64,000 nucleotides of DNA from Eutreptiella sp. 'Long Island Sound 2002'. Its lineage: Eukaryota; Protista; Euglenida. Below are positions 1-64,000 of this stretch, one piece after another. A program made the translations under genes and the position numbers. The stretch covers positions 5,146,001 through 5,210,000 of the forward strand of contig OZ038378.1 of NCBI GenBank assembly GCA_964036045.1. Direction: 5' to 3'. How positions within the stretch are numbered: position 1 is the first letter of the stretch; every line of letters begins with the position of its first letter. The notes beneath the pieces were generated by a model. That model saw only the letters and a list, made by a program, of their open reading frames with translations, searched no databases and was not told the origin of the DNA.

Positions 1-94
1 TTTCAGCAGAACCTACAAGATGTGAACAAGGTGCGAGATTATACGTGGACCGCATGATTCCGGCCCCCCAGCCTGACGGTGCAACCAGCCATAC

Positions 95-644
95 CTAGAA
101 ATCTCCATGCTCTGTTGGTACCCCTTCTTCATAGTCTCCATTGTGGACATCAACTCCACTTCACGGTGCTCCTTATCACGTGTCTTCGCATCCAGCTCTT
201 GTTGCGTGAGGTCCAGTTTGTGGCGGTAGTTCTCCTTCTCAGAGTTCAACTGAATGGTCTTCTCCACGTACTCCTTGTCCTTTTTCTCGTGCAGGGCATT
301 CAGCTGTACCACCTGCAGCCCATTGCACGTGTGCATGCGCCCACCACCTGCAAAACACCATTCCTTCCCTGGCCAGCCCGACCCCTCCGCCTCAGCCAGC
401 CCCTCAAAAGAGCGCCCAAAACGGCAACAAACTAAATGGTACATGGGGCCACCCAATAAATAGCTTCCGATGCAGAGATACTGCGGTTCCAAATGCCGGC
501 AGTCGAGATTTGGTTTGTGTTAAGGGGATGGATCGGGTCACAAAAGTTGGTTGGGCACCATGCAGTACAATCGGTGCCATGCTTTTTGGACCTACTTGTT
601 GATCGAACTCAGTCGTGCGTGCGTGTGTCTGTCTGTCTGTGTGT

Positions 645-697
<53 letters not shown>

Positions 698-3351
698 GTT
701 CTGGGCAATGTGTCAAACCCCAAAGTCAACTCCTTAGGCTATGGTGCGCGAATAGGCCCAAAAGGCGCGGGGGGGGGGGGGGGCTTGAGGCGGTTTCCAT
801 TTTCGCAGGCCCCCTGCGGAGGTGACTTGGCGACTTTGAATCGAGAGATGTGTGAGCTGCCTGCTGCACTTGCCTCAGTCCGTCCGCACACACCTGCCGC
901 ACTAAGGACTCATTCTCGGATTTCATTCTGGTGAGCTGTTCAAAGAACTGCTTTTCACGGTGCTCTGCCTGAGCCTTGTCTGCATTGCTCTTGGTCTTCA
1001 TGGAATCCATCTGGACACAGCGTTGTGCGCAAGCGATGGCCGGGCAGTGCACAGCAGAGGGCAGCGGGAAAGAGGCACAGCAGTGGGAAGGGGAGGATCG
1101 CAGGGCACGGCATACGTCTTCTGTTCATCGCAGACAAACACCAACACATGATCCCAACGAGCTCCGTTGCCCAACTCTGACCACCCCCCGCTGGGCCTAA
1201 TTGACTGAACTGCCTCAAGGCGCTACCCAGGCTTGGATGAAGGACAGCCGCCCCACCCGTTCAAAGAGCAGGAAAAGGCCTGCCAAGTGCGGAGACAGGG
1301 TTCAGGGCTTTTTGGACAAACCACTGCCACGCCGTGCCCTGGAACACATGGACCGCCACACCACCACCACCGAACCAAAACGAGGGATGTCTGCCAGGCT
1401 TCATTGACGTGGGAAAGGAAACGGGCTGTCTGGGGCCAGTGCCAAGCAACACAGTCCGGTGGATCTGGAGGGAACTACACTCAAAGGGCATCACAAAACC
1501 GTCAGCCAGCCAACATGCACAGCATCAGCCCGCAGACGTTGCCAAACCGGACGTAAATCAACCTCCAAAACGCACTTTGGACGTGGCTACAGGAGCGAGC
1601 CATGGGTTGTACTCCACTTGGGACGCTACTACAGTACCAAGCCATGCATGCAACTCCCCTTTGGATGGTCGTAGCAATGGGACCAGCGAACATTCCAGAG
1701 TGTAGTTCAGCGGTATCGTTGCTGTTCACGTCGTCCAGGGACGCGCCTGGCCAAAGAGCACCAGCATCGGGCAGTGTGCCCACAACTTTCAGTCCTTGTA
1801 CCGCTGTTTGGACACAGCGTGGGGGGGGATATCCGCTGTGAGGTCCGCCTGATATGTCATGATACACGTTGGAGGAGATGCTTCAACCGAATCCCGCACC
1901 AGAAACTGCATCGATTGGGATCCGGATTTCCGGATTTCCGGATTTCCGGAGGGACGTTGTTCGACCAAAGCGACACGACAATCTCCCCAGGAGGTCTCCC
2001 AGGCGGTTCAAAGGGCAAGTACCTGCACCGTGTGTACCACAGAGGCGCTCATTCGAGACTCCCCTTCAACGGGCACTTGAGAGCACACGAGGCTATGAGA
2101 CAGTCCCTTGGGCCGACCCCCCCGATGCAAGAAACCCGCTGCGTGGGTTAGAGCCGGGCGCTGTGGGTCTGCAACGGCACGCGGGGCAAACACAGCCCCG
2201 AGGGCTACCTGCGCATTTGTCGCCAACTGCCGCTCGTACGCCGTGTTCTCGCTCTGTTTCGCGTCCGCCTGCAGCTGCTCGTACTTGGATCGCCAGCCGT
2301 CGACCTCCGCCTTCAACGTCGTCGTGCTCTCAAAAGCTTCCTTCTCCGCCTTCTCAAATGCCTCCTGCAGCTGCTTCAGCCGGAGATGGAGGGAGTCAAT
2401 CTCCGACGCACTGAACGTGCTCTTCTCAAAATGCTCCTTGTCCTTCTTCTCCAACTCGTTCGTGGTCTGCACCGCCAGCTTCTTGAAGTGCTCCAGTTCG
2501 CTCTTCATTGCCACGCTCTTCTCGAACGAGTCCTTATCACGCCTTTTGGGGGCACATGGGGAGGAGGTGTTGGGGGACTTTGACACGACGCACTCGCAGC
2601 AGAACGCTAACACCCCCAACGGGCAGTCGAGCTCAGCACTGCCGGGGGTGAGGACAACGCGATGGTTGCAGATCGTCCTCACCCGTGCTTCGTGCCCCGC
2701 CCTGCTACAGCAGGTAGACAGGCTCCTGGGAAGTGCTAGCCTCGCGTGACGGCTGATTGGCTACCCATCGGACTCTGCCGGACCAGCTATGGTGGAATTT
2801 CTCTCCAATCCCTTTATTCCTTGCAACTTGCGCCCCAAATATCTCAAAACTGGTGGTATTTACCCCTTTTTTACGACGTGCTCAATGCGACCGGAGGGGG
2901 GCCCCCTTGAGCAAGCGGCGAAGCCCTGTCCCAAGGGGTGCGGCCCTTTGCCGTTGCCCATTGAAGGAAGAAGTGTGGATGATTCCGGTGGAGAGTCCAG
3001 GAGCGTTGCCATCCTCTCAAAGGAGTCCTCATCGCCCCTTTTGGGGGGGGGGGGGGGAGTACGTTGGTCGAGGGTATGTGGTTCGGGGATGGGGGCAGGA
3101 GGGACTGAGTACGGGAAGGGCAGTTGCACTGGCTTGGGTGGGGGGGTCCCGTACCGTAATGGCTGATTGGTCGCTGTGTAGGACGATCGGGACCCGCTGC
3201 CATGTGTGTTGTGTGACCTGCTTGTCCATGGAGATCATTTGCGTCTTCAAGAGTGGGCGGGGGGCGGGGGTGCAGATATGTGGACTGACGGCTCAGCATG
3301 GCAGCAAATTGCCTCGGGGGCGTCCACTGCCCTGCCCCGCGCCCCCCCCTC

Positions 3352-3394
<43 letters not shown>

Positions 3395-6300
3395 GCCACA
3401 AGCTTCACATGCTGTGATTCCCAGAACAGTGAAGCTTATCGGCACTGATGTCGGAAATGCAACACAGGGCTCGGAGGCTCCACATCGCCAAGTGTCGTCC
3501 ATCGTGACACATACTCAAAATGACAAGAACCAAACAATTTGCACAGCAAGGCGGCCCAAAACCTTCCCCAAACAATGCAGAAATATGACAAAAGACACAT
3601 ATACATCGTTGTACGACGGCGGTTGCCCAAAAACCGGCGTTTGTGAAAAATCCACGTGGACATGCGTATATTTTCAATTTGACCAGTGGCACGACCAGCG
3701 TTGAATTAAAGCCCGAGCACACCTAGAGTTTTCTGTGGATTGTGGATGTTGTGTCTGTAGACGCCGTACTGTCCGGCGTCTCTCTATCATGATGCGGGGG
3801 GGAGGGGGGGGGGGCTCATAGCCACCAAGTTCAGCGGTGATAACAGGTTCACAGACGCCCTGGGAGTCAGTGGCGTTGGGGACCAGAAGGTGGTACGGAC
3901 GGTTCCCACGACTCGAGGAGTGGTCTCGCCCTGTGCCTGTGCCATGTTTGGGGTTGGCGGGAAGAGGGCAGGCAGTTTGCATTCATGAAACCCCACTGGT
4001 GTGAAGGACGGCGGCCCGGCGACAACAGTCTCATGTGTTTGCGACGCGGGGTGTGTGACTCCCTATCTTGGAGCTGCGACCCTTCGGCGGCGACACTCGC
4101 TGGTTGCGGACGGCATGGTCTACCCTCCCGTGGACCTCCAACCCGGGTGGGGTCTGTGCTGAGGTGGGCTTTGGGGGGGGCGGTCCGGGTCCTCTTCCGG
4201 AGGTTCCCGGTAAAGCACTTCCATGGGCAATGGGGACGGTCACAGCAGGCTTGACAGACACTTGTGGTGATGGGGACTTTCGTCGTCCCTCATCCGCCAA
4301 TCTGCGCTTGTTCAGTACTTCTGATCCCCATGTAGGAGGGGGTTTGTAACCACTGGACTTCGGCACCAATAACATCCCGCAGCTGGAGGATATGGCAGGG
4401 GCAGCAGGGTGCGAGGGTTGGGCAGCCAGGGGTAGGGACGGGTACCTCTCAGACTCCGTCTGAGTCTGCAAGAAATCCGTCTTCGTCTGATCAAGGTCCT
4501 CGTTGAGGCGGTTGTTGGTCGCTGTCAACTGGTCCACCCGTTGTTTTTGCATCTCCATTTCCCGCATCAGCTGGTCAGCTTGCACGGACTTCTCCTTGAC
4601 AAGCTGATCATACTGGTCCTCAACCGTCAGAATCTTCTGGTGGGCCTCCTCGAGCTTTCCCTCCAACACCTCATTCTTCTTCTTCATATCAAACATCATA
4701 TCCTGCTTGCGCTTGGCCTCATCTTTCGCGGTGTCCAGCTGCGAGTTCAGCAGCCCCAACATGATCGTGTTTTTCACATCGTCTCGTTCCTTGTGCTCAA
4801 TGTTGGCTTGCAGATGAGCCGTCTGAGACGTGTGCCAGCGACAACAAGAACGGGCGTACGAAAGTACACAAACACCCCAGCTGACGAAGCTAAAGAAATA
4901 GCACACCCAAAGCGTACACAAGCACTCCACACACAAAACAAGACATATGACAAGCAAGCACAAAACAGCACACGAATAGACCGTGCGCCAAAAAAATCAG
5001 CACGGACAGAACAGACAATTCAGGACAAGCAGAATGGGATGCACAACGGCATATGTCACGGCACAGTCACACAAAATAAAAAACACATACACACACACAG
5101 ACACACACACACACACACACACACCGATGCAAAAGAACACAGAAATCCCCGACTACTGATCCCGCATCAAGGAACCCGGATGATAGATCACTTCAGCGCA
5201 CTTCAGGTCCGTCAGTCTGTGCCATGGAGTAGCCAGCCCATCAGGGGCTCCTGCCATCGCCTGCCTGCCAACCAACCGCAGATTGAGATGAATCAAGCTT
5301 CCCGGCACGTGACTGGCGTGGATCATGCACAGAAACACCCTGTAACCGGGCGGGGTAGCACACACACACACACACACACACTTCGTGCGGGAAAACCAGT
5401 GGGGACCAAACGCGGGGCACAACGTCAGTGAACACACACACACACACACACACACACGCCGCCACCACCACCACCACCACCACCACCACCACACCACCAC
5501 CACACCCGCCGCCGCCGCTGCCACCACCAGACCCAGGCACCACAGCACGCTCACAACAAAACACGCAACACAGAAAAGCACACCAGACAGCACACAAATG
5601 TTCAGCGTATACAGAACAGCACGCAAACACCGACAAACAGCATACACCACACAAGCAACAGCACAGCACCACGAGCACATGGGCGGCATCGCTCCTACAA
5701 GCCCGCTACGAAGCAGCAGAAACCCAACCATACACACATTATATACTGAGCATCACAATTCCGCACGTTACTGGGAGCTGGTTCAGGGGTCTGAAGACAC
5801 CTGCTGCTTATACTTATCCAGTTCTGTGTGCAACAGTTTCATCAGAATTGTATTCTCGGTGTCATCCTTCTCCTTGTCGCTTTTCTTTTGACTCAATGAA
5901 GCTTTCATTTCATCAATCTCGGCCTGGGTAGAGTTCCTCAGGCTGTCAAGTTCCTTCTGCTTCCGCTCGTTCTCCTGGCAGTCACAGAGACGGGCGTCAA
6001 TAGAACAGGCGAGTGCGGCTGGTAGGGCGGGGCTGGTCGGCAGTCACAAAGACAGGAGGTCTCAGGGACATAGATCGTGCGAGACTGGCAGGTACAGAGT
6101 GCCAATTGCGGTCACAGCTGGGCTGTACTTCGTGCCAAAAGACAACCGGATTCCGGTATGCCTGGGCCACAGCAGAGAGCCAACCAGTAACCGCAGTAAC
6201 CGGGCATCCTGTTGGGCTTTGACCAGCACCGTCGGTTCAGCGCCCCACGCCGCTTCACCACCATTCCAAAAAGATGAGAATCATCTCATTTCTACAGGAC

Positions 6301-8045
6301 AGTGCTGAGTTGCACAGACAGGGGCGGTCTCAGTCACAGGGACATGCGGGGACAGCGGACCACACTTTCTTTGCAGGTGAGGCTTGAAAGTCACACTCAG
6401 TAAAACAGGGGCTGATAAGCACAGAAAGGCGTTCCAACGATGTTGGCTGCGTGTCTGCACGAGGGAGTGCAACAAGAATATTGCGGAATACGGGATGCAG
6501 CGATGCTGAACCAATGTGCATGGAACACACCCGAGGTGCACACCTGTGGATTGTGAGACACACACCACATACACTTCGAGAGAAATTGGGGTCGCCCACA
6601 GGTACCCATACGGGTATAGCTGTACACTTACGGCTGCGTACGGCTCGGCTTGGAGCTCGCACACAGCTGTGTGTGGCAAGCAAAAACAAGGATACATGTA
6701 TTTTTGTGTCTCGGGGTCTGTGTCCGCCTGTCGACAGCCAAAAAAACTGCAAAGTAAATCGTAATGTAAAGCTGGAAATTGACAAGCAAAGCCCAATCCC
6801 AACAGGATTGCAACAGATTCCATGCGTTCCTTCTTGAGGAGGTAATGAAAACCCATAGACCAGAGAGAAATACTGCACCGCAGCCACGTGTCGCAGTGAT
6901 ATGTGTATTGCATCCCCATTTTGTTCTCCAGGGGTTGCCACTGCACACGCTACCATGCGCATCCCATACCATGCACATGTATTGGGGATCGGACCTTGGG
7001 TTCCAGCCATACACAAGCATCGACCCTAGCCCTGCATAGCTGTGCGCATTAGCCCGCCGTGCTTAATATATCCGGCTCTGCAGTGTACCCCGTACACAAC
7101 CCTAAACGGCTTTTTAAATTTATTGATTAACTTTTAATGTATCACTTCCCCTTGCCAAACGTGGCGGGTCCCGTGCGCCAATGACGGCGTTTTGTTTCTT
7201 GCATCAGTGCACCGCAGAAGAACCAGAGGCACTTTTCTCGAAACTTCGTTGTGAAGGCACTTGTTCCATTTGTTTTGTTTCTCTATCATGACTGATGCAA
7301 CTGGACTGCCCAGAGTCATCGTCGGACATTGCTTTGGAAAAAGAAACATCAGATAGTCGCACCCTCCCCAATGCAACTCGCCCTGGAAGCGACCGGTAGC
7401 ATACCGGTATCACACTTCTGGAGCCTGGGATCCACTCCATACACACTTTCAGCAATTTGGGGACATGCAGGAACACCAAATCAGAGTCTCACAGACCTGT
7501 TTCATGACCTCGAGTTGAGTCCGAAGGGAATCCAGTTCCTGGGACATATCCTCTGTGTTGCTGAGAAACTCCTGCTCCTTGCGCTGCACCTCCGAGTGGA
7601 ATTGGGATAATTTCATTTGGGCCACCTCCAGCTCGTTGCTCAAGTGCGCCGCACGTTTGGTCTCCCCCTCCAAGTCGCCTTGGGTCGAAACAAAGCCACG
7701 ATTCTGAGCAAACACTTTCTCGTTCAAATCATTGATCTCTTTGTCCTTTTCCTCAAGCAACTGCAATTGCTGGATCTCACGCTCACGGTCCCGGAGATTC
7801 CGATCCGCATCCTCTTTCGCCCGGCGGTCCTCTTCCTCCTTCCTGCGTTGCTGCTCTGCAAGCTGTTGCCGTTTGGCTTCCTCCTGCTGTCGCTTCTGAG
7901 CTGCTTCCTCTGCTTCCTTCTTCTTTTCCTGCTCTTCAGCCTGTAGCCTTTGAGCCTCCAGTTGAGCCTGCTGTTGCTTTGCTGCCTCCTCAACCTCTTT
8001 GGCAGCTTGATCGTCCTTGCCTCCTTTCCCTTTTTTGGGGGCCAT
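95..8045 (-). CDS. Long coiled-coil protein (possibly flagellar/cytoskeletal), at least 6 exons, continues past the left edge. Exons 8045-7497, 5974-5801, 4822-4446, 2542-2209, 1010-894, 312-95
   Basis: Starts MAPKKGKGGKDD with E/K/Q-rich heptads throughout. All junctions are GT-AG with consistent phases (0,0,2,0,0,2), e.g. MKQ|gtctgt...gccag|ENERKQ and GAG AG|gtaccc...caaaag|G CGT. TTCTTTCAG acceptor 10 nt upstream of the ATG. Confidence 0.85.
615..690. repeat. (GT)n microsatellite (intronic)
   Basis: Direct dinucleotide run. Confidence 0.95.
1459..1700 (+). mobile_element. Possible decayed reverse-transcriptase fragment (DIRS/LTR-like)
   Basis: Translation WVVLHLGRYYSTKPCMQLPFGWS resembles the RT 'LPFG' motif region. 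No YxDD found. Confidence 0.3.
3352..3393. repeat. (CCG)n microsatellite
   Basis: About 14 perfect CCG units. Confidence 0.95.
5087..5525. repeat. Compound (CA)n / (CCA)n microsatellite cluster
   Basis: CA runs at about 5087-5122, 5360-5380 and 5432-5456, followed by CCA repeats. Confidence 0.9.
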
Positions 8046-8846
8046 AGTGGAACGGCTGAAAGAACCGGAGATGCTTCGCAGCAAAAGAAGGCACGGACAA
8101 CATCGTGAATGTCCAGAATAGCAGAATGTCGAGTGGCAAAGTGCCGTATTCCTTGCGGCCATGTGGTGGCAAAGCGCTTTGCTTGCCACCCAATCCTATT
8201 GCCTTCAGCAAGTGCACCCGTAGCGAATAGCCCCTAACCACACACCACCAAGTGGCCCTAGAGTTTTGCCTATCAATCTAGAGATCGCTTGAAAACAGCC
8301 CTTTCAAAGGCAAATCGACACCCAATAAGTGGGCCTAACTGGTCCTACACGGCTTTCCATGGATTATGTATTCTTCCATTGTCACCAAATGATGACGCCT
8401 GGGCCAAGGCACCCAGCAATTTTCGGAGGTCGCCCAAAGATTGCGATTCTTCAGCCAACCCATGCCAACCTGAAAATGGCCAAGTCCTCAGGGGCCCAAT
8501 GGTACACTGACCGGGGGTACCCAGAGATAGAGCCCACGACCCAGCATTGGTTGGGGGGGATGCCACTATGCACATGGCTTCTACACATCAAATGCAACAA
8601 ATCCACCCTAATGACTTCACCTCCCATTGACGATACGTTGGAGGGATAGGGCAGGCAACGTCAAGACGCCCTCTATGCAGGTAAAACCATGGCAAAAATG
8701 ACGCAAGTTGAAAATTCTGAGAAGAGGACGTCAGGACAGGCTCCAAAACCTTCAAAAATGAATTTCTACCCTCAAAATAGGGTGGAGGGTCCCCTCACCC
8801 TGTGACTCCTCAAACCCCACCCCTTGGACTGCTTGTGGACGGATTT

Positions 8847-11520
8847 GGGGGGGGGGGTTGGCACAAGGCCTCGGTATCTGAGAAGCCTATTGGCCTCTCG
8901 CCACTGCTCATTCTGACCCTCTGTGGGCCCGAACGTGTTTTGGTTGTGTCAACGGATTTTGGAGGGGGGCGGTTAGACCTCCCCACACATGAAATCACCC
9001 AAATATGCTTCCAAGTGGACATAGTGAGCCAAGAAAGGTTGTCATCTTCAAGTAGCTTGCCAACTGTACGTACCTTTTCCATATGAGGGGGAAACTGAAA
9101 TATGCAAGGCGATGGTATTGTGCCACAGCAGCATAGCAGTGTGTCATAAGCCACTGAATTGTCTTCAAGAAAATTGACAGGCTGGCACAAAATCGAGAAG
9201 GCACGTGCAAACAAGCCTAAGAAACGCATGATGTTCCACACAACACTGCTGCCCATCTAAAAGGTGGGCAGGTTGCCTGTAGAGATCAGCATGCCGTGCT
9301 TCTCAGCAAAACTCTGGAAAAGAACGGACAGTTCGGCTTGAAACCAAGTTGGATCATGCACATATTGTACGAACGACATGATAAGCGAGATGTCTCCGAT
9401 GGCGGTAGATCGCAGCCCCCCCTCTGCAGGAGGGGCGCTAATGTAGTAGGCAGTATCCCCCAGGAATCCAGGCCTAGGGAAATGTTGTAGATAGTTTGTA
9501 GCGAGATGCTACCTGCTGTGGCACATAAATGGCACGGGCTGGAGTAAATGTGCCCTTTCATACTTCTGGATGCACCCACTGGTTTAAGTTTTCAGGAGGA
9601 AATTGTCTACGTTGCTTGCCTCAAGCCACTGGGAAAAACATTTTTGGTGAGTAACAGTAGGATAATTGGCCCTCTGCTCACAAGTGCTGCTTCTGCCCCT
9701 TGGTGTCCCTCATATGCCGGCACTGGCATGCTTCACATTCAATCATTCCCATGACCGCGAAATTTGGAGGGTGCTCACCACCATTAATGTGGGGAACATA
9801 ACACAGGGCCAGGGGTTGCGGGTCACCAAGTGTTACCCATCAGTGGTGGGCAGCATTGCAGCGGGGCCTTCCCCATTCAACCCCAGGCTTGCGCTCCTGG
9901 TTGGTAGACACCTGCACGGTGCCGCAGCTTTGGGGGACTTGTGGCGGGGGGAGGGGCGGCAAATCATAAAGACGGAGTCGGCTTGCTAGTGGGCACCCAC
10001 CCCGTAGACCCTGTCCCTTTAGTGCCCCTGAAGAGGCAGTCCCCTGAAGAGGACACTGAGGTTGGGGTGGGGTGGGGGCTTGCTCGCCAGTTGTTGGAAG
10101 GCTGTCTGATGTTGTTCCACTAGGGCCCTGCGGTGGGACCTAGGCGCTTGTGCACTTTAGTTGTGTGTTCTACCAGAGCCTGGTGGGGCCTTGGTGACTG
10201 TGTGCTTTGGGTATTATTTTTGTTAGGGGTTGTTTTCTTCTCCACAAAGCCCCTACAGCGGGGCTTGGGTAGCGCGCACGAGGCGCGAGGGGGGGGTTGC
10301 ACATCAACGTACATCACCGTGTTCCTTTCTCAAGACAGGATGTGTCACCATCGGGGCAAGGAGATGTTACTGTCCATGCACTTGTGGTACACCAATAGCA
10401 GGCCTTCAGATTGTCTCTCTCATCCGTTGTAAAGCGAAACTGCATCGTTCCTGCTTTGCTTTGCAACATCTTCGATGAACAGCACTACATTCCACAACCA
10501 TTGTTGGGCATTGATCAGTGCTGTCACGTTATCTACTTCCGCTTTCAAAAGCGGAAATCACACTTGGGACACTGGAGCACTGCACACTGCGGAGCAGCAG
10601 CACAGCCCTCCTCCTCGCCGCGCCACGCATTCGCAAATCCCACCCAGAGCCTATTTCCCCACAGCAGATGGCCCCGCGCAAGTGATGGGAGGGTCCAGAT
10701 TCACAACAAAAAAGGGGCCATTTGGTAATGCGAGTATGAGCAAGCCAGCGACAGCAAGAACAAGCAAGCACCATCCCATTGTGAAGCTTCCCGCTATACT
10801 GGGCTCACATCCGTGCCATCTTACGTTCATGACCACAAAAAACTGAAGTCAGAAGACAATGGTTAGACAGGGGGGCTTGGACAAGGCGGTGCTTGTACAA
10901 GGCAGGGGCGGATTGCATGGCGCAACTTGCGCGCCCACAAACCTCCGGAATGGCGATGACGGTGTTGTGGGTCATGTACAGGAGCAGATAGTCGAGGGGG
11001 GGCGGGTTATGGAAGGGAGCGTGTTCAAAGGTTTCCAGTCAAAATCCTTCCGACTGCTCTCTGCAAACCACCCCTTCCCCCTTGTCTACGCCCAGGTGCC
11101 CATACAATACGGTGCGCATGTCCGTAGCACTTCGGACACAACCGTAACACGCACGTGCCTTGTTGACGCATCTGCGTCCATTTTATAGTCAGATGCAACT
11201 GTGCAATCATATTCTACGTCGCCGGCCATGAGTGCACACAGCCCTGCGCCTTATCTTATAGGTGATTTGAATTCCAAACCCTCCTGTCTCAATGCCCCAT
11301 CCGCCCTCAGGATTTGCCTGTGTGGGTGTGGACCCTGTCCGCACAGGGCGGTGATCCAGATGCACGGCCACCTCAGCAGGCACCAGCAGCATGCTAGGAG
11401 AGAGGAAGAGGGTGTTGGACTGAGCCCTTATAGTTTGTTGGGCCGTGATCATGTGGATCAACACGATCCTGAGATTTGAACGGGGGACTGTCTTCATTCT
11501 GCAATGAATAAAATTGGGTT
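8847..11520 (-). mobile_element. Decayed non-LTR (LINE-like) retroelement remnant(s); 3' end TGCCAA-poly(C)
   Basis: APE-endonuclease-like C-terminal motif VHLDHRPV at 11342-11365 (cf. SDHxPV). Fragmented ORFs run down to a terminus GCCTTGTGCCAACCCCCCCCCCC at 8847-8869. Continuity between the pieces is inferred. Confidence 0.4.
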
Positions 11521-11574
11521 CCAAATCAACCAGAGACCAGGGGGAACACTAGACAACAGGGGGCCCCTTCGTTG

Positions 11575-11712
11575 GACCCATGCCCCCCTTCGTTAGACCC
11601 ATGCCCCCCTTCGGTAGATCCGTGCCTCCCTTCACTAGATCCATGCCCCCCTTCGTTACACCCATGCCCCCCTTCGGTAGATCCATGCCCCCCTTCGTTA
11701 GACCGATGCCCA
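11575..11712. repeat. 21-bp minisatellite, about 6.5 copies (GAYCCATGCCCCCCTTCGKTA)
   Basis: Direct tandem units visible. They generate the repetitive ORFs GGMGLTK/LDPCPPS. Confidence 0.9.
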
Positions 11713-13275
11713 TTGGCGGGTAAGGACGGCGACGAGTGGCATCTTCACAGGCCGGCACAAATGGACAACCTCAGAGCGAGGGCCAATGCGGGATGGCAGG
11801 CGGAAGGGGGTTCCCAGAATGGTACCTTGTCGTAGATGCATGGTCCCTTTGATCCAACCGCCCAGACGTCGATCTGGGAGGTGTTCCACAGACTGCAATG
11901 CCAGACAGACACGGCACTGAACATTGCCACGGCCAACACCAATAGACTGAACGTAGTCACAGCTCAGGGAGGTCCTCCGCGCTTCAGCAGATAATGTGGC
12001 AAAATCAACAGCAGGTGGCTGGGGGTGACGGAGGTCGACTGGTCAACCGACAGAGGTCGGCTTTTGAGCACCAACGGTTGAAACACGCCAACCCACCCCC
12101 CAGCGGCCCCAGAATGGGCCCCACTCTACCTGCCCTGCGGCTAGTGCAGCAACGCTTTTGGGGGGCCGAGATGGGGGGGCGGGGGGGTTGCATGCTGGCA
12201 CGTGTGCTAGAAGCGCATACTTTTGCACCAAGACACGGTTCCGTCGTAACAAAATGAACAATATGGACAGCACATCCCTTCTACAATTGGAGACAAGATC
12301 CGGTTCGTTTTATATTATAAATTCGCGATTTTGGGGGTCAGGGTGGGAGGGGCGCGGGCGGGGGGGGGGGGGGGCTGGGGAGTGTAGGGGCAGTGTGGAG
12401 GAGAGGTGGGGGGAGATTTGGGTGTGGGTGTGGGGGGGGGCGGGGGGGGGGGGGCTTTGTGCATAGTATCCGCACGTGAGGAAGCTCCGACTGCCATAAC
12501 GTTGCTGCTGGAATCAGGAGAAACGCCCCGAGTGTATCCTATCCTTGGGTTGCCTTCTGCTACTTCTTTGGGGATTTCTGTTGAGGCGATGGATTAGCCG
12601 ATAGATTCAGCAAGCGAAGAGGGCAACATCATGAAATCTAAGTTGACCATCAACTGTTGGTGGTTGGCAATCAAGCATCGGCGGTTGGGGGTCAACCGTC
12701 GCTGGAGCAGTCGACCTAATCGCCAGTGGCTGGTGGTCAACCGTCGCCGGAAGTCCCGCATTTTTCATAACAAAAAAAAATCCAAAGCCGTCCTCCAGGA
12801 ACGACCTGCTTCCCATTTGGGGTCCATTGGCAGAGGAGGCGGGGAGGGGGCATTGGTATGCAGGGCGCATTGCTGTGGGCCCTCCGCCCGGCAAAGTTGA
12901 TGTCAAAACGGTCTGTGATGAAGGTGTTGATGGTGATGGTGATGGGCCACGGCCTCGAAGAGGGCAGTGATGCAGTGGATTGGGACACTGAGAGGTGCAG
13001 AGGAGTCGTGGAGTTAGGAGGGTTGCTGTGTGTTCTGAATGGAGATACATTGACGGCGTTGCACTGTTGCGATCTCTCGTGTTCATGCATTTTGGGTATT
13101 TGAATCCCCCCAGCATTACGTAGTACCACCGGGCCTGATTGGGGGACTGCTGCGATCGGACAGGTTTCCGTGTGGTCCCGCACTGGGGGCAGTGCGCATC
13201 AGCCCGAGCCAGCGCAAAAGGCCCAAATCACGGGGCGGCGGATCGCTTGCTGGTGTAGACGGGGGATGCCGGTGC

Positions 13276-14256
13276 TCAAATAGGGGAGCCGGTGGTCAGG
13301 TACTTCCACACGGCAACCCACAGCGCCAAGCAGACCACCAGCCACGCCACCGACGTCACAGCGCCCAGCAGATGCTTCGGCAGCAACACGACGGCCTTGA
13401 GGAGCTCCAGCACCTTTTTCAGGATCCAGAACGGCAACATCACCGCCGTCTTCGCGGCCCACAGTACGCCCCGCAGCACCAGCTTGACCAGGTACACCGC
13501 CAGCCGCAGCGTTTGGCGGGGCACGAACAACACGATGGCCACGAGGGTTCCACACGCACCTCTGCGCCGGGGGTACATCGTGTATAGCCCTGTCACTGGC
13601 AGTACAGCCATTGTCGCGTGGCGGTGTTGCAGGGCCTTCCAGCGTCCCTCAGACCTCCACACGCCGTAGCAGAGCGCGGCCACGGCGCCGATCAATGCCG
13701 CCACCCGCGCCAACCCCCGGCCCGTTTCGCCATCTGCGCGCCACCGCGCACGGCTGTTGGATTGGGGCCTCTGAGGGTCGCGGTGGGATCGGGCCAGCGG
13801 CGGTGCTGGGCCAACGCTGCGGTCGCTGCGGTGTGGTGACGCCGAGGCCTCGGCAGAGGGCGTCAGTGAGGGCGGCACTACAGCTGCACGCGCGAAGGAG
13901 TGGTCCCGGAATACATGGGCTCTCAGTGCAGGCCCGGCATGCGGCGCGGTTGTGTGCTTGGCAGGCAGACCACGGGGGGGCATGGCATGCAGCGACCGGT
14001 GCAACGGATTCATGAGCGCCGCTCCTTGGCTCACGCTCACCATGAGAGCCCAAAAGAGCACGAGCCCCACAAGTGCCGCCGCAACGGCTTGTAGCCCGAT
14101 GTTCTGATGTACTTCGGGAGCCGCCTGGGAACATGAGACGTAAGGTGTTGGCTTGGGGCCGCCTTTGAGATGCCCCCCGACGGGCGTGGTCCCATCGGTG
14201 GCGGAGTAGTAGCAGCAGGTCTCCGCTGAGGCAATGCCTGCGCTCAGTGGTCTCAT
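13276..14256 (-). CDS. Plastid-targeted orphan membrane protein with euglenid class I-type tripartite leader
   Basis: Hydrophobic signal (LQAVAAALVGLVLFWALMV), then an S/A/P/R/H-rich transit region, then a second hydrophobic stop-transfer (VAALIGAVAALCYGVW) followed by basic residues and MAVLPVTG, then about 100 aa of hydrophobic mature part. CAG acceptor 8 nt before ATG 14256. Confidence 0.7.
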   Translation of the reverse strand: MRPLSAGIASAETCCYYSATDGTTPVGGHLKGGPKPTPYVSCSQAAPEVHQNIGLQAVAAALVGLVLFWALMVSVSQGAALMNPLHRSLHAMPPRGLPAKHTTAPHAGPALRAHVFRDHSFARAAVVPPSLTPSAEASASPHRSDRSVGPAPPLARSHRDPQRPQSNSRARWRADGETGRGLARVAALIGAVAALCYGVWRSEGRWKALQHRHATMAVLPVTGLYTMYPRRRGACGTLVAIVLFVPRQTLRLAVYLVKLVLRGVLWAAKTAVMLPFWILKKVLELLKAVVLLPKHLLGAVTSVAWLVVCLALWVAVWKYLTTGSPI

Positions 14257-15468
14257 TTCCCGTTCTGCAGATGCACGGCAGTACAACGAATCCCCAGATG
14301 ATCAGGGGCTGGGTCTAGGGTAAGGCTGGGCGCGTCAGGGTTTGGAATGACCAGCATAATGCGGACCCGATGCCCATCAGAATCGTCAGCAAATGAGGGC
14401 TGAGGGGGGGTTGCAGTATCGAGGACTGACCAAAACATCTGATGTCAAGCAAATACACCTCCAGTTCACAGAGGCAGATGACCGACATACCGGAGAGGGA
14501 GCAGTGGCGGAGCACTACCGCCATTACTCCCCCGGCAGCCTTCTACCCTCGCGTCCAATCTTCTCAACAATTTTGAGTACTCTGAACAATGCCATAAAGT
14601 TTAAAGGGTGCTCTCCAAGGCTGAAAAGGGAAATGCAACTCAAAGGCATGGGATCTGCAAAAACCGTTGCTACCCTTCGGAGGCCCTGCCGCGCCCAGGC
14701 ATTTGTGCCCCGTGTACAATTGCACAAATGTTGGCGTTGGAGGTGGGGCACGGGGGAGGAGGGGCTGAATGCGGCCACTATCTTGATAAGGTGCAAGCCT
14801 TGGCTGCTGCAGTTGGCCATTCACCAACCCCTCACCCAATGCATGCACGTACCCACACAGACCTGGTATTTTGGGGGTTTCTTTCTTGTCCTTCAAGACC
14901 ACGCAGCTCTGTGCAAGCCTCAGGAGCGGGTATGCACCTCCCCTGAGTCTGTGGACACCCGCCTTCCCTTCGTCTTGCTATGGACATGACAATGGGAAAA
15001 GAGAGGTCGCACCAGCACTTGAGGCCTAGCAACTCTTTCCTGACCACAGCTCTCACGTCTGCATGAGGAAAGCCTGGTCGGTATCCAAAACCAACTTCTA
15101 CTGCATGTGACACAACCAAACTCATCCACCCAACACCCTTTCAACACCCTTTTTCGAGCAAATTCCAATGAAACCCATGTAATTAATAGAATTAGACTCA
15201 TTTTACACCCTAAAAACCCTGTCAACTTGTGGGAAAGGGGCCAAACTAGGTCGAGTAAATGCCGATATACAAAACTTTGAACTGCGTGCACTGCCTGAAC
15301 AGCATTCCCTGAAATTTTACTGTGGTGGTGTAGCAGACAGTGTGGTACCGGGAAGCGAGAGGAGGAAGCTGGGTCACATGGCCTGAAGACGAAAGCCTCT
15401 TGGACAGAGTTCAGGAATACGCTGTGAGCCTGTGTGGGGCCACCCGATCACGGCCAGTGGAGCACCCA

Positions 15469-17836
15469 GAGGGAATGTTTGCCCGGCACGCTACTTTTCT
15501 ATTAATCATCCTGACTTCGGCCCCAGATTTACCCTCTGATGGAGAAGCCCCCCCCGAGTAGACCACGTTGCACTGCACACCTTCCCGACAAAGCACGTTG
15601 CATAATAAAGCAATAGCTGTGAATTCAACAAATCCAACTGTCATTTGTATTGTACTTAACAAACAACATTGCTCCCACAAGTGTGGGTGTCAATACATTC
15701 AGTACAATAGTGCTCCTTACACTCATCACAAACTGTGACGGTGGAGCGCTTCTGACAACACAGCACACACACTTCTGCCTCATCCTCCGCCTCATCTTGC
15801 GTGGTGGCCGAGTTGCTTTTATCAGTCCAAACATGAGGCGGGACATGCTCCCATGATCCATAGGGGGGGGTGACGGACTTGCCTGCGAATGCAAAATTGC
15901 GCAAAATGCAACAAAATATGGACTGACTGGTGCAGCTCATTGGGGCCGTCGAGCCAAATGTTCCTAACCAAACCTCAATGCCACAACCGAGCAAACAGCT
16001 GCTCAATGCGTGCCCTATACCACCCGTGCACGTCATTGTAACATTGTTGGCGGGCTGTCAAAGTGCCATTCTTTCTTCCAATGAATGGCACAATGACATG
16101 AATCCGGCCCTTATAAGCACCATCATGGCCCCGAGCTTCGAAATCAAAGAAATCACCTCGGGTCCATACCCATCCCAAATCAAAACATCTGCTGATGTCC
16201 CGGGGGCCAAGGGGCAAATCCATACAATGTTGCCCAACATATCAACAGCAACAGTCACTTGTAAACATGCGACGCATACTTAGGATTCCACAGGTCGGCA
16301 CTCCATATCCCGTCAATGGAACTCATGGGCATGCAATCTGTGAAATGTGTCATAAAGAATGGAAAATAGGGACAATGGTTGAAACCTGTCAACCTATCGA
16401 ATCTCTTGAACAGCATGGTTCGGGTATTCGCGAACACGGGCAACACTCTGCCGCCAAGCAACCTCCGAAGACTCTTCGGTGCGAGACATGAAAGCACCGC
16501 TCTCTGCAGGTGGGGTGTGTTTCATCCCCCAAAAAAATTGAAACAACGACGCACGGTCGAGGAGCTTGGGGTGCCTGTACTTCATCCAAAATTCCTCCAA
16601 GGTTTGTGCATCCGCACCCATCCGTGCAACTTGGGTACGCACACAGCTAGACTTACACCGTTTCACCCACCACTAGACACCACCACCCTTGCCATCGTCA
16701 TAAACGGGGTGCAAAGGGCGTACTCGTTTTTCAATTGGACTGGTAAAGTCTTCACCAGTTCACGAACTTCTTTATCACGCGCGCGAGTCTTCCCCGACGT
16801 TTGCAATGCACGCTTCGTCGGCCGTACTTCTTCATCTTCACCTTCATCTTCCCAAAGTAGCCCGGGAGGCGCCGGAGAGGCGCAGCGCGACGGGGCATGG
16901 CTGCGTGATGGGGACGGTGATGATGTTCGCAGCGGGGAGTGACCACGGAGAGGGCTGCCACCACTCGCGTCACCGGGGATGGGATCGGCCGGTAGACTTG
17001 AGGGGGATGGTGGGGGTGAGTCCCAACTGAGAATACCGAAGGAGAGGGCATCCATGGGGCAATGATGGTTAACGGCCCGCACCCCATCTTGATGATACTC
17101 CAACTCCACGTAACCTTCGTCGGAATGGCCAACTACCTTCGCAGGAACGCGAAGCCCCGTCGACTTGGTGTAGAACACCTTGTCCCCAATGTTCAAGTCC
17201 ATATCAAACGTCAAAAGAGGTCCGAGGACGCGAGCAGCAAAAATTGATCTCCCGCAGCAAACACGCTGAATGTATCACCATATTACCAACTCAGCGTGCC
17301 TGTTTCACAGTGCACATGGACGCATGCACGCATTTCGGGACACACATGCACGCAACACAATGAAACACAACACAACACAACACAACACCACACAACGCAA
17401 CGCAAAAACGTAACGCAGATTGTCCAGGTTTCCTCAATAGCACCGGAAGGTTGAACGAAGTCGAATTGTTGCCCTAACCTTGCCTTCTCGGGGGCCCAAA
17501 AGAGGGCGGAAGTGCTACGCAACCCCTGCATTCTTGGGGGCCCACAAAATCAGAATTGGTTGCCTCACCCCTGCCTTCTCGGGGGCCCACAAGAGGGCGG
17601 AAGTGCTACATAACCCCTACATTCTCGGGGGTCCCCAACAAAGGGGACAAAATCATACGTCAAAACCTACACTAGGGGTAACAATGATGCCCCTAGTATC
17701 TCAAAGTATGGGTCTCTAGTACGGACAGACGCCCAAATAGTTGCACTGCGCTAAGGGCACCCCCTTAGTGCACCCCCTAAAAGGTCACTGGTGGGGCACG
17801 GGTCAAAAAAGATGCCCGGCGCGTCAACGCTCCCCC
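15469..17836 (-). mobile_element. PIF/Harbinger-like DNA transposon copy 1 (frameshifted transposase with N-terminal Tudor/KOW-like and C-terminal B-box-like domains)
   Basis: Imperfect 11-bp TIR GAGGGAATGTT / AACGCTCCCCC and 3-bp TSD CCA (15466-68, 17837-39). Fragments VTVAVDMLGNIVW...GTSAD...DGAYKG...RARIEHLF-type motifs (DDE_Tnp_4) and CVLCC...CDEC...CTECIDTHTC. Confidence 0.8.
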
Positions 17837-18334
17837 CCAACCCATTTATTCATGTGTCGAGCAAAGGTCCCCCGCACCTGTAGGACCAGCGCTGGTTGAG
17901 GAGCATGAGCCAGACATGTAGTAGATAAAACGTATCCCAAAACCCCCAATCACCAAATCACACTGTATTTAGTGATACCGTGCCCCTTTGTATTGGTCCC
18001 CACATCCCATCCCCCCTCTCCCTAGGGGGCGCGCTTGCACTGCGCGTGCACTGCGCGCTACTTTTACACTAGGTTCCCCCCAAAGAGACCCCAAGCACAC
18101 CCCTTCCAAACGCCCCTAAATTTAGGTCACCCAAACTACCGTAGTTGAAGACAAATGCAAGCTACCTTCCCCCCACATAGGACATCATGCGAAATGCCGA
18201 GAGCCCTGAACAGTGATGGTCGCAAACCCAAATGTCCACTCTCAACAACACATGTCCTTCATTCTGTTCAATTGTCCACTAAGTACAAAATTAGAATGAG
18301 CAACTTGCGTTCACAACATGACACAATTGCTTAA

Positions 18335-19486
18335 TTAAAGCACCGTGACATTGTCACATGTATGCGTGTCAATGCAATCCGTACAATATTGCAACGGACA
18401 CTTGTCACACATGGACATCTTCTCGGGGTCAGACTTGGTGCAACAACGGGCAAATACATCCCCATCGTCACCCACCACATCCTCATCATCATTGTCCTCC
18501 TATGTAGGTGCAACCCATACATGAGCAAGTACGTGTTCCCATGGACCATATGGAGGGTACCGTACTTGTCTTCGAATCAAAAATTGCTGCAAATGCAAGA
18601 GTATACGCATGTACTCATGCAAATCAGTAACGGATCCCCTCCATATGTTCCTTACAATGCCCCAATTCCACATGGGTGCAAACAAGTGCTCAATACGTGC
18701 CCTATAGAAGCCATGCACATCGTTGTATCCCTTTTGGCGGTCCATCAAAGTCTTTCGACTCATAAAGGGCCATACCACATGGAGGCGCCCCTTGTATGCA
18801 CCATCCATGGAGCCAATCTCACAATCCATATAATGCCCCTTTACCCTTTTGGGCCCCTCGCGATCCCAGCTAAGAACATCCGCCGATGTCCTAGGGGCCA
18901 ACGGAGAAATCCAAATAATGTTGCCAAGACTATCAATGGCAACTGTTACTTTATATACACAACCGGCATATTTTGGATTGAAGAGGACATCACAGAGGAT
19001 GCCTCCTATACAAGCGATGGGCATGTTGTCCACATAATGTGTGACGAAACAAGAAAAGTGTGGGACATGGTTCCACTCAAACAATCTTTCGACCCATCGA
19101 ATTTCTGCGACGACGCCATTGAAGTAAGAACGAACACGATGCCCGCTCGCCCACCAAGCATCCTTAGAGCACCCCTTTGCTCCGGAGAGGAGATGAGCAC
19201 ACCCATGAGGTGGAGTGTGCTTCAAGAAGAAAAAGAAGCGAAACAAATGTTCGCGCGGAAGTATGTCATCGTGCCCATACTTCAGCCAAAACTCCTCGGC
19301 GGAGTAGGCATCAAGACCCATATAACTAATTTGCAGTCTCATCAACCAAGATCCGCCGCCACGCTTAATCCACCATTGAACACCATCTGGTTGAGGGTCA
19401 AGGGGGTGAGCCCCAATGCTTTTCTCATGTATATGGAGCAACATCTCAAGAATCTTATCTTCCGTTTGTTTGTTCATCTTTGCCAC
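18335..19486 (-). pseudogene. DDE_Tnp_4 (Harbinger/IS5-like) transposase, nearly intact; one in-frame TAG before the C-terminal B-box-like finger
   Basis: Catalytic triad in YVDNMP, SMDGAYKG and RARIEHLF, with KVTVAIDSLGNIIW...TSAD between the first two. After TAG (18500-18502) the frame continues EDNDDED...CCTK...CDKC...CTDCIDTHTC to TAA at 18335. Confidence 0.85.
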
Positions 19487-19763
19487 CTCCTCCTCGGTGA
19501 ATGTCCGAGGTTCATCGGGGTGCTTCCTTTTCTTAATTTTCTTGGCAGGTTAGTTTCTTAGTTTTCTTGGGGTTGAGAATGCGAAGCAACGGGGGATTGA
19601 GAGGATTGAGAGGGTTCTCAGGGGACAAAATTAGAAGTGGCTGCCACACCCCTACCTTCTCGGGGGCCCAAAAGAGGGCGGAAATGCTACGTAACCCCTG
19701 CATTCTCGGGGGTCCCCAAACAAAGGGGGACAAAATCAGAATTGGCTGCCACACCCCTACCTT

Positions 19764-20521
19764 GGAGGAATGTTTGCCCGGCGCGCTACTTTTAGACTAT
19801 GTTCCCCCCGAAGAGCCCCCAAGCACACCCCTTGGAAACGCCCTTAGAATTAGGTGACCCAAACTGCCCCAGCTCAAGAAAGTTGCAAACTAGGGTACAC
19901 GAGACCACTCCCGCTCCAGTAAGGGCGATCTTGGTCAACACCTTAGCAAGTTGGGAGAATGGGGGGTTAGGATAGCACAACCGCATCGATCTTCAGTAGA
20001 AGCGATAGGCGTTATTGAGGTATCGCGAACAGTAGAGCTGCATCATAACATTGGTCCCACAAGTGTGGGTGTCAATACATTCACTACAATAGTGCTCCTT
20101 ACACTCATCACAAACTGCGACGGTGGAGCGTTCTGGCAACACAACACACACACTTCTGCTTCATCCTCTGCCTCATCTTGCGTGCCACAACCGAGCAAAC
20201 AGCTGCTCAATGCGTGCCCTATACCACCCGTGCACGTCATTGTAACATTGTTGGCGGGCTGTCAAAGCGCCATTCTTTCTTCCGATGAATGGCACAATGA
20301 CATGAATCCGGCCCTTATAAGCACCATCATGGCCCCCAACTTCGAAATCAAAGAAATCACCTCGGGTACGAGAAGGTCCATACCCATCCCAAATCAAAAC
20401 ATCTGCTGATGTCCCGGGGGCCAAGGGGCAAATCCATATAATGTTGTCCAACATATCAACGGCAACAGTCCACCGGTAGGGCACGGGTCACAAAAGATGC
20501 CCGGCGCGCTAACATTCCCCC
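19764..20521 (-). mobile_element. Internally deleted Harbinger-like copy 3 nested in copy 2
   Basis: TIR GGAGGAATGTT / AACATTCCCCC and TSD CTT (19761-63, 20522-24; CCTT is an alternative reading). Retains the transposase C-terminal half and B-box. Confidence 0.8.
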
Positions 20522-21209
20522 CTTCTCGGGGGCCCAAAAGAGGGCGGAAATGCTACGTAACCCTTGCGTTCTCGGGGGTCCCCAAACAAAGGGGGACAAA
20601 ATCAGAATTGGCTGCCCCAACCCTGGCTTCTCGGGGGCCCAAAAGAGGGTGGAATATTCATCTGCTGAGTTTCATCAATGGGGTGTGGGTAGGGGTGGGT
20701 GTGTGGGATTCCTTGTCCTTAACAACGGTTGAGGGAGGATAAATGGGGGTAAGACGCACTATGTAACCACCGGTGTCCACCCTTGCAAGCACCACAACCT
20801 CGAGCCGGGCTAGCTCTCAAGGGTGGGATCTTCAGCACGCAACAAATGACATTTGTATAGTGCCTCGTCTTGCGAAATCTCGCGCTCACAACATGAAAGT
20901 AGCTAAACCTCCGCGGTCTCCCCAAACAAGGAGACAAAATTGGAAGTCAAAACCTGCGCTAGGGACAACAATGATGCCTCTTGTATCCCAAAGTATGGGT
21001 CTCTAGTACGGCTAGACGCCCAAATAGTTGCACTGCGCTACGTGCGCCCTGCTAGTGCACCCCCTAAAAGGTCACCGGTGGGACACAGGTCAAAACAGAT
21101 GCCGTGCGCGCGCCCTGCGCGCTAACACTCCCTCCCTAGTATGGCCAAACGCCCAAATAGTTGCAGTGCACGCGCACTGCGCTAATTGCGCCCCCCCCTA
21201 GCCCCCACC

Positions 21210-22950
21210 ACCCTGCCACCAGGCTCGGCTTCGGCAGCCGTGTAGATAAAGTGCATCACCACTAGCACGAGAACATGATACACACATGATGCACTTTTTT
21301 GAAACTTGGGATACACATGTGCGACGTGACATCCAAGAGCAGAGGGAAGAGATCTTGGGCATCACCCACAAGACACAAAATGGATGAGCCGTCATATCAA
21401 CAGAGAGTCTTCAAAGGTAGTTGCTTCATCTTGAGTGGGAAAGAAACAGGGACTGGGGCGCCCCCTGCCCCTTGCTTAATGGACAGCTTTGTTACACAAC
21501 GCCAATCCTCCGGAGGGTTCGTCCACAGTGTTTATCTGCCATCCGAACATGTGACTTGAAAATGTACATGGAGCTGTACCGGGTGCAGTGGGGTGGTGGA
21601 GCACCAGTTGTGACAGAGTTGTTATGCGGTGATTGTTCGTAGCTGCAAAATGGTCGCAATTTGTCTGATTGCTGGCCAAATACAAAGAAGCGGTGCAGTG
21701 GTCTTTTTGGTTGATGCGAACCGAAGCCCTTGCGAAGTGAAGGGGCTCACAAGCAGTCGCATATGGCGGCACTTGAACCTGCCAAAAAATTGGCACACTT
21801 CAGCAAATTGCGCAAACTAACAGGTAACTTCTGCAGAGGAGGGTATGGGGGGCTGCCACAGCCATGGCGTGAGCACTGTGAATGTGTGGAGAAAGCTACT
21901 CAAACTGATACACCGAGGAGGTGGGGGGCGGACATAATTTTTGGCCAACTGTCCACGGGCACATATCCATTTAGCTGCATGAGGGAGGGTGGAGGGTGCC
22001 ACGAAGGCTGGTCGCTTACCATGTTGTAAAGCCGGTGTCCAGGGTCGTGTCCTTTGTGTGACCTGCTGAACCTGGTTGGTGGTCATCAGTTTGGGAGGGG
22101 GGCTGCCGCTCTGTGGATGAGAGTTGGCGGCATGAAAGAGAATAGACGTGCGGCACACAATGAAAAGAATCCCACAACAAATGGCCAGTGACACAGAGTA
22201 GTCTCTTCATTCCGCCACTTGTCGCAACCGCCATGTGCCTCAAGGCGAGGCAACGTGTGGTTGCAATACCAGAGCCCACCAGAAGATGGATAGATGCAGA
22301 GGAAATGAGGCTGGTCCGAAGGGGTTAGAAAGGTGTCGCCCAGATTTTCGGTCAGGGTTGCCGGGACCACAAAGGGCTAGGACGCTCTTCAAGTGATGAG
22401 AAGGTAACCCCTGCAGCCACAACAATACATGCGCAGCAACAACAGACAAAGGACATGCAGTTGCAGAAAGCTCGTCTAAGCGAGGGGCTCAGTCATACTC
22501 GTCACTATGGGTTGCATGTGCAACAAAATGTGACGTATGCACACCCCTACGACATCTTCAAATTTTCCTGGTGCTGCCCAAAGCATCCCATCCTGCAGTG
22601 CCATTCTTATCAAAGGGCTGCACAAACAGAAATGCAGGAGCCAAACAACACACCGACCTGGCCTGACGCACACCGACGCACACTGACCTGGTGTCTAACA
22701 AGAAAAGACCCATCTTGATGAGGAGCATCATGATCAACTGGAGGGCGCGGTCTGACAGGGTGGCCGCCATGGATAAGCCCGTCGGAACACCCTTTGGGGA
22801 CGTGGGGACAATGATTCCTGACCTGGGCAAGCACATACTTTACCCTGTTCAGCCATCCCCTTGAACGACGCAAAGCACTTTCAGCCTCCCTGCACATTCC
22901 TTTGGTTCTGGCCGACATGTGTGCGCGCTGTTGAACGAGCACAGTGAGAA
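21210..22950 (-). mobile_element. Heavily decayed DNA-transposon ORF, possibly MULE-like
   Basis: Fragments HLLWDSFHCVPH (CxFH-like), ATNNH and a SWIM-like PKFQKSASCVYHVL, in different frames. Confidence 0.3.
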
Positions 22951-23019
22951 CCCATGGTGCTCAGATATGTGGTCCACGAGGACCTTGTCTTTGGGAGGGG
23001 GGGTTTGCGCGTCTGGGGA

Positions 23020-23700
23020 GGGGGGGTGTTTCCCCGGTGTGCACCCGGCACGCTAGTCGTGTATTAACTGCAACCCCAGATTTACCCTCCCCTAGAGGAG
23101 CCCCCCAAATAGACTAGAGTGGACCGCAAACCTCCCTACAAAGCATGCCGGGATATGGACCGGCCCCTTTCTAGTTGGGAATATGGACGGGGTGGGATAG
23201 GGCACGCATTGAGCATTTGTTTGGACAGTGGTGGCGTTGGGGTTTGGTTAGGAACATCTGGCGTGGCGGCCCTGATGAGTTGCACCAGTCCGTGCGGGGT
23301 TTGTTGCATTTCACACAATTTTGCATTCAGAGGCGGGTCGGTCACCCTCGTTATGGACCATGGGAGCATGTCCCGCCTCATGTTTGGACTGATAAAAGCA
23401 ACTCGGCCGCCACGCAAGATGCAAGAGAGGATGAGGCAAATGTGTGTGCCTTGTGTTGTCCAAAGCGCTCCACCATCACAGATTGCGGTGAGTGCCAACA
23501 GCATTATTGTGATGAATATGTCGATGCCCACGTTTGTGGGGAACAGGTTGTTTATTAGCCAATACATGAGTGTTACACATTGATGTTGAAATTCTCCATT
23601 TCGCCTGAAAGGGGCCATGCAAAAAGCATGGATTGTGGCTCCGTCTCAAAAGTGGCCCAAAAAGATGCCTGGCGTGCGCCCGGCGCACTAACACTCCCCA
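23020..23700 (+). mobile_element. Non-autonomous Harbinger-like copy 4 with inverted internal transposase fragment
   Basis: Ends GGGGGGGTGTT / AACACTCCCCA are oriented as in copies 1 and 3, but the transposase C-terminus plus B-box (RARIEHLF...CALCC...CGEC...CDEYVDAHVC) is on the + strand. Confidence 0.75.
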
Positions 23701-26700
23701 GTGGACCAGTTTCATTGCGATCCGCCCACCTACCACCGGTCAAAAAGGAGGGGGTTGGGGGACGTCCCAACGTATGTACCTGAAAATCATTCCGACACCC
23801 CGGTGACCATGAAGAGACATCATGCGTTAGGGTAAAGAAAATGGGGGGGGGTTGAAAACTCATTTAGAGGATTGATGGAGTGAAATGACAAACAAACAAT
23901 GATCAGCAAAGATAGTGGAAATGATGAGGCACAGTGTGACCTGGAGGGTGGTCTTGTGCTGTGCACACACCGTGGCAATTATTAGTTTGACCACTAGTGA
24001 ACCATCCCAAGATGCACCAACCTACTATTGTACTTGAACGATGATAGATGATGTTGGTGCCGGGTACAACCCAAGACAAAGACATGTTGTTTAACAGTAA
24101 CATGTGTTTGAGGCCACCTTCGTGGGTGCTAAAGGTCCCTCTGGTCCCCAGATATACCCAAAGTGCACCGCAAAAGCGCCTGAATTGTTTTTGGCTGGGG
24201 CCAACCCCCCCCCCAAAAAAATTTCTGGTTTTCTTCCATCTACCCCCAAAGCCCAATTTGGATTGAGAGTTGCACCTTTCTGAGCGTAGTGTGTGTGCGC
24301 GCGCGCGCTGTATTGAAGTAATTGTTTGTTCTGCCTTCTGCTGAGGTTCAACCAGGTCTGATTTGGAGAACGAAGATGCACTCAGAGGGGCTCTTGCAGG
24401 ATTTCTTGGTCACCACTGGGCAACTGATTCAGGAGGTGGGTGGGGGTCGCATCTGTGGACCAGGCAGGCTCTCCTTGGGGACGCAGGTCATGGGGTAAGT
24501 AATTTACAAGGGCCTCAGAAAAAGCTGGGCTGTACCCCCAGCACATATACAAGTTGCAGGTCAGGTCCGACGGCATCAGGCAGGCAGAGAGAGTGTGGAC
24601 TCTGTGTAACACAGCCGTCCACGATGCTCTTGACTCAGGACAACAGACAGGGGGTGGGGGTGGGGGGCAATCATCAATGTCAAGATTGTGCAACCGAGCA
24701 GAAGGCTGCTCGCTGTGCATCCGCCTGGTCGTTTCTGTTTGAACAGGGGTTGCGGACACACATGCTGACGTCGCGCCCTTGTCTCACGTCGGCCCCTGTC
24801 TCCCAGACAGGAGATCCCATGGAGAATACCAGCGCGCCACTCCATAAGTCAAGTAATTCGGACAGGGGCCGAGGCTTTCCTTGTGGTCCAAACGCCTGAA
24901 TCCCTCAGACTGGAACTCACAGTGTCGGGCATGTGCTCTGGGGAGTTGTCGCGGGCGCTTTCTTTTGGTGGCGGTTGTGCTGCCCCCCAAGTTAGTCCCA
25001 GTCCCTTTTGGGGCCCTGAAAAGGCGGTCTCCTGAAGAGGACAACCGCACCATCGAGATGCCCCTGCCAGGGGGGGGGGTAAAATGAGTGAGCCACTCTC
25101 ATGGGCCAGACTGTTTCAGATGGGTCAGCACAGTTGGGCTGACGATCTGATCAGGTCCCGGTAATCAGGGTGGGCAGGGCAGGCGGGGAAGAGATTTCCA
25201 TATTCCATCCAACGACTCTTGTCTTTGCAATCAGACCCAATCGTGTTATGCCTTTCACTATGACAACGGCATTCGTGACCTGCAGTCAAGGCGCCAAGAG
25301 GCTCACTCTGTCCCCACTTATCCTGGTTTGCCTGCTTTGTATATCTGATATGTGTCGGGTCTGCTTTGGGAAAACCGATGACAGCCCCCTTTGGAAACCG
25401 CTATTTTTTTGGACCAAATTGGCAAAATTTTCGTTTGAGTGTACATCTTCCCCCCTTCTTGAGAAACACGGAGTTGTGCGCAACAGGACAATCCATGGCA
25501 ACAAATGCTGGTGCCACATGTGAATGAGCTGTGAGATCATGCTCACATATTCAGTCGAAGTCCAAGAATGCAGTTCTTGGCTTGTTCCCAGGACACGCCA
25601 TCCTCCACAACAAGGAGAGATCTGCGTGTGGGGCTGATCAGCAGAATGACCGTAGAAAAAACAAACACCCTGCAGAATGTAAATGGCAAATCATTTGCTG
25701 GTGGGCTGCCGACAATCTGTACAATTCAAATTTGGGACCGAATCGAAATCAGGTTCCAAAATGATATGGTCCGTACACCTACGGCACATTGCAAGTGCCG
25801 TACCTGGACATGGATTTACTGAGGTGAGGGACAAAGGAGAAGAACAAATAGGAGGAACGCCCTTCTGAAGGAAATGTCCAACTGCTTCCAAACACTTGCG
25901 AAGCGTCATCCATTGCGTGCCGGCTACAGTTCGCAAACATTGGCAGCCAAAAACACCAAACAACAAAAACCGGCGGACGATTTGGGATGAGAACACGAGG
26001 GAAGGCTGGAAAAATACGGTACATGCCGCGCCGCAAACGGAGGATAACCACCCACGGTGCATCCGCAGGTTGCTGCGTGGGCGTAAAATGCGGTAATGGC
26101 CACCCGGTCCAGAAAGGAATAACAGGAAAGCTGGGGTCCTGCGGACACCATGATCCTAGTCAGTCACACAGGACATATCACACGCTATTTGCCCACAACA
26201 TCCGGTATGTGTCCCCAAAAAACAAACGGGTAAATCATGCACTGCCCTGGACACACGCTATTTACAGAACTGCTCCCTTTGCTGCTGCTCACCGACAGCC
26301 TCAGACAGCCTGTCAGCACTGCAGCAGGCCGCACAATGCATGAGGGGGTTGGGATTGGGTCGGATAAGGGAAGCCTGAAAGACAGTGTACTTGTGGAATT
26401 GAGTGCTGCAGGGCGTGACGCAGTGGCAAACCCTCTTCCCACGCCGGATGCCCGCAGCAAAAGCCTACGACATACGAAGGGTAGAGCCTGTGCCTCGCAA
26501 AGAGCATTACCACACAACAGACAGGGACCACCCCCATCACGCGGGGGCATGTGGTAAAGAGCCGACATTGCATTGGTTGTGGCCTCACTTGCGCTTCACC
26601 CGCAATATGCGGCGGCGCCCTGGATCTGGGGGGCTGAACTGCTGCCCTTCAAGGGCATGGTTGGCCAGAAATGGGTCCTTCAGTAGGCGCTCAGCCGGCC

Positions 26701-29700
26701 AGCGATTTGCGGCGTTGGATACAAGACACCTGCAATGGAACCACGGATCAGCAGCACAGAGAGGCATGTCCCCATGTTGCGAGGCTCGGGCTGGGGCAAG
26801 AGCACCCAAGCATATCATGCACCCGCAGGGCACGGCACAAGGCAAAACGACAAAAATGACAATCTGCAGTCACTTTTGCCTTTGGCCTTTTGCCTGTCTC
26901 TCTGCATCATCTGCCTTTCTTATCTTTCATCTTTTTTTTCTTTTCCCCTCGCCTCTGCATTTCTTTTTTTCCTCTGCGTTTCCTCGCTGCAGTCGGGGTA
27001 GCCGCCCCACTGGCAGTACGGCTGGTTATCATTAAGGCAATGAGGAAACACTCTGCACAAAAGAATGACTACTTGTGGCGACATACAGACACTGGGGTAT
27101 GCATTGTCTTTGCTTACACGGCAGCTACAGGCACTGGCATGCCAGGGGCAGTTTTGGGGAGGTATTCGGGAGAAAAATTAGGGGGGGGGGGGGGGCACTG
27201 GCGGCCTTTGCCAAGAAACATAGGTAACACAACGACAAGGGATTCAGGTTTTCAGAAAACCAACAGTGAGAGCCTCAGCCCTCATCCAAAACTGACCAGA
27301 AGACAGGACGAAGACACGGACGGGGTGGTCACAGGGTGGGCTGGTCTCGAGTGTGTCAGCATCGGGCTGTGCCCAATCATGCGACGGATATCTGCCAGGA
27401 GTCAGAAGACAGTAAACACTGGAGACGCTGTGTCGTGCACAGGGCCCACCCATCAATGAGGGAGGGAGCGGGGGCATGCATTGCTTTCGGAAAGTTCAGG
27501 CTGCGATCCCGCGGCAACCCACCCAGAGCACTGCGAACCACCCTTCGACGTTGGGACTGATCCTGCCACCCAGTGCCAAATGCCCTGTCTCGCTCCCCAA
27601 GGACGCGCCGGCCACGCCACATGGTGCACGTGCAGGCATGGAGTGCATACACCCAGCACCTGCTCAGGAACGAAATGAACTCTCCGGGAGCAGTGCCGGC
27701 AGTACACATATCGGCTACGAAGGCGATCTCCTTGGGCAAAGTGGCATTGTGGTAGGACCCATCCTCAGGAACTGCGTCAGCCTGTGCAATTCAGCAAAGG
27801 GCACGGGCGGAGAGTGGGACATGAAGAGGTTCTGCCAGTGCTGTGCTCGAGTCACCACTCTCTTCTGGAGTTGGGCGCCCCACCATATCCCGCATCGCAC
27901 GCACGCGTGTTTCCCTCATAGGCCAAGGGGCCAGGCTGGTAGGCCGACATGAAGTTCTGGTGCCCAACCTCCCGTGTGTGCCCGCCCTATGCAATATGGC
28001 GATGGAGAGGGACGAGTCAGTCAGGCTGCCGCCCCATCCAGCACACTGCGCGCCGGGTGTGAACCGAAGGCACATGGGTGCACCTAGGCCTCCTGCCACC
28101 TAATGACCTCCACCAGGCGGATTGCTGCCCACGAGCGGGAGACTATGGAGAGGACCGTCAAGGGCTGCGTGTTGAGCAGCCCCAGCGGCCCCTTCTTGGG
28201 GATCAGCACCATATACCCCTCGGCTGGCAAGCATCAGACTAAAAATTCAAAATTCCTGGCATGCCAGCAGGGGCTGATAGGTGCAGAAATTGGGACCCTG
28301 GGACCAATCGCAAGCATCATCATCATACCAGGGCGCCTTCAAAAGCATGCATTCTTGAAGAGCAACATCAGGTGTACCTCAGAATTTGGTTGCGCAAGAT
28401 GTGCAAAAAAAAAACGCCAAAAAAGAAATAATTTTTGGTTGAACTAGCTGCGCAAAAATTGAAATTTGCCAAAAAAATTGCAAAAATAATTTTTTTTTCA
28501 AATTCTGGCTGTATGCGCAAAATTGTTGCATAAATAAAAATTCAAATCGGCCTTGCGCAAAAACGAGGGTTCCGCAAAATTTAAAACTTTGCATGGTAGT
28601 GGCCCATCAACCGCAAATGTGCAGACAGTCCCGAGCCTGTCTGTGGCCTTTCCTCTGCCGCTATGGGCGGCACGTGCGAGGGGCAGAGCCCATCATGGGG
28701 TGCAACGTACGGCGCGTGCTGGTGTGCATGCATCGCTTGGCCCTCGGCCTCGACGGCCGGAGCCTGGTGGAGCTTTCTCCCTCCCTGACCGCCTGCTTAA
28801 TTGGCCAGTGGATCCCCTCCGGGGGGGTACAACAGGTGGGGTGCTGGCCAACCCGGTTGGACCGGTCCTAGGGTCCCAATTTCGCACCTATCGGCCCCTG
28901 CCCTGTGGCCTTCAGCTGCAAAGCGGGCCACAGCAGTTTCATGGGGGATAGCTTGAAAAAATGATTGCAAGGTGAGCAGAGTGTCTGCAAAAGAAGAGGA
29001 AAACAGGGGCCCCCGTGCACAGAATTATTTAATTTTTGCGCACTTTTGCGCACCCTTTTACCGTTTCCGAGGCCTAGCCCTCAAAAATTGATTTATTTTT
29101 TTGGATTTTTTTTTTGCATAAACACACTTTGCGCACAGAATTAAATATGTCCGCAAATCTTTAGGGTTTGCACGTAGGCTGCCAGGCAGCCTACAAGACC
29201 CCATCCATTTCCCACAGGTCCCATCCGGCCTGACCAAGAATGACACCGGCGGCACCAAGGACTTGTCCTTCATTCACTTGTAGACCACCCCTAGTTCTTG
29301 GACTGGGACTCGTCCAACCACACGCGCTAGGCTTTGACCGCGCCGCTGTACTCGCGGCGTTGCACCGTGCACATTCTGCGCTGTAGTACAGTGCGGAGGC
29401 GATGGATGGCTACTAGCGGCACCATTTGGTCCCACGAGCACAGATCAGGAGGTCGGTATACTCTGAAAAACACACGAAGAGAGTGTAAAACGTGCTTTAA
29501 ATGGCATATTTGATCGTTGCGCATGGTGACACTATCAAACAGAATAGTTTGGAAATTTCGACTTTTGAGCTATTAGGGTCAAAAATCGAAAACTCTGACC
29601 CCATTTTTTGGATGCGGAATCATGAATTTTGGAATTTTTGCATTTTGAGCCAACAATTGTTTTGGACCCCCCACTATGGGGGGTTAGGCTTGGGCAGTAG

Positions 29701-30638
29701 GGGGTTTTAGTGCTCTTGCAGTTTTAGGCTGTTCAGTGGCACTTAAAAATTGTTGAAAATTTGACTTGTCCCAAAAACCTCTTGGCGGCTTTTGGGATGG
29801 TTTTGGGTTCTCATTTGATGCCAATATGGGTACCCTAGCACATAGGACCCACACGGCAGCCGCTAGGCCCATGTAGCCAGGGTCACCCCCCCCCCCCCAC
29901 CCCTGAAAGCACCAAAATTGCTGTTTGTGGGTTGTTCGGTGGCACTTGAAATTTTTTGACACTTTCCGAGGCTCCCAACCAGCTCATCCCTCTTGGCCAC
30001 CGTACTCCATAAGCGAGGGGGCAGTAATGGGGGGATGGGCTCCTGAACATTTGATTGGCCCACCACCCCAGCCCCTTGACCTCTGTACATAGGCCAAAGG
30101 ACATTGAAAGGAGATGTGCCTTGTTTGTGCGTTTTTCCGCCTGGGCAGAAGAGCACAACAACGCGCCACTTTTCATCGACGAATGGATAATTAGGATCAG
30201 CTTCACAGGCATATTCACGAAGGTCACATGGGCCCAACATACAGTTTGCAATTGCATTCCACGTTCCAACCTCGACGCTCCATGAATACAAATGTACACA
30301 ACCTACATCCATTCCACAACCCCTTCATAATGTTCAACAAGCGGTCGCGAGCAGGGTCCGTTCAAACACAGGTGTCAATGGACCAACCAGTCCACCGGCA
30401 CACAAGCAAGCCCGAAACGGCATCCCTGGAGCAACAAATAGTGGTGTGCGGCAATGAAGGGAAACCCTTGTGCCAGACCGGTATATTACAACCGAGTCAC
30501 ATTCTTCAGATGGCGAAACGAAGATCTGAACCACCGTCTCTCGGACTCGAGACCCCAACACTACACACCATCGCGACGACAAGCGTTCAACCACGACACG
30601 ACAAACACCTGTGCCGAACCATCCCTATCGTGTGTCAC

Positions 30639-31904
30639 TCAATCCGACAGCCCGAAGCGGATGACATGAATCGGCGTGTCCTTATCAGCGTATGGCCGAA
30701 CCCAACCCACGATCCAGATCCGCTTCCCTTTCCAAACTTGCGTGGCCTCAAAGACCGCTTCCTCCGTGGGCATGTCTGTCGGCGCCCCATGATCTTTGCG
30801 GATGCAACCCAACACCCGCTCGGTGCAGTAATGCCCTTCGAAAAGAGCATCCAACTCATGACTGGCCTCGTCTTGTACCAGCATCTGGAACCGCACCGCG
30901 AAGGTGGCCTGCACACCCTGCCCACAACCCCGGGCACAAGCTTGGTTCATCAAGCCAAACCTCTCCAGCCCCATGCAAAACCACGAGCTGCAACATGGGT
31001 ACACATGGATGGTGGAGTAATCTGCTGCCTCCATCACACGCGCTCCTCGAAGGAGCAAGGGCAAGAACACATCATCCTGGGCATCAACGCTGGGAAACAC
31101 CGTGTCCAACTTGACTCCGGCACCCACAAAGTACTGCTGCATCATGTCCTTGTCCGCCGCGCAATGTTCCTCCTCCGTACCATCATAGCCATCGGCGTGC
31201 ATTGGTCGCGCAACCACTTGTGCGTGCTCCTTGACCCTCCATCCTGCAACCGCCACCCCGCCGTAGGGGCCCTTAAACTCCATAGATAGACACCCGAGCC
31301 ACTCATTGTTCCCCTTCTTGAAATGCAGCGGCATCATTGTAAAGGGCAGACCGAGGCAGTACACTTGATCCCAAGTTCCGTATCGCGTCTTCGCTTTGTC
31401 GCCGCAAACGACGCCAGCGCCTTGACTATGAAGTTCCAAGATCACCCGTCATCCCGCTCTCCATGGGCATGCAAATGCCATCACCCACATTATCCGCAAG
31501 GAACACCATGGACGCATATTCCTTCGCCTCAGGCTCCTTTGCTCCAGCGAACCTATAGGCCAATGTACAATGCATCGCACCACAATGCGAACACGGCCAA
31601 GCAACCACGCTGACCCCGGCATGCTTCGGAGCCACCCAAACACACCACACATAATGATGCCAACCAAAAGCGCCACATACTTCAACTTCTTGGCGTCCGG
31701 TGCCCGGAACGTCGTGCGGGGCGGTCCAAATTTCACGATCTCCTTCTTGATGGAAACGTGCACCGGCGTCACAACCATGCGGCCAATGCCACGGAACCCG
31801 TCTTTCAGTTGCTGCGCAGTCACGACCTCACGGTCCTTGCAGCGTTCCACCTGCTCCGTCACGCTTCCGGTGTGTGGGCGGGCACGTGCCGCCACTGCCT
31901 GCAA
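30639..31904 (-). pseudogene. Unidentified ~420-codon frame broken by one stop, probably TE-derived
   Basis: ORFs 31449-31904 and 30639-31445 are in the same frame, separated by one TGA. Further fragments lie downstream (29863-30594). No recognisable motif. Confidence 0.3.
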
Positions 31905-33064
31905 TTGGGCTGGGGAATCAGCCGGCTACTGCCGCGCGGGGCACGAGGGACACAGGCGCCGGGACAGGTGCCCCCCCCCCCACCCACAGCGACGGGGCCG
32001 AGGCCGGCGGGTGCTGGCACCGGCGGCCCGCCAGGTGGGGGCAAGCGCGCTCTCGGCATGGCTGGGGAGGGCCAGACCGGCGCCCACAGCGCTGCCGGCG
32101 CCAGAGAGGCCCTCACAGTGTGCCCGAAGGCCAGAGCCGCGGCAGCTGGCCCGGCAGGCGCCCTCGCCCGACCGCGACGTGGTGCCCGCGTCCGGACGAG
32201 CGCGCAGAGCGAGCCCGCCGCGCCCGGCGGCAACAGATGACCCCCCCCCCTCCCCACAAGGGACAGCCGCCCTGGGGCTGCAGGGTGTTTTTTTGCAGCA
32301 TTTCGGCTGCCCTGCTGGCACAGGGGTGCAGGCGACCCCGCTCCCATTGCGACCCCGAACCCCCCCCCTTCCCCACTGTGGTCGCGCACTGTGCGCTGCC
32401 CTCGGTGCAGTGCATGCTGCACCCTGTTGTACACGGTGTGCGGCTTCCTGTGGTGCACTGTGTGCCGTGCTCTGTGCTGGCAGTGCACGCGCACTGTCGT
32501 GGTGCTGTGCGCTGTGCACTGCACATTGTGCTGCTGGTGCACCCTGGTGCCGTGCCCTGTCCGCTGTTCCCTGTGCCCTTGCACCCACCCCTGCCTGACC
32601 TGCCTGCCCTGCACCAACGAGCAGAGAGTACGGCACACAATGCACCACAGGCGACAGTGCACAGTTCACAGCGCGCAGTGCGCAGGGCCCAGGACGACCG
32701 GGGCCCCTGCGCCACGGCCGCCAGGCCACTCTGCTCTCTATGGGGCCGCCAGTGGCAGCCCCCCCGACGAGTCGCCCCCTTGGGGCGCCCGACGCCGTCG
32801 CGCCGGCGTCCCCTGGGGGTGTGTCCATGCCTAACCTGGCACACGGGAGGGCGAGCTCGGAAGAGACATAGTCTTGACCGACTCGTCCCTCTGTTCCGCC
32901 GTGCACCATAGGCGGAGGGCAATCAGCCCGGGAGGAGGGCGCAGAACTCCGAGATCGACCGTTCCCCCCAGCCCCTCGGCCTCTGTACATATGGACAGTA
33001 ATAGCGCAATATCTTGTTTGTGCGTTTTTCATCCCATTTGGCCATTCAATTGGCCTCCAGCCTT

Positions 33065-34806
33065 TCAACGGTTGGCTTTCCTGGGGGCTGGGGGCGTGCA
33101 CCACATTAACATGAGCAGCAACACATCCAGTATCTCAGTTCTAGCAGAGGCTGAAGTACCCAGAACACATTCTGAGGATTGCGTGCAATCAGTAGTCCTT
33201 GAAACACCCAAGAAGCATGCAACCACCGAGTTATGGCTTTGAGCAAGACTGGTGGAAGAGGATATTGCCATGCTCTGTGCAACAAAGAGGCATGACCAAA
33301 GCTGCCCAGAAAGGCTTCCACCACCCAGGAAACCCCATTGGCGCGTATGCCCTCCTGGGCTTTGGAAATTCCAGCAGCAGCACGGTTTTCCTTGTGCGTG
33401 TCCTGGACCCCGGGTGTAACCCACTCCATTGATGGGAGGGGAGTGGCAGAGGGCCACTGCATGCGAGGGTAGAGGGATACACTTCTCCCAGATCCACACA
33501 CCGGGATGAAGCACGACATCTCCATCACCCAACATGGCCCTTGGGGACAACGTCCCACAGCAAATCTACTCCTGCGGGGCACACCGATCAGCGGGTAGCG
33601 ATCACACACAGCTCACGAGGCACAGGCCGCTTCCACCACAAAGGCAACACGAGGAACAGAAAGAGATTCACACCATGATTGGTGCTGGTTCCTGCACTTT
33701 GTACCCCACCATCTCCAGCGCTGTAATCCCTACACTAAAGATGTCGCTGCGGTCGCTGAAGTGGCCAGATAATGATGCCGGGTCGGAGTAAGCGACAGTG
33801 CCTGCATATGGAGCCTCCAGTGGCTCCCCATGCCAGGGCAGACACGCACCAAAATCCACAAGCTTCAGACACTGAAATGGCAACAAACAAATGGTCTGCA
33901 TGAGGAGAGGGTTGTGCTTCACAAGCAGATAGGGGTGAGGGCGTATGGGGGGGGGGGTGGAAGAGTTGACAGGGCCAGCAAATGCGTTCTACAATGAGTC
34001 AGTGCCACCCACCACAACCTCTTGAATGGTTGTTGTGCAGCGGGGGGCATTGGAGAATTCCTTCCGTTTGGAGGTCCTGTGGCACTACAACGGATATTAC
34101 AGGTCCTGCATACGTTTTCGTGACGAGGGGAGAAGTGCCAGGGGCGAAGGCAAAGAGGGGGTTCAGGCTAAAGAAATGTTGAGATGGGTTAACCCTGCAG
34201 CCCCAGCAATGACGTGGCCGGGCCTGCAGATGTGGGCGCAGGTGCTGCTCTGCAGGCGGCAGCGTGGGACTTTACTGTCTTGCAATTTGCCATTGCAAAA
34301 GTGCGAAACTGGGCTGACCACGAATCTTGCAACTCCTGTTTTACAAACTGCAAGACGGGGGCGCACGTACAGAGGGTCCACTGACGGCCACATCGCTCAG
34401 CAACACTCTCTCCAAAATGCTCACACCTGCTCGTTCGAGTCGTACATGATGTTCGAAGGCTTGATATCACAGTGCAAGAGGCCCTGTGCGTGCACATACG
34501 CTGTGCCCCGGAGCACATCTCGGCATGCCAGCGCCACATTGGCACCCTTCAGGGCTCCGCTGAGCAGCAGATTGCTGAATTTGCCTCCAGCCAGGAAATT
34601 TGTAACCAGCAGGGCTTTAAATGGGGTGTCTGTGGACCGGTAGCCACCAACAAGGGCGACGACATTCGGGTGCTCCAATTTGCGCAAGGCGCGAAGCTCA
34701 ATCAACGCCTCTGAGAGGGCCACGGCATCGTCCACTAGGATGACTTTGATGGCCACTTTGCGGCCTTGCAGGTCGAAGGCAGAGTAAACGTCTCCAGAAG
34801 CACCGC
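33065..34806 (-). CDS. Ser/Thr protein kinase (non-RD, HCD). Exons 34806-34427, 33871-33710 and probably from 33565; first exon not located
   Basis: GASGDVY, VAIK, helix-C Glu (ALIEL), HCDIKPSN, DFG, GTVAY..P, SDIFSVG. GT-AG junctions in phase 0. The 3' exon (ICCGTL...) is tentative. Confidence 0.75.
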
Positions 34807-37800
34807 CTGAGAAGGAAAATGGAATTGAATTCACGCCTGGGCGTCACTCTCCACTTCACCCCCTCACTATGACTCACCAATGAACGCTTACTCCCCTCAA
34901 TCTGGCGCTTGTCGTTCATGCGATGAGTGCCACGGGCCACTCTCTCACACCCTAGGTCACATCTTGATGGCAAATCGGGACAACACCACGGCGGCGGGTG
35001 GAGGGCTGGTCACAGCGCATTTTGCTCTAACAATAGTACGTTGGTTGTTGTTGGCGGCGTTAGGGTGTTGTGGTTGAGACACTAACAAACACAAAGACGT
35101 GCACCTCCCACAAGCTGCCATTCGGTGAAGGCAACCGTAGCGTCCACTTGTGGCATTTCATCACATAATCCCTCAAGACCGTCTCCTTCGACAAGCTTGG
35201 CAGCCGGTGTGGATACCTCTGAACCAGAATGAAATGGAGCGGATATGTACCATAGAATGGATCCTCCGTGCGCGTACGACAAAGAGGCAACCATCTTAGT
35301 TGTACGTCAACCATGTGTAGAACATGCCGTAATCGCAGATGAAAGCAAGGCACCACACACAAGCAATCCGACCACATCTCTTCCGAGTGCACAAAGTGCG
35401 TCGAGAGACAAAAAACTCATCTACGTATGAACAATGTGGGTGTAACATCATATCATGTCATGCTTGTGTCACCAGCATCAATTTGGTGACCAGTGGGTAT
35501 TGGTATGTGTACCTAATGGGTCATTGGCAGAATTGGGGGTTAGGGACCACGGAGGGTGAGAAGAATGTACACATGAAACACACATGCATGCACAAGCCAA
35601 TTGGCACTACGGGCAACAAGAATGCCAAAAACGAAAGTGGGAGTCTTTGGTGTCTATTTGGCGATGTCTCATGGCATGGATATTACACCCCACTAATCCG
35701 CTTGATTTTTTGATGTATTCCACCAATGAACACATTTCGCCACAACATAGAAAGCAACACACCTGGGCTTTGAGGGAGCGAAAGTAATTCCATAACCGGA
35801 GTGTCCTCCACTTCGGAAACGGCCCCTATATCTTTGCGGCCTTCGTCGGGATCTCGGACGGAAAGCAACTCTGTGTGGTCAATGTGGGAAACGTGGGGAA
35901 AATTGCACGGCCTTTCGGAATTGGAAAGTGTCCACTATCATGGGGATTGTCCGGGTTATGGTATGTCACGGTACGTCACGGTAGTTGACAACCAGCCTCT
36001 TTTCCCATCAAAGCCACATTCATGTTGGGGAGGAGAGAGATTATGCTCCTTTTGCCACAATATGGGAAGAAAGAAACAAAAGCGAACGCAGAAGCGAGAA
36101 GCCGCGAAGCAAGATGAGAAACGGGTGGCCAAGCGTCGTGGCAAGCCTGCTTGGAACTACGCAGATGCCGCACACCAAAGTCTCTACAATGTGAGCAACT
36201 AGTTGGGGAAACATGGACTTGGTCCCCTTTTCGGTATGTGTATGTTTGCAAGGAGAGGGCCGCATTTTGAGAAGCGCGACTTGGAAGGATGAATATTGTG
36301 TGGCACGGCAACGCCAAACAAGAAGTAACGCCATGGCAATTAGCATGGCGGCTTCACTCTCTTGGGCTGGGGAAATCATGCGGTTGTTGGCTCTATAAGG
36401 TCAAGATACGTTAGGGTACGTCATGGCACGTGACGGTTATCGATCACCCCCATGGTGACGGGATAGACACTCATAATACTCAGAAAGTATCCCCCCAAAC
36501 TTGACCGGGGGGTTACCACAAGGCGGAGACCCCATTTCTGAACGCCACGACGGTTGACGCAGTGGCCATCGTCCTAGTGATGCGGCAGTAGCCGAGCACT
36601 GCATGTCGAACCCCTTCGAATGCACGGAGGCACTCCTTCTCCAGCCTCAACCTGCTCTAGTCCATCTGGTGCCCGTTTCGGCTTCGGTTTTTTGGCCCTT
36701 GGTCGGGATGGCCTATTCGGACCATTTGTATTTTTAGTTGTAGTTGCGTTTCAATTTGTTGAAATGTTGCCGAACAACACCAATTTCCAGGTCCTCCCCA
36801 ACCCCAGGAACCACTCTAGGGTGCAGTTGCATCCCAAGACGAGGGAGAACATTTGCAGGTGGAAAAAGGTGCAAGCCACGGCTCATCACATAATAGTTGT
36901 GTTGGTTCACAAGACAATTTTCTCATCTTGTTTTATTGGTTTTGAGCATACAGAAAGATCTTGTGGTATGCACACCTAGCTGGGAGTGACAAAGCGCAAA
37001 TACATAAATTGTCAAGTCACCTTGAGATATATGCGCTCGCATCAAGTATTTGTTAGAGCATGGACCATGCCGCACCTGGGCTTTGAGATTGTGGAATGAA
37101 CTCCGTGACAAGACTATCCGCAACTTCCGCACCATTTTTTGCATCATCACGTTCCTTCACGGGGGTTGGGTCATCAAGTGGCTTCTTCTCGTCCAAAGGT
37201 GGGAGTGTCGCAGAGGGGTCAACATCAACCACCTAATGCGAACGTGAGATCCCATGATATCCCATGAATCCCATGCCAGGAACGCAACACCCCCAAAACC
37301 GCCAACCCCGAATGGCAACTTGCAATGAATGCATCCACATGAAATGAAGGTATTGCATGTGTCAAATCTTGCATGAGCGACAACCTTTGGCACCTAGTCG
37401 ACCTTGAGATCATTGGGGGAGTGTGCCTACAAAAGTACGAAACATACCTCCCCACGGTTCACGGAGCAGCAATGCCCCATTGCACATGGAGGCTTATGGA
37501 GATCGTTTTAGATGCAGTCGAACGTTCACATGGGTTGTGTGATACACTGGAGAAGATATTTTATGCGGTTTCCAAATCCGATGCATGCAAGGTGGTACAA
37601 TGTCTGTTTGGGGGGCTCCGTGCCAACCGGGGTGTGCGAAAATAGCTGAAAGAGGGCTTGTGTCAAAAGGGAACATGTGACAAGCAGGCAACCCCGCTTT
37701 CGATGGCACGACAGTAGGGACTCAAATCAAATGCCCAAATATGACCCACATGCAATGTGAATTATTACAGATCGCAAAACCATGCACAAGCCGAAAATTG

Positions 37801-39873
37801 CATTTGTGAAAAGACGAAACACATGAAGGACGGCCATGAGAGCATGTTGGAAAGTGAAAGTATGCCGATTTTTGACAATTTTTGGCAAGGAAGTAGAACT
37901 AAAAGGAAAATACATGTGGTGACAAAATGCATTTCTATTCAGCGAAAGCCATGTTCCCATACCAAATTAGTTTTAACAATCGGAAGAGAAATGTTCGTGA
38001 GCCAATAAGTGCATATTCTAGGGCTATTTTTGGCCGGACAAGAGGATCTAGCCCAAATTAAATGCCCAAATATGACCCAAATGCAAGTTTGAATTGTTCC
38101 ACAACGGGCACCAAGGACCCAATTTCTGCACGAAGTAGGTTTGAGATACCCAGGCCGGGTCGTATTATCATTTGACAAGTTCGTCCGCTTTAAACATAGC
38201 CGAGCCTTACCCTCCCACTAGTGCCTCCGGCGAATTCACCCACAAACCTAATAGTGCCAATTTCGAAATTGCGCATCTCCCACTCTGCAAACCTAGGACG
38301 CACTGGGGATGCAACCGGCCAACTAGTGGCCTATCTCTTCCCTCGAGGTCCAAACTTGTCAAACATATTTGGTTGAGAACGTACAACAACGTCAGCATCA
38401 AACCACAACACCATGGCAAGCCAACGATGTTGGCGCCCTAGTTTTGTTAGAACACCTAAAAACAAAGCCTAAAAAGGTGGTTCACCTTTGTTTTTTGCCC
38501 TCTCCGTAGGCCATGCAAAACTGCTGAGACACAATTGTAGCTCCGAAATAGGACGGGCGGACACGAAGGTTCGGGTCGGAGGCAAGGAGATAGCCGTATG
38601 CCGTAGGTGTCGAAGTTGTAGAAGTATGACGATAGAACCAATCACACATGATTACCACGTTTGACCACCATTGGACCCCATTTCCACCCATGAGAGCGCC
38701 CGAGGGGTCAACATTCATGTTTTTCACATCATTTGGACCTTCGTCTTGAATGACAACAATTGAGCAGAAAAGTAACTGTGCTCATCTCTACGGTCACCCA
38801 TTTAAATCACAACAGACGGGCGAAAGTTGCCATCACCACTCACGACCCCACCGTGTCAAGGGCGACCCACCAAAACACGCGACAATGCGGGAAAGCTTCA
38901 GACCATTGGATGGGAGCTGTATTTATTTGTAGTGACACGCGTCACGACTGTCGATTTTACATACATACATACACATCGAGATTGGTAACCGTCGGAAATA
39001 CATCTTGTTTCGACCGTTAGACAAAAGCGAGCGTGATATACCAAGTGCGAAGGACCACCGCACGATCAGCTGCTTGCCGTCGTTGTGTTGTGCTGAAATG
39101 GCGTTTATGTATTCTTGGTGCCTGCTTTTTGTGCACCCTGGTTTGGCTGATTGCCCAATGTGTGAGGGTGTACCACTAGAGACTTCAGATTTTCAGCCTG
39201 TGTCCAGCTGGACGCCCGCGCCTCTGGGTACCCGATTTCAGCCGGGATCGTCGCACTCGCCCACGGTCCCCTGTTGGTGTACACCTGTGCACTGCTATCA
39301 AGCCGTTCACTGTGGTAGGAAAGTACTTCGAAGTACTTTACCGCAGTCAAGTTAATTCCGCAAAATCAGCGGTTTGGGGGGGGCAGGCGGCGTTACGAAA
39401 CCTCCGAAATCTAAATAGTGCACCGGCTGAAGCCACAACTGACAAACACATTCGCAGCTCCTCGGCCTCCAAAATGCCATATATTCCGAGAAATACCCAA
39501 AACTCTTGAACACGCGCGCAAGTCTCATTTGCCGCGGTTTTCCCTTATCCGGGACTAGAGTTAGGGTTAGCACGAGCCACCTATCGCGACGCGTGCATGC
39601 TCGTTTGTTCATTTGTGATACCCACCGGTTTGTTTTTTTGCGAATCCCACCCTCCTCACGGGCGTTGAATCCCTCCACCAAGCACTACGAAACGCCATGT
39701 TCATGATAGTGGATTCTCCCAATCTTTCGGCACACCCCTTTGCCACCCGTTCCACCCTCCAATTTCGTTCATTCCTTGCCGCTTCTTGCAAATTCTTTGT
39801 GCTCATCATGTGGTCGAGGACCGATTTGTGTGCCTTACGAGTGCCACGAACTCTCCCATCTTCCCACCGACAG

Positions 39874-42001
39874 ATGAGTGCAGCATGGACCGCGCGGTTG
39901 CTCGCAGTGGTCGTGGTTGCTTTGGGGGTGGCAATTGCGTTGTTGCAATCAAGGCTTGTGCCCTTCGAAGACCGCCTCGCTGCCATCCCGCCCAATGCGA
40001 CGCACATTGACAATGTCGGCGGATATAGCAGCGCGGCTCATTGGGCCCTTGGGGGGCCCAACACGGGCCTTTACTTGATCAACGGCGCGCGTGTCAACTA
40101 CTTCGAGCGGCATTTGCCACCCAACACACGCACTGTGCCCCCTGTGGCGCGTGTGCTTGACGTGGGTTGCGGGGGTGGCATCGCTAGCAACGCTTTGGCG
40201 CGGCGTGGCTTCGCGGTCACCGGGATCGACCTATCCCCGGGTGCTATTGCATTTGCACAAAATATGAGTGATCGCGAGGGCTTGGGCGCTCTCTACACAA
40301 TCGGATCGGTGTATGACTTGCCGTTCGAGAATGAAACTTTTTCCGCGGTGGTGTGCTCCGACGTCTTCGAACACTTGACGGACCTTCGACCGGCGATTGC
40401 TGAAGCTCACCGCGTGCTCCGCCCCGGGGGCGTTCTGGTCTCCAACTTCCAATTCTTGATGCAAGTTGCCCGTTTGGCCGTCCCATAGGAAAGTGAGCGG
40501 GGGCGAAGAGCTTAATTCCGTGTGTCAACGGGCTTGTTGATTTCAACCTTGAATGAATCGGTCCCTAGAGGGCGTCCCCAATGGACCCAACTTGAGCAAC
40601 GTTCCACAATATACCACCAACCACACACCCATACGCTCCACAATATGCCACCACCCACACCCATACGTGTGCACGTTGATCTAGCCCAGCATTGCAGTAC
40701 CAGGATTGCAGCTGATGCCCAACCCGCGGTGGGTAGTTTGGTGCAGACGGCATTGTATGTGGGCTGCCAAGGGGTGGGTGAAAGTGGAGAATTTCGCAGT
40801 CTCCGAAGGTGGCAAAAGTTTCTAACAATTCCACTACCACACATGAAGAACGAACCATTAGCACATGGCATCGTTGCGATATCGCACATGCGACGGTGTG
40901 TCTCACAAAGTAGAATGGATCCTCAGAAGAACAAAAAGACTGGTCAAAGAACGGCATGGTAGAATTGTCGTGTGGCTCTCTTGTTGGGAAATCCAAGGGT
41001 GGCGAAATCTTCCCTTGTCGCAAAGTCCTTAGGTAGTAGCGGCCGTAGCAACCGGACAGGAAGCGCCGCTTTCAGGGATGTAGGAGACACCGCGCACCGC
41101 ACGGCATTGGAAGCCACCTTGCTCCAATGGCATCCCTAGCGCATCCCGCCAATTCCTATCTTTTGTTGGACACGGGAACGCAACAATACTGCGACGGCAG
41201 TTGTGTTGGTGGTTGTGCGACCGAACCATATCCAGAAGCTGGCTATGGTTGTATACGCAACCGGAAGGTTGATAGATACGAAGTGGCCCCACGTTTTGGC
41301 CAAAGCCTTGGAGACAAGGACAACGGTGGATGACATCAGTTGCACACCATGTGACGAGCCTTTTGAAGAGGAACGGTCGTCCAACTATTCACAGCCCACC
41401 CTGTTGAGATTGAGCGTGTGGATGATGGGTGCTGCATTTGTGAAAGCTGTTTGAGTGTGTGGCATTGTGAGTAGCTGGATGGGTGGAGGTGCAGCGGGTG
41501 TGCCGTGCCTGGATGTTTGCATGGTATTGGTTATGGTGGTGGTCATGGGAGTGATGGTTTCGGTTGTGTGGCATCATGTGTGTGGTTGGGGAGGGCCTGA
41601 ACCAGGCCAATTGAGCTTTGCCAACACGGTCAGTCCCTCTCTTACCCATCTATCATTCACACTAACGCCATTCGTGCCATCTCTTTCAGATATTCGATAC
41701 TATCCATCGGACGAGGCTCAGTTACCTCTTGGCAATCTTCGCGATGGAGGACGTTTTGGGGATCCTTTCCCCGAACACCCACGACTGGCGGTTGTTTGTG
41801 ACACCTGAGGAATTGGAGCGGGCCCTAGCGCAACAGTTCCAGCTGCAGGAAGTCATTGGGATACGGCCAGAGCTCGGGGCTGTGGTATCGTTGGTGCTAT
41901 GGGGACTGGGGCTGATTGAAGCAGAGGGGTTGTGGGGTGGCTTCGTGGTCGGTGGACCGCCCTGGGTGAACTACATCGGCTACGCGACGAAGCTGCACTG
42001 A
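39874..42001 (+). CDS. UbiG/COQ3-like SAM-dependent O-methyltransferase with N-terminal signal anchor. Exons 39874-40437 and 41690-42001
   Basis: LYLINGARVNYF, VLDVGCGGG, GIDLS, DVFEHL, LRPGGVL|IFDTIHRT...THDWRLFVTPEEL. GT-AG intron in phase 0. CAG immediately precedes the ATG. Confidence 0.85.
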
Positions 42002-44478
42002 AAACCCTGTGAAATTTCAATGCAATATTTTCAGGGACTGCCACATCTCTCGACGTAGCCTGTGTGGGGGCGCCATGGCAGTGTCTGCAAGCATTCGCTA
42101 GCCCCCCCCCCCTCCCGCCCCTCCGAATCAGAGTCTTCTGATTTCGTGCTTCTGTTTCTCTTGAAGGGAAGCGACAAAGGGACAATAAAGCCGGCGATGT
42201 AACAATGGAGGGTCCACCGCCAGTTCTTGCCCCCTGTTGAGCTCAGGAACCTGCAGACTCTGCCCCCCGAAACCCAAAACATAGCCCAACCCACTGTCCA
42301 TAACCTGCTTCCCAATAACGATGGACAGAATATCGCACAGTCCATGCAATCTTCCTGAGGGTATTGTTCACTCATCAACATGATGTCCGATTCTTTTGGA
42401 TGTCCTGTTCAGGAGAGATGGGGGAGTTCCAGACAGGCTGGTTCGGTGCCGCGTAGTGCCAGCGGTGTCCAGTGCCTTTGTGTGACCTATTGTTGATCGA
42501 GGTGCTATTGAGAGGGCAAGCTGCTCACTGTGGCAGCAGACTGCCCCCAAGGCGTTCACTCCCCTCCCGGCACCTGCAGGCTTCACACAGCCAGTCCCAT
42601 GACTGTAAGGGTGCTACCTCTTCCTGGCTGAGCCTGTAACCAGAGCACAGTGGAGTACAGGCAGGGTATCATCACATTCACAGGAGCCACTACTTAGCAC
42701 TGGCACACTGCCTTGAGTGTCACGCTGCACAGGGCAGACCCAGGGTTCCCACAGCCTCTCCAATGACGGGCCGTTATCGAATCGCAAGCAGCTCAAAGTC
42801 AGGGGACACACCAACAGGGCTCCCTCTAATGCGCTGCCTCAGGGGGTGAGGCCCTGCGCACTGCAACAGTCACCACACAACGCTTGTGTCAGTGGCAGTG
42901 CAGTGTTGCCGTGCAGTGTTGTTCAGTCACAGCATTTGGCCAAACGGCAGGGTCAAGTATGTTACATGGAGTGCCCAATGCCGTGCATCAATGCATGGCA
43001 AGCCTCTTGAAGGGGGTTTTACTTTGCACTGAGAGAAGCGCAACGGAACCCTCCAGACACTAGTCCATTTGGTCTTTTGGCAGACCAGAGGAGTTTGAGT
43101 AATTCAAAGTGCCTGTGAGCTCCCACTGCACGCCCAATGTGGTGCATCAGAACTGGACAAATATGTAACATGGGGGCTGCACTTGCAATGCCATCAGCTC
43201 AATTCTCAAGCAGGAGGATAACTCCCACCCCTCCTACGCGGGGACATTCCGTCAATCAGCACCGACCCCAATCGAGCCCCCCACAGGTGCAAGCCCTCCA
43301 CCCCTCCTCACCAACTTTTCGTGGTATTCATGTGTATTTGTATACACGGGGGCCCCACAGTGTTGCCTTGTGCATAGTGTTTACAAACCACAGACGATGC
43401 AGCGTCTGAAGGTTGCACATTCCCCCCCCATCCCCCCCCCCAAAATCAGCCAGCAGTCGGGGCTTTCTGCAGATGTGGGTTCCAAAGACAAGAGCATGCA
43501 TCACATGAAGCACAAAGCAATTGATACATCCTTGTATGGGGACCTGGCATAGCCAACTACCGTTTGGGGTCAAATTAGGACCCTTGCACGGCCTACTTTG
43601 TGCATACCACCTGAACACGTGTACATGGCGCACGCACCAACTCAACTGAACTTTCATTTGCAGTCGGGCCACAAGCCAGTACACCCTGACCCAAAGGTTT
43701 GCTCTCGCCCTCTACCATTCCAACACAGTCCTCAAGGTGCTGCAAACCTCCTTACCCCCAGGCAGCGTACTTGTAACCTTGCCCCATGGCCATGGTGGGG
43801 GTCTAGCACTATCCTATAGTTCTCAATGCATCATGATGCAGGGGTTACGGTACTCAGCATGGCGCCAGCACCTGTACATCTCGCTGCCGCAAACCGCAAA
43901 CCGACCGGTGTCGTGTTGCCAGGCACCAGTCCATTCTCACTTTGTTGGCAGAAAGGTACCCATGGTCACTGACGAGCATCTGTTTTATGTGCTGCCGGTG
44001 CGTGCCATCGCACTGCTATGACACAGCTTTCCAATGGGGGGGTGAGGTGTGTGGGTGGAGGGGGGGAATTTGTGAAGGTGTGTGGAGGGGAGGCGGATCT
44101 GTCTGGGGGAGAGACGTTTTGCATACCACTGGCTGATTTGGGTGGGCACTTGTGCACCCAGATCGGCAGCCCATTTGTCGTGCAGAGTGGCCTGGTTTGC
44201 ATGTGATATGTGATGGGAAGGTTGAATTGGGGTCAATATGGGCACCTAGGGTACAGAAATAGGACGTCAAGTCCGTCATGTCGGCTGCAGATGTTCACTG
44301 CATGTGTGGCTCTGCTCCGCACTGATTTGCATAGATTACTGACATATATTGAGCACAAACGACCATTGAGCCACCCCTTCCAAACGCGGTTCCGCAGTGT
44401 CCCTCACCACCCTCTCTAACATTCCCAAACCTCCTGATTCCAACAACCCCCACCCTCTGCCCCCCCCCCCCCCCCGCG

Positions 44479-45083
44479 CCTACTCCCCCGTGCACCCACG
44501 CATCCCCCACAACCCCCGTCCGCGCAGCAAAGGCATGAAGGAGAGGGTAGGGGGTTTGTGTTGCGCTCGCCAAAGGATGGACTGAGCGCGGGAACTTGGA
44601 GGAGAAAGGTTGTTATGTGCCCCCGTCGGGGAAACGACCCCGCAAGTGGCCATCCCAGGGCCCACCAGCCGCCGTTGGGGAGAGGTACCTCACCGCCGGC
44701 TTGGGATGGCCGCTTGGACGCACCTGGCCAACGGCGAAGGCATTTGCCTTCCTCTGCGTGGACTCGACGCAGAGAAGTGAAACAGGGCAAGTCCGGGGGC
44801 TCCGTTGGCACAACCGACCAAGGGAAAGGGAAGGGAAGGAGTGTGGTGAGGCCGATGGGCACGGTGGCCTACAGAGGGAAAGGCCAAGGGAAGGGAAAGG
44901 GGAGGGGAGAGGGAAGGTTAGGGCAAGGAGGAAGAGGAAGGTCAAACGGTGGTGAGAAGCTGATGGGCACCACCGCCTATGGAGGGAAAGGGTCCAAGGG
45001 AAGGGCAGCGAATGGCGATCGGCCAGTAGGCGCCGCCAGCTGCAGACGAGATCATCACACCATGGCGTCATGCCAAAACCCCC
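44479..45083 (+). repeat. 605-bp direct repeat (pseudo-LTR-like) copy 1
   Basis: CCTACTCCCCCGTG...CATGCCAAAACCCCC; matches 49768-50372 and 55056-55660. Confidence 0.95.
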
Positions 45084-45295
45084 ACATACCACGCCTGACG
45101 TGGAGTGCCCCCACACGGGGGCTGTATGGCGCGAAAGGCGCTCTACGTGCAGAAGAAGAGGCACGACAACAACCCCGTTGGTCACAAAGCCATGGAGCGG
45201 AAGCGTCGGAGCATTGGAGAGAAGTGAGGTGTGGAAAAGGATAGGACACGAGATGGAGCAAGGGTGGAAAGGGAACATGGCTGCCAGAAGCAGGA

Positions 45296-48200
45296 TTGAA
45301 GGTGACCAACTATTGGGGTGCTCTATATAGGAGGACGGCCCAAAAAGGAAAAGGCAAGGGAACCCTCGGAAGGCGAGGAACGGTTGACCCAGGTTGGGTG
45401 AATGATGAGGAGGGCGGAGGAGTTCGCTTGCAGAGCCAAACACCGGAATTGGGAAGGAGAAAAGGGATAGGGAAGGGGAAGGGAGGAAAAGGCAAAGGGA
45501 AGGGGAGACAACACGTGGAACACACAGAAGCAAGGAGTGGAAGAGGAATCCGGCTGAGGATCCAGCATCAGCATCACCGAGGAATGGAACGCACCGAGGA
45601 AAGGAGAAGTAGGGGAATGGAAAGGAGGATGCACTATCCATGGTACAAAGAGAAGGTACCACTACAACGAACAACAGTGGAAGGAGAGGTGAGATGGACA
45701 TGGCAGCAGCATTTTGAGGATTGCCGCAGAGTTTGGCGAGAAGGTCCCAAAACACAAAAGTTGCGTCGATTGTGGCAACTAATAAAGGAAGAACAATGGA
45801 AATGGAGGACAAGTGGACAAGAACATCGGATCCCAAGATGGGAAGAGGAAGGAGTGGCGGAAGCATACATGATGTACCACAAGCCGACAGGCAAAGCGTA
45901 CGCGGGAGTAGCGTACAATGGACACCAAGCACGGTTAAAGAAGAGATGGAGCAACCGTTGGGGGGATGAAGACTTGGTAAGTAGGGTGATGAGAACAAGT
46001 GAATCAATGGCGGATTGGATAGTATGGCCCGTGGAGAGGTTTCCCGGACAACGAAGAGGGCACATGGCGTTTTGGAGGAGGTCAAGCATGAGGGAGGGGT
46101 TTTGGGCCACACACTTGGAATGTTGGTGGCCAAAAGGGTTCAATGAGGGAACGACAGGAGGGGAGCACAGGGAAGGGGCCAGAAGGGATTGGGCACACAG
46201 AAGGTACACATTCCAGAGGGCGCACAGGGAAGGTTTGGTGACCTCGGAGGAGGCGAAATCAAGACGAACAAAGCCACAACCAAGAAAGGGTGAATGGCAA
46301 GTGGAGCTCCCCAAGGACATATTGGAGACATGGAACCAAGCAGTCCGGGAAGCGGCAAGCCAAGGGAAAGAGACCATGGGATTGTTGTGGGGGACAAGGA
46401 CCGAAAATGGGGTCAAAGTAGGGGGTCTACACATACCAAGACACGACGTACAAACAAGCCACCACTGTGCAGTGGGAGATGAGGCGCTCACAGAGGCGGT
46501 CAGTTGGGGCGCATCCTTGGGAGGAAAATTGGTTGGTTGGATACACACGCATCCAGGACATGTGCCGGTGCTATCAGCCTTGGACGTGTGCACCCTCAAC
46601 ACAATTGGCCAAACGCTATGGTCAATTATACCGGAAGGAGGCCCAGCAGTTGGAGTGGTGCAAAGTTGGACCTCTCCAGCGGATGAAGTGGCGTGTGCCC
46701 CACTGAAGGGGGGTCTAAAGGCCTACACAATGTCCGTCTTGGGCATGGAGGTGGCAAACAGATGTGCCGCAATCCGCCGAAAGAAACCGGGAGTGGATCA
46801 CCGGTATCACGAACATCTTGCTGGAGTTTGGGATGATGATGACCCTCACCCGGTTGGGAGGGAGCCGGAGGAAGTGCCGGTGGTCCTCGTGGAGGCCGAG
46901 GATGGTGGTTGTATGGACATGGGAAACAACAGGTGGTGGACCAAATGGTTGGGAGCAGGAAGCACACCTAAGGAAAAGGAGAACACCAAGCCCGCCAACA
47001 ATGAGGAGAGTGATAGCAGCACGAGCAGCAACGGGATAGCGAGCACGGTCGGACCAGAAGCTTGGTCGCAAAAGCGTGGTCCCAAGCACGCATGTGGGCT
47101 ATGCTGCAGACCGTTGAGGGCCAAGGAGGGAGCAGTGAGGTGCAGCCAGGGGCACTGGATGCACTTGAAGTGTGCTGGGGTCACTGTCTCCCAGGCGAAG
47201 AAGGTGTTCCGCAGCAACAGGGTGTTCCAGTGTAGGTGCAGAAAGGCAAGGCCAGCCAAATGGTTGCGGGAGGAAAGAGAGAGGCACAAGCAGAGGAGGA
47301 GAGAACAACGCAGCAAAGCGAGGAAGGCAGGGGTGGCGCCGGAGGAACAACCCCCCAAGCCACAAGCACGGGCCGAACCACAGCAAAGTGACTCCGAGAG
47401 ACCGGAAGTGGTTGGAGTGGATGGCCATCGCATTGTTCTCGGGGGAAGAGTAGCACTAACAGGCATGAAGAAAAAGATGGAATTGGAGGGGAAGACAGGT
47501 GAGGTTGAAAGCATCATCCAGGAACAAGGAAAAGTAAGACTCCGAATGGACTGTGGCAGAAGGGTTTTGGTGTCATTGGATAGGGTCAGGGTGCAAGAGG
47601 TGGAGCACATGGGAGGCGCCGAGGACTCAAAAGCTGCCCAACAACAACAGCACGGGGAAGAAACAAAAGGACGCGGGGTGGCGGGAGACAATGAACCGCA
47701 CGGAAGAAAGGAGGAAAGGAGTGAAGAAGGAGAGATGGGAGGGCAGGAAGAAACATTTGAACTATGGAATGGGGTGAGGCTAGTAGGGATGAGACAACCG
47801 GAGTTGGAGGGCCACAAGGGGGTGTTGGAGGAGATCTACAAGGACAAAGTGCAAGTGTTGTTAGTGGGAGGGATGCGCCGAGTAAAAGTGGACAAGAAGA
47901 AGGTGGTCCCGGAGGTAGTTGAGCCCGTTGAGGTGCTGCCCCCGGGTTTTGAAGGATGGAGCTTTCTTGAACAGATTGGAGTGGGTAGTGCACCCACCAT
48001 GGATGAAGTGAAGGCCGCATACAAAAAGTGGGTGTTGCGGTTACATCCGGACAAGAACATGAACAACATTGCCAAAGCCACCCACCTGTTCAAAAGGTTG
48101 ACCTCCGGCTACGAGGGATGGAAAAGTGCGCCCGGGGTGACACCGCCAAGGCCGGCGGAGGAACCACCCAACTACCAGTTCAACCCCACATACTTTCGAT

Positions 48201-48763
48201 CCAATTTCTGCAACAGCACAAGTTCGGCGGGGCAAACAGCCCCGGAGGAAGCGCCACCAAGTGCCAAAAACCCAGAAACGGAGGGCGATGGAGAGGGTTT
48301 TTGGTCTTTCTTGTGGGGAAGCAAAAGGCCCGGTCGTTCCGAACATGCGAGTGGAATGGGGGCTAGCCACGGTGAGGGTACACCGAAGGGCGCACCGCCA
48401 CCGGGGTCGGGAACGCAACGGACCCGGCGCCTCTTGTTCCATGAGAAGTTCCGGTGGCACACGCACCACGTCCGCGCCATCCAAGCGGACCGGATCCTCG
48501 CTGAGAAAAGGAGGAGAGGGTGGTTCTCCGACTACCCCGAGGCAGGAAGCAACATGTACTTATTGGCACCAGACCAGGTGAACAAAGTGCGAGTGCTAGC
48601 CTCAACGGTATGGGTGCCGGAGGTGAGACGTTGGGAGCCGGAGGTGTTCATCATCGGGGAGGGCATCAACTTCACAGTGGAGGACACAACCAGGTTGATG
48701 CAAAACTTGCACAGGGCAAACGTGATTGCCGAGCAAGTAGGCATCCGGCTGTACAAGGAGTAG
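45296..48763 (+). CDS. Element ORF2, 1155 aa: GIY-YIG nuclease (45851-46146), AMSH-like JAMM/MPN+ (46295-46820), PHD-like finger (47093-47239), two KOW-like domains (47428-47590, 47755-47910), J-domain (47966-48116), unknown C-terminus
   Basis: Motifs EAYMMY..TGKAYAG...R...REGFW...PKGFN; KETMGLL...WIHTHPGHVPVLSALD; CGLC..C..H..H..C..CRC; EVKAAYKKWVLRLHPDKN. The true start codon is uncertain (the ORF is called from TTG). Confidence 0.85.
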   Translation: MKVTNYWGALYRRTAQKGKGKGTLGRRGTVDPGWVNDEEGGGVRLQSQTPELGRRKGIGKGKGGKGKGKGRQHVEHTEARSGRGIRLRIQHQHHRGMERTEERRSRGMERRMHYPWYKEKVPLQRTTVEGEVRWTWQQHFEDCRRVWREGPKTQKLRRLWQLIKEEQWKWRTSGQEHRIPRWEEEGVAEAYMMYHKPTGKAYAGVAYNGHQARLKKRWSNRWGDEDLVSRVMRTSESMADWIVWPVERFPGQRRGHMAFWRRSSMREGFWATHLECWWPKGFNEGTTGGEHREGARRDWAHRRYTFQRAHREGLVTSEEAKSRRTKPQPRKGEWQVELPKDILETWNQAVREAASQGKETMGLLWGTRTENGVKVGGLHIPRHDVQTSHHCAVGDEALTEAVSWGASLGGKLVGWIHTHPGHVPVLSALDVCTLNTIGQTLWSIIPEGGPAVGVVQSWTSPADEVACAPLKGGLKAYTMSVLGMEVANRCAAIRRKKPGVDHRYHEHLAGVWDDDDPHPVGREPEEVPVVLVEAEDGGCMDMGNNRWWTKWLGAGSTPKEKENTKPANNEESDSSTSSNGIASTVGPEAWSQKRGPKHACGLCCRPLRAKEGAVRCSQGHWMHLKCAGVTVSQAKKVFRSNRVFQCRCRKARPAKWLREERERHKQRRREQRSKARKAGVAPEEQPPKPQARAEPQQSDSERPEVVGVDGHRIVLGGRVALTGMKKKMELEGKTGEVESIIQEQGKVRLRMDCGRRVLVSLDRVRVQEVEHMGGAEDSKAAQQQQHGEETKGRGVAGDNEPHGRKEERSEEGEMGGQEETFELWNGVRLVGMRQPELEGHKGVLEEIYKDKVQVLLVGGMRRVKVDKKKVVPEVVEPVEVLPPGFEGWSFLEQIGVGSAPTMDEVKAAYKKWVLRLHPDKNMNNIAKATHLFKRLTSGYEGWKSAPGVTPPRPAEEPPNYQFNPTYFRSNFCNSTSSAGQTAPEEAPPSAKNPETEGDGEGFWSFLWGSKRPGRSEHASGMGASHGEGTPKGAPPPGSGTQRTRRLLFHEKFRWHTHHVRAIQADRILAEKRRRGWFSDYPEAGSNMYLLAPDQVNKVRVLASTVWVPEVRRWEPEVFIIGEGINFTVEDTTRLMQNLHRANVIAEQVGIRLYKE

Positions 48764-49342
48764 AAGATGGAAGCCAAGTGAGAAGCGGACAAGCCCCACC
48801 CGCGGGTGACAAGAGGGCGTGGAAGCGCACGGTCGCACAGTTCTGACGGCGTCAAGGTGACGGGGTGCAGCTTGTTCAGCGCAGTGCCGAGCACAAAGGC
48901 GCGACCCGGAACGCACCATGGCATGGCCTAGGCCTTGAAGCAAGAGGGACTGAGACCGGGCGCCAAGCGACCCAGGAACCCAAGGGACGGGCAACCCGGC
49001 GCCGGGTGAAGAAAGAAGAACAATGAAAGCAAAAAGCCTGATGGAAAGGAGAGTCTCACACCATCAACATGGCTCTGCTGGGGAGGAGAGGATCCTCCAG
49101 CCACCGAGACTCACACTGGGGAGCCGCGGCCCCCAGTGATACAGCAACAAGGCACAACGATGTGGTCTGAGGTACGGCCGTGGACGGGCCTCTGGACCCA
49201 TGCCCAATGGAGACGGCGCCGCAGTCTCCATTGGATGCGCCCCGGCTACCACAACGCGCAGCGAGCTTTCTCGCCGGCAGAGTAGGGGGCAAGGCCAAAC
49301 AACAGGCAGGGGGAAGGCAACCCCCGCACTTTTTTAGCCAGG

Positions 49343-50533
49343 GTGGTGACCAACACCGACCAAAACAAAACAATGAACTCTACACGTGCACCGAGTTCTT
49401 CTCGGGGGGTCCAATGGGGCCTCAGCGAGATGCCCGATGTGGCAACGCAAGCCCACCGGGGGCCGCGCTCTCAAGGGAGTGACCACGGCAGTAAGTCCCA
49501 GCGTGCTGGCACTGAGAAGCGAGCAGGGGAGAGACTCCTTCCCTCGCGTAGCAACTCAACCAGAAAAGGGACGCACCACGTCGTCAAGCGCCCGGACCAA
49601 GCCGGGAGAAGGGGGCCAGCAAGGGGCCCTACGCACCTCCACCCAACACGGGACACCACCGTCAACCCAACAACAACTCGCTCCTATGTTGAGGTGGTCC
49701 GGGGAGTCGCGCAACGAAGTGGGCGGCCAGCGACGGTAAGAGGCCCACCCCACGTCACCCGCTACATCCTACTCCCCCGTGCACCCACGCATCCCCCACA
49801 ACCCCCGTCCGCGCAGCAAAGGCATGAAGGAGAGGGTAGGGGGTTTGTGTTGCGCTCGCCAAAGGATGGACTGAGCGCGGGAACTTGGAGGAGAAAGGTT
49901 GTTATGTGCCCCCGTCGGGGAAACGACCCCGCAAGTGGCCATCCCAGGGCCCACCAGCCGCCGTTGGGGAGAGGTACCTCACCGCCGGCTTGGGATGGCC
50001 GCTTGGACGCACCTGGCCAACGGCGATGGCATTTGCCTTCCTCTGCGTGGACTCGACGCAGAGAAGTGAAACAGGGCAAGTCCGGGGGCTCCGTTGGCAC
50101 AACCGACCAAGGGAAAGGGAAGGGAAGGAGTATGGTGAGGCCGATGGGCACGGTGGCCTACAGAGGGAAAGGCCAAGGGAAGGGAAAGGGGAGGGGAGAG
50201 GGAAGGTTAGGGCAAGGAGGAAGAGGAAGGTCAAACGGTGGTGAGAAGCTGATGGGCACCACCGCCTATGGAGGGAAAGGGTCCAAGAGAAGGGCAGCGA
50301 ATGGCGATCGGCCAGTAGGCGCCGCCAGCTGCAGACGAGATCATCACACCATGGCGTCATGCCAAAACCCCCACATACCACGCCTGACGTGGAGTGCCCC
50401 CACACGGGGGCTGTATGGCGCGAAAGGCGCTCTACGTGCAGAAGAAGAGGCACGACAACAACCCCGTTGGTCACAAAGCCATGGAGCGGAAGCGTCGGAG
50501 CATTGGAGAGAAGTGAGGTGTGGAAAAGGATAG
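49343..50533 (+). CDS. Element ORF1 candidate (R/G/K-rich, 396 aa), same frame as ORF2 and separated from it by a single TAG
   Basis: Long open frame with SYVEVV and GKGKG repeats. The T-poor strand makes chance ORFs likely, and the third copy has a premature TAA at 55402. Confidence 0.3.
   Translation: MVTNTDQNKTMNSTRAPSSSRGVQWGLSEMPDVATQAHRGPRSQGSDHGSKSQRAGTEKRAGERLLPSRSNSTRKGTHHVVKRPDQAGRRGPARGPTHLHPTRDTTVNPTTTRSYVEVVRGVAQRSGRPATVRGPPHVTRYILLPRAPTHPPQPPSAQQRHEGEGRGFVLRSPKDGLSAGTWRRKVVMCPRRGNDPASGHPRAHQPPLGRGTSPPAWDGRLDAPGQRRWHLPSSAWTRRREVKQGKSGGSVGTTDQGKGKGRSMVRPMGTVAYRGKGQGKGKGRGEGRLGQGGRGRSNGGEKLMGTTAYGGKGSKRRAANGDRPVGAASCRRDHHTMASCQNPHIPRLTWSAPTRGLYGAKGALRAEEEARQQPRWSQSHGAEASEHWREVRCGKG
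49768..50372 (+). repeat. 605-bp direct repeat copy 2 (shared between the two units)
   Basis: Three substitutions seen versus copy 1. Confidence 0.95.
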
Positions 50534-50584
50534 GACACGAGATGGAGCAAGGGTGGAAAGGGAACATGGCTGCCAGAAGCAGGA

Positions 50585-53500
50585 TTGAAGGTGACCAACT
50601 ATTGGGGTGCTCTATATAGGAGGACGGCCCAAAAAGGAAAAGGCAAGGGAACCCTCGGAAGGCGAGGAACGGTTGACCCAGGTTGGGTGAATGATGAGGA
50701 GGGCGGAGGAGTTCGCTTGCAGAGCCAAACACCGGAATTGGGAAGGAGAAAAGGGATAGGGAAGGGGAAGGGAGGAAAAGGCAAAGGGAAGGGGAGACAA
50801 CACGTGGAACACACAGAAGCAAGGAGTGGAAGAGGAATCCGGCTGAGGATCCAGCATCAGCATCACCGAGGAATGGAACGCACCGAGGAAAGGAGAAGTA
50901 GGGGAATGGAAAGGAGGATGCACTATCCATGGTACAAAGAGAAGGTACCACTACAACAAACAACAGTGGAAGGAGAGGTGAGATGGACATGGCAGCAGCA
51001 TTTTGAGGATTGCCGCAGAGTTTGGCAAGAAGGTCCCAAAACACAAAAGTTGCGTCGATTGTGGCAACTAATAAAGGAAGAACAATGGAAATGGAGGACA
51101 AGTGGACAAGAACATCGGATCCCAAGATGGGAAGAGGAAGGAGTGGCGGAAGCATACATGATGTACCACAAGCCGACAGGCAAAGCGTACGCGGGAGTAG
51201 CGTACAATGGACACCAAGCACGGTTAAAGAAGAGATGGAGCAACCGTTGGGGGGATGAAGACTTGGTAAGTAGGGTGATGAGAACAAGTGAATCAATGGC
51301 GGATTGGATAGTATGGCCCGTGGAGAGGTTTCCCGGACAACGAAGAGGGCACATGGCGTTTTGGAGGAGGTCAAGCATGAGGGAGGGGTTTTGGGCCACA
51401 CACTTGGAATGTTGGTGGCCAAAAGGGTTCAATGAGGGAACGACAGGAGGGGAGCACAGGGAAGGGGCCAGAAGGGATTGGGCACACAGAAGGTACACAT
51501 TCCAGAGGGCGCACAGGGAAGGTTTGGTGACCTCGGAGGAGGCGAAATCAAGACGAACAAAGCCACAACCAAGAAAGGGTGAATGGCAAGTGGAGCTCCC
51601 CAAGGACATATTGGAGACATGGAACCAAGCAGTCCGGGAAGCGGCAAGCCAAGGGAAAGAGACCATGGGATTGTTGTGGGGGACAAGGACCGAAAATGGG
51701 GTCAAAGTAGGGGGTCTACACATACCAAGACACGACGTACAAACAAGCCACCACTGTGCAGTGGGAGATGAGGCGCTCACAGAGGCGGTCAGTTGGGGCG
51801 CATCCTTGGGAGGAAAATTGGTTGGTTGGATACACACGCATCCAGGACATGTGCCGGTGCTATCAGCCTTGGACGTGTGCACCCTCAACACAATTGGCCA
51901 AACGCTATGGTCAATTATACCGGAAGGAGGCCCAGCAGTTGGAGTGGTGCAAAGTTGGACCTCTCCAGCGGATGAAGTGGCGTGTGCCCCACTGAAGGGG
52001 GGTCTAAAGGCCTACACAATGTCCGTCTTGGGCATGGAGGTGGCAAACAGATGTGCCGCAATCCGCCGAAAGAAACCGGGAGTGGATCACCGGTATCACG
52101 AACATCTTGCTGGAGTTTGGGATGATGATGACCCTCACCCGGTTGGGAGGGAGCCGGAGGAAGTGCCGGTGGTCCTCGTGGAGGCCGAGGATGGTGGTTG
52201 TATGGACATGGGAAACAACAGGTGGTGGACCAAATGGTTGGGAGCAGGAAGCACACCTAAGGAAAAGGAGAACACCAAGCCCGACAACAATGAGGAGAGT
52301 GATAGCAGCACGAGCAGCAACGGGACAGCGAGCACGGTCGGACCAGAAGCTTGGTCGCAAAAGCGTGGTCCCAAGCACGCATGTGGGCTATGCTGCAGAC
52401 CGTTGAGGGCCAAGGAGGGAGCAGTGAGGTGCAGCCAGGGGCACTGGATGCACTTGAAGTGTGCTGGGGTCACTGTCTCCCAGGCGAAGAAGGTGTTCCG
52501 CAGCAACAGGGTGTTCCAGTGTAGGTGCAGAAAGGCAAGGCCAGCCAAATGGTTGCGGGAGGAAAGAGAGAGGCACAAGCAGAGGAGGAGAGAACAACGC
52601 AGCAAAGCGAGGAAGGCAGGGGTGGCGCCGGAGGAACAACCCCCAAGCCACAAGCACGGGCCGAACCACAGCAAAGTGACTCCGAGAGACCGGAAGTGGT
52701 TGGAGTGGATGGCCATCGCATTGTTCTCGGGGGAAGAGTAGCACTAACAGGCATGAAGAAAAAGATGGAATTGGAGGGGAAGACAGGTGAGGTTGAAAGC
52801 ATCATCCAGGAACAAGGAAAAGTAAGACTCCGAATGGACTGTGGCAGAAGGGTTTTGGTGTCATTGGATAGGGTCAGGGTGCAAGAGGTGGAGCACATGG
52901 GAGGCGCCGAGGACTCAAAAGCTGCCCAACAACAACAACACGGGGAAGAAACAAAAGGACGCGGGGTGGCGGGAGACAATGAACCGCACGGAAGAAAGGA
53001 GGAAAGGAGTGAAGAAGGAGAGATGGGAGGGCAGGAAGAAACATTTGAACTATGGAATGGGGTGAGGCTAGTAGGGATGAGACAACCGGAGTTGGAGGGC
53101 CACAAGGGGGTGTTGGAGGAGATCTACAAGGACAAAGTGCAAGTGTTGTTAGTGGGAGGGATGCGCCGAGTAAAAGTGGACAAGAAGAAGGTGGTCCCGG
53201 AGGTAGTTGAGCCCGTTGAGGTGCTGCCCCCGGGTTTTGAAGGATGGAGCTTTCTTGAACAGATTGGAGTGGGTAGTGCACCCACCATGGATGAAGTGAA
53301 GGCCGCATACAAAAAGTGGGTGTTGCGGTTACATCCGGACAAGAACATGAACAACATTGCCAAAGCCACCCACCTGTTCAAAAGGTTGACCTCCGGCTAC
53401 GAGGGATGGAAAAGTGCGCCCGGGGTGACACCGCCAAGGCCGGCGGAGGAACCACCCAACTACCAGTTCAACCCCACATACTTTCGATCCAATTTCTGCA

Positions 53501-54051
53501 ACAGCACAAGTTCGGCGGGGCAAACAGCCCCGGAGGAAGCGCCACCAAGTGCCAAAAACCCAGAAACGGAGGGCGATGGAGAGGGTTTTTGGTCTTTCTT
53601 GTGGGGAAGCAAAAGGCCCGGTCGTTCCGAACATGCGAGTGGAATGGGGGCTAGCCACGGTGAGGGTACACCGAAGGGCGCACCGCCACCGGGGTCGGGA
53701 ACGCAACGGACCCGGCGCCTCTTGTTCCATGAGAAGTTCCGGTGGCACACGCACCACGTCCGCGCCATCCAAGCGGACCGGATCCTCGCTGAGAAAAGGA
53801 GGAGAGGGTGGTTCTCCGACTACCCCGAGGCAGGAAGCAACATGTACTTATTGGCACCAGACCAGGTGAACAAAGTGCGAGTGCTAGCCTCAACGGTATG
53901 GGTGCCGGAGGTGAGACGTTGGGAGCCGGAGGTGTTCATCATCGGGGAGGGCATCAACTTCACAGTGGAGGACACAACCAGGTTGATGCAAAACTTGCAC
54001 AGGGCAAACGTGATTGCCGAGCAAGTAGGCATCCGGCTGTACAAGGAGTAG
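50585..54051 (+). pseudogene. Element ORF2 copy 2 with a 1-bp deletion frameshift (C6 to C5 near 52640)
   Basis: Matches 45296-48763 apart from a few substitutions and is split into the 718-aa and 508-aa ORFs. The indel could be a homopolymer sequencing error. Confidence 0.85.
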
Positions 54052-55055
54052 AAGATGGAAGCCAAGTGAGAAGCGGACAAGCCCCACCCGCGGGTGACAA
54101 GAGGGCGTGGAAGCGCACGGTCGCACAGTTCTGACGGCGTCAAGGTGACGGGGTGCAGCTTGTTCAGCGCAGTGCCGAGCACAAAGGCGCGACCCGGAAC
54201 GCACCATGGCATGGCCTAGGCCTTGAAGCAAGAGGGACTGAGACCGGGCGCCAAGCGACCCAGGAACCCAAGGGACGGGCAACCCGGCGCCGGGTGAAGA
54301 AAGAAGAACAATGAAAGCAAAAAGCCTGATGGAAAGGAGAGTCTCACACCATCAACATGGCTCTGCTGGGGAGGAGAGGATCCTCCAGCCACCGAGACTC
54401 ACACTGGGGAGCCGCGGCCCCCAGTGATACAGCAACAAGGCACAACGATGTGGTCTGAGGTACGGCCGTGGACGGGCCTCTGGACCCATGCCCAATGGAG
54501 ACGGCGCCGCAGTCTCCATTGGATGCGCCCCGGCTACCACAACGCGCAGCGAGCTTTCTCGCCGGCAGAGTAGGGGGCAAGGCCAAACAACAGGCAGGGG
54601 GAAGGCAACCCCCGCACTTTTTTAGCCAGGGTGGTGACCAACACCGACCAAAACAAAACAATGAACTCTACACGTGCACCGAGTTCTTCTCGGGGGGTCC
54701 AATGGGGCCTCAGCGAGATGCCCGATGTGGCAACGCAAGCCCACCGGGGGCCGCGCTCTCAAGGGAGTGACCACGGCAGTAAGTCCCAGCGTGCTGGCAC
54801 TGAGAAGCGAGCAGGGGAGAGACTCCTTCCCTCGCGTAGCAACTCAACCAGAAAAGGGACGCACCACGTCGTCAAGCGCCCGGACCAAGCCGGGAGAAGG
54901 GGGCCAGCAAGGGGCCCTACGCACCTCCACCCAACACGGGACACCACCGTCAACCCAACAACAACTCGCTCCTATGTTGAGGTGGTCCGGGGAGTCGCGC
55001 AACGAAGTGGGCGGCCAGCGACGGTAAGAGGCCCACCCCACGTCACCCGCTACAT

Positions 55056-55660
55056 CCTACTCCCCCGTGCACCCACGCATCCCCCACAACCCCCGTCCGC
55101 GCAGCAAAGGCATGAAGGAGAGGGTAGGGGGTTTGTGTTGCGCTCGCCAAAGGATGGACTGAGCGCGGGAACTTGGAGGAGAAAGGTTGTTATGTGCCCC
55201 CGTCGGGGAAACGACCCCGCAAGTGGCCATCCCAGGGCCCACCAGCCGCCGTTGGGGAGAGGTACCTCACCGCCGGCTTGGGATGGCCGCTTGGACGCAC
55301 CTGGCCAACGGCGATGGCATTTGCCTTCCTCTGCGTGGACTCGACGCAGAGAAGTGAAACAGGGCAAGTCCGGGGGCTCCGTTGGCACAACCGACCAAGG
55401 GTAAGGGAAGGGAAGGAGTGTGGTGAGGCCGATGGGCACGGTGGCCTACAGAGGGAAAGGCCAAGGGAAGGGAAAGGGGAGGGGAGAGGGAAGGTTAGGG
55501 CAAGGAGGAAGAGGAAGGTCAAAGGGTGGTGAGAAGCTGATGGGCACCACCGCCTATGGAGGGAAAGGGTCCAAGGGAAGGGCAGCCAATGGCGATCGGC
55601 CAGTAGGCGCCGCCAGCTGCAGACGAGATCATCACACCATGGCGTCATGCCAAAACCCCC
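55056..55660 (+). repeat. 605-bp direct repeat copy 3 (3' end of the array)
   Basis: Homology to the unit stops after GCCAAAACCCCC. Confidence 0.95.
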
Positions 55661-55927
55661 CCCCGCGACCCCTCCAACCTTCCCTTTGCAGTTAGCAACC
55701 TTTGCAACAAGGTGTTGTTCAGACATATACGGCACGATGCCCCCCCCCCCCCACCACCACCACTTCATCATAACGGGCAGGGTACAGGGACGGGGAATAA
55801 TAATATTGGGAGTTGTGCAGGGCGAGGGGGCCCAATTTTGTGCCGACTGACCATGGCGATGCAGCATCCCGCTTGCAACCCTCTGCATGTATACCATTTA
55901 TCTTTACCTGAAGCACGAGGTGGCACC

Positions 55928-58900
55928 ATGGATCATTTGCCCAAGAACAAGCTGCTCCGGGAAATGGCAAGGAGACCTGCCTTTGGTATCTTCTGTTCCC
56001 TGCCCCCTGTCGCTGGAGGTCCCGTGTATTCAGCAGTTGATAGCACCAAGCAGGAGAAAGAAACATAGGGTCTGCAGCATTCAGTGCAGCCTTTGTCAGA
56101 TGTTTATCTAGGTTGCTCTAGGCGACTAGGCCTCTAGGGTGCATCCAGGCTACTCTAGGGTGCATCTAGGCTACTCCTGGATGCATATAGGCTACTCTAG
56201 GGTGCATGCAGGCTACTCTGGGGCATATAGGCAACTGTCGGGTGCATGTAGGCTACTGAGGGTACTCCAGGGTGTTTGACATGATAATGGCTGATGGTTC
56301 GGCAACAGCGAAAGACAAGGACTGAGGTCATCTTGTTTGATGGTATAGTGTACATGGAACACAGCATGAGGGTGTGATTGATGCGGTCAACCTGTTTGCA
56401 TTGCACCATGTCACCGCTACTTTCTTCAGTTTTGAATGCATTTGTGAGCAGGCCTATGCTGCCCTACCCATGCAGCTCCAAAGGCTCCAAAGCATCCTGC
56501 TGTTGCCACTCTTGGTCCTGCAGTGGCTGCCCTCCCTCTCAGATGTCCGGCGCTGGTCGCGTGCGTATGCAACATTCGGCCCTCAGCAGTTGCTCTTCCA
56601 TTTTCGCATGCGTGGCATCCGCAGCTGTGTGGCTTGTGGTAGACTGATTCTGCCTGGCGAGAAGTATTATGAATGTGGCCACTGCAACGACTACAACGTG
56701 TGTGCGAGCTGCCACCGGGACACTGTGCAACGACCCAGTGCATGTGTTCTGGACAGGCAGCACTGCATGTTCTTGGAGCACGAGGTGTTAGTAGTGAACG
56801 TGCAGCCACTGCTTGCAAAAGCCTGCTGCACCGCCGACGCTCTTATGGTGGCCTTCTCTGCCTATGCCCAGCGCCCCTGCCTTGGACATCGGCCTCAGGA
56901 GGGGCACACAGGTCACACAACCTCCTCTCTCTGTGGCGAGCAGGTTACACGCGGGTTGTGCATCAACATCACCTGCAGCAACCGCAAAAGAGGCAACGTG
57001 CCATAATTCGGGGGCTGCCCCCCATCAGTGGCAGAGTTTGCCATTGACACCCCTTCAGGCAGGCCAGCGCTTGAGGGGGGCAGGGCCGGCGGCCCAAGAA
57101 GGGGATTGCTGGCCGATGTGCTGTCGTGCACCATCAATCGTGCTCAATGTCAACTGTCAATGATGGATACACAGTGTAGCTTTGCTTGGCGCATGGTGCA
57201 CACATTATGGCAACCGCCACCACCAAATAAGGGTTGTGCCAAGCCACCTTGCTGTTGAAGGTCTAGCAAGTGGGCTAATCATCGGCTGAAAATTGCTTGC
57301 CACATTTCAATAGCAACAAGCATGCAAGCCTCCAGCACGATGCCTAGATAATTCGTGGTCTTCTTTTGCTTACATGCAAAATTTTCACACCACCCCAATT
57401 ATAAGCACGCGCTTGCTTATTTTTTTTTGCTTGCTTATAATTGTTGCTTGGTTATCATCGGAGCATCCCCTGTTTTCACTACAGAAAGATGGCTCTCCCT
57501 GACACCAATGACCCCCATTTCTTTTATGCTTTGCCGGTTGCAGCTGAGGGCTCTGGTGCTCCAGCCGCGAAGCCTAGGAGCTGCGCCAGCCAGGGAGGGG
57601 GTAGGGCGGTACATGTAGCCCAGCCAGCCAGCTACCGAGCGCCGAGCAATCGGGCCCCCCTTGGTAACTCTATTTGGAGGTCCCACAAATAGTGCCATGG
57701 AGGTTACAGGACATTGCACCATGGGAGGTGGGGGGGTTCGTTCGTGCCACCTATCACATGGGCGTGCGTCAACCCCATGGCTGCCAATGAGCCTTGGATA
57801 CATCTGCGTATCTACAGCACAGGTGGACCAAATGGCAGCAAGCAAGCAACAATGAATGGAAAGGCAAAGGTAGAGCCATGGCCGATGCCAGTTTCCCTAT
57901 CATGCCTCGCGCCCCATCAAGCTGATTCCGGCAGAAAAGCGCGCTCATACAATGTGCATGTGTTCCTGGCTTGCTGTTGGTCAGGCCTGGGATGGCACCT
58001 TCTGGCCACTTGTGATACTACAGACTGCACCTGGTTTGTGCATCTACTGTGCAACCCATGACAAGTAGATGGGAGGCTGCCAATTGTGTTAAGGAGCACA
58101 AGTTGAATAATAAACAGTTGGTCAAGGTTTGGTACCCCCTACATTCAATTGCACCCTCAGAACAGTTCGGTGTATAACCTGTAAACTTGGCTCCAATTTG
58201 CACATTGGTAGGGCTTGTAGGGCATGCACCCACTAGGCTCTCTTTCAGCATCCACTGTTTTGCATAGTTCCAGCAAGGTTATCATGTTGTTATCATCAAA
58301 AATCAGATCTTTTTAAATCTGCGTGTTCAGACTGGCTGGTCTCTGGGCTTGTGACCATCCCCATACAAGCCTGATGTCAAGGTGACACTTCCAAGGGGGG
58401 GGGGCAATTGGCAACTTGCAACCACCAGTCCTCCTGACTGAGGGAGCCGGAGGGGACACAGTTAGGCCACCAAAGGCGCCAAGTAGTTAAAAGCGGGGAG
58501 CTGGAGGTCTTCCTGCTGCCGAGCCGAAAAAGACAAGCCTGAGCCAGGTTGATGCCGTCCGGGGTGCACATAGCTGCACACAACGTGTTCATGCCAGACG
58601 TGGAGGATAGTAGCTGATGCTGATGCTGATGGGCTGTACCCACCCGTATTCTTTCCCAAGTATACGCATGACGAAAGCGTAAAATCTGGTGTATTTTTGT
58701 CGCTTGTTGAGTTTGCCCCTGCCGTTTTTTTCTTGCTTTGGATGGGCATGTTATCGGGAATGGATTGCTCCACAGGCAACTGCTCGAACTCTTGAGGTGC
58801 TCATGCACATGTTTGGCGTGCCAGCACATCTCGCTCGTTTCCATTCTACTGGATGTGATTCATGGATCGCCCTCGATGGCACACACTGCACTCAACTTGC

Positions 58901-61900
58901 TCCCATGCTGCGCCCCGAAGATCAGTGATGGAAAGCTTGCGCATGTGGGCACTCGGAGCTCTGCTGAACACATTGCGCAGACTAGACTTGCACACGTTCC
59001 TGCGAATGAGGTGGATGTAAACGACTTTGACGATATCTCGTCCTTTGGACCCCTGTCCATTGCATTGCACGCATTCTCACATATCCTTGAAATATTGTGC
59101 GGTGTTTCTACGCTGTCCACATGGGCACTCATGCCACTATTACTGTGGGCACAAGCCCCTGCTCTTTATCACAGGTCGCGTGTGCCCGGATTATCATTGG
59201 CGGACCTACGCGCAGACTCGGGAAGACGCCCTCGCGTTCGGCACCGGCCTTCAGGAACTGCTTGGGGACGCTGAAGGGCCGGGCTTTGCTGGGCTCTTGG
59301 GGGCGGTGTGTGTGCCATGGCTGCTGACGGACCTGGCGTGCACTCTGACGGGCGTGCCGCTGGTGCTGCTGCACCGTGGCACCGGCCCTAAGGACCTCGC
59401 GCACGTCCTGCGCGAGACGGGCCTGACCGTTCTGGTGGCCTCACACAACCTGCGGGGGACTGTCCTGTGCGCCCTCCGCGGCAGTGGCTGTGCCGTTAGG
59501 CATGTGATCTGGATTGCGGATGCCCCCGACGCCTACGCCGCGCCGGCCGAGCGGTGCGCCGGACACGACGCAGAGCCCTTCACCGGGCACTCTTTTGACG
59601 ACGTTCTGGAGCGCGGCGCCGCGCGCGGCGCGACGCAGAGGCAGCGCGTGGCAGCCCCGGCGCCGGACGCGGTAGCGAAGCTGCTGCCCTCCAGCGGGAG
59701 CACGGGGGTGCCCAAGATCGTGGTCCTTCGGGAGGAGGCCCTGCGGCCCCGTGCGCCCCCGACGGACTCCGCCGCGTCCGGGGCCCCGGCGGTCGTGTTC
59801 GCGTACGAGGCCATGCGGCAGTCGCACGACGTCCTCCTTCGCGGCGGCCGCATCGGCTGCTTCTCCGGGGCCCTGCACCGCCTCCTCGATGACTGCCGGT
59901 GCCTGCGCCCCACGGTCTTCGGCGCCACGCCCGCGTTCTGGACCGGCCTCGCGGCGGAGTTCGATCGCGACGTTGCGGGGGCGGCGCGGCGTGCGGGCGC
60001 GGACGCGGACGTGCCCGGGGTCCGGCAGCGGCTGCTGCACGAGTACCGCGAGTCGCGGCCGCTCGGCAACCGCGTGAAGGCCCTCGTGTCGACGGGCGCG
60101 CCGCTGTCGCACGCGGTGCGGCAGTGGGTCGTGCGCGCATTCGGGCTCCTCGTGGTCGACGCGTACGGCACGACGCAGACCGGGGGCATCGCCAGCGACG
60201 GGTGCGTTGCCGCGCGCGCGGCGATACGGCTGGTGGACCGCCGGGTCTTGGGGTACTCGACCGCGGATCGGCCGCACCCGCGCGGTGAGATCTTAGTGCA
60301 AGTGCCGCCGACCGCCGGGTACTTTGCGCTCGCGCGGTACCGGCCCAGCGACGGGGGTCTGGACCCTCCCGCCGACGATGAGGACGACGACTGGGTGACG
60401 CTGGGGGGTACGCGGTACTTCCGGACGGGGGACGTGGGAGAGCTGCGCGGATCAGCGCAGATCTCTGTCATCGGGCGATGCAAAACGCACTTCAAGCTCG
60501 CGCAGGGGCTGTACGTGGCCCCAGAGCGCGTGGAGGCGGTGCTGGCGCAAGGACGTTTTGTGGCGCAGGTGTTCGTGTGGGGCGACGGCCTCATGCCGGC
60601 CGTCGCAGCGGTGGTGGTGCCCTCCGCTGCGCTGTTCGCAGAGAGTCAGAGGGGGGGGATTGATATGACAGAGAGGGACGGACAGGGAGGGACTGAAGCA
60701 GAGGATGAGCGCGAGGGGGAGGGGGAGGGAGAGGAAGAGCGGGAGGCGAAGGTCGATGGGCAGGGCCAAGGTGTGGGATATGGAGAGGGGCCCGGGCACA
60801 TGCACGGCACCCCCGATAGCGAGTTCGTCATCTGGGGTCCAGCGGGGCCTCCCACCCTCCGCGAGGCCCGCAGGAACGTGCGGGGCTGGCGTCAGGCGCA
60901 GTCCCACCTCTTGGCCGAGCTGCAGGCGCTGGCCGGCGCTGCCGGGCTCAAGGCCTGGGAGGTCCCGCGGTCCCTCCTTCTCGAGGCAGAGCCGTTTACC
61001 GAGGGCAATGGGCTGCTAACGGCCTCGGGCAAGCTGTGCCGTGCAGCGCTGATTCGGAAGTATGGCCCCGAGTTGAGCGCATGGCCTGGCGTGCCCCGTC
61101 CTGGTCTCGACCCAGCCCCCATCCCCTGCCCCAGCCCTGACCGTGTCCCGAGCCTCGACGCTGGCCTCCGCCGCAGCCACAGCCCCGGCCCCGATGATGA
61201 CAGTCACGGCGCTACCTCGGCGCACAGAGGGTGCGATACCGCCCCTGAAAGCGGGGCAACGCCCCACGACACGCTCTGCCAAGGGCTGCAGGATATTCTA
61301 CAGGAGGTCCTGCACTTGTCCGGGCGCACCGCGCCCCATTTGACCGCATTGCAGCCCCTCGCAGCCCTGGGGCTCGACTCGCTCGCCATAGCCCGGCTGT
61401 CGTCCCGCCTTGCGGACCGCTTCGGGGCGGTCCTCCCCCCTCGCACGCTATTCGCCCTCCCGACGCTTGGTGACCTTGAGGGTGTCGTGTTTGGGGGCGA
61501 TGCAGCTGCACGGTACGCCGTGAGCCGCACGCGCGCGATGGACTGGGATGCGGAGGTAGAGGCCGAAGTTGCAGAGGTGTGCTCACGGCCAGCCTCCTGT
61601 CTTTGCGCCTTCGCGTCCCATCGCGCAGCCCTTTCTCTGTGCGTGCGCATGCGCCTGAGAACCAATCTGGACACAAAATTTGGGTTGCGAAAGATCCAAC
61701 TTGACTGAGTGTCCACATGTGAGATCCCCCAAAACTCTTTCGCAACAGCATTGCAAATAGCCGTTGTGGGCATGGCGACGGGGCATTGAGCACGCATGTG
61801 TGTGTGTGCGCGCGCACGTGTGTGTGTGTGGCTGTTTTGTCAAAATTCCTTGGTGGAGCTGAACGGACAAGGTCACACGGATGTGTCGTATAATGTCTAC

Positions 61901-62338
61901 AGGCCCTGGTCTGCAGTGTGCCGCCGGGGTAAGGGGGTTGCGATGCTCTGTGTGCCGTGACAGAGCCTTTCCAAGATGGCATCCCTGTTACATGGCAACC
62001 GCGCAACCTCAGGTAATATACCTTCGGGGCCAGAGCCTATCGGCTTTGGGTTGGGTGCAAGTATCAGTTGCCAGCCACTCCTCGTTTTTGTAGGCAGTAC
62101 AGTCCTGCGTAAATTGGCGTCCCTGGTGTTTGCTGCTTCACTGTAGTGCGCAGAGAGCACTATGTGCGCGGTATACGCTCTGTCCCAGCACCTCGCGTGC
62201 ACACGAAACAGCGCTGTAGAGAAACTAACAACGAGCTCAGGGACCACACATTATGCGATGCCGACCGGTGTACTGATTCCTGCCTACCTAGGCCGAGGTT
62301 TGCACCCCGTCCTGGTGCCCCGGCGCATCTGTGTGTGT

Positions 62339-62431
<93 letters not shown>

Positions 62432-63077
62432 GGGTGGTCGTACCCAACACGGTGGGTTGGTGGTTGTGTGGGTTTCAGCTTCTGGACTCACTACCCCTCT
62501 TATAGCCGCAGCTCAATCCCTGTGCCCACCGCCCCTTCCCCTCGTCTGCGGCCCCGTACCTGTACCTACAGCTCCTGCGTGACATCGAGGGATTTCCCGT
62601 GCCGCGCGAAGAGCGACCGCCCCCGCGCACTGTGCTCGTGACAGGCGCCACGGGATTTCTCGGGGCGTTCGTCCTGCATGCGCTGCTCAACAGCCCGTCC
62701 TACTCCGACACCGCAATACTCTGCCTCGTCAGGGGGTCTGCCGATAGCGCACAGGACCGCCTGTGCGCCGCCATGAAGTGTTACGGCTTTTCGGCCTCCG
62801 TGACCGGCACACGCCCTGCGGTGCGCGTCGGGGACATCACACAGCCGCGACTAGGGCTGTGTGTGGAGGAGGTGTCCTGCCCCTCTTTCTGCGCCTCCTC
62901 TCCCTTTGCCTTCCCCTCTCACTCCTGCTATCCTCTCCCTCTCACTCTTCCTCTCTTTTCCCATCCCTTTCCTTGCGACACAGCAGCGACCCTTTTTGCT
63001 GCCACAGAGCAAGTGGCACGATCTCAAAGCTGCAGCTTCTGCAAGGGCAGTAGGAGTTGTGTTGCACTGGGGCATGT
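55928..63077 (+). CDS. ZZ-zinc-finger + carboxylic acid reductase (adenylation-thiolation-reductase, NRPS-like). Exons 55928-55985, 56543-56911, 59175-61576, 62572-62871, 63008-~63077; incomplete at the 3' end
   Basis: ZZ finger CVAC..YYECGHCNDYNVCASC. CAR-type motifs AYAQRPCLGHR, SSGSTGVPK, GYSTADRPHPRGE, YFRTGD, KLAQGLYVAPERVE and GNGLLTASGKLCR. PCP GLDSL (Ser 61379-81). Reductase TVLVTGATGFLG...VGDITQPRLGL. Junction phases are consistent; the first and last exons are tentative. Confidence 0.85.
56120..56275. repeat. 21-bp minisatellite (CTACTCTAGGGTGCATCTAGG), about 7 degenerate copies
   Basis: Direct tandem units in the first predicted CAR intron. Confidence 0.85.
57500..58850 (-). mobile_element. 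Decayed LINE-like RT remnant inside the CAR intron
   Basis: CRGYQTLTNCLLFNL resembles RT QGxxLSPxLFN, and INLAQAC resembles DLxKAF. Many disruptions. Confidence 0.3.
62330..62430. repeat. (GT)n microsatellite
   Basis: About 50 units. Confidence 0.95.
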
Positions 63078-63183
63078 GTGCTGCGTATGTCATCTTTCAG
63101 ACAACAACCACAACAACTACAAGAACGGTCTCCGAGCACACCGTACAGCGTGTAATGATGCAATTTCATTCCCAATTTCAACT

Positions 63184-63281
63184 CTCCCTCCCTCCCTCCC
63201 TCCCTCCCTCCCTCCCTCCCTCCCTCCCTCCCTCCCTCCCTCCCTCCCTCCCTCCCTCCCTCCCTCCCTCCCTCCCTCCCT
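63184..63281. repeat. (CCCT)n microsatellite
   Basis: About 24 tetranucleotide units. Confidence 0.95.
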
Positions 63282-64000
63282 CTCTTCCCCGCAGGCACTC
63301 TGGTGGCGCTATCGTCGAACATATTTTGAATCACGAGGGGCTCCCACCCACACCCCTTACAACCTCCCCGGTGGTCTTCCAAAGTGGTTGGGTGGTTTTT
63401 TGATGTTTGGCGCTACAGGCGCTGGCCAATATGTTGTTCCCCAGGTCATATTGCCAAAAGTGCTCCAGAAATCCCATTCCAGAATACTCTGAGTCCTGAG
63501 AAGTTCAGATTGCCAGAATGGCAGTGAAAATGCGTCGCCATCGGTCACCTTCCTGTTTTGGGAACCCCAACACGGTGGGTGTTATGCGCCAGGGAAGTGC
63601 CATTCTTGCTTGCAAAAACAGGCAATACCACTTTTTGGGAGGGTTCCGCTTCCGTGTCCAATCTTCGCACATTTTGCCATTATAAGCCCCGCCAGAGCAG
63701 ACATGTGGAGGATCGTGCAAAAAAGCGAAATTTGAACATTGCCCACCAGAGCCACAGTAGCCACGCCTCACACCCGAGGATTGCACGTTTTGGGGACCCC
63801 AGTGTGGCAGAGGCTAGGTAGCCGAGGGCCTCCTCCCTGCTTTGGTACTGAGGCACAAATCCTTATCATCATGGCCACAGCATAAATGTACTGAATTTAT
63901 AGGCCAAGTGTCACTGTTTTCCGGGACCTTTCCCGCACTCTTCTTCAGTGGCAGGCCCTGGTGAGCACTGTGGGTGTCATTTTCCACTGCGCCGCCCACG

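Follow-up and report, generated by a model that had tools for sequence, protein, structure and literature searches.

The window analysed here, a 64,000-nucleotide stretch of contig OZ038378.1 from the euglenid Eutreptiella sp. 'Long Island Sound 2002', contains at 44479–55660, as assembled, a tandem array of the form R-body-R-body-R, in which R is a repeat of 605 bp and the two units measure 5289 and 5288 bp (self-BLAST and repeat search; Table 1). The stretches 44479–50372 and 49768–55660 are 99.76% identical across 5894 bp, and the outermost repeats (44479–45083 and 55056–55660) are 99.34% identical across 605 bp. The two units differ by 8 substitutions and 1 indel. They are joined seamlessly (5289>1; 605>606), which is also the case in the rest of the family; no additional C-tract separates them, and the repeat search of the array found no inverted repeats. 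The array is flanked on both sides by (C)nGCG. On direct reading, the 12-mer CCCCCCCCCGCG is found at 44467–44478, starting inside the C16 run from 44460, and again at 55656–55667, where its first five Cs are also the last five bases of the element. This architecture and the overlap with the terminal C5, as described in an earlier note on this DNA, were thus borne out. The array is far beyond chance, because its unit sequence recurs with 98.7–99.5% identity at many genomic sites (2561 first-look candidates).

Table 1. Features of the array in the window
Feature	Position	Strand	Basis
Upstream target-site duplication, C16 (44460–44475) + GCG (44476–44478)	44460–44478	+	Direct reading
R1, pseudo-LTR: 5'-truncated upstream partial copy, last 605 nt of the unit	44479–45083	+	Repeat alignment, fixed 3' end
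Body of unit 1 (unit positions 606–5289), with RT deletion	45084–49767	+	Alignment to full-length copies
TAG nonsense codon, codon 61 from the pseudo-LTR ATG (family state CAG)	45242–45244	+	Family contigs read C at 45242
Open frame of 1155 aa, unit 1	45296–48763	+	ORF, Pfam, family alignment
GIY-YIG endonuclease core	45863–46150	+	Family alignment, Pfam on relatives, profile match to 1ln0
Deletion junction, unit 1	46237–46238	+	Alignment to full-length copies
R2, middle repeat, chimeric	49768–50372	+	Comparison of Rs
Body of unit 2	50373–55055	+	Repeat alignment
R3, 3'-terminal 605 nt, ending at the fixed 3' end of the family, ...GCCAAAACCCCC	55056–55660	+	Direct reading, copy comparison
3' target copy, C9 + GCG; first five Cs common to element end (microhomology)	55656–55667	+	Direct reading

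The long open frame of unit 1 encodes, in this order, an N-terminal extension, the GIY-YIG core, the deletion junction, a JAB/MPN+ domain (motif HxHx7SxxD at 46535–46585), a PHD-like finger (47093–47179), a weak KOW-like motif (Pfam E 1.7), a DnaJ domain (HPD at 48035–48058) and a C-terminal part. A reverse transcriptase (RT) is not found in the unit; Pfam matches to the 1155-aa product are JAB, Prok-JAB and DnaJ only. In the endonuclease core, AYMMY replaces GIY and YAG replaces YIG; the conserved residues R, E and N are retained, R occupies the position of the usual H, and there is no CCHH finger. The ATG used by the family lies at 45062 within R1, in the Kozak-like context ACCATGG and 22 nt before the fixed 3' end. 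The nonsense codon downstream of it is shared by unit 2 (50531–50533), which has the identical deletion junction (51526/51527) and, in addition, a 1-bp deletion after 52638 that causes a frameshift. Of the earlier description 'endonuclease-plus, RT-minus', the retained GIY-YIG region and the missing RT stand, but the endonuclease is nominal, as both units carry TAG at codon 61.

Elsewhere in this 2.28-Gb genome the unit exists in a full-length form of 8634 bp (98.7–99.5% alike), with a single 2348-codon polyprotein that starts at the ATG 22 nt before the 3' boundary of the unit. Its order is GIY-YIG, CxC, telomerase-like RT (FVDD), CCCH, JAB deubiquitinase, PHD and DnaJ. When two such copies, C20 (L033+L004) and C10 (L034+L007), are aligned with the array unit, they show an additional 3345 bp at unit position 1760; this insert encodes the motifs SCNCF, GYKF, EDRG, YGIWK..R.ISG, DFVAMY, GFGMG and FVDD. 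In the L033 ORF, GIY-YIG (aa 485–580) is followed by SCNCF (aa 782–786), GYKF (aa 821–824) and the RT. Full-length copies thus hold GIY-YIG and a telomerase-type RT in the same ORF, with the endonuclease placed N-terminally via CxC and GxKF/Y as in Naiad/Chlamys elements, while the window units are without the RT region.

Pfam RVT_1 and Pfam GIY-YIG gave no match in this protein itself. The insert region has 668 homologs, some with a weak RVT_1 match or an N-terminal GIY-YIG, and the RT motifs of Penelope-like elements (PLEs) are conserved among 40 relatives (family consensus DKA...K.HK...R.I.G...D.....Y...G.PMG...DD). An AlphaFold model of the RT region has a pLDDT of 90.6, and its best 15 PDB matches are all telomerase RTs (E 5e-9 to 3e-6); the roughly 85 residues from DFVAMY to GFGMG, a candidate insertion-in-fingers domain between RT motifs A and B, are modelled as a helix and strands. 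In the family alignment A2, the Y, G, R, E and N of GIY-YIG are invariant, the near-invariant H being R in this family, and the CxC cysteines are invariant or near-invariant. Pfam GIY-YIG is matched by 9 of the 20 aligned relatives, and the A2 profile matches the catalytic domain of I-TevI (1ln0, E 0.005). The stretch from GIY to YIG is free of cysteines, and CxxC is absent upstream. The lack of a CCHH finger and of an upstream CX2-5CxxC linker, together with C-tract targets, points to Chlamys rather than Naiad. By domain order, motifs, RT fold and target, the family is a young, high-copy Penelope-like retrotransposon of the Naiad/Chlamys kind. The earlier note had described an element without reverse transcriptase; this is correct for the array copy and not for the family, whose 8634-bp copies encode the enzyme and represent the RT-bearing partner sharing R that the note had considered.

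A hammerhead was found neither in the unit nor in the 5' half of the full-length copy (Rfam, gathering score and E≤10). Hammerheads occur in the pseudo-LTR of canonical PLE clades; since their absence is the rule in Naiad/Chlamys (PMC8557442), this result does not exclude membership. It leaves the proposed circular RNA, or retrozyme, origin unsupported.

About 26 independent copies with unrelated flanks have one fixed 3' end (...GCCAAAACCCCC). Five copies are truncated at their 5' ends, at c20 positions 3796, 3807, 4047, 4808 and 5137; for the 3'-terminal 164 nt there are at least 847 candidate sites, versus 169 for an internal 120-mer. The pseudo-LTR measures 605, 782 and 1525 bp in three copies, as expected of PLEs, in which variable pseudo-LTRs arise via partial tandems and 5' truncation is frequent. 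All six copies whose two ends were both read are inserted at a C-tract and have target duplications of variable length, consisting of the C-tract and 3–9 further bases, once about 25: (C)n is followed by GCGGTCT, AGTATCAC, GCAC, CATATGCCC or GCG. The target arrangement of the array, a C-tract with 3–9 unique bases repeated on the 3' side, is seen likewise in L006, L008, L023 and C20. A fixed 3' end, variable 5' truncation and variable target duplications had been predicted from the array, and the approximately 26 copies, five truncation points and six duplicated targets agree with this; Penelope-type insertion of the array, at a C-tract target overlapping the terminal C5, is supported. Other copies show short re-copies, 19–20 nt long, of the tail of the element. 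Around the initiation site, a stem-loop falls short of significance (z −1.5).

The deletion in the array removes 3345 bp (1115 codons) in frame, and with them CxC, GxKF, the whole RT and the CCCH finger. Its joint has a 2-nt GG microhomology and is not GT-AG, and family contigs diverge from the window on both sides of 46237/46238. Among the 40 scored of 169 candidates, a coverage that a second site with the deletion could have escaped, the junction was found in none but the two units of this array. Three other deletion variants of the family are each confined to a single locus as well. Judged from the alignments, the array unit is an internal-deletion derivative of the 8634-bp autonomous PLE and not an RT-less element type. 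Because the junction and the three other variants are single-locus, we see no evidence that RT-minus copies are mobilized in trans (40 of 169 junction candidates scored). The same RT-less structure at several loci, by which a trans-mobilized non-autonomous derivative would be recognized, was not encountered in this sample, and the earlier assumption of such an element with RT supplied in trans is not needed. The deleted copies look like dead-on-arrival or post-insertion defects rather than a propagating RT-minus lineage.

The three repeats differ in a way that bears on the history of the tandem. At position 260 of R the family and R1 have A, while R2 and R3 have the derived T; at position 469 the family and R3 have G, while R1 and R2 have the derived C. 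R2 is a chimera, its 5' part resembling R3 and its 3' part R1, with two private G>A changes in addition. R1 and R3 differ at 4 of 605 bp, the two bodies at 6 of 4684 bp (Fisher p=0.02). Five private changes are common to both bodies, which suggests that time elapsed before the duplication. The chimeric R2 and the greater divergence of R1/R3 favour a single insertion, consisting of the pseudo-LTR and one deleted unit, followed by unequal crossover, an argument that uses two informative sites and assumes equal mutation rates in R and body. As R2 has two private changes where about 0.4 are expected, R may mutate faster than the body, or gene conversion may have acted.

On balance we consider it probable that the array is a defective tandem copy of a young Naiad/Chlamys-type PLE, in which the RT was deleted once before unequal crossover produced the second unit, and that it is a dead copy. 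PLE reverse transcription begins internally, at an AC-rich site close to where the ORF starts (PMC11167929). In our model the endonuclease would nick a (C)n.(G)n tract on its G-strand, and the freed (G)n 3' end would pair with the CCCCC at an AC-rich initiation site, which lies a short way into the ORF of the element RNA and from where the RT would copy toward the 5' end of that RNA. The 3345 nt would be skipped at the GG microhomology, either by the RT or by later repair, and a switch to a second template stretch would add the 605-nt partial upstream copy, that is, the pseudo-LTR. The product of insertion would be R-body-R between (C)nGCG flanks. Later, the 3' R of one chromatid would recombine with the 5' R on the other, an unequal crossover that would generate the second deleted unit and the chimeric middle R. 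Further decay after the crossover, such as the frameshift in unit 2, would be that of a dead copy and not of a functioning RT-less partner element.

It is possible, if rather doubtful, that the whole 2.1-mer arose in one target-primed event, as had been proposed earlier, the template being a transcript of several units, tandem or circular, from a non-autonomous element that already carried the deletion, and the enzyme being supplied in trans by full-length copies. The seamless joints lacking an extra C-tract and the single pair of target duplications around the whole array agree with this. Moreover, multicopy head-to-tail arrays are a frequent outcome when non-autonomous Chlamys elements insert (PMC8557442), and an mRNA comprising several copies has been proposed as the PLE template (PMC11167929). 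A chimeric R2 could also result if the RT switched between homologous stretches of two terminally redundant RNA templates. However, a single event requires a source locus with the deletion, and none was found among the 40 of 169 candidates scored; the single-locus state of the three other variants means that trans-mobilization is not seen in the family, and no RNA-circularizing hammerhead was detected. Copies of one RNA should lack derived states common to just two of the three Rs, of which two sites exist; R1 and R3 also differ more from each other than the two bodies do (p=0.02). The claim of one target-primed event is thus doubtful. We regard as unlikely its variant in which the chimeric R2 and the seamless joints record a homology-guided switch between two terminally redundant RNAs within one event, primed telomerase-style by a (G)n DNA end on the C5 of an internal AC-rich site. 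If this were true, the locus and the 19–20-nt tail re-copies would be sequence-level evidence for the PLE integration pathway.

An assembly artefact, in which a single deleted unit with its pseudo-LTR was entered twice, for instance because two haplotypes were placed one behind the other, is very improbable. The family is of very high copy number, 99% alike and prone to misassembly, the host is probably polyploid, and the differences between the units could be allelic; read evidence comes from k-mer contigs of the sample, which are too short to span the array. One of these contigs, however, bridges the 5' junction by 30 nt and confirms it. The flanks are single-copy in the assembly, so that no second haplotig was merged, and the chimeric R2 and the private changes in all three Rs fit a real duplication with later divergence. 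We dismiss an LTR retrotransposon, a DIRS/Ngaro-type tyrosine-recombinase element and a plain segmental duplication of non-mobile DNA: R-body-R resembles LTR-internal-LTR, but the repeat is a 5'-truncated upstream copy of no fixed length, TG..CA ends, integrase, RNase H and recombinase are lacking, the RT fold is telomerase-like and paired with GIY-YIG, the length of the target duplications is variable, and non-mobile DNA is incompatible with the many dispersed copies that share a fixed 3' end.

The defective tandem PLE copy has its closest counterparts in Chlamys elements, known from green algae, Chara, Selaginella and Physarum (Craig et al. 2021, PMC8557442). Common to both are the order GIY-YIG > CxC > GxKF > DK(x) > RT, a putatively equivalent long insert between RT motifs A and B, GIY-YIG without a CCHH finger, the lack of a canonical hammerhead, partial tandems giving rise to pseudo-LTRs, many 5'-truncated copies, (C)n as a target, PHD fingers as accessory domains and long units (3.3–8.2 kb reported for Chlamys). 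Chlamys targets are (CA)n or (C)n, and the elements described include head-to-tail arrays of multiple copies as well as a transcribed copy that lacks 2.8 kb internally (PMC8557442). The euglenid family differs in its host, euglenids being mentioned 0 times in PMC8557442, in an RT too divergent for Pfam RVT_1, in DRG for DKG and R for the conserved H of the endonuclease, and in a C-terminus of CCCH, JAB/MPN+, PHD and DnaJ in place of the deubiquitinase-like (Josephin) extension of one Chara family (PMC8557442). With canonical Penelope/Poseidon elements such as PAc of Anolis (Frangieh et al. 2024, PMC11167929) it shares tandems and partial tandems with pseudo-LTRs, an ORF start at the pseudo-LTR end, a 3' boundary shortly inside the ORF at an AC-rich site, and a telomerase-like RT with GIY-YIG. 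PAc has a C-terminal endonuclease, an AT-rich target, a hammerhead and an initiation site without homology to the cut DNA (PMC11167929), whereas in the euglenid family the endonuclease is N-terminal, the target a C-tract overlapped by the terminal C5, and no hammerhead was found.

MRC1 and other non-autonomous Chlamys derivatives of Chlamydomonas resemble the array copy in being RT-less, in having pseudo-LTRs and head-to-tail arrays and in their similarity to the autonomous family at the 3' end; they propagate in many copies, whereas the deleted form of the array was seen at one locus only (40 of 169 candidates scored). Tandem LTR-internal-LTR-internal-LTR structures formed by unequal recombination have the same outcome, with one pair of target duplications and a recombinant middle repeat, but contain true LTRs instead of pseudo-LTRs of a target-primed element. 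As a candidate LTR retrotransposon, the array was rejected on the variable lengths of repeat and target duplication and the missing integrase. Non-LTR retrozymes are likewise PLE-linked tandem, non-coding or defective derivatives; they are short, with hammerheads allowing circular RNA (bioRxiv 10.64898/2026.07.22.740005), whereas the array unit keeps most of the polyprotein.

As the defective product of an element of known kind, the array is ordinary, and all its structural features have been published for Chlamys PLEs. We found no report of PLEs in euglenids in the literature, and Penelope is absent from the published repeat table of Euglena gracilis (classes DNA, LINE, SINE, LTR and unknown); PLEs bearing pseudo-LTRs are easily annotated as 'LTR' or 'unknown'. 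This family, whose near-identical copies number hundreds to thousands, widens the host range of endonuclease-first PLEs to include euglenids. For the poorly understood mechanism of PLE integration it provides a clean, young data set: a constant 3' end, insertion at C-tracts, target duplications of varying length, one-off deletions within the element and a recombinant tandem.

The earlier note had read the array as R-body-R-body-R, flanked on both sides by the same 12-mer and devoid of reverse transcriptase (RT), and all three points were borne out. Self-comparison of the window matched 44479-50372 with 49768-55660 at 99.76% identity (5894 bp) and R1 with R3 at 99.34% (605 bp); therefore, the layout is R-body-R-body-R, with units (R plus body) of 5289 and 5288 bp. 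No inverted repeats were found by this comparison. Direct reading located the 12-mer on either side of the array, whose 3' end reads ...CCAAAACCCCC, then CCCCGCG. In the open frame of unit 1, Pfam recognised JAB/Prok-JAB and DnaJ domains only, and no RT. The plus strand of each unit is strongly purine-rich. In the genome search the right flank was unique, as was the left flank except for an old dispersed repeat of about 70-75% identity. Each flank thus occurs once in the assembly, and no empty paralogue or haplotig of the array site was found there.

Features of the array and its surroundings (window coordinates), variable positions of R, and other internal deletions of the family (c20, coordinates on the full-length C20 copy)
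Feature	Position	Strand	Details
Old dispersed repeat, left flank	43800-44040		~250 bp; 68-87% identity; >200 candidate sites genome-wide
C16 tract + GCG	44460-44478		directly precedes array start
12-mer CCCCCCCCCGCG	44467-78; 55656-67
R1	44479-45083
Two ~115-nt repeats inside R	44800-45030		rich in GGGAAGGG; each contains a GGTGAG..CGATGGGCAC..GCCTA..GAGGGAAAGG block
Open frame, unit 1	45296-48763	+	1155 aa
R2	49768-50372
Frame interruption, unit 2	after 52638		1-bp deletion
R3	55056-55660
21-bp minisatellite CTCTAGGGTGCATCCAGGCTA	56132-56255		~5-6 copies; ~470 bp right of array
Variable site	R position 260		family A; R1 A; R2 T and R3 T (derived)
Variable site	R position 347		family A; R1 A; R2 A; R3 T (private)
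Variable site	R position 365		family G; R1 G; R2 A (private); R3 G
Variable site	R position 469		family G; R1 C and R2 C (derived); R3 G
Variable site	R position 521		family G; R1 G; R2 A (private); R3 G
Variable site	R position 532		family G; R1 G; R2 G; R3 C (private)
Deletion, assembly sequence C19	c20 2035-4505		found once
Deletion, assembly sequence C18	c20 1860-3793		found once
Deletion, C10:62.8 Mb	c20 2000-4329		found once

Searches of the host assembly (2.28 Gb) yielded 2561 first-look candidate sites for the 5289-bp unit, and the 26 copies with the best scores match it at 98.7-99.5% identity. Unit position 1760 is the exact site of extra sequence in most of these 26. Complete reading of C20 (L033+L004) and C10 (L034+L007) gave, in both cases, a full-length unit of 8634 bp, i.e. 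the window unit plus 3345 bp encoding the RT. These two copies thus represent the RT-bearing partner sharing R for which a search had been proposed, and the window unit is a deletion derivative of this element. The loss of 1115 codons leaves the reading frame intact, and the joint shows GG microhomology only; canonical splicing was rejected as the cause of the deletion, the ends not being GT..AG in any of three registers. The family encodes a single polyprotein, since an in-frame TGA of the C20 copy is private and 28 other copies have GGA. It comprises 2348 codons from an ACCATGG start located 22 nt before the 3' boundary of the unit. One or two private stops occur in each of the two full copies.

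The earlier proposal of a non-autonomous element with RT supplied in trans gained no support. Among 40 scored of 169 candidate sites, a 120-mer across the deletion joint matched in full only at the two units of the window, the remaining scored sites matching one half only. No contig across the junction occurs among the k-mer contig pieces listed. Three other internal deletions were found in the family. As each variant, that of the window included, was found at one place, these deletions would be one-off defects and not lineages spreading with borrowed RT.

Fixed 3' ends, variable 5' truncation and variable-length target-site duplications, all predicted for this family, were seen among its copies. 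In about 26 independent copies the element stops at the identical base (...GCCAAAACCCCC) and unrelated flanks follow, most of which begin with further Cs; loose ends at 45083 in sample contigs repeat the pattern. The 5' truncations lie at five different internal positions. Partial copies of 605 bp (window), 782 bp (C10) and 1525 bp (C20) precede the full-length ones, and because this length varies, R is a pseudo-LTR of arbitrary length and not a defined repeat. As expected from 5' truncation, the 3'-terminal 164 nt have at least 847 candidate sites, compared with 169 for an internal 120-mer. In all six copies with both ends read, a C-tract of 9–16 bases lies directly upstream of the 5' end. 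Five of these copies have a short unique stretch after the tract (GCG in the window, otherwise GCGGTCT, AGTATCAC, GCAC or CATATGCCC), and tract and stretch together recur at the 3' side; in C10 the C-tract stands instead after a duplication of ~25 bp. The 5' joints of family copies sometimes contain extra bases or short re-copies.

Some copies show further peculiarities. A single further copy of the last ~19–20 bases (GCGTCATGCCAAAACCCCC) follows the fixed 3' end in L022 (after 5636, reverse strand) and in L029 (after 1439). The RT seems to have initiated again, or to have begun an abortive second copy, at its start site, which is reminiscent of telomerase-style repeat addition or of the ‘tail’ of Penelope-like elements (PLEs). 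Chains of short 5'-truncated copies with C-tracts between them, every one ending at the fixed 3' end, occur in L014 (5632-6209) and L028/L029 (C10:52.114-52.121 Mb). They suggest that copies inserted one after another, each into the C-tract that its predecessor had left, a route to tandems other than that of the seamlessly joined array. Family copies also cluster within tens of kilobases, for example at C3:13.09-13.16, C4:23.49-23.57, C1:6.14-6.17 and C8:70.74-70.90 Mb, suggesting that insertion favours certain hot spots, that the elements target their own C-tracts or that duplication has been local. At C18:13159674-13353603 one internal element piece appears seven times, mostly ~40 kb apart (gaps 13–41 kb), so that a copy of the element apparently lies within a large segmental tandem repeat. 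The window itself contains 22 runs of C or G of at least nine bases, compared with five of A or T; such long runs being very frequent, the preferred target is abundant in this genome.

As to how the array became multimeric, we lean towards a two-step history. An R-body-R insertion would have come first; after an interval of time, unequal crossover between the two Rs would have produced a chimeric middle R. The units differ by eight substitutions and one indel. Differences in R were polarised against 26–36 other copies: the 5' part of R2 corresponds to the downstream R and its 3' part to the upstream R. A crossover point between R positions 260 and 347 would in one step account for four of the six variable sites, two sites being informative and gene conversion being able to mimic the pattern. 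An interval before duplication is consistent with the data because R1 and R3 differ more (4 of 605 sites) than do the bodies (6 of 4684; p=0.02), although R may mutate faster (two private changes in R2 against ~0.4 expected), and because the two bodies have in common five changes that are private to this locus.

The one target-primed event of the earlier note is weakened by the chimeric R2 and this divergence, and survives as a possible but doubtful alternative. The same R2 would arise if the RT switched by homology from one terminally redundant RNA to another, but this requires a deleted source copy, and none was found. An assembly artefact is very unlikely. The read evidence consists of k-mer contigs from three to four sequencing runs: one sample has a contig that extends 30 nt across the 5' junction with zero differences, but all of these contigs break at repeats, none spans the array and they carry no information on unit number. 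A tandem built by a second copy landing in the terminal C-tract of the first was rejected, as the unit joints lack the extra C-tract seen in L028/L029.

The RT and the endonuclease were identified by profiles and fold search only. Pfam revealed nothing relevant in either piece, even at E<=10, and a single-sequence PDB search with the RT piece gave no match. The missing 3345 bp encode, in order, SCNCF (CxC), GYKF, EDRG (at the DKG position), YGIWK...R.ISG, DFVAMY, GFGMG, FVDD and a CCCH finger. An exhaustive HMMER search retrieved 668 relatives, some with weak RVT_1 or an N-terminal GIY-YIG at the Pfam threshold. In a 40-sequence alignment of RT relatives the catalytic D and DD and the PLE-type motifs are conserved, and the four best PDB matches of its profile, though weak, are all reverse transcriptases. 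The AlphaFold model of the RT (pLDDT 90.6) retrieved telomerase RTs as its 15 best matches (E 5e-9 to 3e-6), followed by a group II intron RT.

The GIY-YIG core lies upstream of the deletion and is retained in the window units. The N-terminal part gave no significant BLASTP match to one relative with a GIY-YIG, and the family alignment was used instead: Y, G, R, E and N are invariant, the usual H is replaced by R, Pfam matches GIY-YIG in 9 of 20 aligned relatives, and the profile matches the catalytic domain of I-TevI. The claim of an endonuclease-plus element stands as regards this core, but codon 61 is TAG in both units against CAG in the family, and neither unit would yield endonuclease if the pseudo-LTR ATG is where translation begins. 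In the protein P0002, the closest long RT homologue, the RT is followed by an OTU-like cysteine protease (below the Pfam threshold) and DnaJ, compared with JAB and DnaJ in the window family. It seems that the class of deubiquitinase is exchanged among related elements and the J-domain retained.

Naiad/Chlamys elements are diagnosed by the order GIY-YIG, CxC, GxKF, RT, a long A-B insert and the lack of a hammerhead (PMC8557442). Our family has the same domain order and the long A-B insert, and lacks the CCHH finger and the hammerhead, as in the Chlamys type. Rfam detected no hammerhead or other credible RNA family in the whole window (gathering score) or in the unit and the full-length 5' half (E<=10). 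The CUGAUGG/CCGAUGG strings in the R-internal repeats resemble a hammerhead core without matching it, and Rfam reported no ribozyme. The 3' end of the family is fixed at an AC-rich site that lies a few bases into the ORF, a parallel to the internal initiation demonstrated in vitro for an Anolis PLE (PMC11167929); a stem-loop at the family's site was not significant (z-score -1.5).

The retroposition features of the family match those of Chlamys elements, for which pseudo-LTRs, 5' truncation, (C)n targets, deleted copies and multicopy head-to-tail arrays have been described (PMC8557442), so that every structural feature of the array is already on record. That paper does not mention euglenids, and in our literature search ‘Euglena’ and ‘Penelope-like’ co-occurred only in an unrelated study of a foraminiferan mitogenome. 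The host assembly contains 3309 exact occurrences of the published 24-nt Euglena spliced leader (none of a reversed control), which identifies the host as a euglenid; a dinoflagellate spliced-leader relic was rejected, with no match at up to three mismatches. What is new is the host, a euglenid, together with the extreme divergence of the RT and the C-terminal JAB, PHD and DnaJ module. These points pertain to the family and not to the array, which is an ordinary defective copy.

Follow-up and report, generated by a model that had tools for sequence, protein, structure and literature searches.

The window, the whole 64,000-nucleotide stretch of contig OZ038378.1 from the euglenid Eutreptiella sp. 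'Long Island Sound 2002' that was analysed, carries on its forward strand an array of 2.1 head-to-tail units at positions 44479-55660. A 605-bp tail fragment is followed by two units with a period of 5289 bp, which are 99.8% identical to one another. The features of the array are:

44460-44478, forward strand: left target-site copy, (C)16 then GCG, read directly in the sequence
44479-45083, forward strand: 5'-truncated upstream copy, the last 605 bp of the 3' tail alone (pseudo-LTR), ending at the family's fixed 3' end ...CATGCCAAAACCCCC
45084-50372, forward strand: unit 1, cut by an internal deletion to 5,289 bp from the 8,710 bp of a whole element, and bearing the 1155-codon frame (alignment to the full-length copy L021)
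45242-45244, forward strand: in-frame TAG; CAG in other copies, whose contigs have C at 45242
45296-48763, forward strand: 1155-codon frame; likely start at the ATG at 45584, where the protein begins MERTEERR..., like that of the 2,174-aa frame in full-length copies
45854-46150, forward strand: GIY-YIG endonuclease domain without zinc fingers (Chlamys type), from alignment A2 with homologues
46237-46238, forward strand: deletion junction with 2-bp microhomology, 3,345 bp gone (alignment to L021)
46295-46612, forward strand: JAMM/MPN+ metalloprotease domain, nearest to AMSH/Sst2, catalytic motif intact (Pfam and solved relatives)
47084-47245, forward strand: Cys/His-rich finger, C-x2-C ... C ... 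H-x2-H-x2-C ... C-x-C, PHD-like by pattern only
47423-47599, forward strand: first KOW/SH3-like repeat (it aligns to the second one and to the pair in family 2)
47753-47908, forward strand: second KOW/Tudor-like SH3 barrel (AF2 model, pLDDT about 80)
47957-48121, forward strand: J-domain with HPD (Pfam DnaJ)
48431-48760, forward strand: conserved C-terminal domain, common to family 2 and the USP-bearing relative P0060
48764-50372, forward strand: 1.6-kb 3' region up to the fixed terminus CCAAAACCCCC; the pseudo-LTR is a copy of its last 605 bp
50373-55660, forward strand: unit 2, with the deletion as in unit 1; frame truncated (ORF 50585-52741)

The first-pass annotation had described an uninterrupted 1155-codon frame within a tandem repeat, and both observations hold. 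The frame is counted from a TTG and contains no stop; its first in-frame ATG is codon 97 (nt 45584), and a start there gives a protein of 1059 aa. Unit 2 differs from unit 1 by 10 substitutions and by a 1-bp deletion (unit-1 position 47351), which falls just after unit-2 position 52639 and shifts the frame. Upstream, the TAG at 45242-45244 closes a frame that in full-length copies crosses the pseudo-LTR junction; this upstream frame was open in seven of seven. The end of the left target site recurs as CCCCGCG at 55661-55667, and we therefore read the two as a target-site duplication within a poly-C tract.

Full-length copies of the same family lie elsewhere in the 2.28-Gb genome, in units of 8,710 bp (a length taken from copies L030 and L031) with a frame of at least 2,174 codons; all seven have a partial copy in front and share the 2,174-codon frame from the same ATG. 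The natural polyprotein consists, in order, of GIY-YIG domain, CxC linker, reverse transcriptase (RT), CCCH finger, acidic spacer, JAMM domain, Cys/His finger, two KOW-like barrels, J-domain and conserved C-terminal domain. When the window was aligned with L021, two blocks were obtained, and L021rc 3037-6379 was missing from the window. The deletion of 3,345 bp is in frame and removes 1,115 codons (the CxC linker, the RT, the CCCH finger and the acidic spacer), and the endonuclease is therefore fused directly to the C-terminal accessory module. The junction is private to the two window units and absent from the rest of the genome; contigs from four public runs break at 46237-46238 and then continue as full-length sequence. 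In an estuary metatranscriptome, 21% of sampled words were present, with DNA carry-over possible, and no contig crossed the deletion. Thus the window frame is a locally deleted copy without RT and not the natural protein of the element; the design of GIY-YIG followed by JAMM, as first proposed, is a product of the deletion. The window copy cannot move by itself. In our reading, both units descend from a template that had lost the 3,345 bp in frame, or from an early event after insertion.

The same annotation had assigned the protein to a Penelope-like mobile element (PLE) with an N-terminal GIY-YIG domain that retains its Tyr, Arg, Glu and Asn, and here the full-length copies, their relatives and several features of the Chlamys clade, the N-terminal GIY-YIG Penelope-like elements of Craig, Yushenova, Rodriguez and Arkhipova 2021 (PMC8557442), bear it out. 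The window GIY-YIG sequence itself gave no Pfam match; in its alignment with homologues, 6 of 15 members match Pfam GIY-YIG (PF01541; best E 7.6e-6) in the same columns, 9 of 44 further relatives also match that profile, and P0035, which exceeds the Pfam cut-off, aligns with the query from the EAYMMY motif onward. The window domain keeps Y, Y-x-G, R, E and N, with Arg at the position equivalent to His-31 (H31) of I-TevI. A phmmer search with the endonuclease-plus-RT part of L021 returned 796 hits at E <= 1e-3; the relatives are metagenome proteins, except for one Diplonema gene model. An RT of the PLE kind is present in the full-length family and absent from the window copy; its motifs A to E, its thumb and the motif LPYxY..K..K...R.I.G align with the relatives, RVT_1 (Pfam) is weakly matched in 10 of 44 of these, and the Atlas neighbours are rotifer and arthropod RT/GIY-YIG clusters. 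The endonuclease segment has no Cys in L021 and a single non-conserved Cys in the window copy, so that the CCHH and CX2-5CxxC fingers are absent. SCNC at L021 aa 919-922 corresponds to C-x-C in 10 aligned relatives and falls within the stretch that the window has lost; the DK(G/A) column before the RT core reads DRG in the subclade and DKL or DKA in more distant relatives, and is followed, as it is in the consensus, by N/H...CK..Y. Motif A (aa 1198) and motif B (aa 1292) are separated by about 94 residues, as in the relatives compared.

The ends of the element agree with this assignment. The 3' end is fixed in 3 plus 19 other copies, and in about 13 of the 19 a C-tract follows; the 5' start is not the same in the window as in L021, whose array begins 360 bp further upstream in the unit. 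Target-site duplications lie in C-runs both at the window and at the L021/L025 insertion, where the site is (C)nTTTTGGTCCA, and together with the C-run 3' junctions they confirm the poly-C target that had been suggested. Rfam scans of window positions 43500-56500 and of L021 detected no hammerhead ribozyme at E <= 1. A first look at candidate counts in the genome gave 96 for an RT probe, 187 for a JAMM-side probe and 1,122 for a 3' tail probe, a rise toward the 3' tail of the kind expected from 5' truncation; the copies lie scattered over at least 25 contigs. The GIY-YIG domain would nick beside C-runs, whereupon the C-rich 3' end of the RNA could pair with the nicked target and prime reverse transcription there; frequent 5' truncation and template jumps would then yield the pseudo-LTR and tandem forms.

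Most of the domains named by the first-pass annotation for the remainder of the frame were recovered. The JAMM domain, identified there as AMSH-type, exceeds the Pfam cut-offs for both JAB (PF01398, 25.6 bits) and Prok-JAB (PF14464, 27.8 bits), its best solved relatives are AMSH/Sst2 (E 9e-6), and its E...HxHx7SxxD motif is intact (KETMGLL ... HTHPGHVPVLSALD); it is a predicted deubiquitinase. The J-domain likewise stands, at 30.7 bits against a cut-off of 27.8 for PF00226, with the sequence LHPDKN and a helical model (pLDDT about 80) that gives J-domain fold matches; HPD is invariant in an alignment of seven elements (A3) that includes the JAMM copy, three Pfam-supported OTU or USP bearers and two family 2 copies with sub-threshold OTU. 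For the two KOW-like domains the outcome was mixed; Pfam KOW remained below threshold on the repeats (E 0.011-0.3), whereas the first aligns with the second, and the second is supported by its fold, modelled as a 5-stranded barrel matching Spt5 KOW6-7 best (Z 10.1, rmsd 1.3 A over 57 residues) and then Tudor and NusG-KOW domains. The PHD finger did not survive profile searches; the window finger gave no Pfam PHD match even when searched in isolation (Pygopus PHD, E about 1), and its Cys/His pattern reads C2-C-H-H-C-CxC against the C4HC3 of PHD; in family 2, a weakly PHD/C1-like finger occupies the colinear position. The C-terminal domain yielded a model of low confidence and no lead on its fold in the Atlas.

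Among the RT relatives, OTU, USP or Josephin takes the place that JAMM has in this family, often but not always accompanied by DnaJ or PHD. Several of the OTU matches fall below the Pfam cut-off, the true PHD matches lie at positions other than that of the window finger, and JAMM was confined to this genome's family among 63 relatives scanned. In family 2, of the same genome, CCCH, fingers, two barrels, DnaJ (Pfam 1e-15) and the C-terminal domain follow one another in the same order, at about 22% identity; its OTU match stays below threshold (Pfam E 0.066) and covers just the N-terminal half of the model. On an RT tree built by quick search and rooted at the midpoint, in which the window row is of unusual composition, the JAMM family falls inside a 99%-supported clade, where Pfam OTU is matched in 7 of the 10 rows besides it; the remainder are family 2, OTU-like below threshold, and two rows too short to tell. 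Across 24 copies, picked by protein score against the query, which lowers pN, pN/pS was 0.20 overall, 0.08-0.11 in the JAMM domain, finger, DnaJ and C-terminal domain (0.08 in the last), 0.15 in the 130-codon linker from JAMM to finger and about 0.5 in the other linkers; unexpectedly, the two KOW-like barrels gave 0.52. Variants common to copies number 3, 4 and 22 at codon positions 1, 2 and 3.

Judged from these sequences, the accessory module looks functional, and domain identity and conservation tentatively suggest ubiquitin removal and Hsp70 recruitment, a mechanism to which we give somewhat less than even odds. The protease might strip ubiquitin from the RNP or polyprotein of the element itself or, where it inserts, from chromatin or repair factors; through the J-domain, host Hsp70 would be activated for folding, assembly or remodelling of a very large RNP, and the finger and barrels could tether the module to chromatin or nucleic acid, a putative chromatin-reading role suggested by domain identity.

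A different use of the deubiquitinase-fold domain, improbable in our estimation, is as a processing protease that splits the endonuclease and RT from the accessory parts, with deubiquitination secondary or absent. The great length of the polyprotein (at least 2,174 aa) and its long low-complexity linkers, which evolve faster than the domains (pN/pS about 0.5), would suit such a role, and viral OTU and PLpro enzymes perform both polyprotein processing and ubiquitin removal. However, what OTU, USP, Josephin and JAMM have in common is cleavage after the ubiquitin C-terminus rather than a peptide specificity, JAMM enzymes are isopeptidases, and the polyprotein contained no LRGG or RGG-type site and no ubiquitin-like domain. 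It is less likely still that the module is passenger DNA, a fragment of a host AMSH-like J-protein gene captured once and useless to the element. Transduction of host sequence by retroelements is known, the JAMM variant was seen in this family only among the 63 relatives scanned, and the solved structures nearest to it are those of cellular AMSH enzymes, but the module order recurs in family 2 despite the low identity, the pairing of deubiquitinase and DnaJ recurs in distant relatives from other samples, the HPD and JAMM catalytic motifs are intact, and shared variants lie mainly at third codon positions.

We give almost no credence to the array being an LTR retrotransposon or a host tandem gene family. 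Its A-B-A-B-A layout with a 605-bp direct repeat does resemble shared LTRs, and in the published assembly of Euglena gracilis a large share was assigned to LTR elements by LTR-finding tools (PMC11252322); against this, the left boundary of the repeat shifts between copies and the 3' end alone is fixed, Pfam revealed neither integrase nor RNase H nor gag, the RT groups with others that have a GIY-YIG domain in front, and the copies are widely dispersed. An LTR retrotransposon was rejected on the inconstant repeat start and the Pfam result. Together, these data are best explained by a deleted Penelope-like element that carries an accessory module (probability roughly 0.85); within that reading, we hold it very likely that the locus is one insertion of an N-terminal-endonuclease, Chlamys-like retrotransposon into a poly-C tract, internally deleted.

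The literature searched yielded no description of a retroelement that pairs JAMM with a J-domain, in keeping with the novelty first claimed. A deubiquitinase on such an element is not wholly new, given the Josephin-like extension reported for the Chara Chlamys element (PMC8557442) and the OTU, USP or Josephin of the relatives. What is new is the interchange of JAMM with OTU, USP or Josephin across RT relatives, often alongside DnaJ or PHD, and the nesting of the JAMM family within an OTU-bearing clade.

AMSH, AMSH-LP and Sst2 are K63-specific JAMM deubiquitinases of the endosomal pathway. The window JAMM aligns with them throughout E-x-x-G-x-L, IP...TS..C..DE and HTHPx7SxxD, over about the first 95 residues of the catalytic domain, whereas the Ins-2/second-zinc region is unmatched; unlike AMSH, it has no MIT domain or STAM-binding region and is embedded in a retroelement polyprotein. 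Viruses offer a parallel in the OTU of nairoviruses and arteriviruses, coronavirus PLpro, the USP of herpesvirus UL36 and the J-domain of polyomavirus T-antigen; there, and by prediction here, a genetic parasite encodes a ubiquitin protease of its own, a J-domain with HPD through which host Hsp70 is engaged, or both. To our knowledge, none of these animal viruses unites the two on one reverse-transcriptase polyprotein, and the viral domains share no sequence relationship with those of the element beyond common superfamilies. Dualen non-LTR retrotransposons also have a ubiquitin-protease-like (cysteine-protease) accessory domain (cited in PMC8557442), but belong to another retroelement class with two endonucleases and a LINE-type RT, and no J-domain is reported. 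Naiad elements of invertebrates share the N-terminal GIY-YIG, CxC, pseudo-LTRs, microsatellite targets and lack of a hammerhead, yet retain CCHH and CX2-5CxxC fingers within and ahead of the endonuclease, which in L021 has no Cys, and are short single-module elements of animals.

The closest likeness is to Chlamys, an assignment made by comparing features with those given in PMC8557442. Chlamys elements, especially Chlamys-1_cBra of Chara braunii, have a GIY-YIG domain without CCHH or CxxC fingers before the RT, a CxC linker motif, a D-K-type motif, partial-tandem pseudo-LTRs, (C)n targets and no canonical hammerhead, all as here; their insertion bias is toward (C)n or (CA)n repeats, and they have a long insert between RT motifs A and B, where the present family has about 94 residues (PMC8557442). 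They reach 8.2 kb and can have accessory domains, such as the PHD of Chlamydomonas elements and, in Chara, a C-terminal extension that is Josephin-like (PMC8557442). The present element differs in its host, a euglenid (Discoba) absent from the taxa in that study, in the DRG form of its DK motif, in the loss of RT from the window copy, and in its 8.71-kb unit and frame of at least 2,174 aa, both longer than the ranges given there; its module is far bigger, with a JAMM metalloprotease in place of the cysteine protease and, besides, a CCCH finger, a pair of KOW/Tudor-like barrels, a J-domain and one more conserved domain.

The 1155-codon frame reported in a tandem repeat by the first-pass annotation is present; counted from a TTG, it has its first ATG at codon 97 (nucleotide 45584), and it lies in a head-to-tail array laid out as follows (window coordinates).

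44479-45083: leader fragment, 605 bp
45084-50372: unit 1; period 5289 bp, 99.8% identity between units
45296-48763 (+): open frame of 1155 codons
50373-55660: unit 2; ten substitutions and a 1-bp deletion relative to unit 1, the deletion breaking the frame

Five of the 11 inter-unit differences are packed into 185 bp of tail (50114-50299 versus 55402-55587), and the leader fragment agrees with the tail of unit 1, not of unit 2; the clustered differences and the leader match hint at template switching or gene conversion.

JAB/Prok-JAB and DnaJ matches on the window protein pass Pfam, in agreement with the JAMM and J-domains originally proposed; the JAMM motif (E...HTHPx7SxxD) is intact, with AMSH and Sst2 as solved relatives, and the HPD of the J-domain is intact, with J-domains among its solved relatives. 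Pfam gave no GIY-YIG or RVT match to the N-terminal 335 aa of the window protein or to the endonuclease and RT segments of L021, a full-length copy elsewhere in the same genome. The claimed GIY-YIG domain is instead supported through an alignment with homologues, in which 6 of 15 segments match PF01541 at the same columns and the Y, Y-x-G, R, E and N residues are conserved, one His being replaced by Arg in the window family. A profile of this alignment found no GIY-YIG match among PDB sequences, and single-sequence AF2 of the endonuclease yielded an unusable model (pLDDT 42). Of the two KOW-like domains proposed, the second repeat is predicted by AF2 on a 7-sequence alignment to be a five-stranded, SH3-type barrel (pLDDT about 80); among its fold matches Spt5 KOW6-7 ranks first (Z 10.1, rmsd 1.3 A over 57 residues), Tudor and NusG-KOW following closely. 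The supposed PHD finger amounts to a Cys/His pattern, profile support being absent. The C-terminal domain was modelled with low confidence by AF2 on A3, a seven-element alignment of the C-terminal module, and neither that domain nor the finger/KOW region gave a usable match in the Atlas.

A six-frame protein search of the organism's own 2.28-Gb genome returned thousands of candidate pieces, and 39 other best places were examined; each of the 39 covers no more of the protein than residues 303-311 to 1155 (in most, 307-1155), with 98% identity, inside open frames that reach 2,709 codons. L021 has the same N-terminus and endonuclease, then 1,115 codons lacking in the window, then the JAMM-to-C-terminus portion. 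Encoded in those 1,115 codons are a CxC motif (SCNC), a D-R-G motif, LPYIYGIWK..K...RWISG, RT motifs A (GDFVAMYPS), B (KGFGMGLKCAVFLANL), C (YRFVDDMF) and D/E (FLGADL), a thumb, and a CCCH finger (CWYGWRCRRKSCPFEH) with an acidic spacer after it. The search thus bears out the mobile element that had been proposed, with full-length copies carrying RT, and shows that GIY-YIG directly before JAMM is not its design, since CxC, RT and CCCH lie between them in L021. The window deletion is 3,345 bp long and in frame, with 2-bp microhomology at 46237/46238. Because a 301-bp probe over the junction matched at full length only the two window units in the genome, and contigs from four public runs are interrupted at the junction, reading on as the full-length sequence to either side of it, the window protein that joins GIY-YIG to JAMM is an RT-less derivative private to this locus, a one-off deletion product. 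The window copy is defective; the family behind it is the object of interest.

The same ATG (MERTEERR...) begins a 2,174-codon frame in all seven full-length copies, and the unit measures 8,710 bp. An in-frame TAG at 45242 in both window units is CAG in other copies, and in L021 and six further copies (L023, L024, L026, L029, L030 and L031) the main frame is open for 400-535 codons 5' of the first unit-internal ATG. This upstream stretch spans the junction with the pseudo-LTR, the partial 5'-truncated copy ahead of the unit, and a Gly/Lys-rich region, with two ATGs just before the 3' terminus; translation of full-length copies might start inside the pseudo-LTR. The same stretch occupies 49343-50533 in the window, where the units carry the TAG. 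The L021 acidic spacer, which separates the CCCH finger (aa 1503) from JAMM (aa 1885), contains a duplicated motif, D(T/S)DS(D/N)(V/I)SIL(T/R)WLQGL(K/R), then GGQ, which could be a SUMO- or ubiquitin-interaction-type motif; Pfam gave a weak WDR47_COR match on the spacer (E 0.0046).

The 3' end of the element, ...CATGCCAAAACCCCC, does not vary among 3 + 19 other copies; of the 19, about 13 continue into further Cs. To the left of the array stands (C)16GCG and to its right CCCCGCG, while L021 has (C)nTTTTGGTCCA on either side, in keeping with the poly-C target first suggested. The 5' start varies between arrays, L021 beginning 360 bp further upstream in the unit, and a partial copy precedes 7/7 full-length copies. 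Frequent 5' truncation fits both the first-look candidate counts, which rise from the RT probe (96) through the JAMM-side probe (187) to the last 200 bp (1,122), and the roughly 100-fold increase toward the 3' end in contig depth, itself a poor measure. A search for a hammerhead ribozyme (E <= 1) in the window array and in L021 was negative. Copies of the family concentrate strongly in a few 100-400 kb stretches of the genome (C18:13.16-13.35 Mb, C22:16.08-16.44 Mb, C8:70.73-70.89 Mb, C3:13.09-13.16 Mb, C25:12.48-12.58 Mb and C4:23.45-23.57 Mb).

A word-indexed protein search with the endonuclease plus RT gave no match; phmmer with the same segment against 1.84 billion representatives gave 796 (E <= 1e-3). 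The consensus of 44 of these relatives reads GIY-YIG-like, CxC, PVDKA, LPYLY..PK.HK and motifs A to E, and in the linker alignment the window-family SCNC falls in the CxC column and DRG in the DK column. Pfam recognised GIY-YIG in 9/44 and in a further relative, P0035, and RVT_1 in 10/44. An OTU domain lies 3' of the RT in P0002, P0004, P0005, P0007, P0010, P0013, P0056, P0066 and P0069, some matches being above and some below the Pfam cut-off. Pfam also detected USP in P0060 (1.5e-32), P0126, P0131, P0137 and 5/44, Josephin in 2/44 (1.2e-10), DnaJ in P0002, P0007, P0010 and P0060, PHD in five relatives and zf-CCCH in P0010; no JAMM was found among the relatives scanned. Another relative, P0089 (KAJ9460032.1, Diplonema papillatum "Kinesin-like protein 3", 2811 aa), has a PLE-type RT at aa 1345-1771 beside a kinesin motor and is probably a kinesin gene model merged with an intronic element. 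With the C-terminal module, a word-indexed protein search had as its sole match a 93%-identical fragment, on an ENA contig that is probably from the same species, because its DNA is 98.5-99.1% identical to the element. A scrambled element fragment of about 99% identity, in the order RT piece, J-domain part, JAMM part, tail, lies in ENA ERZ25074135 (ctg10907_40x_l, 1736600-1758210), a further public assembly that is evidently of the same species.

A second family in the same genome (L039 1157-5539 (-); L040 4863-9305 (-); L042 3896-9053 (+)), whose RT is 46-55% identical to that of P0010, runs RT, CCCH, OTU-like Cys loop, PHD/C1-like fingers (E 0.006-0.009), a pair of barrels, DnaJ (1e-15) and C-terminal domain. 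Apart from the protease the two families are colinear, and they have the C-terminal domain in common. The Cys loop of the second family, DGLCLFHA, gives a sub-threshold Pfam OTU match (E 0.066). In L039 a His-loop-like APHFWNIL precedes this loop, unlike the usual OTU order. Local HMMs built from the relatives' OTU and PHD domains found no match in either family. Predicted deubiquitinases that are non-homologous to one another recur at the same position among the RT relatives; several relatives, like the two families of this genome, have a J-domain after it. A quick ML tree built from 62 RT cores nests the JAMM family in a clade of 99% SH-aLRT support, whose 10 other rows comprise seven with Pfam OTU, family 2 with its sub-threshold OTU-like match, and two of insufficient length to judge; a separate RT clade unites the USP bearers with the Diplonema sequence. 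Because the JAMM family sits inside this OTU-rich clade, JAMM most likely replaced OTU in its lineage, a direction read from a midpoint root.

Constraint on the accessory module was estimated from 24 distinct copies (mean nucleotide divergence 0.74%), in which pN/pS over codons 315-1155 was 0.20, a value biased downward in pN because the copies had been picked as those matching the query best at the protein level. By segment it was 0.11 for JAMM, 0.15 for the 130-codon JAMM-to-finger linker, 0.09 for the Cys/His finger, 0.08 for DnaJ, 0.08 for the C-terminal domain and about 0.5 for other linkers; for the two KOW-like barrels it was 0.52, and constraint was not seen in the 24-copy sample. Shared variants fell 3/4/22 at codon positions 1/2/3. 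Less exposed to the sampling bias are the lower pN/pS of four of the five domains than of most linkers, the module order conserved between families, and the HPD, invariant in 7/7 elements of A3.

We reasoned that a clade of euglenozoan and other-protist endonuclease-first Penelope-like elements may rely on an integral "ubiquitin eraser plus Hsp70 recruiter", its protease fold exchanged several times (OTU, USP, Josephin, JAMM) and a J-domain and a conserved C-terminal domain present in many members; we hold this tentatively, at a probability of roughly 0.4. The GIY-YIG domain would nick beside C-runs, the C-rich RNA 3' end would pair with the target for target-primed reverse transcription, and template jumps would generate the pseudo-LTRs. 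The protease would strip ubiquitin from the element RNP, or from chromatin or repair proteins at the insertion site, while the J-domain would activate Hsp70 on the RNP and the finger and barrels would tether the complex. That the protease-fold domain is instead a polyprotein-processing enzyme seems unlikely; a search of the polyprotein for an LRGG or RLRG ubiquitin-type cleavage site found none. We consider it very improbable that the module is passenger DNA, against which stands the recurrence of the non-homologous deubiquitinases in one position with J-domains after them; such a pattern is typical of a selected function. An LTR element or a host gene as the source of the array is rejected: the left boundary of the repeat varies between copies, and Pfam shows no integrase, RNase H or gag. 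For annotation, such pseudo-LTR arrays, which are easily miscalled LTR elements, and the one-off GIY-YIG-JAMM fusion are both a warning.

As for expression, a 24-nt spliced leader that we take to be of Euglena type occurs 5,458 times in the genome (for example at C1:29492-29515), dispersed and on both strands, the reversed control giving 0, which agrees with the euglenid host of the first-pass annotation; these occurrences may be dispersed SL-RNA genes or retroposed trans-spliced mRNAs, and none was found on the element copies examined. In an estuary metatranscriptome 21% of sampled words were present, at 95-99% identity and from the C-terminal module and tail, which is not proof of transcription.

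If ubiquitin erasure and Hsp70 recruitment are indeed built in, removal of host ubiquitin and hijacking of Hsp70 would be required steps of retrotransposition, a parallel among retrotransposons to the deubiquitinase and J-domain strategies of viruses, and would point to ubiquitin-based anti-transposon defence in these hosts. Whether transposition needs both activities, and which ubiquitylated target is involved, are testable questions. In the literature searched we found no description of a Penelope-like element in Euglenozoa, of a JAMM protease or J-domain on a retroelement, as the first-pass annotation had also remarked for the two combined, or of deubiquitinase-fold exchange within one RT clade. 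The element class itself is known, as is a Josephin-like extension on a Chara Chlamys element (PMC8557442). Penelope-like elements are the least understood retrotransposon class and are without an in vitro system (PMC8557442). The Chlamys hallmarks are an N-terminal GIY-YIG without zinc fingers, CxC and DK motifs, a lengthy insertion separating RT motifs A and B, pseudo-LTRs, (C)n targets and usually no hammerhead (PMC8557442). The window family agrees with this list in its endonuclease, its CxC and DK-column motifs, its pseudo-LTRs and targets and its lack of a hammerhead, and has about 94 residues from RT motif A (aa 1198) to motif B (aa 1292), as do its relatives. This is consistent with the Penelope-like affinity first proposed and would bring a euglenid into the endonuclease-first clade; the 8.7-kb unit and its frame of at least 2,174 aa exceed in size those of PMC8557442.
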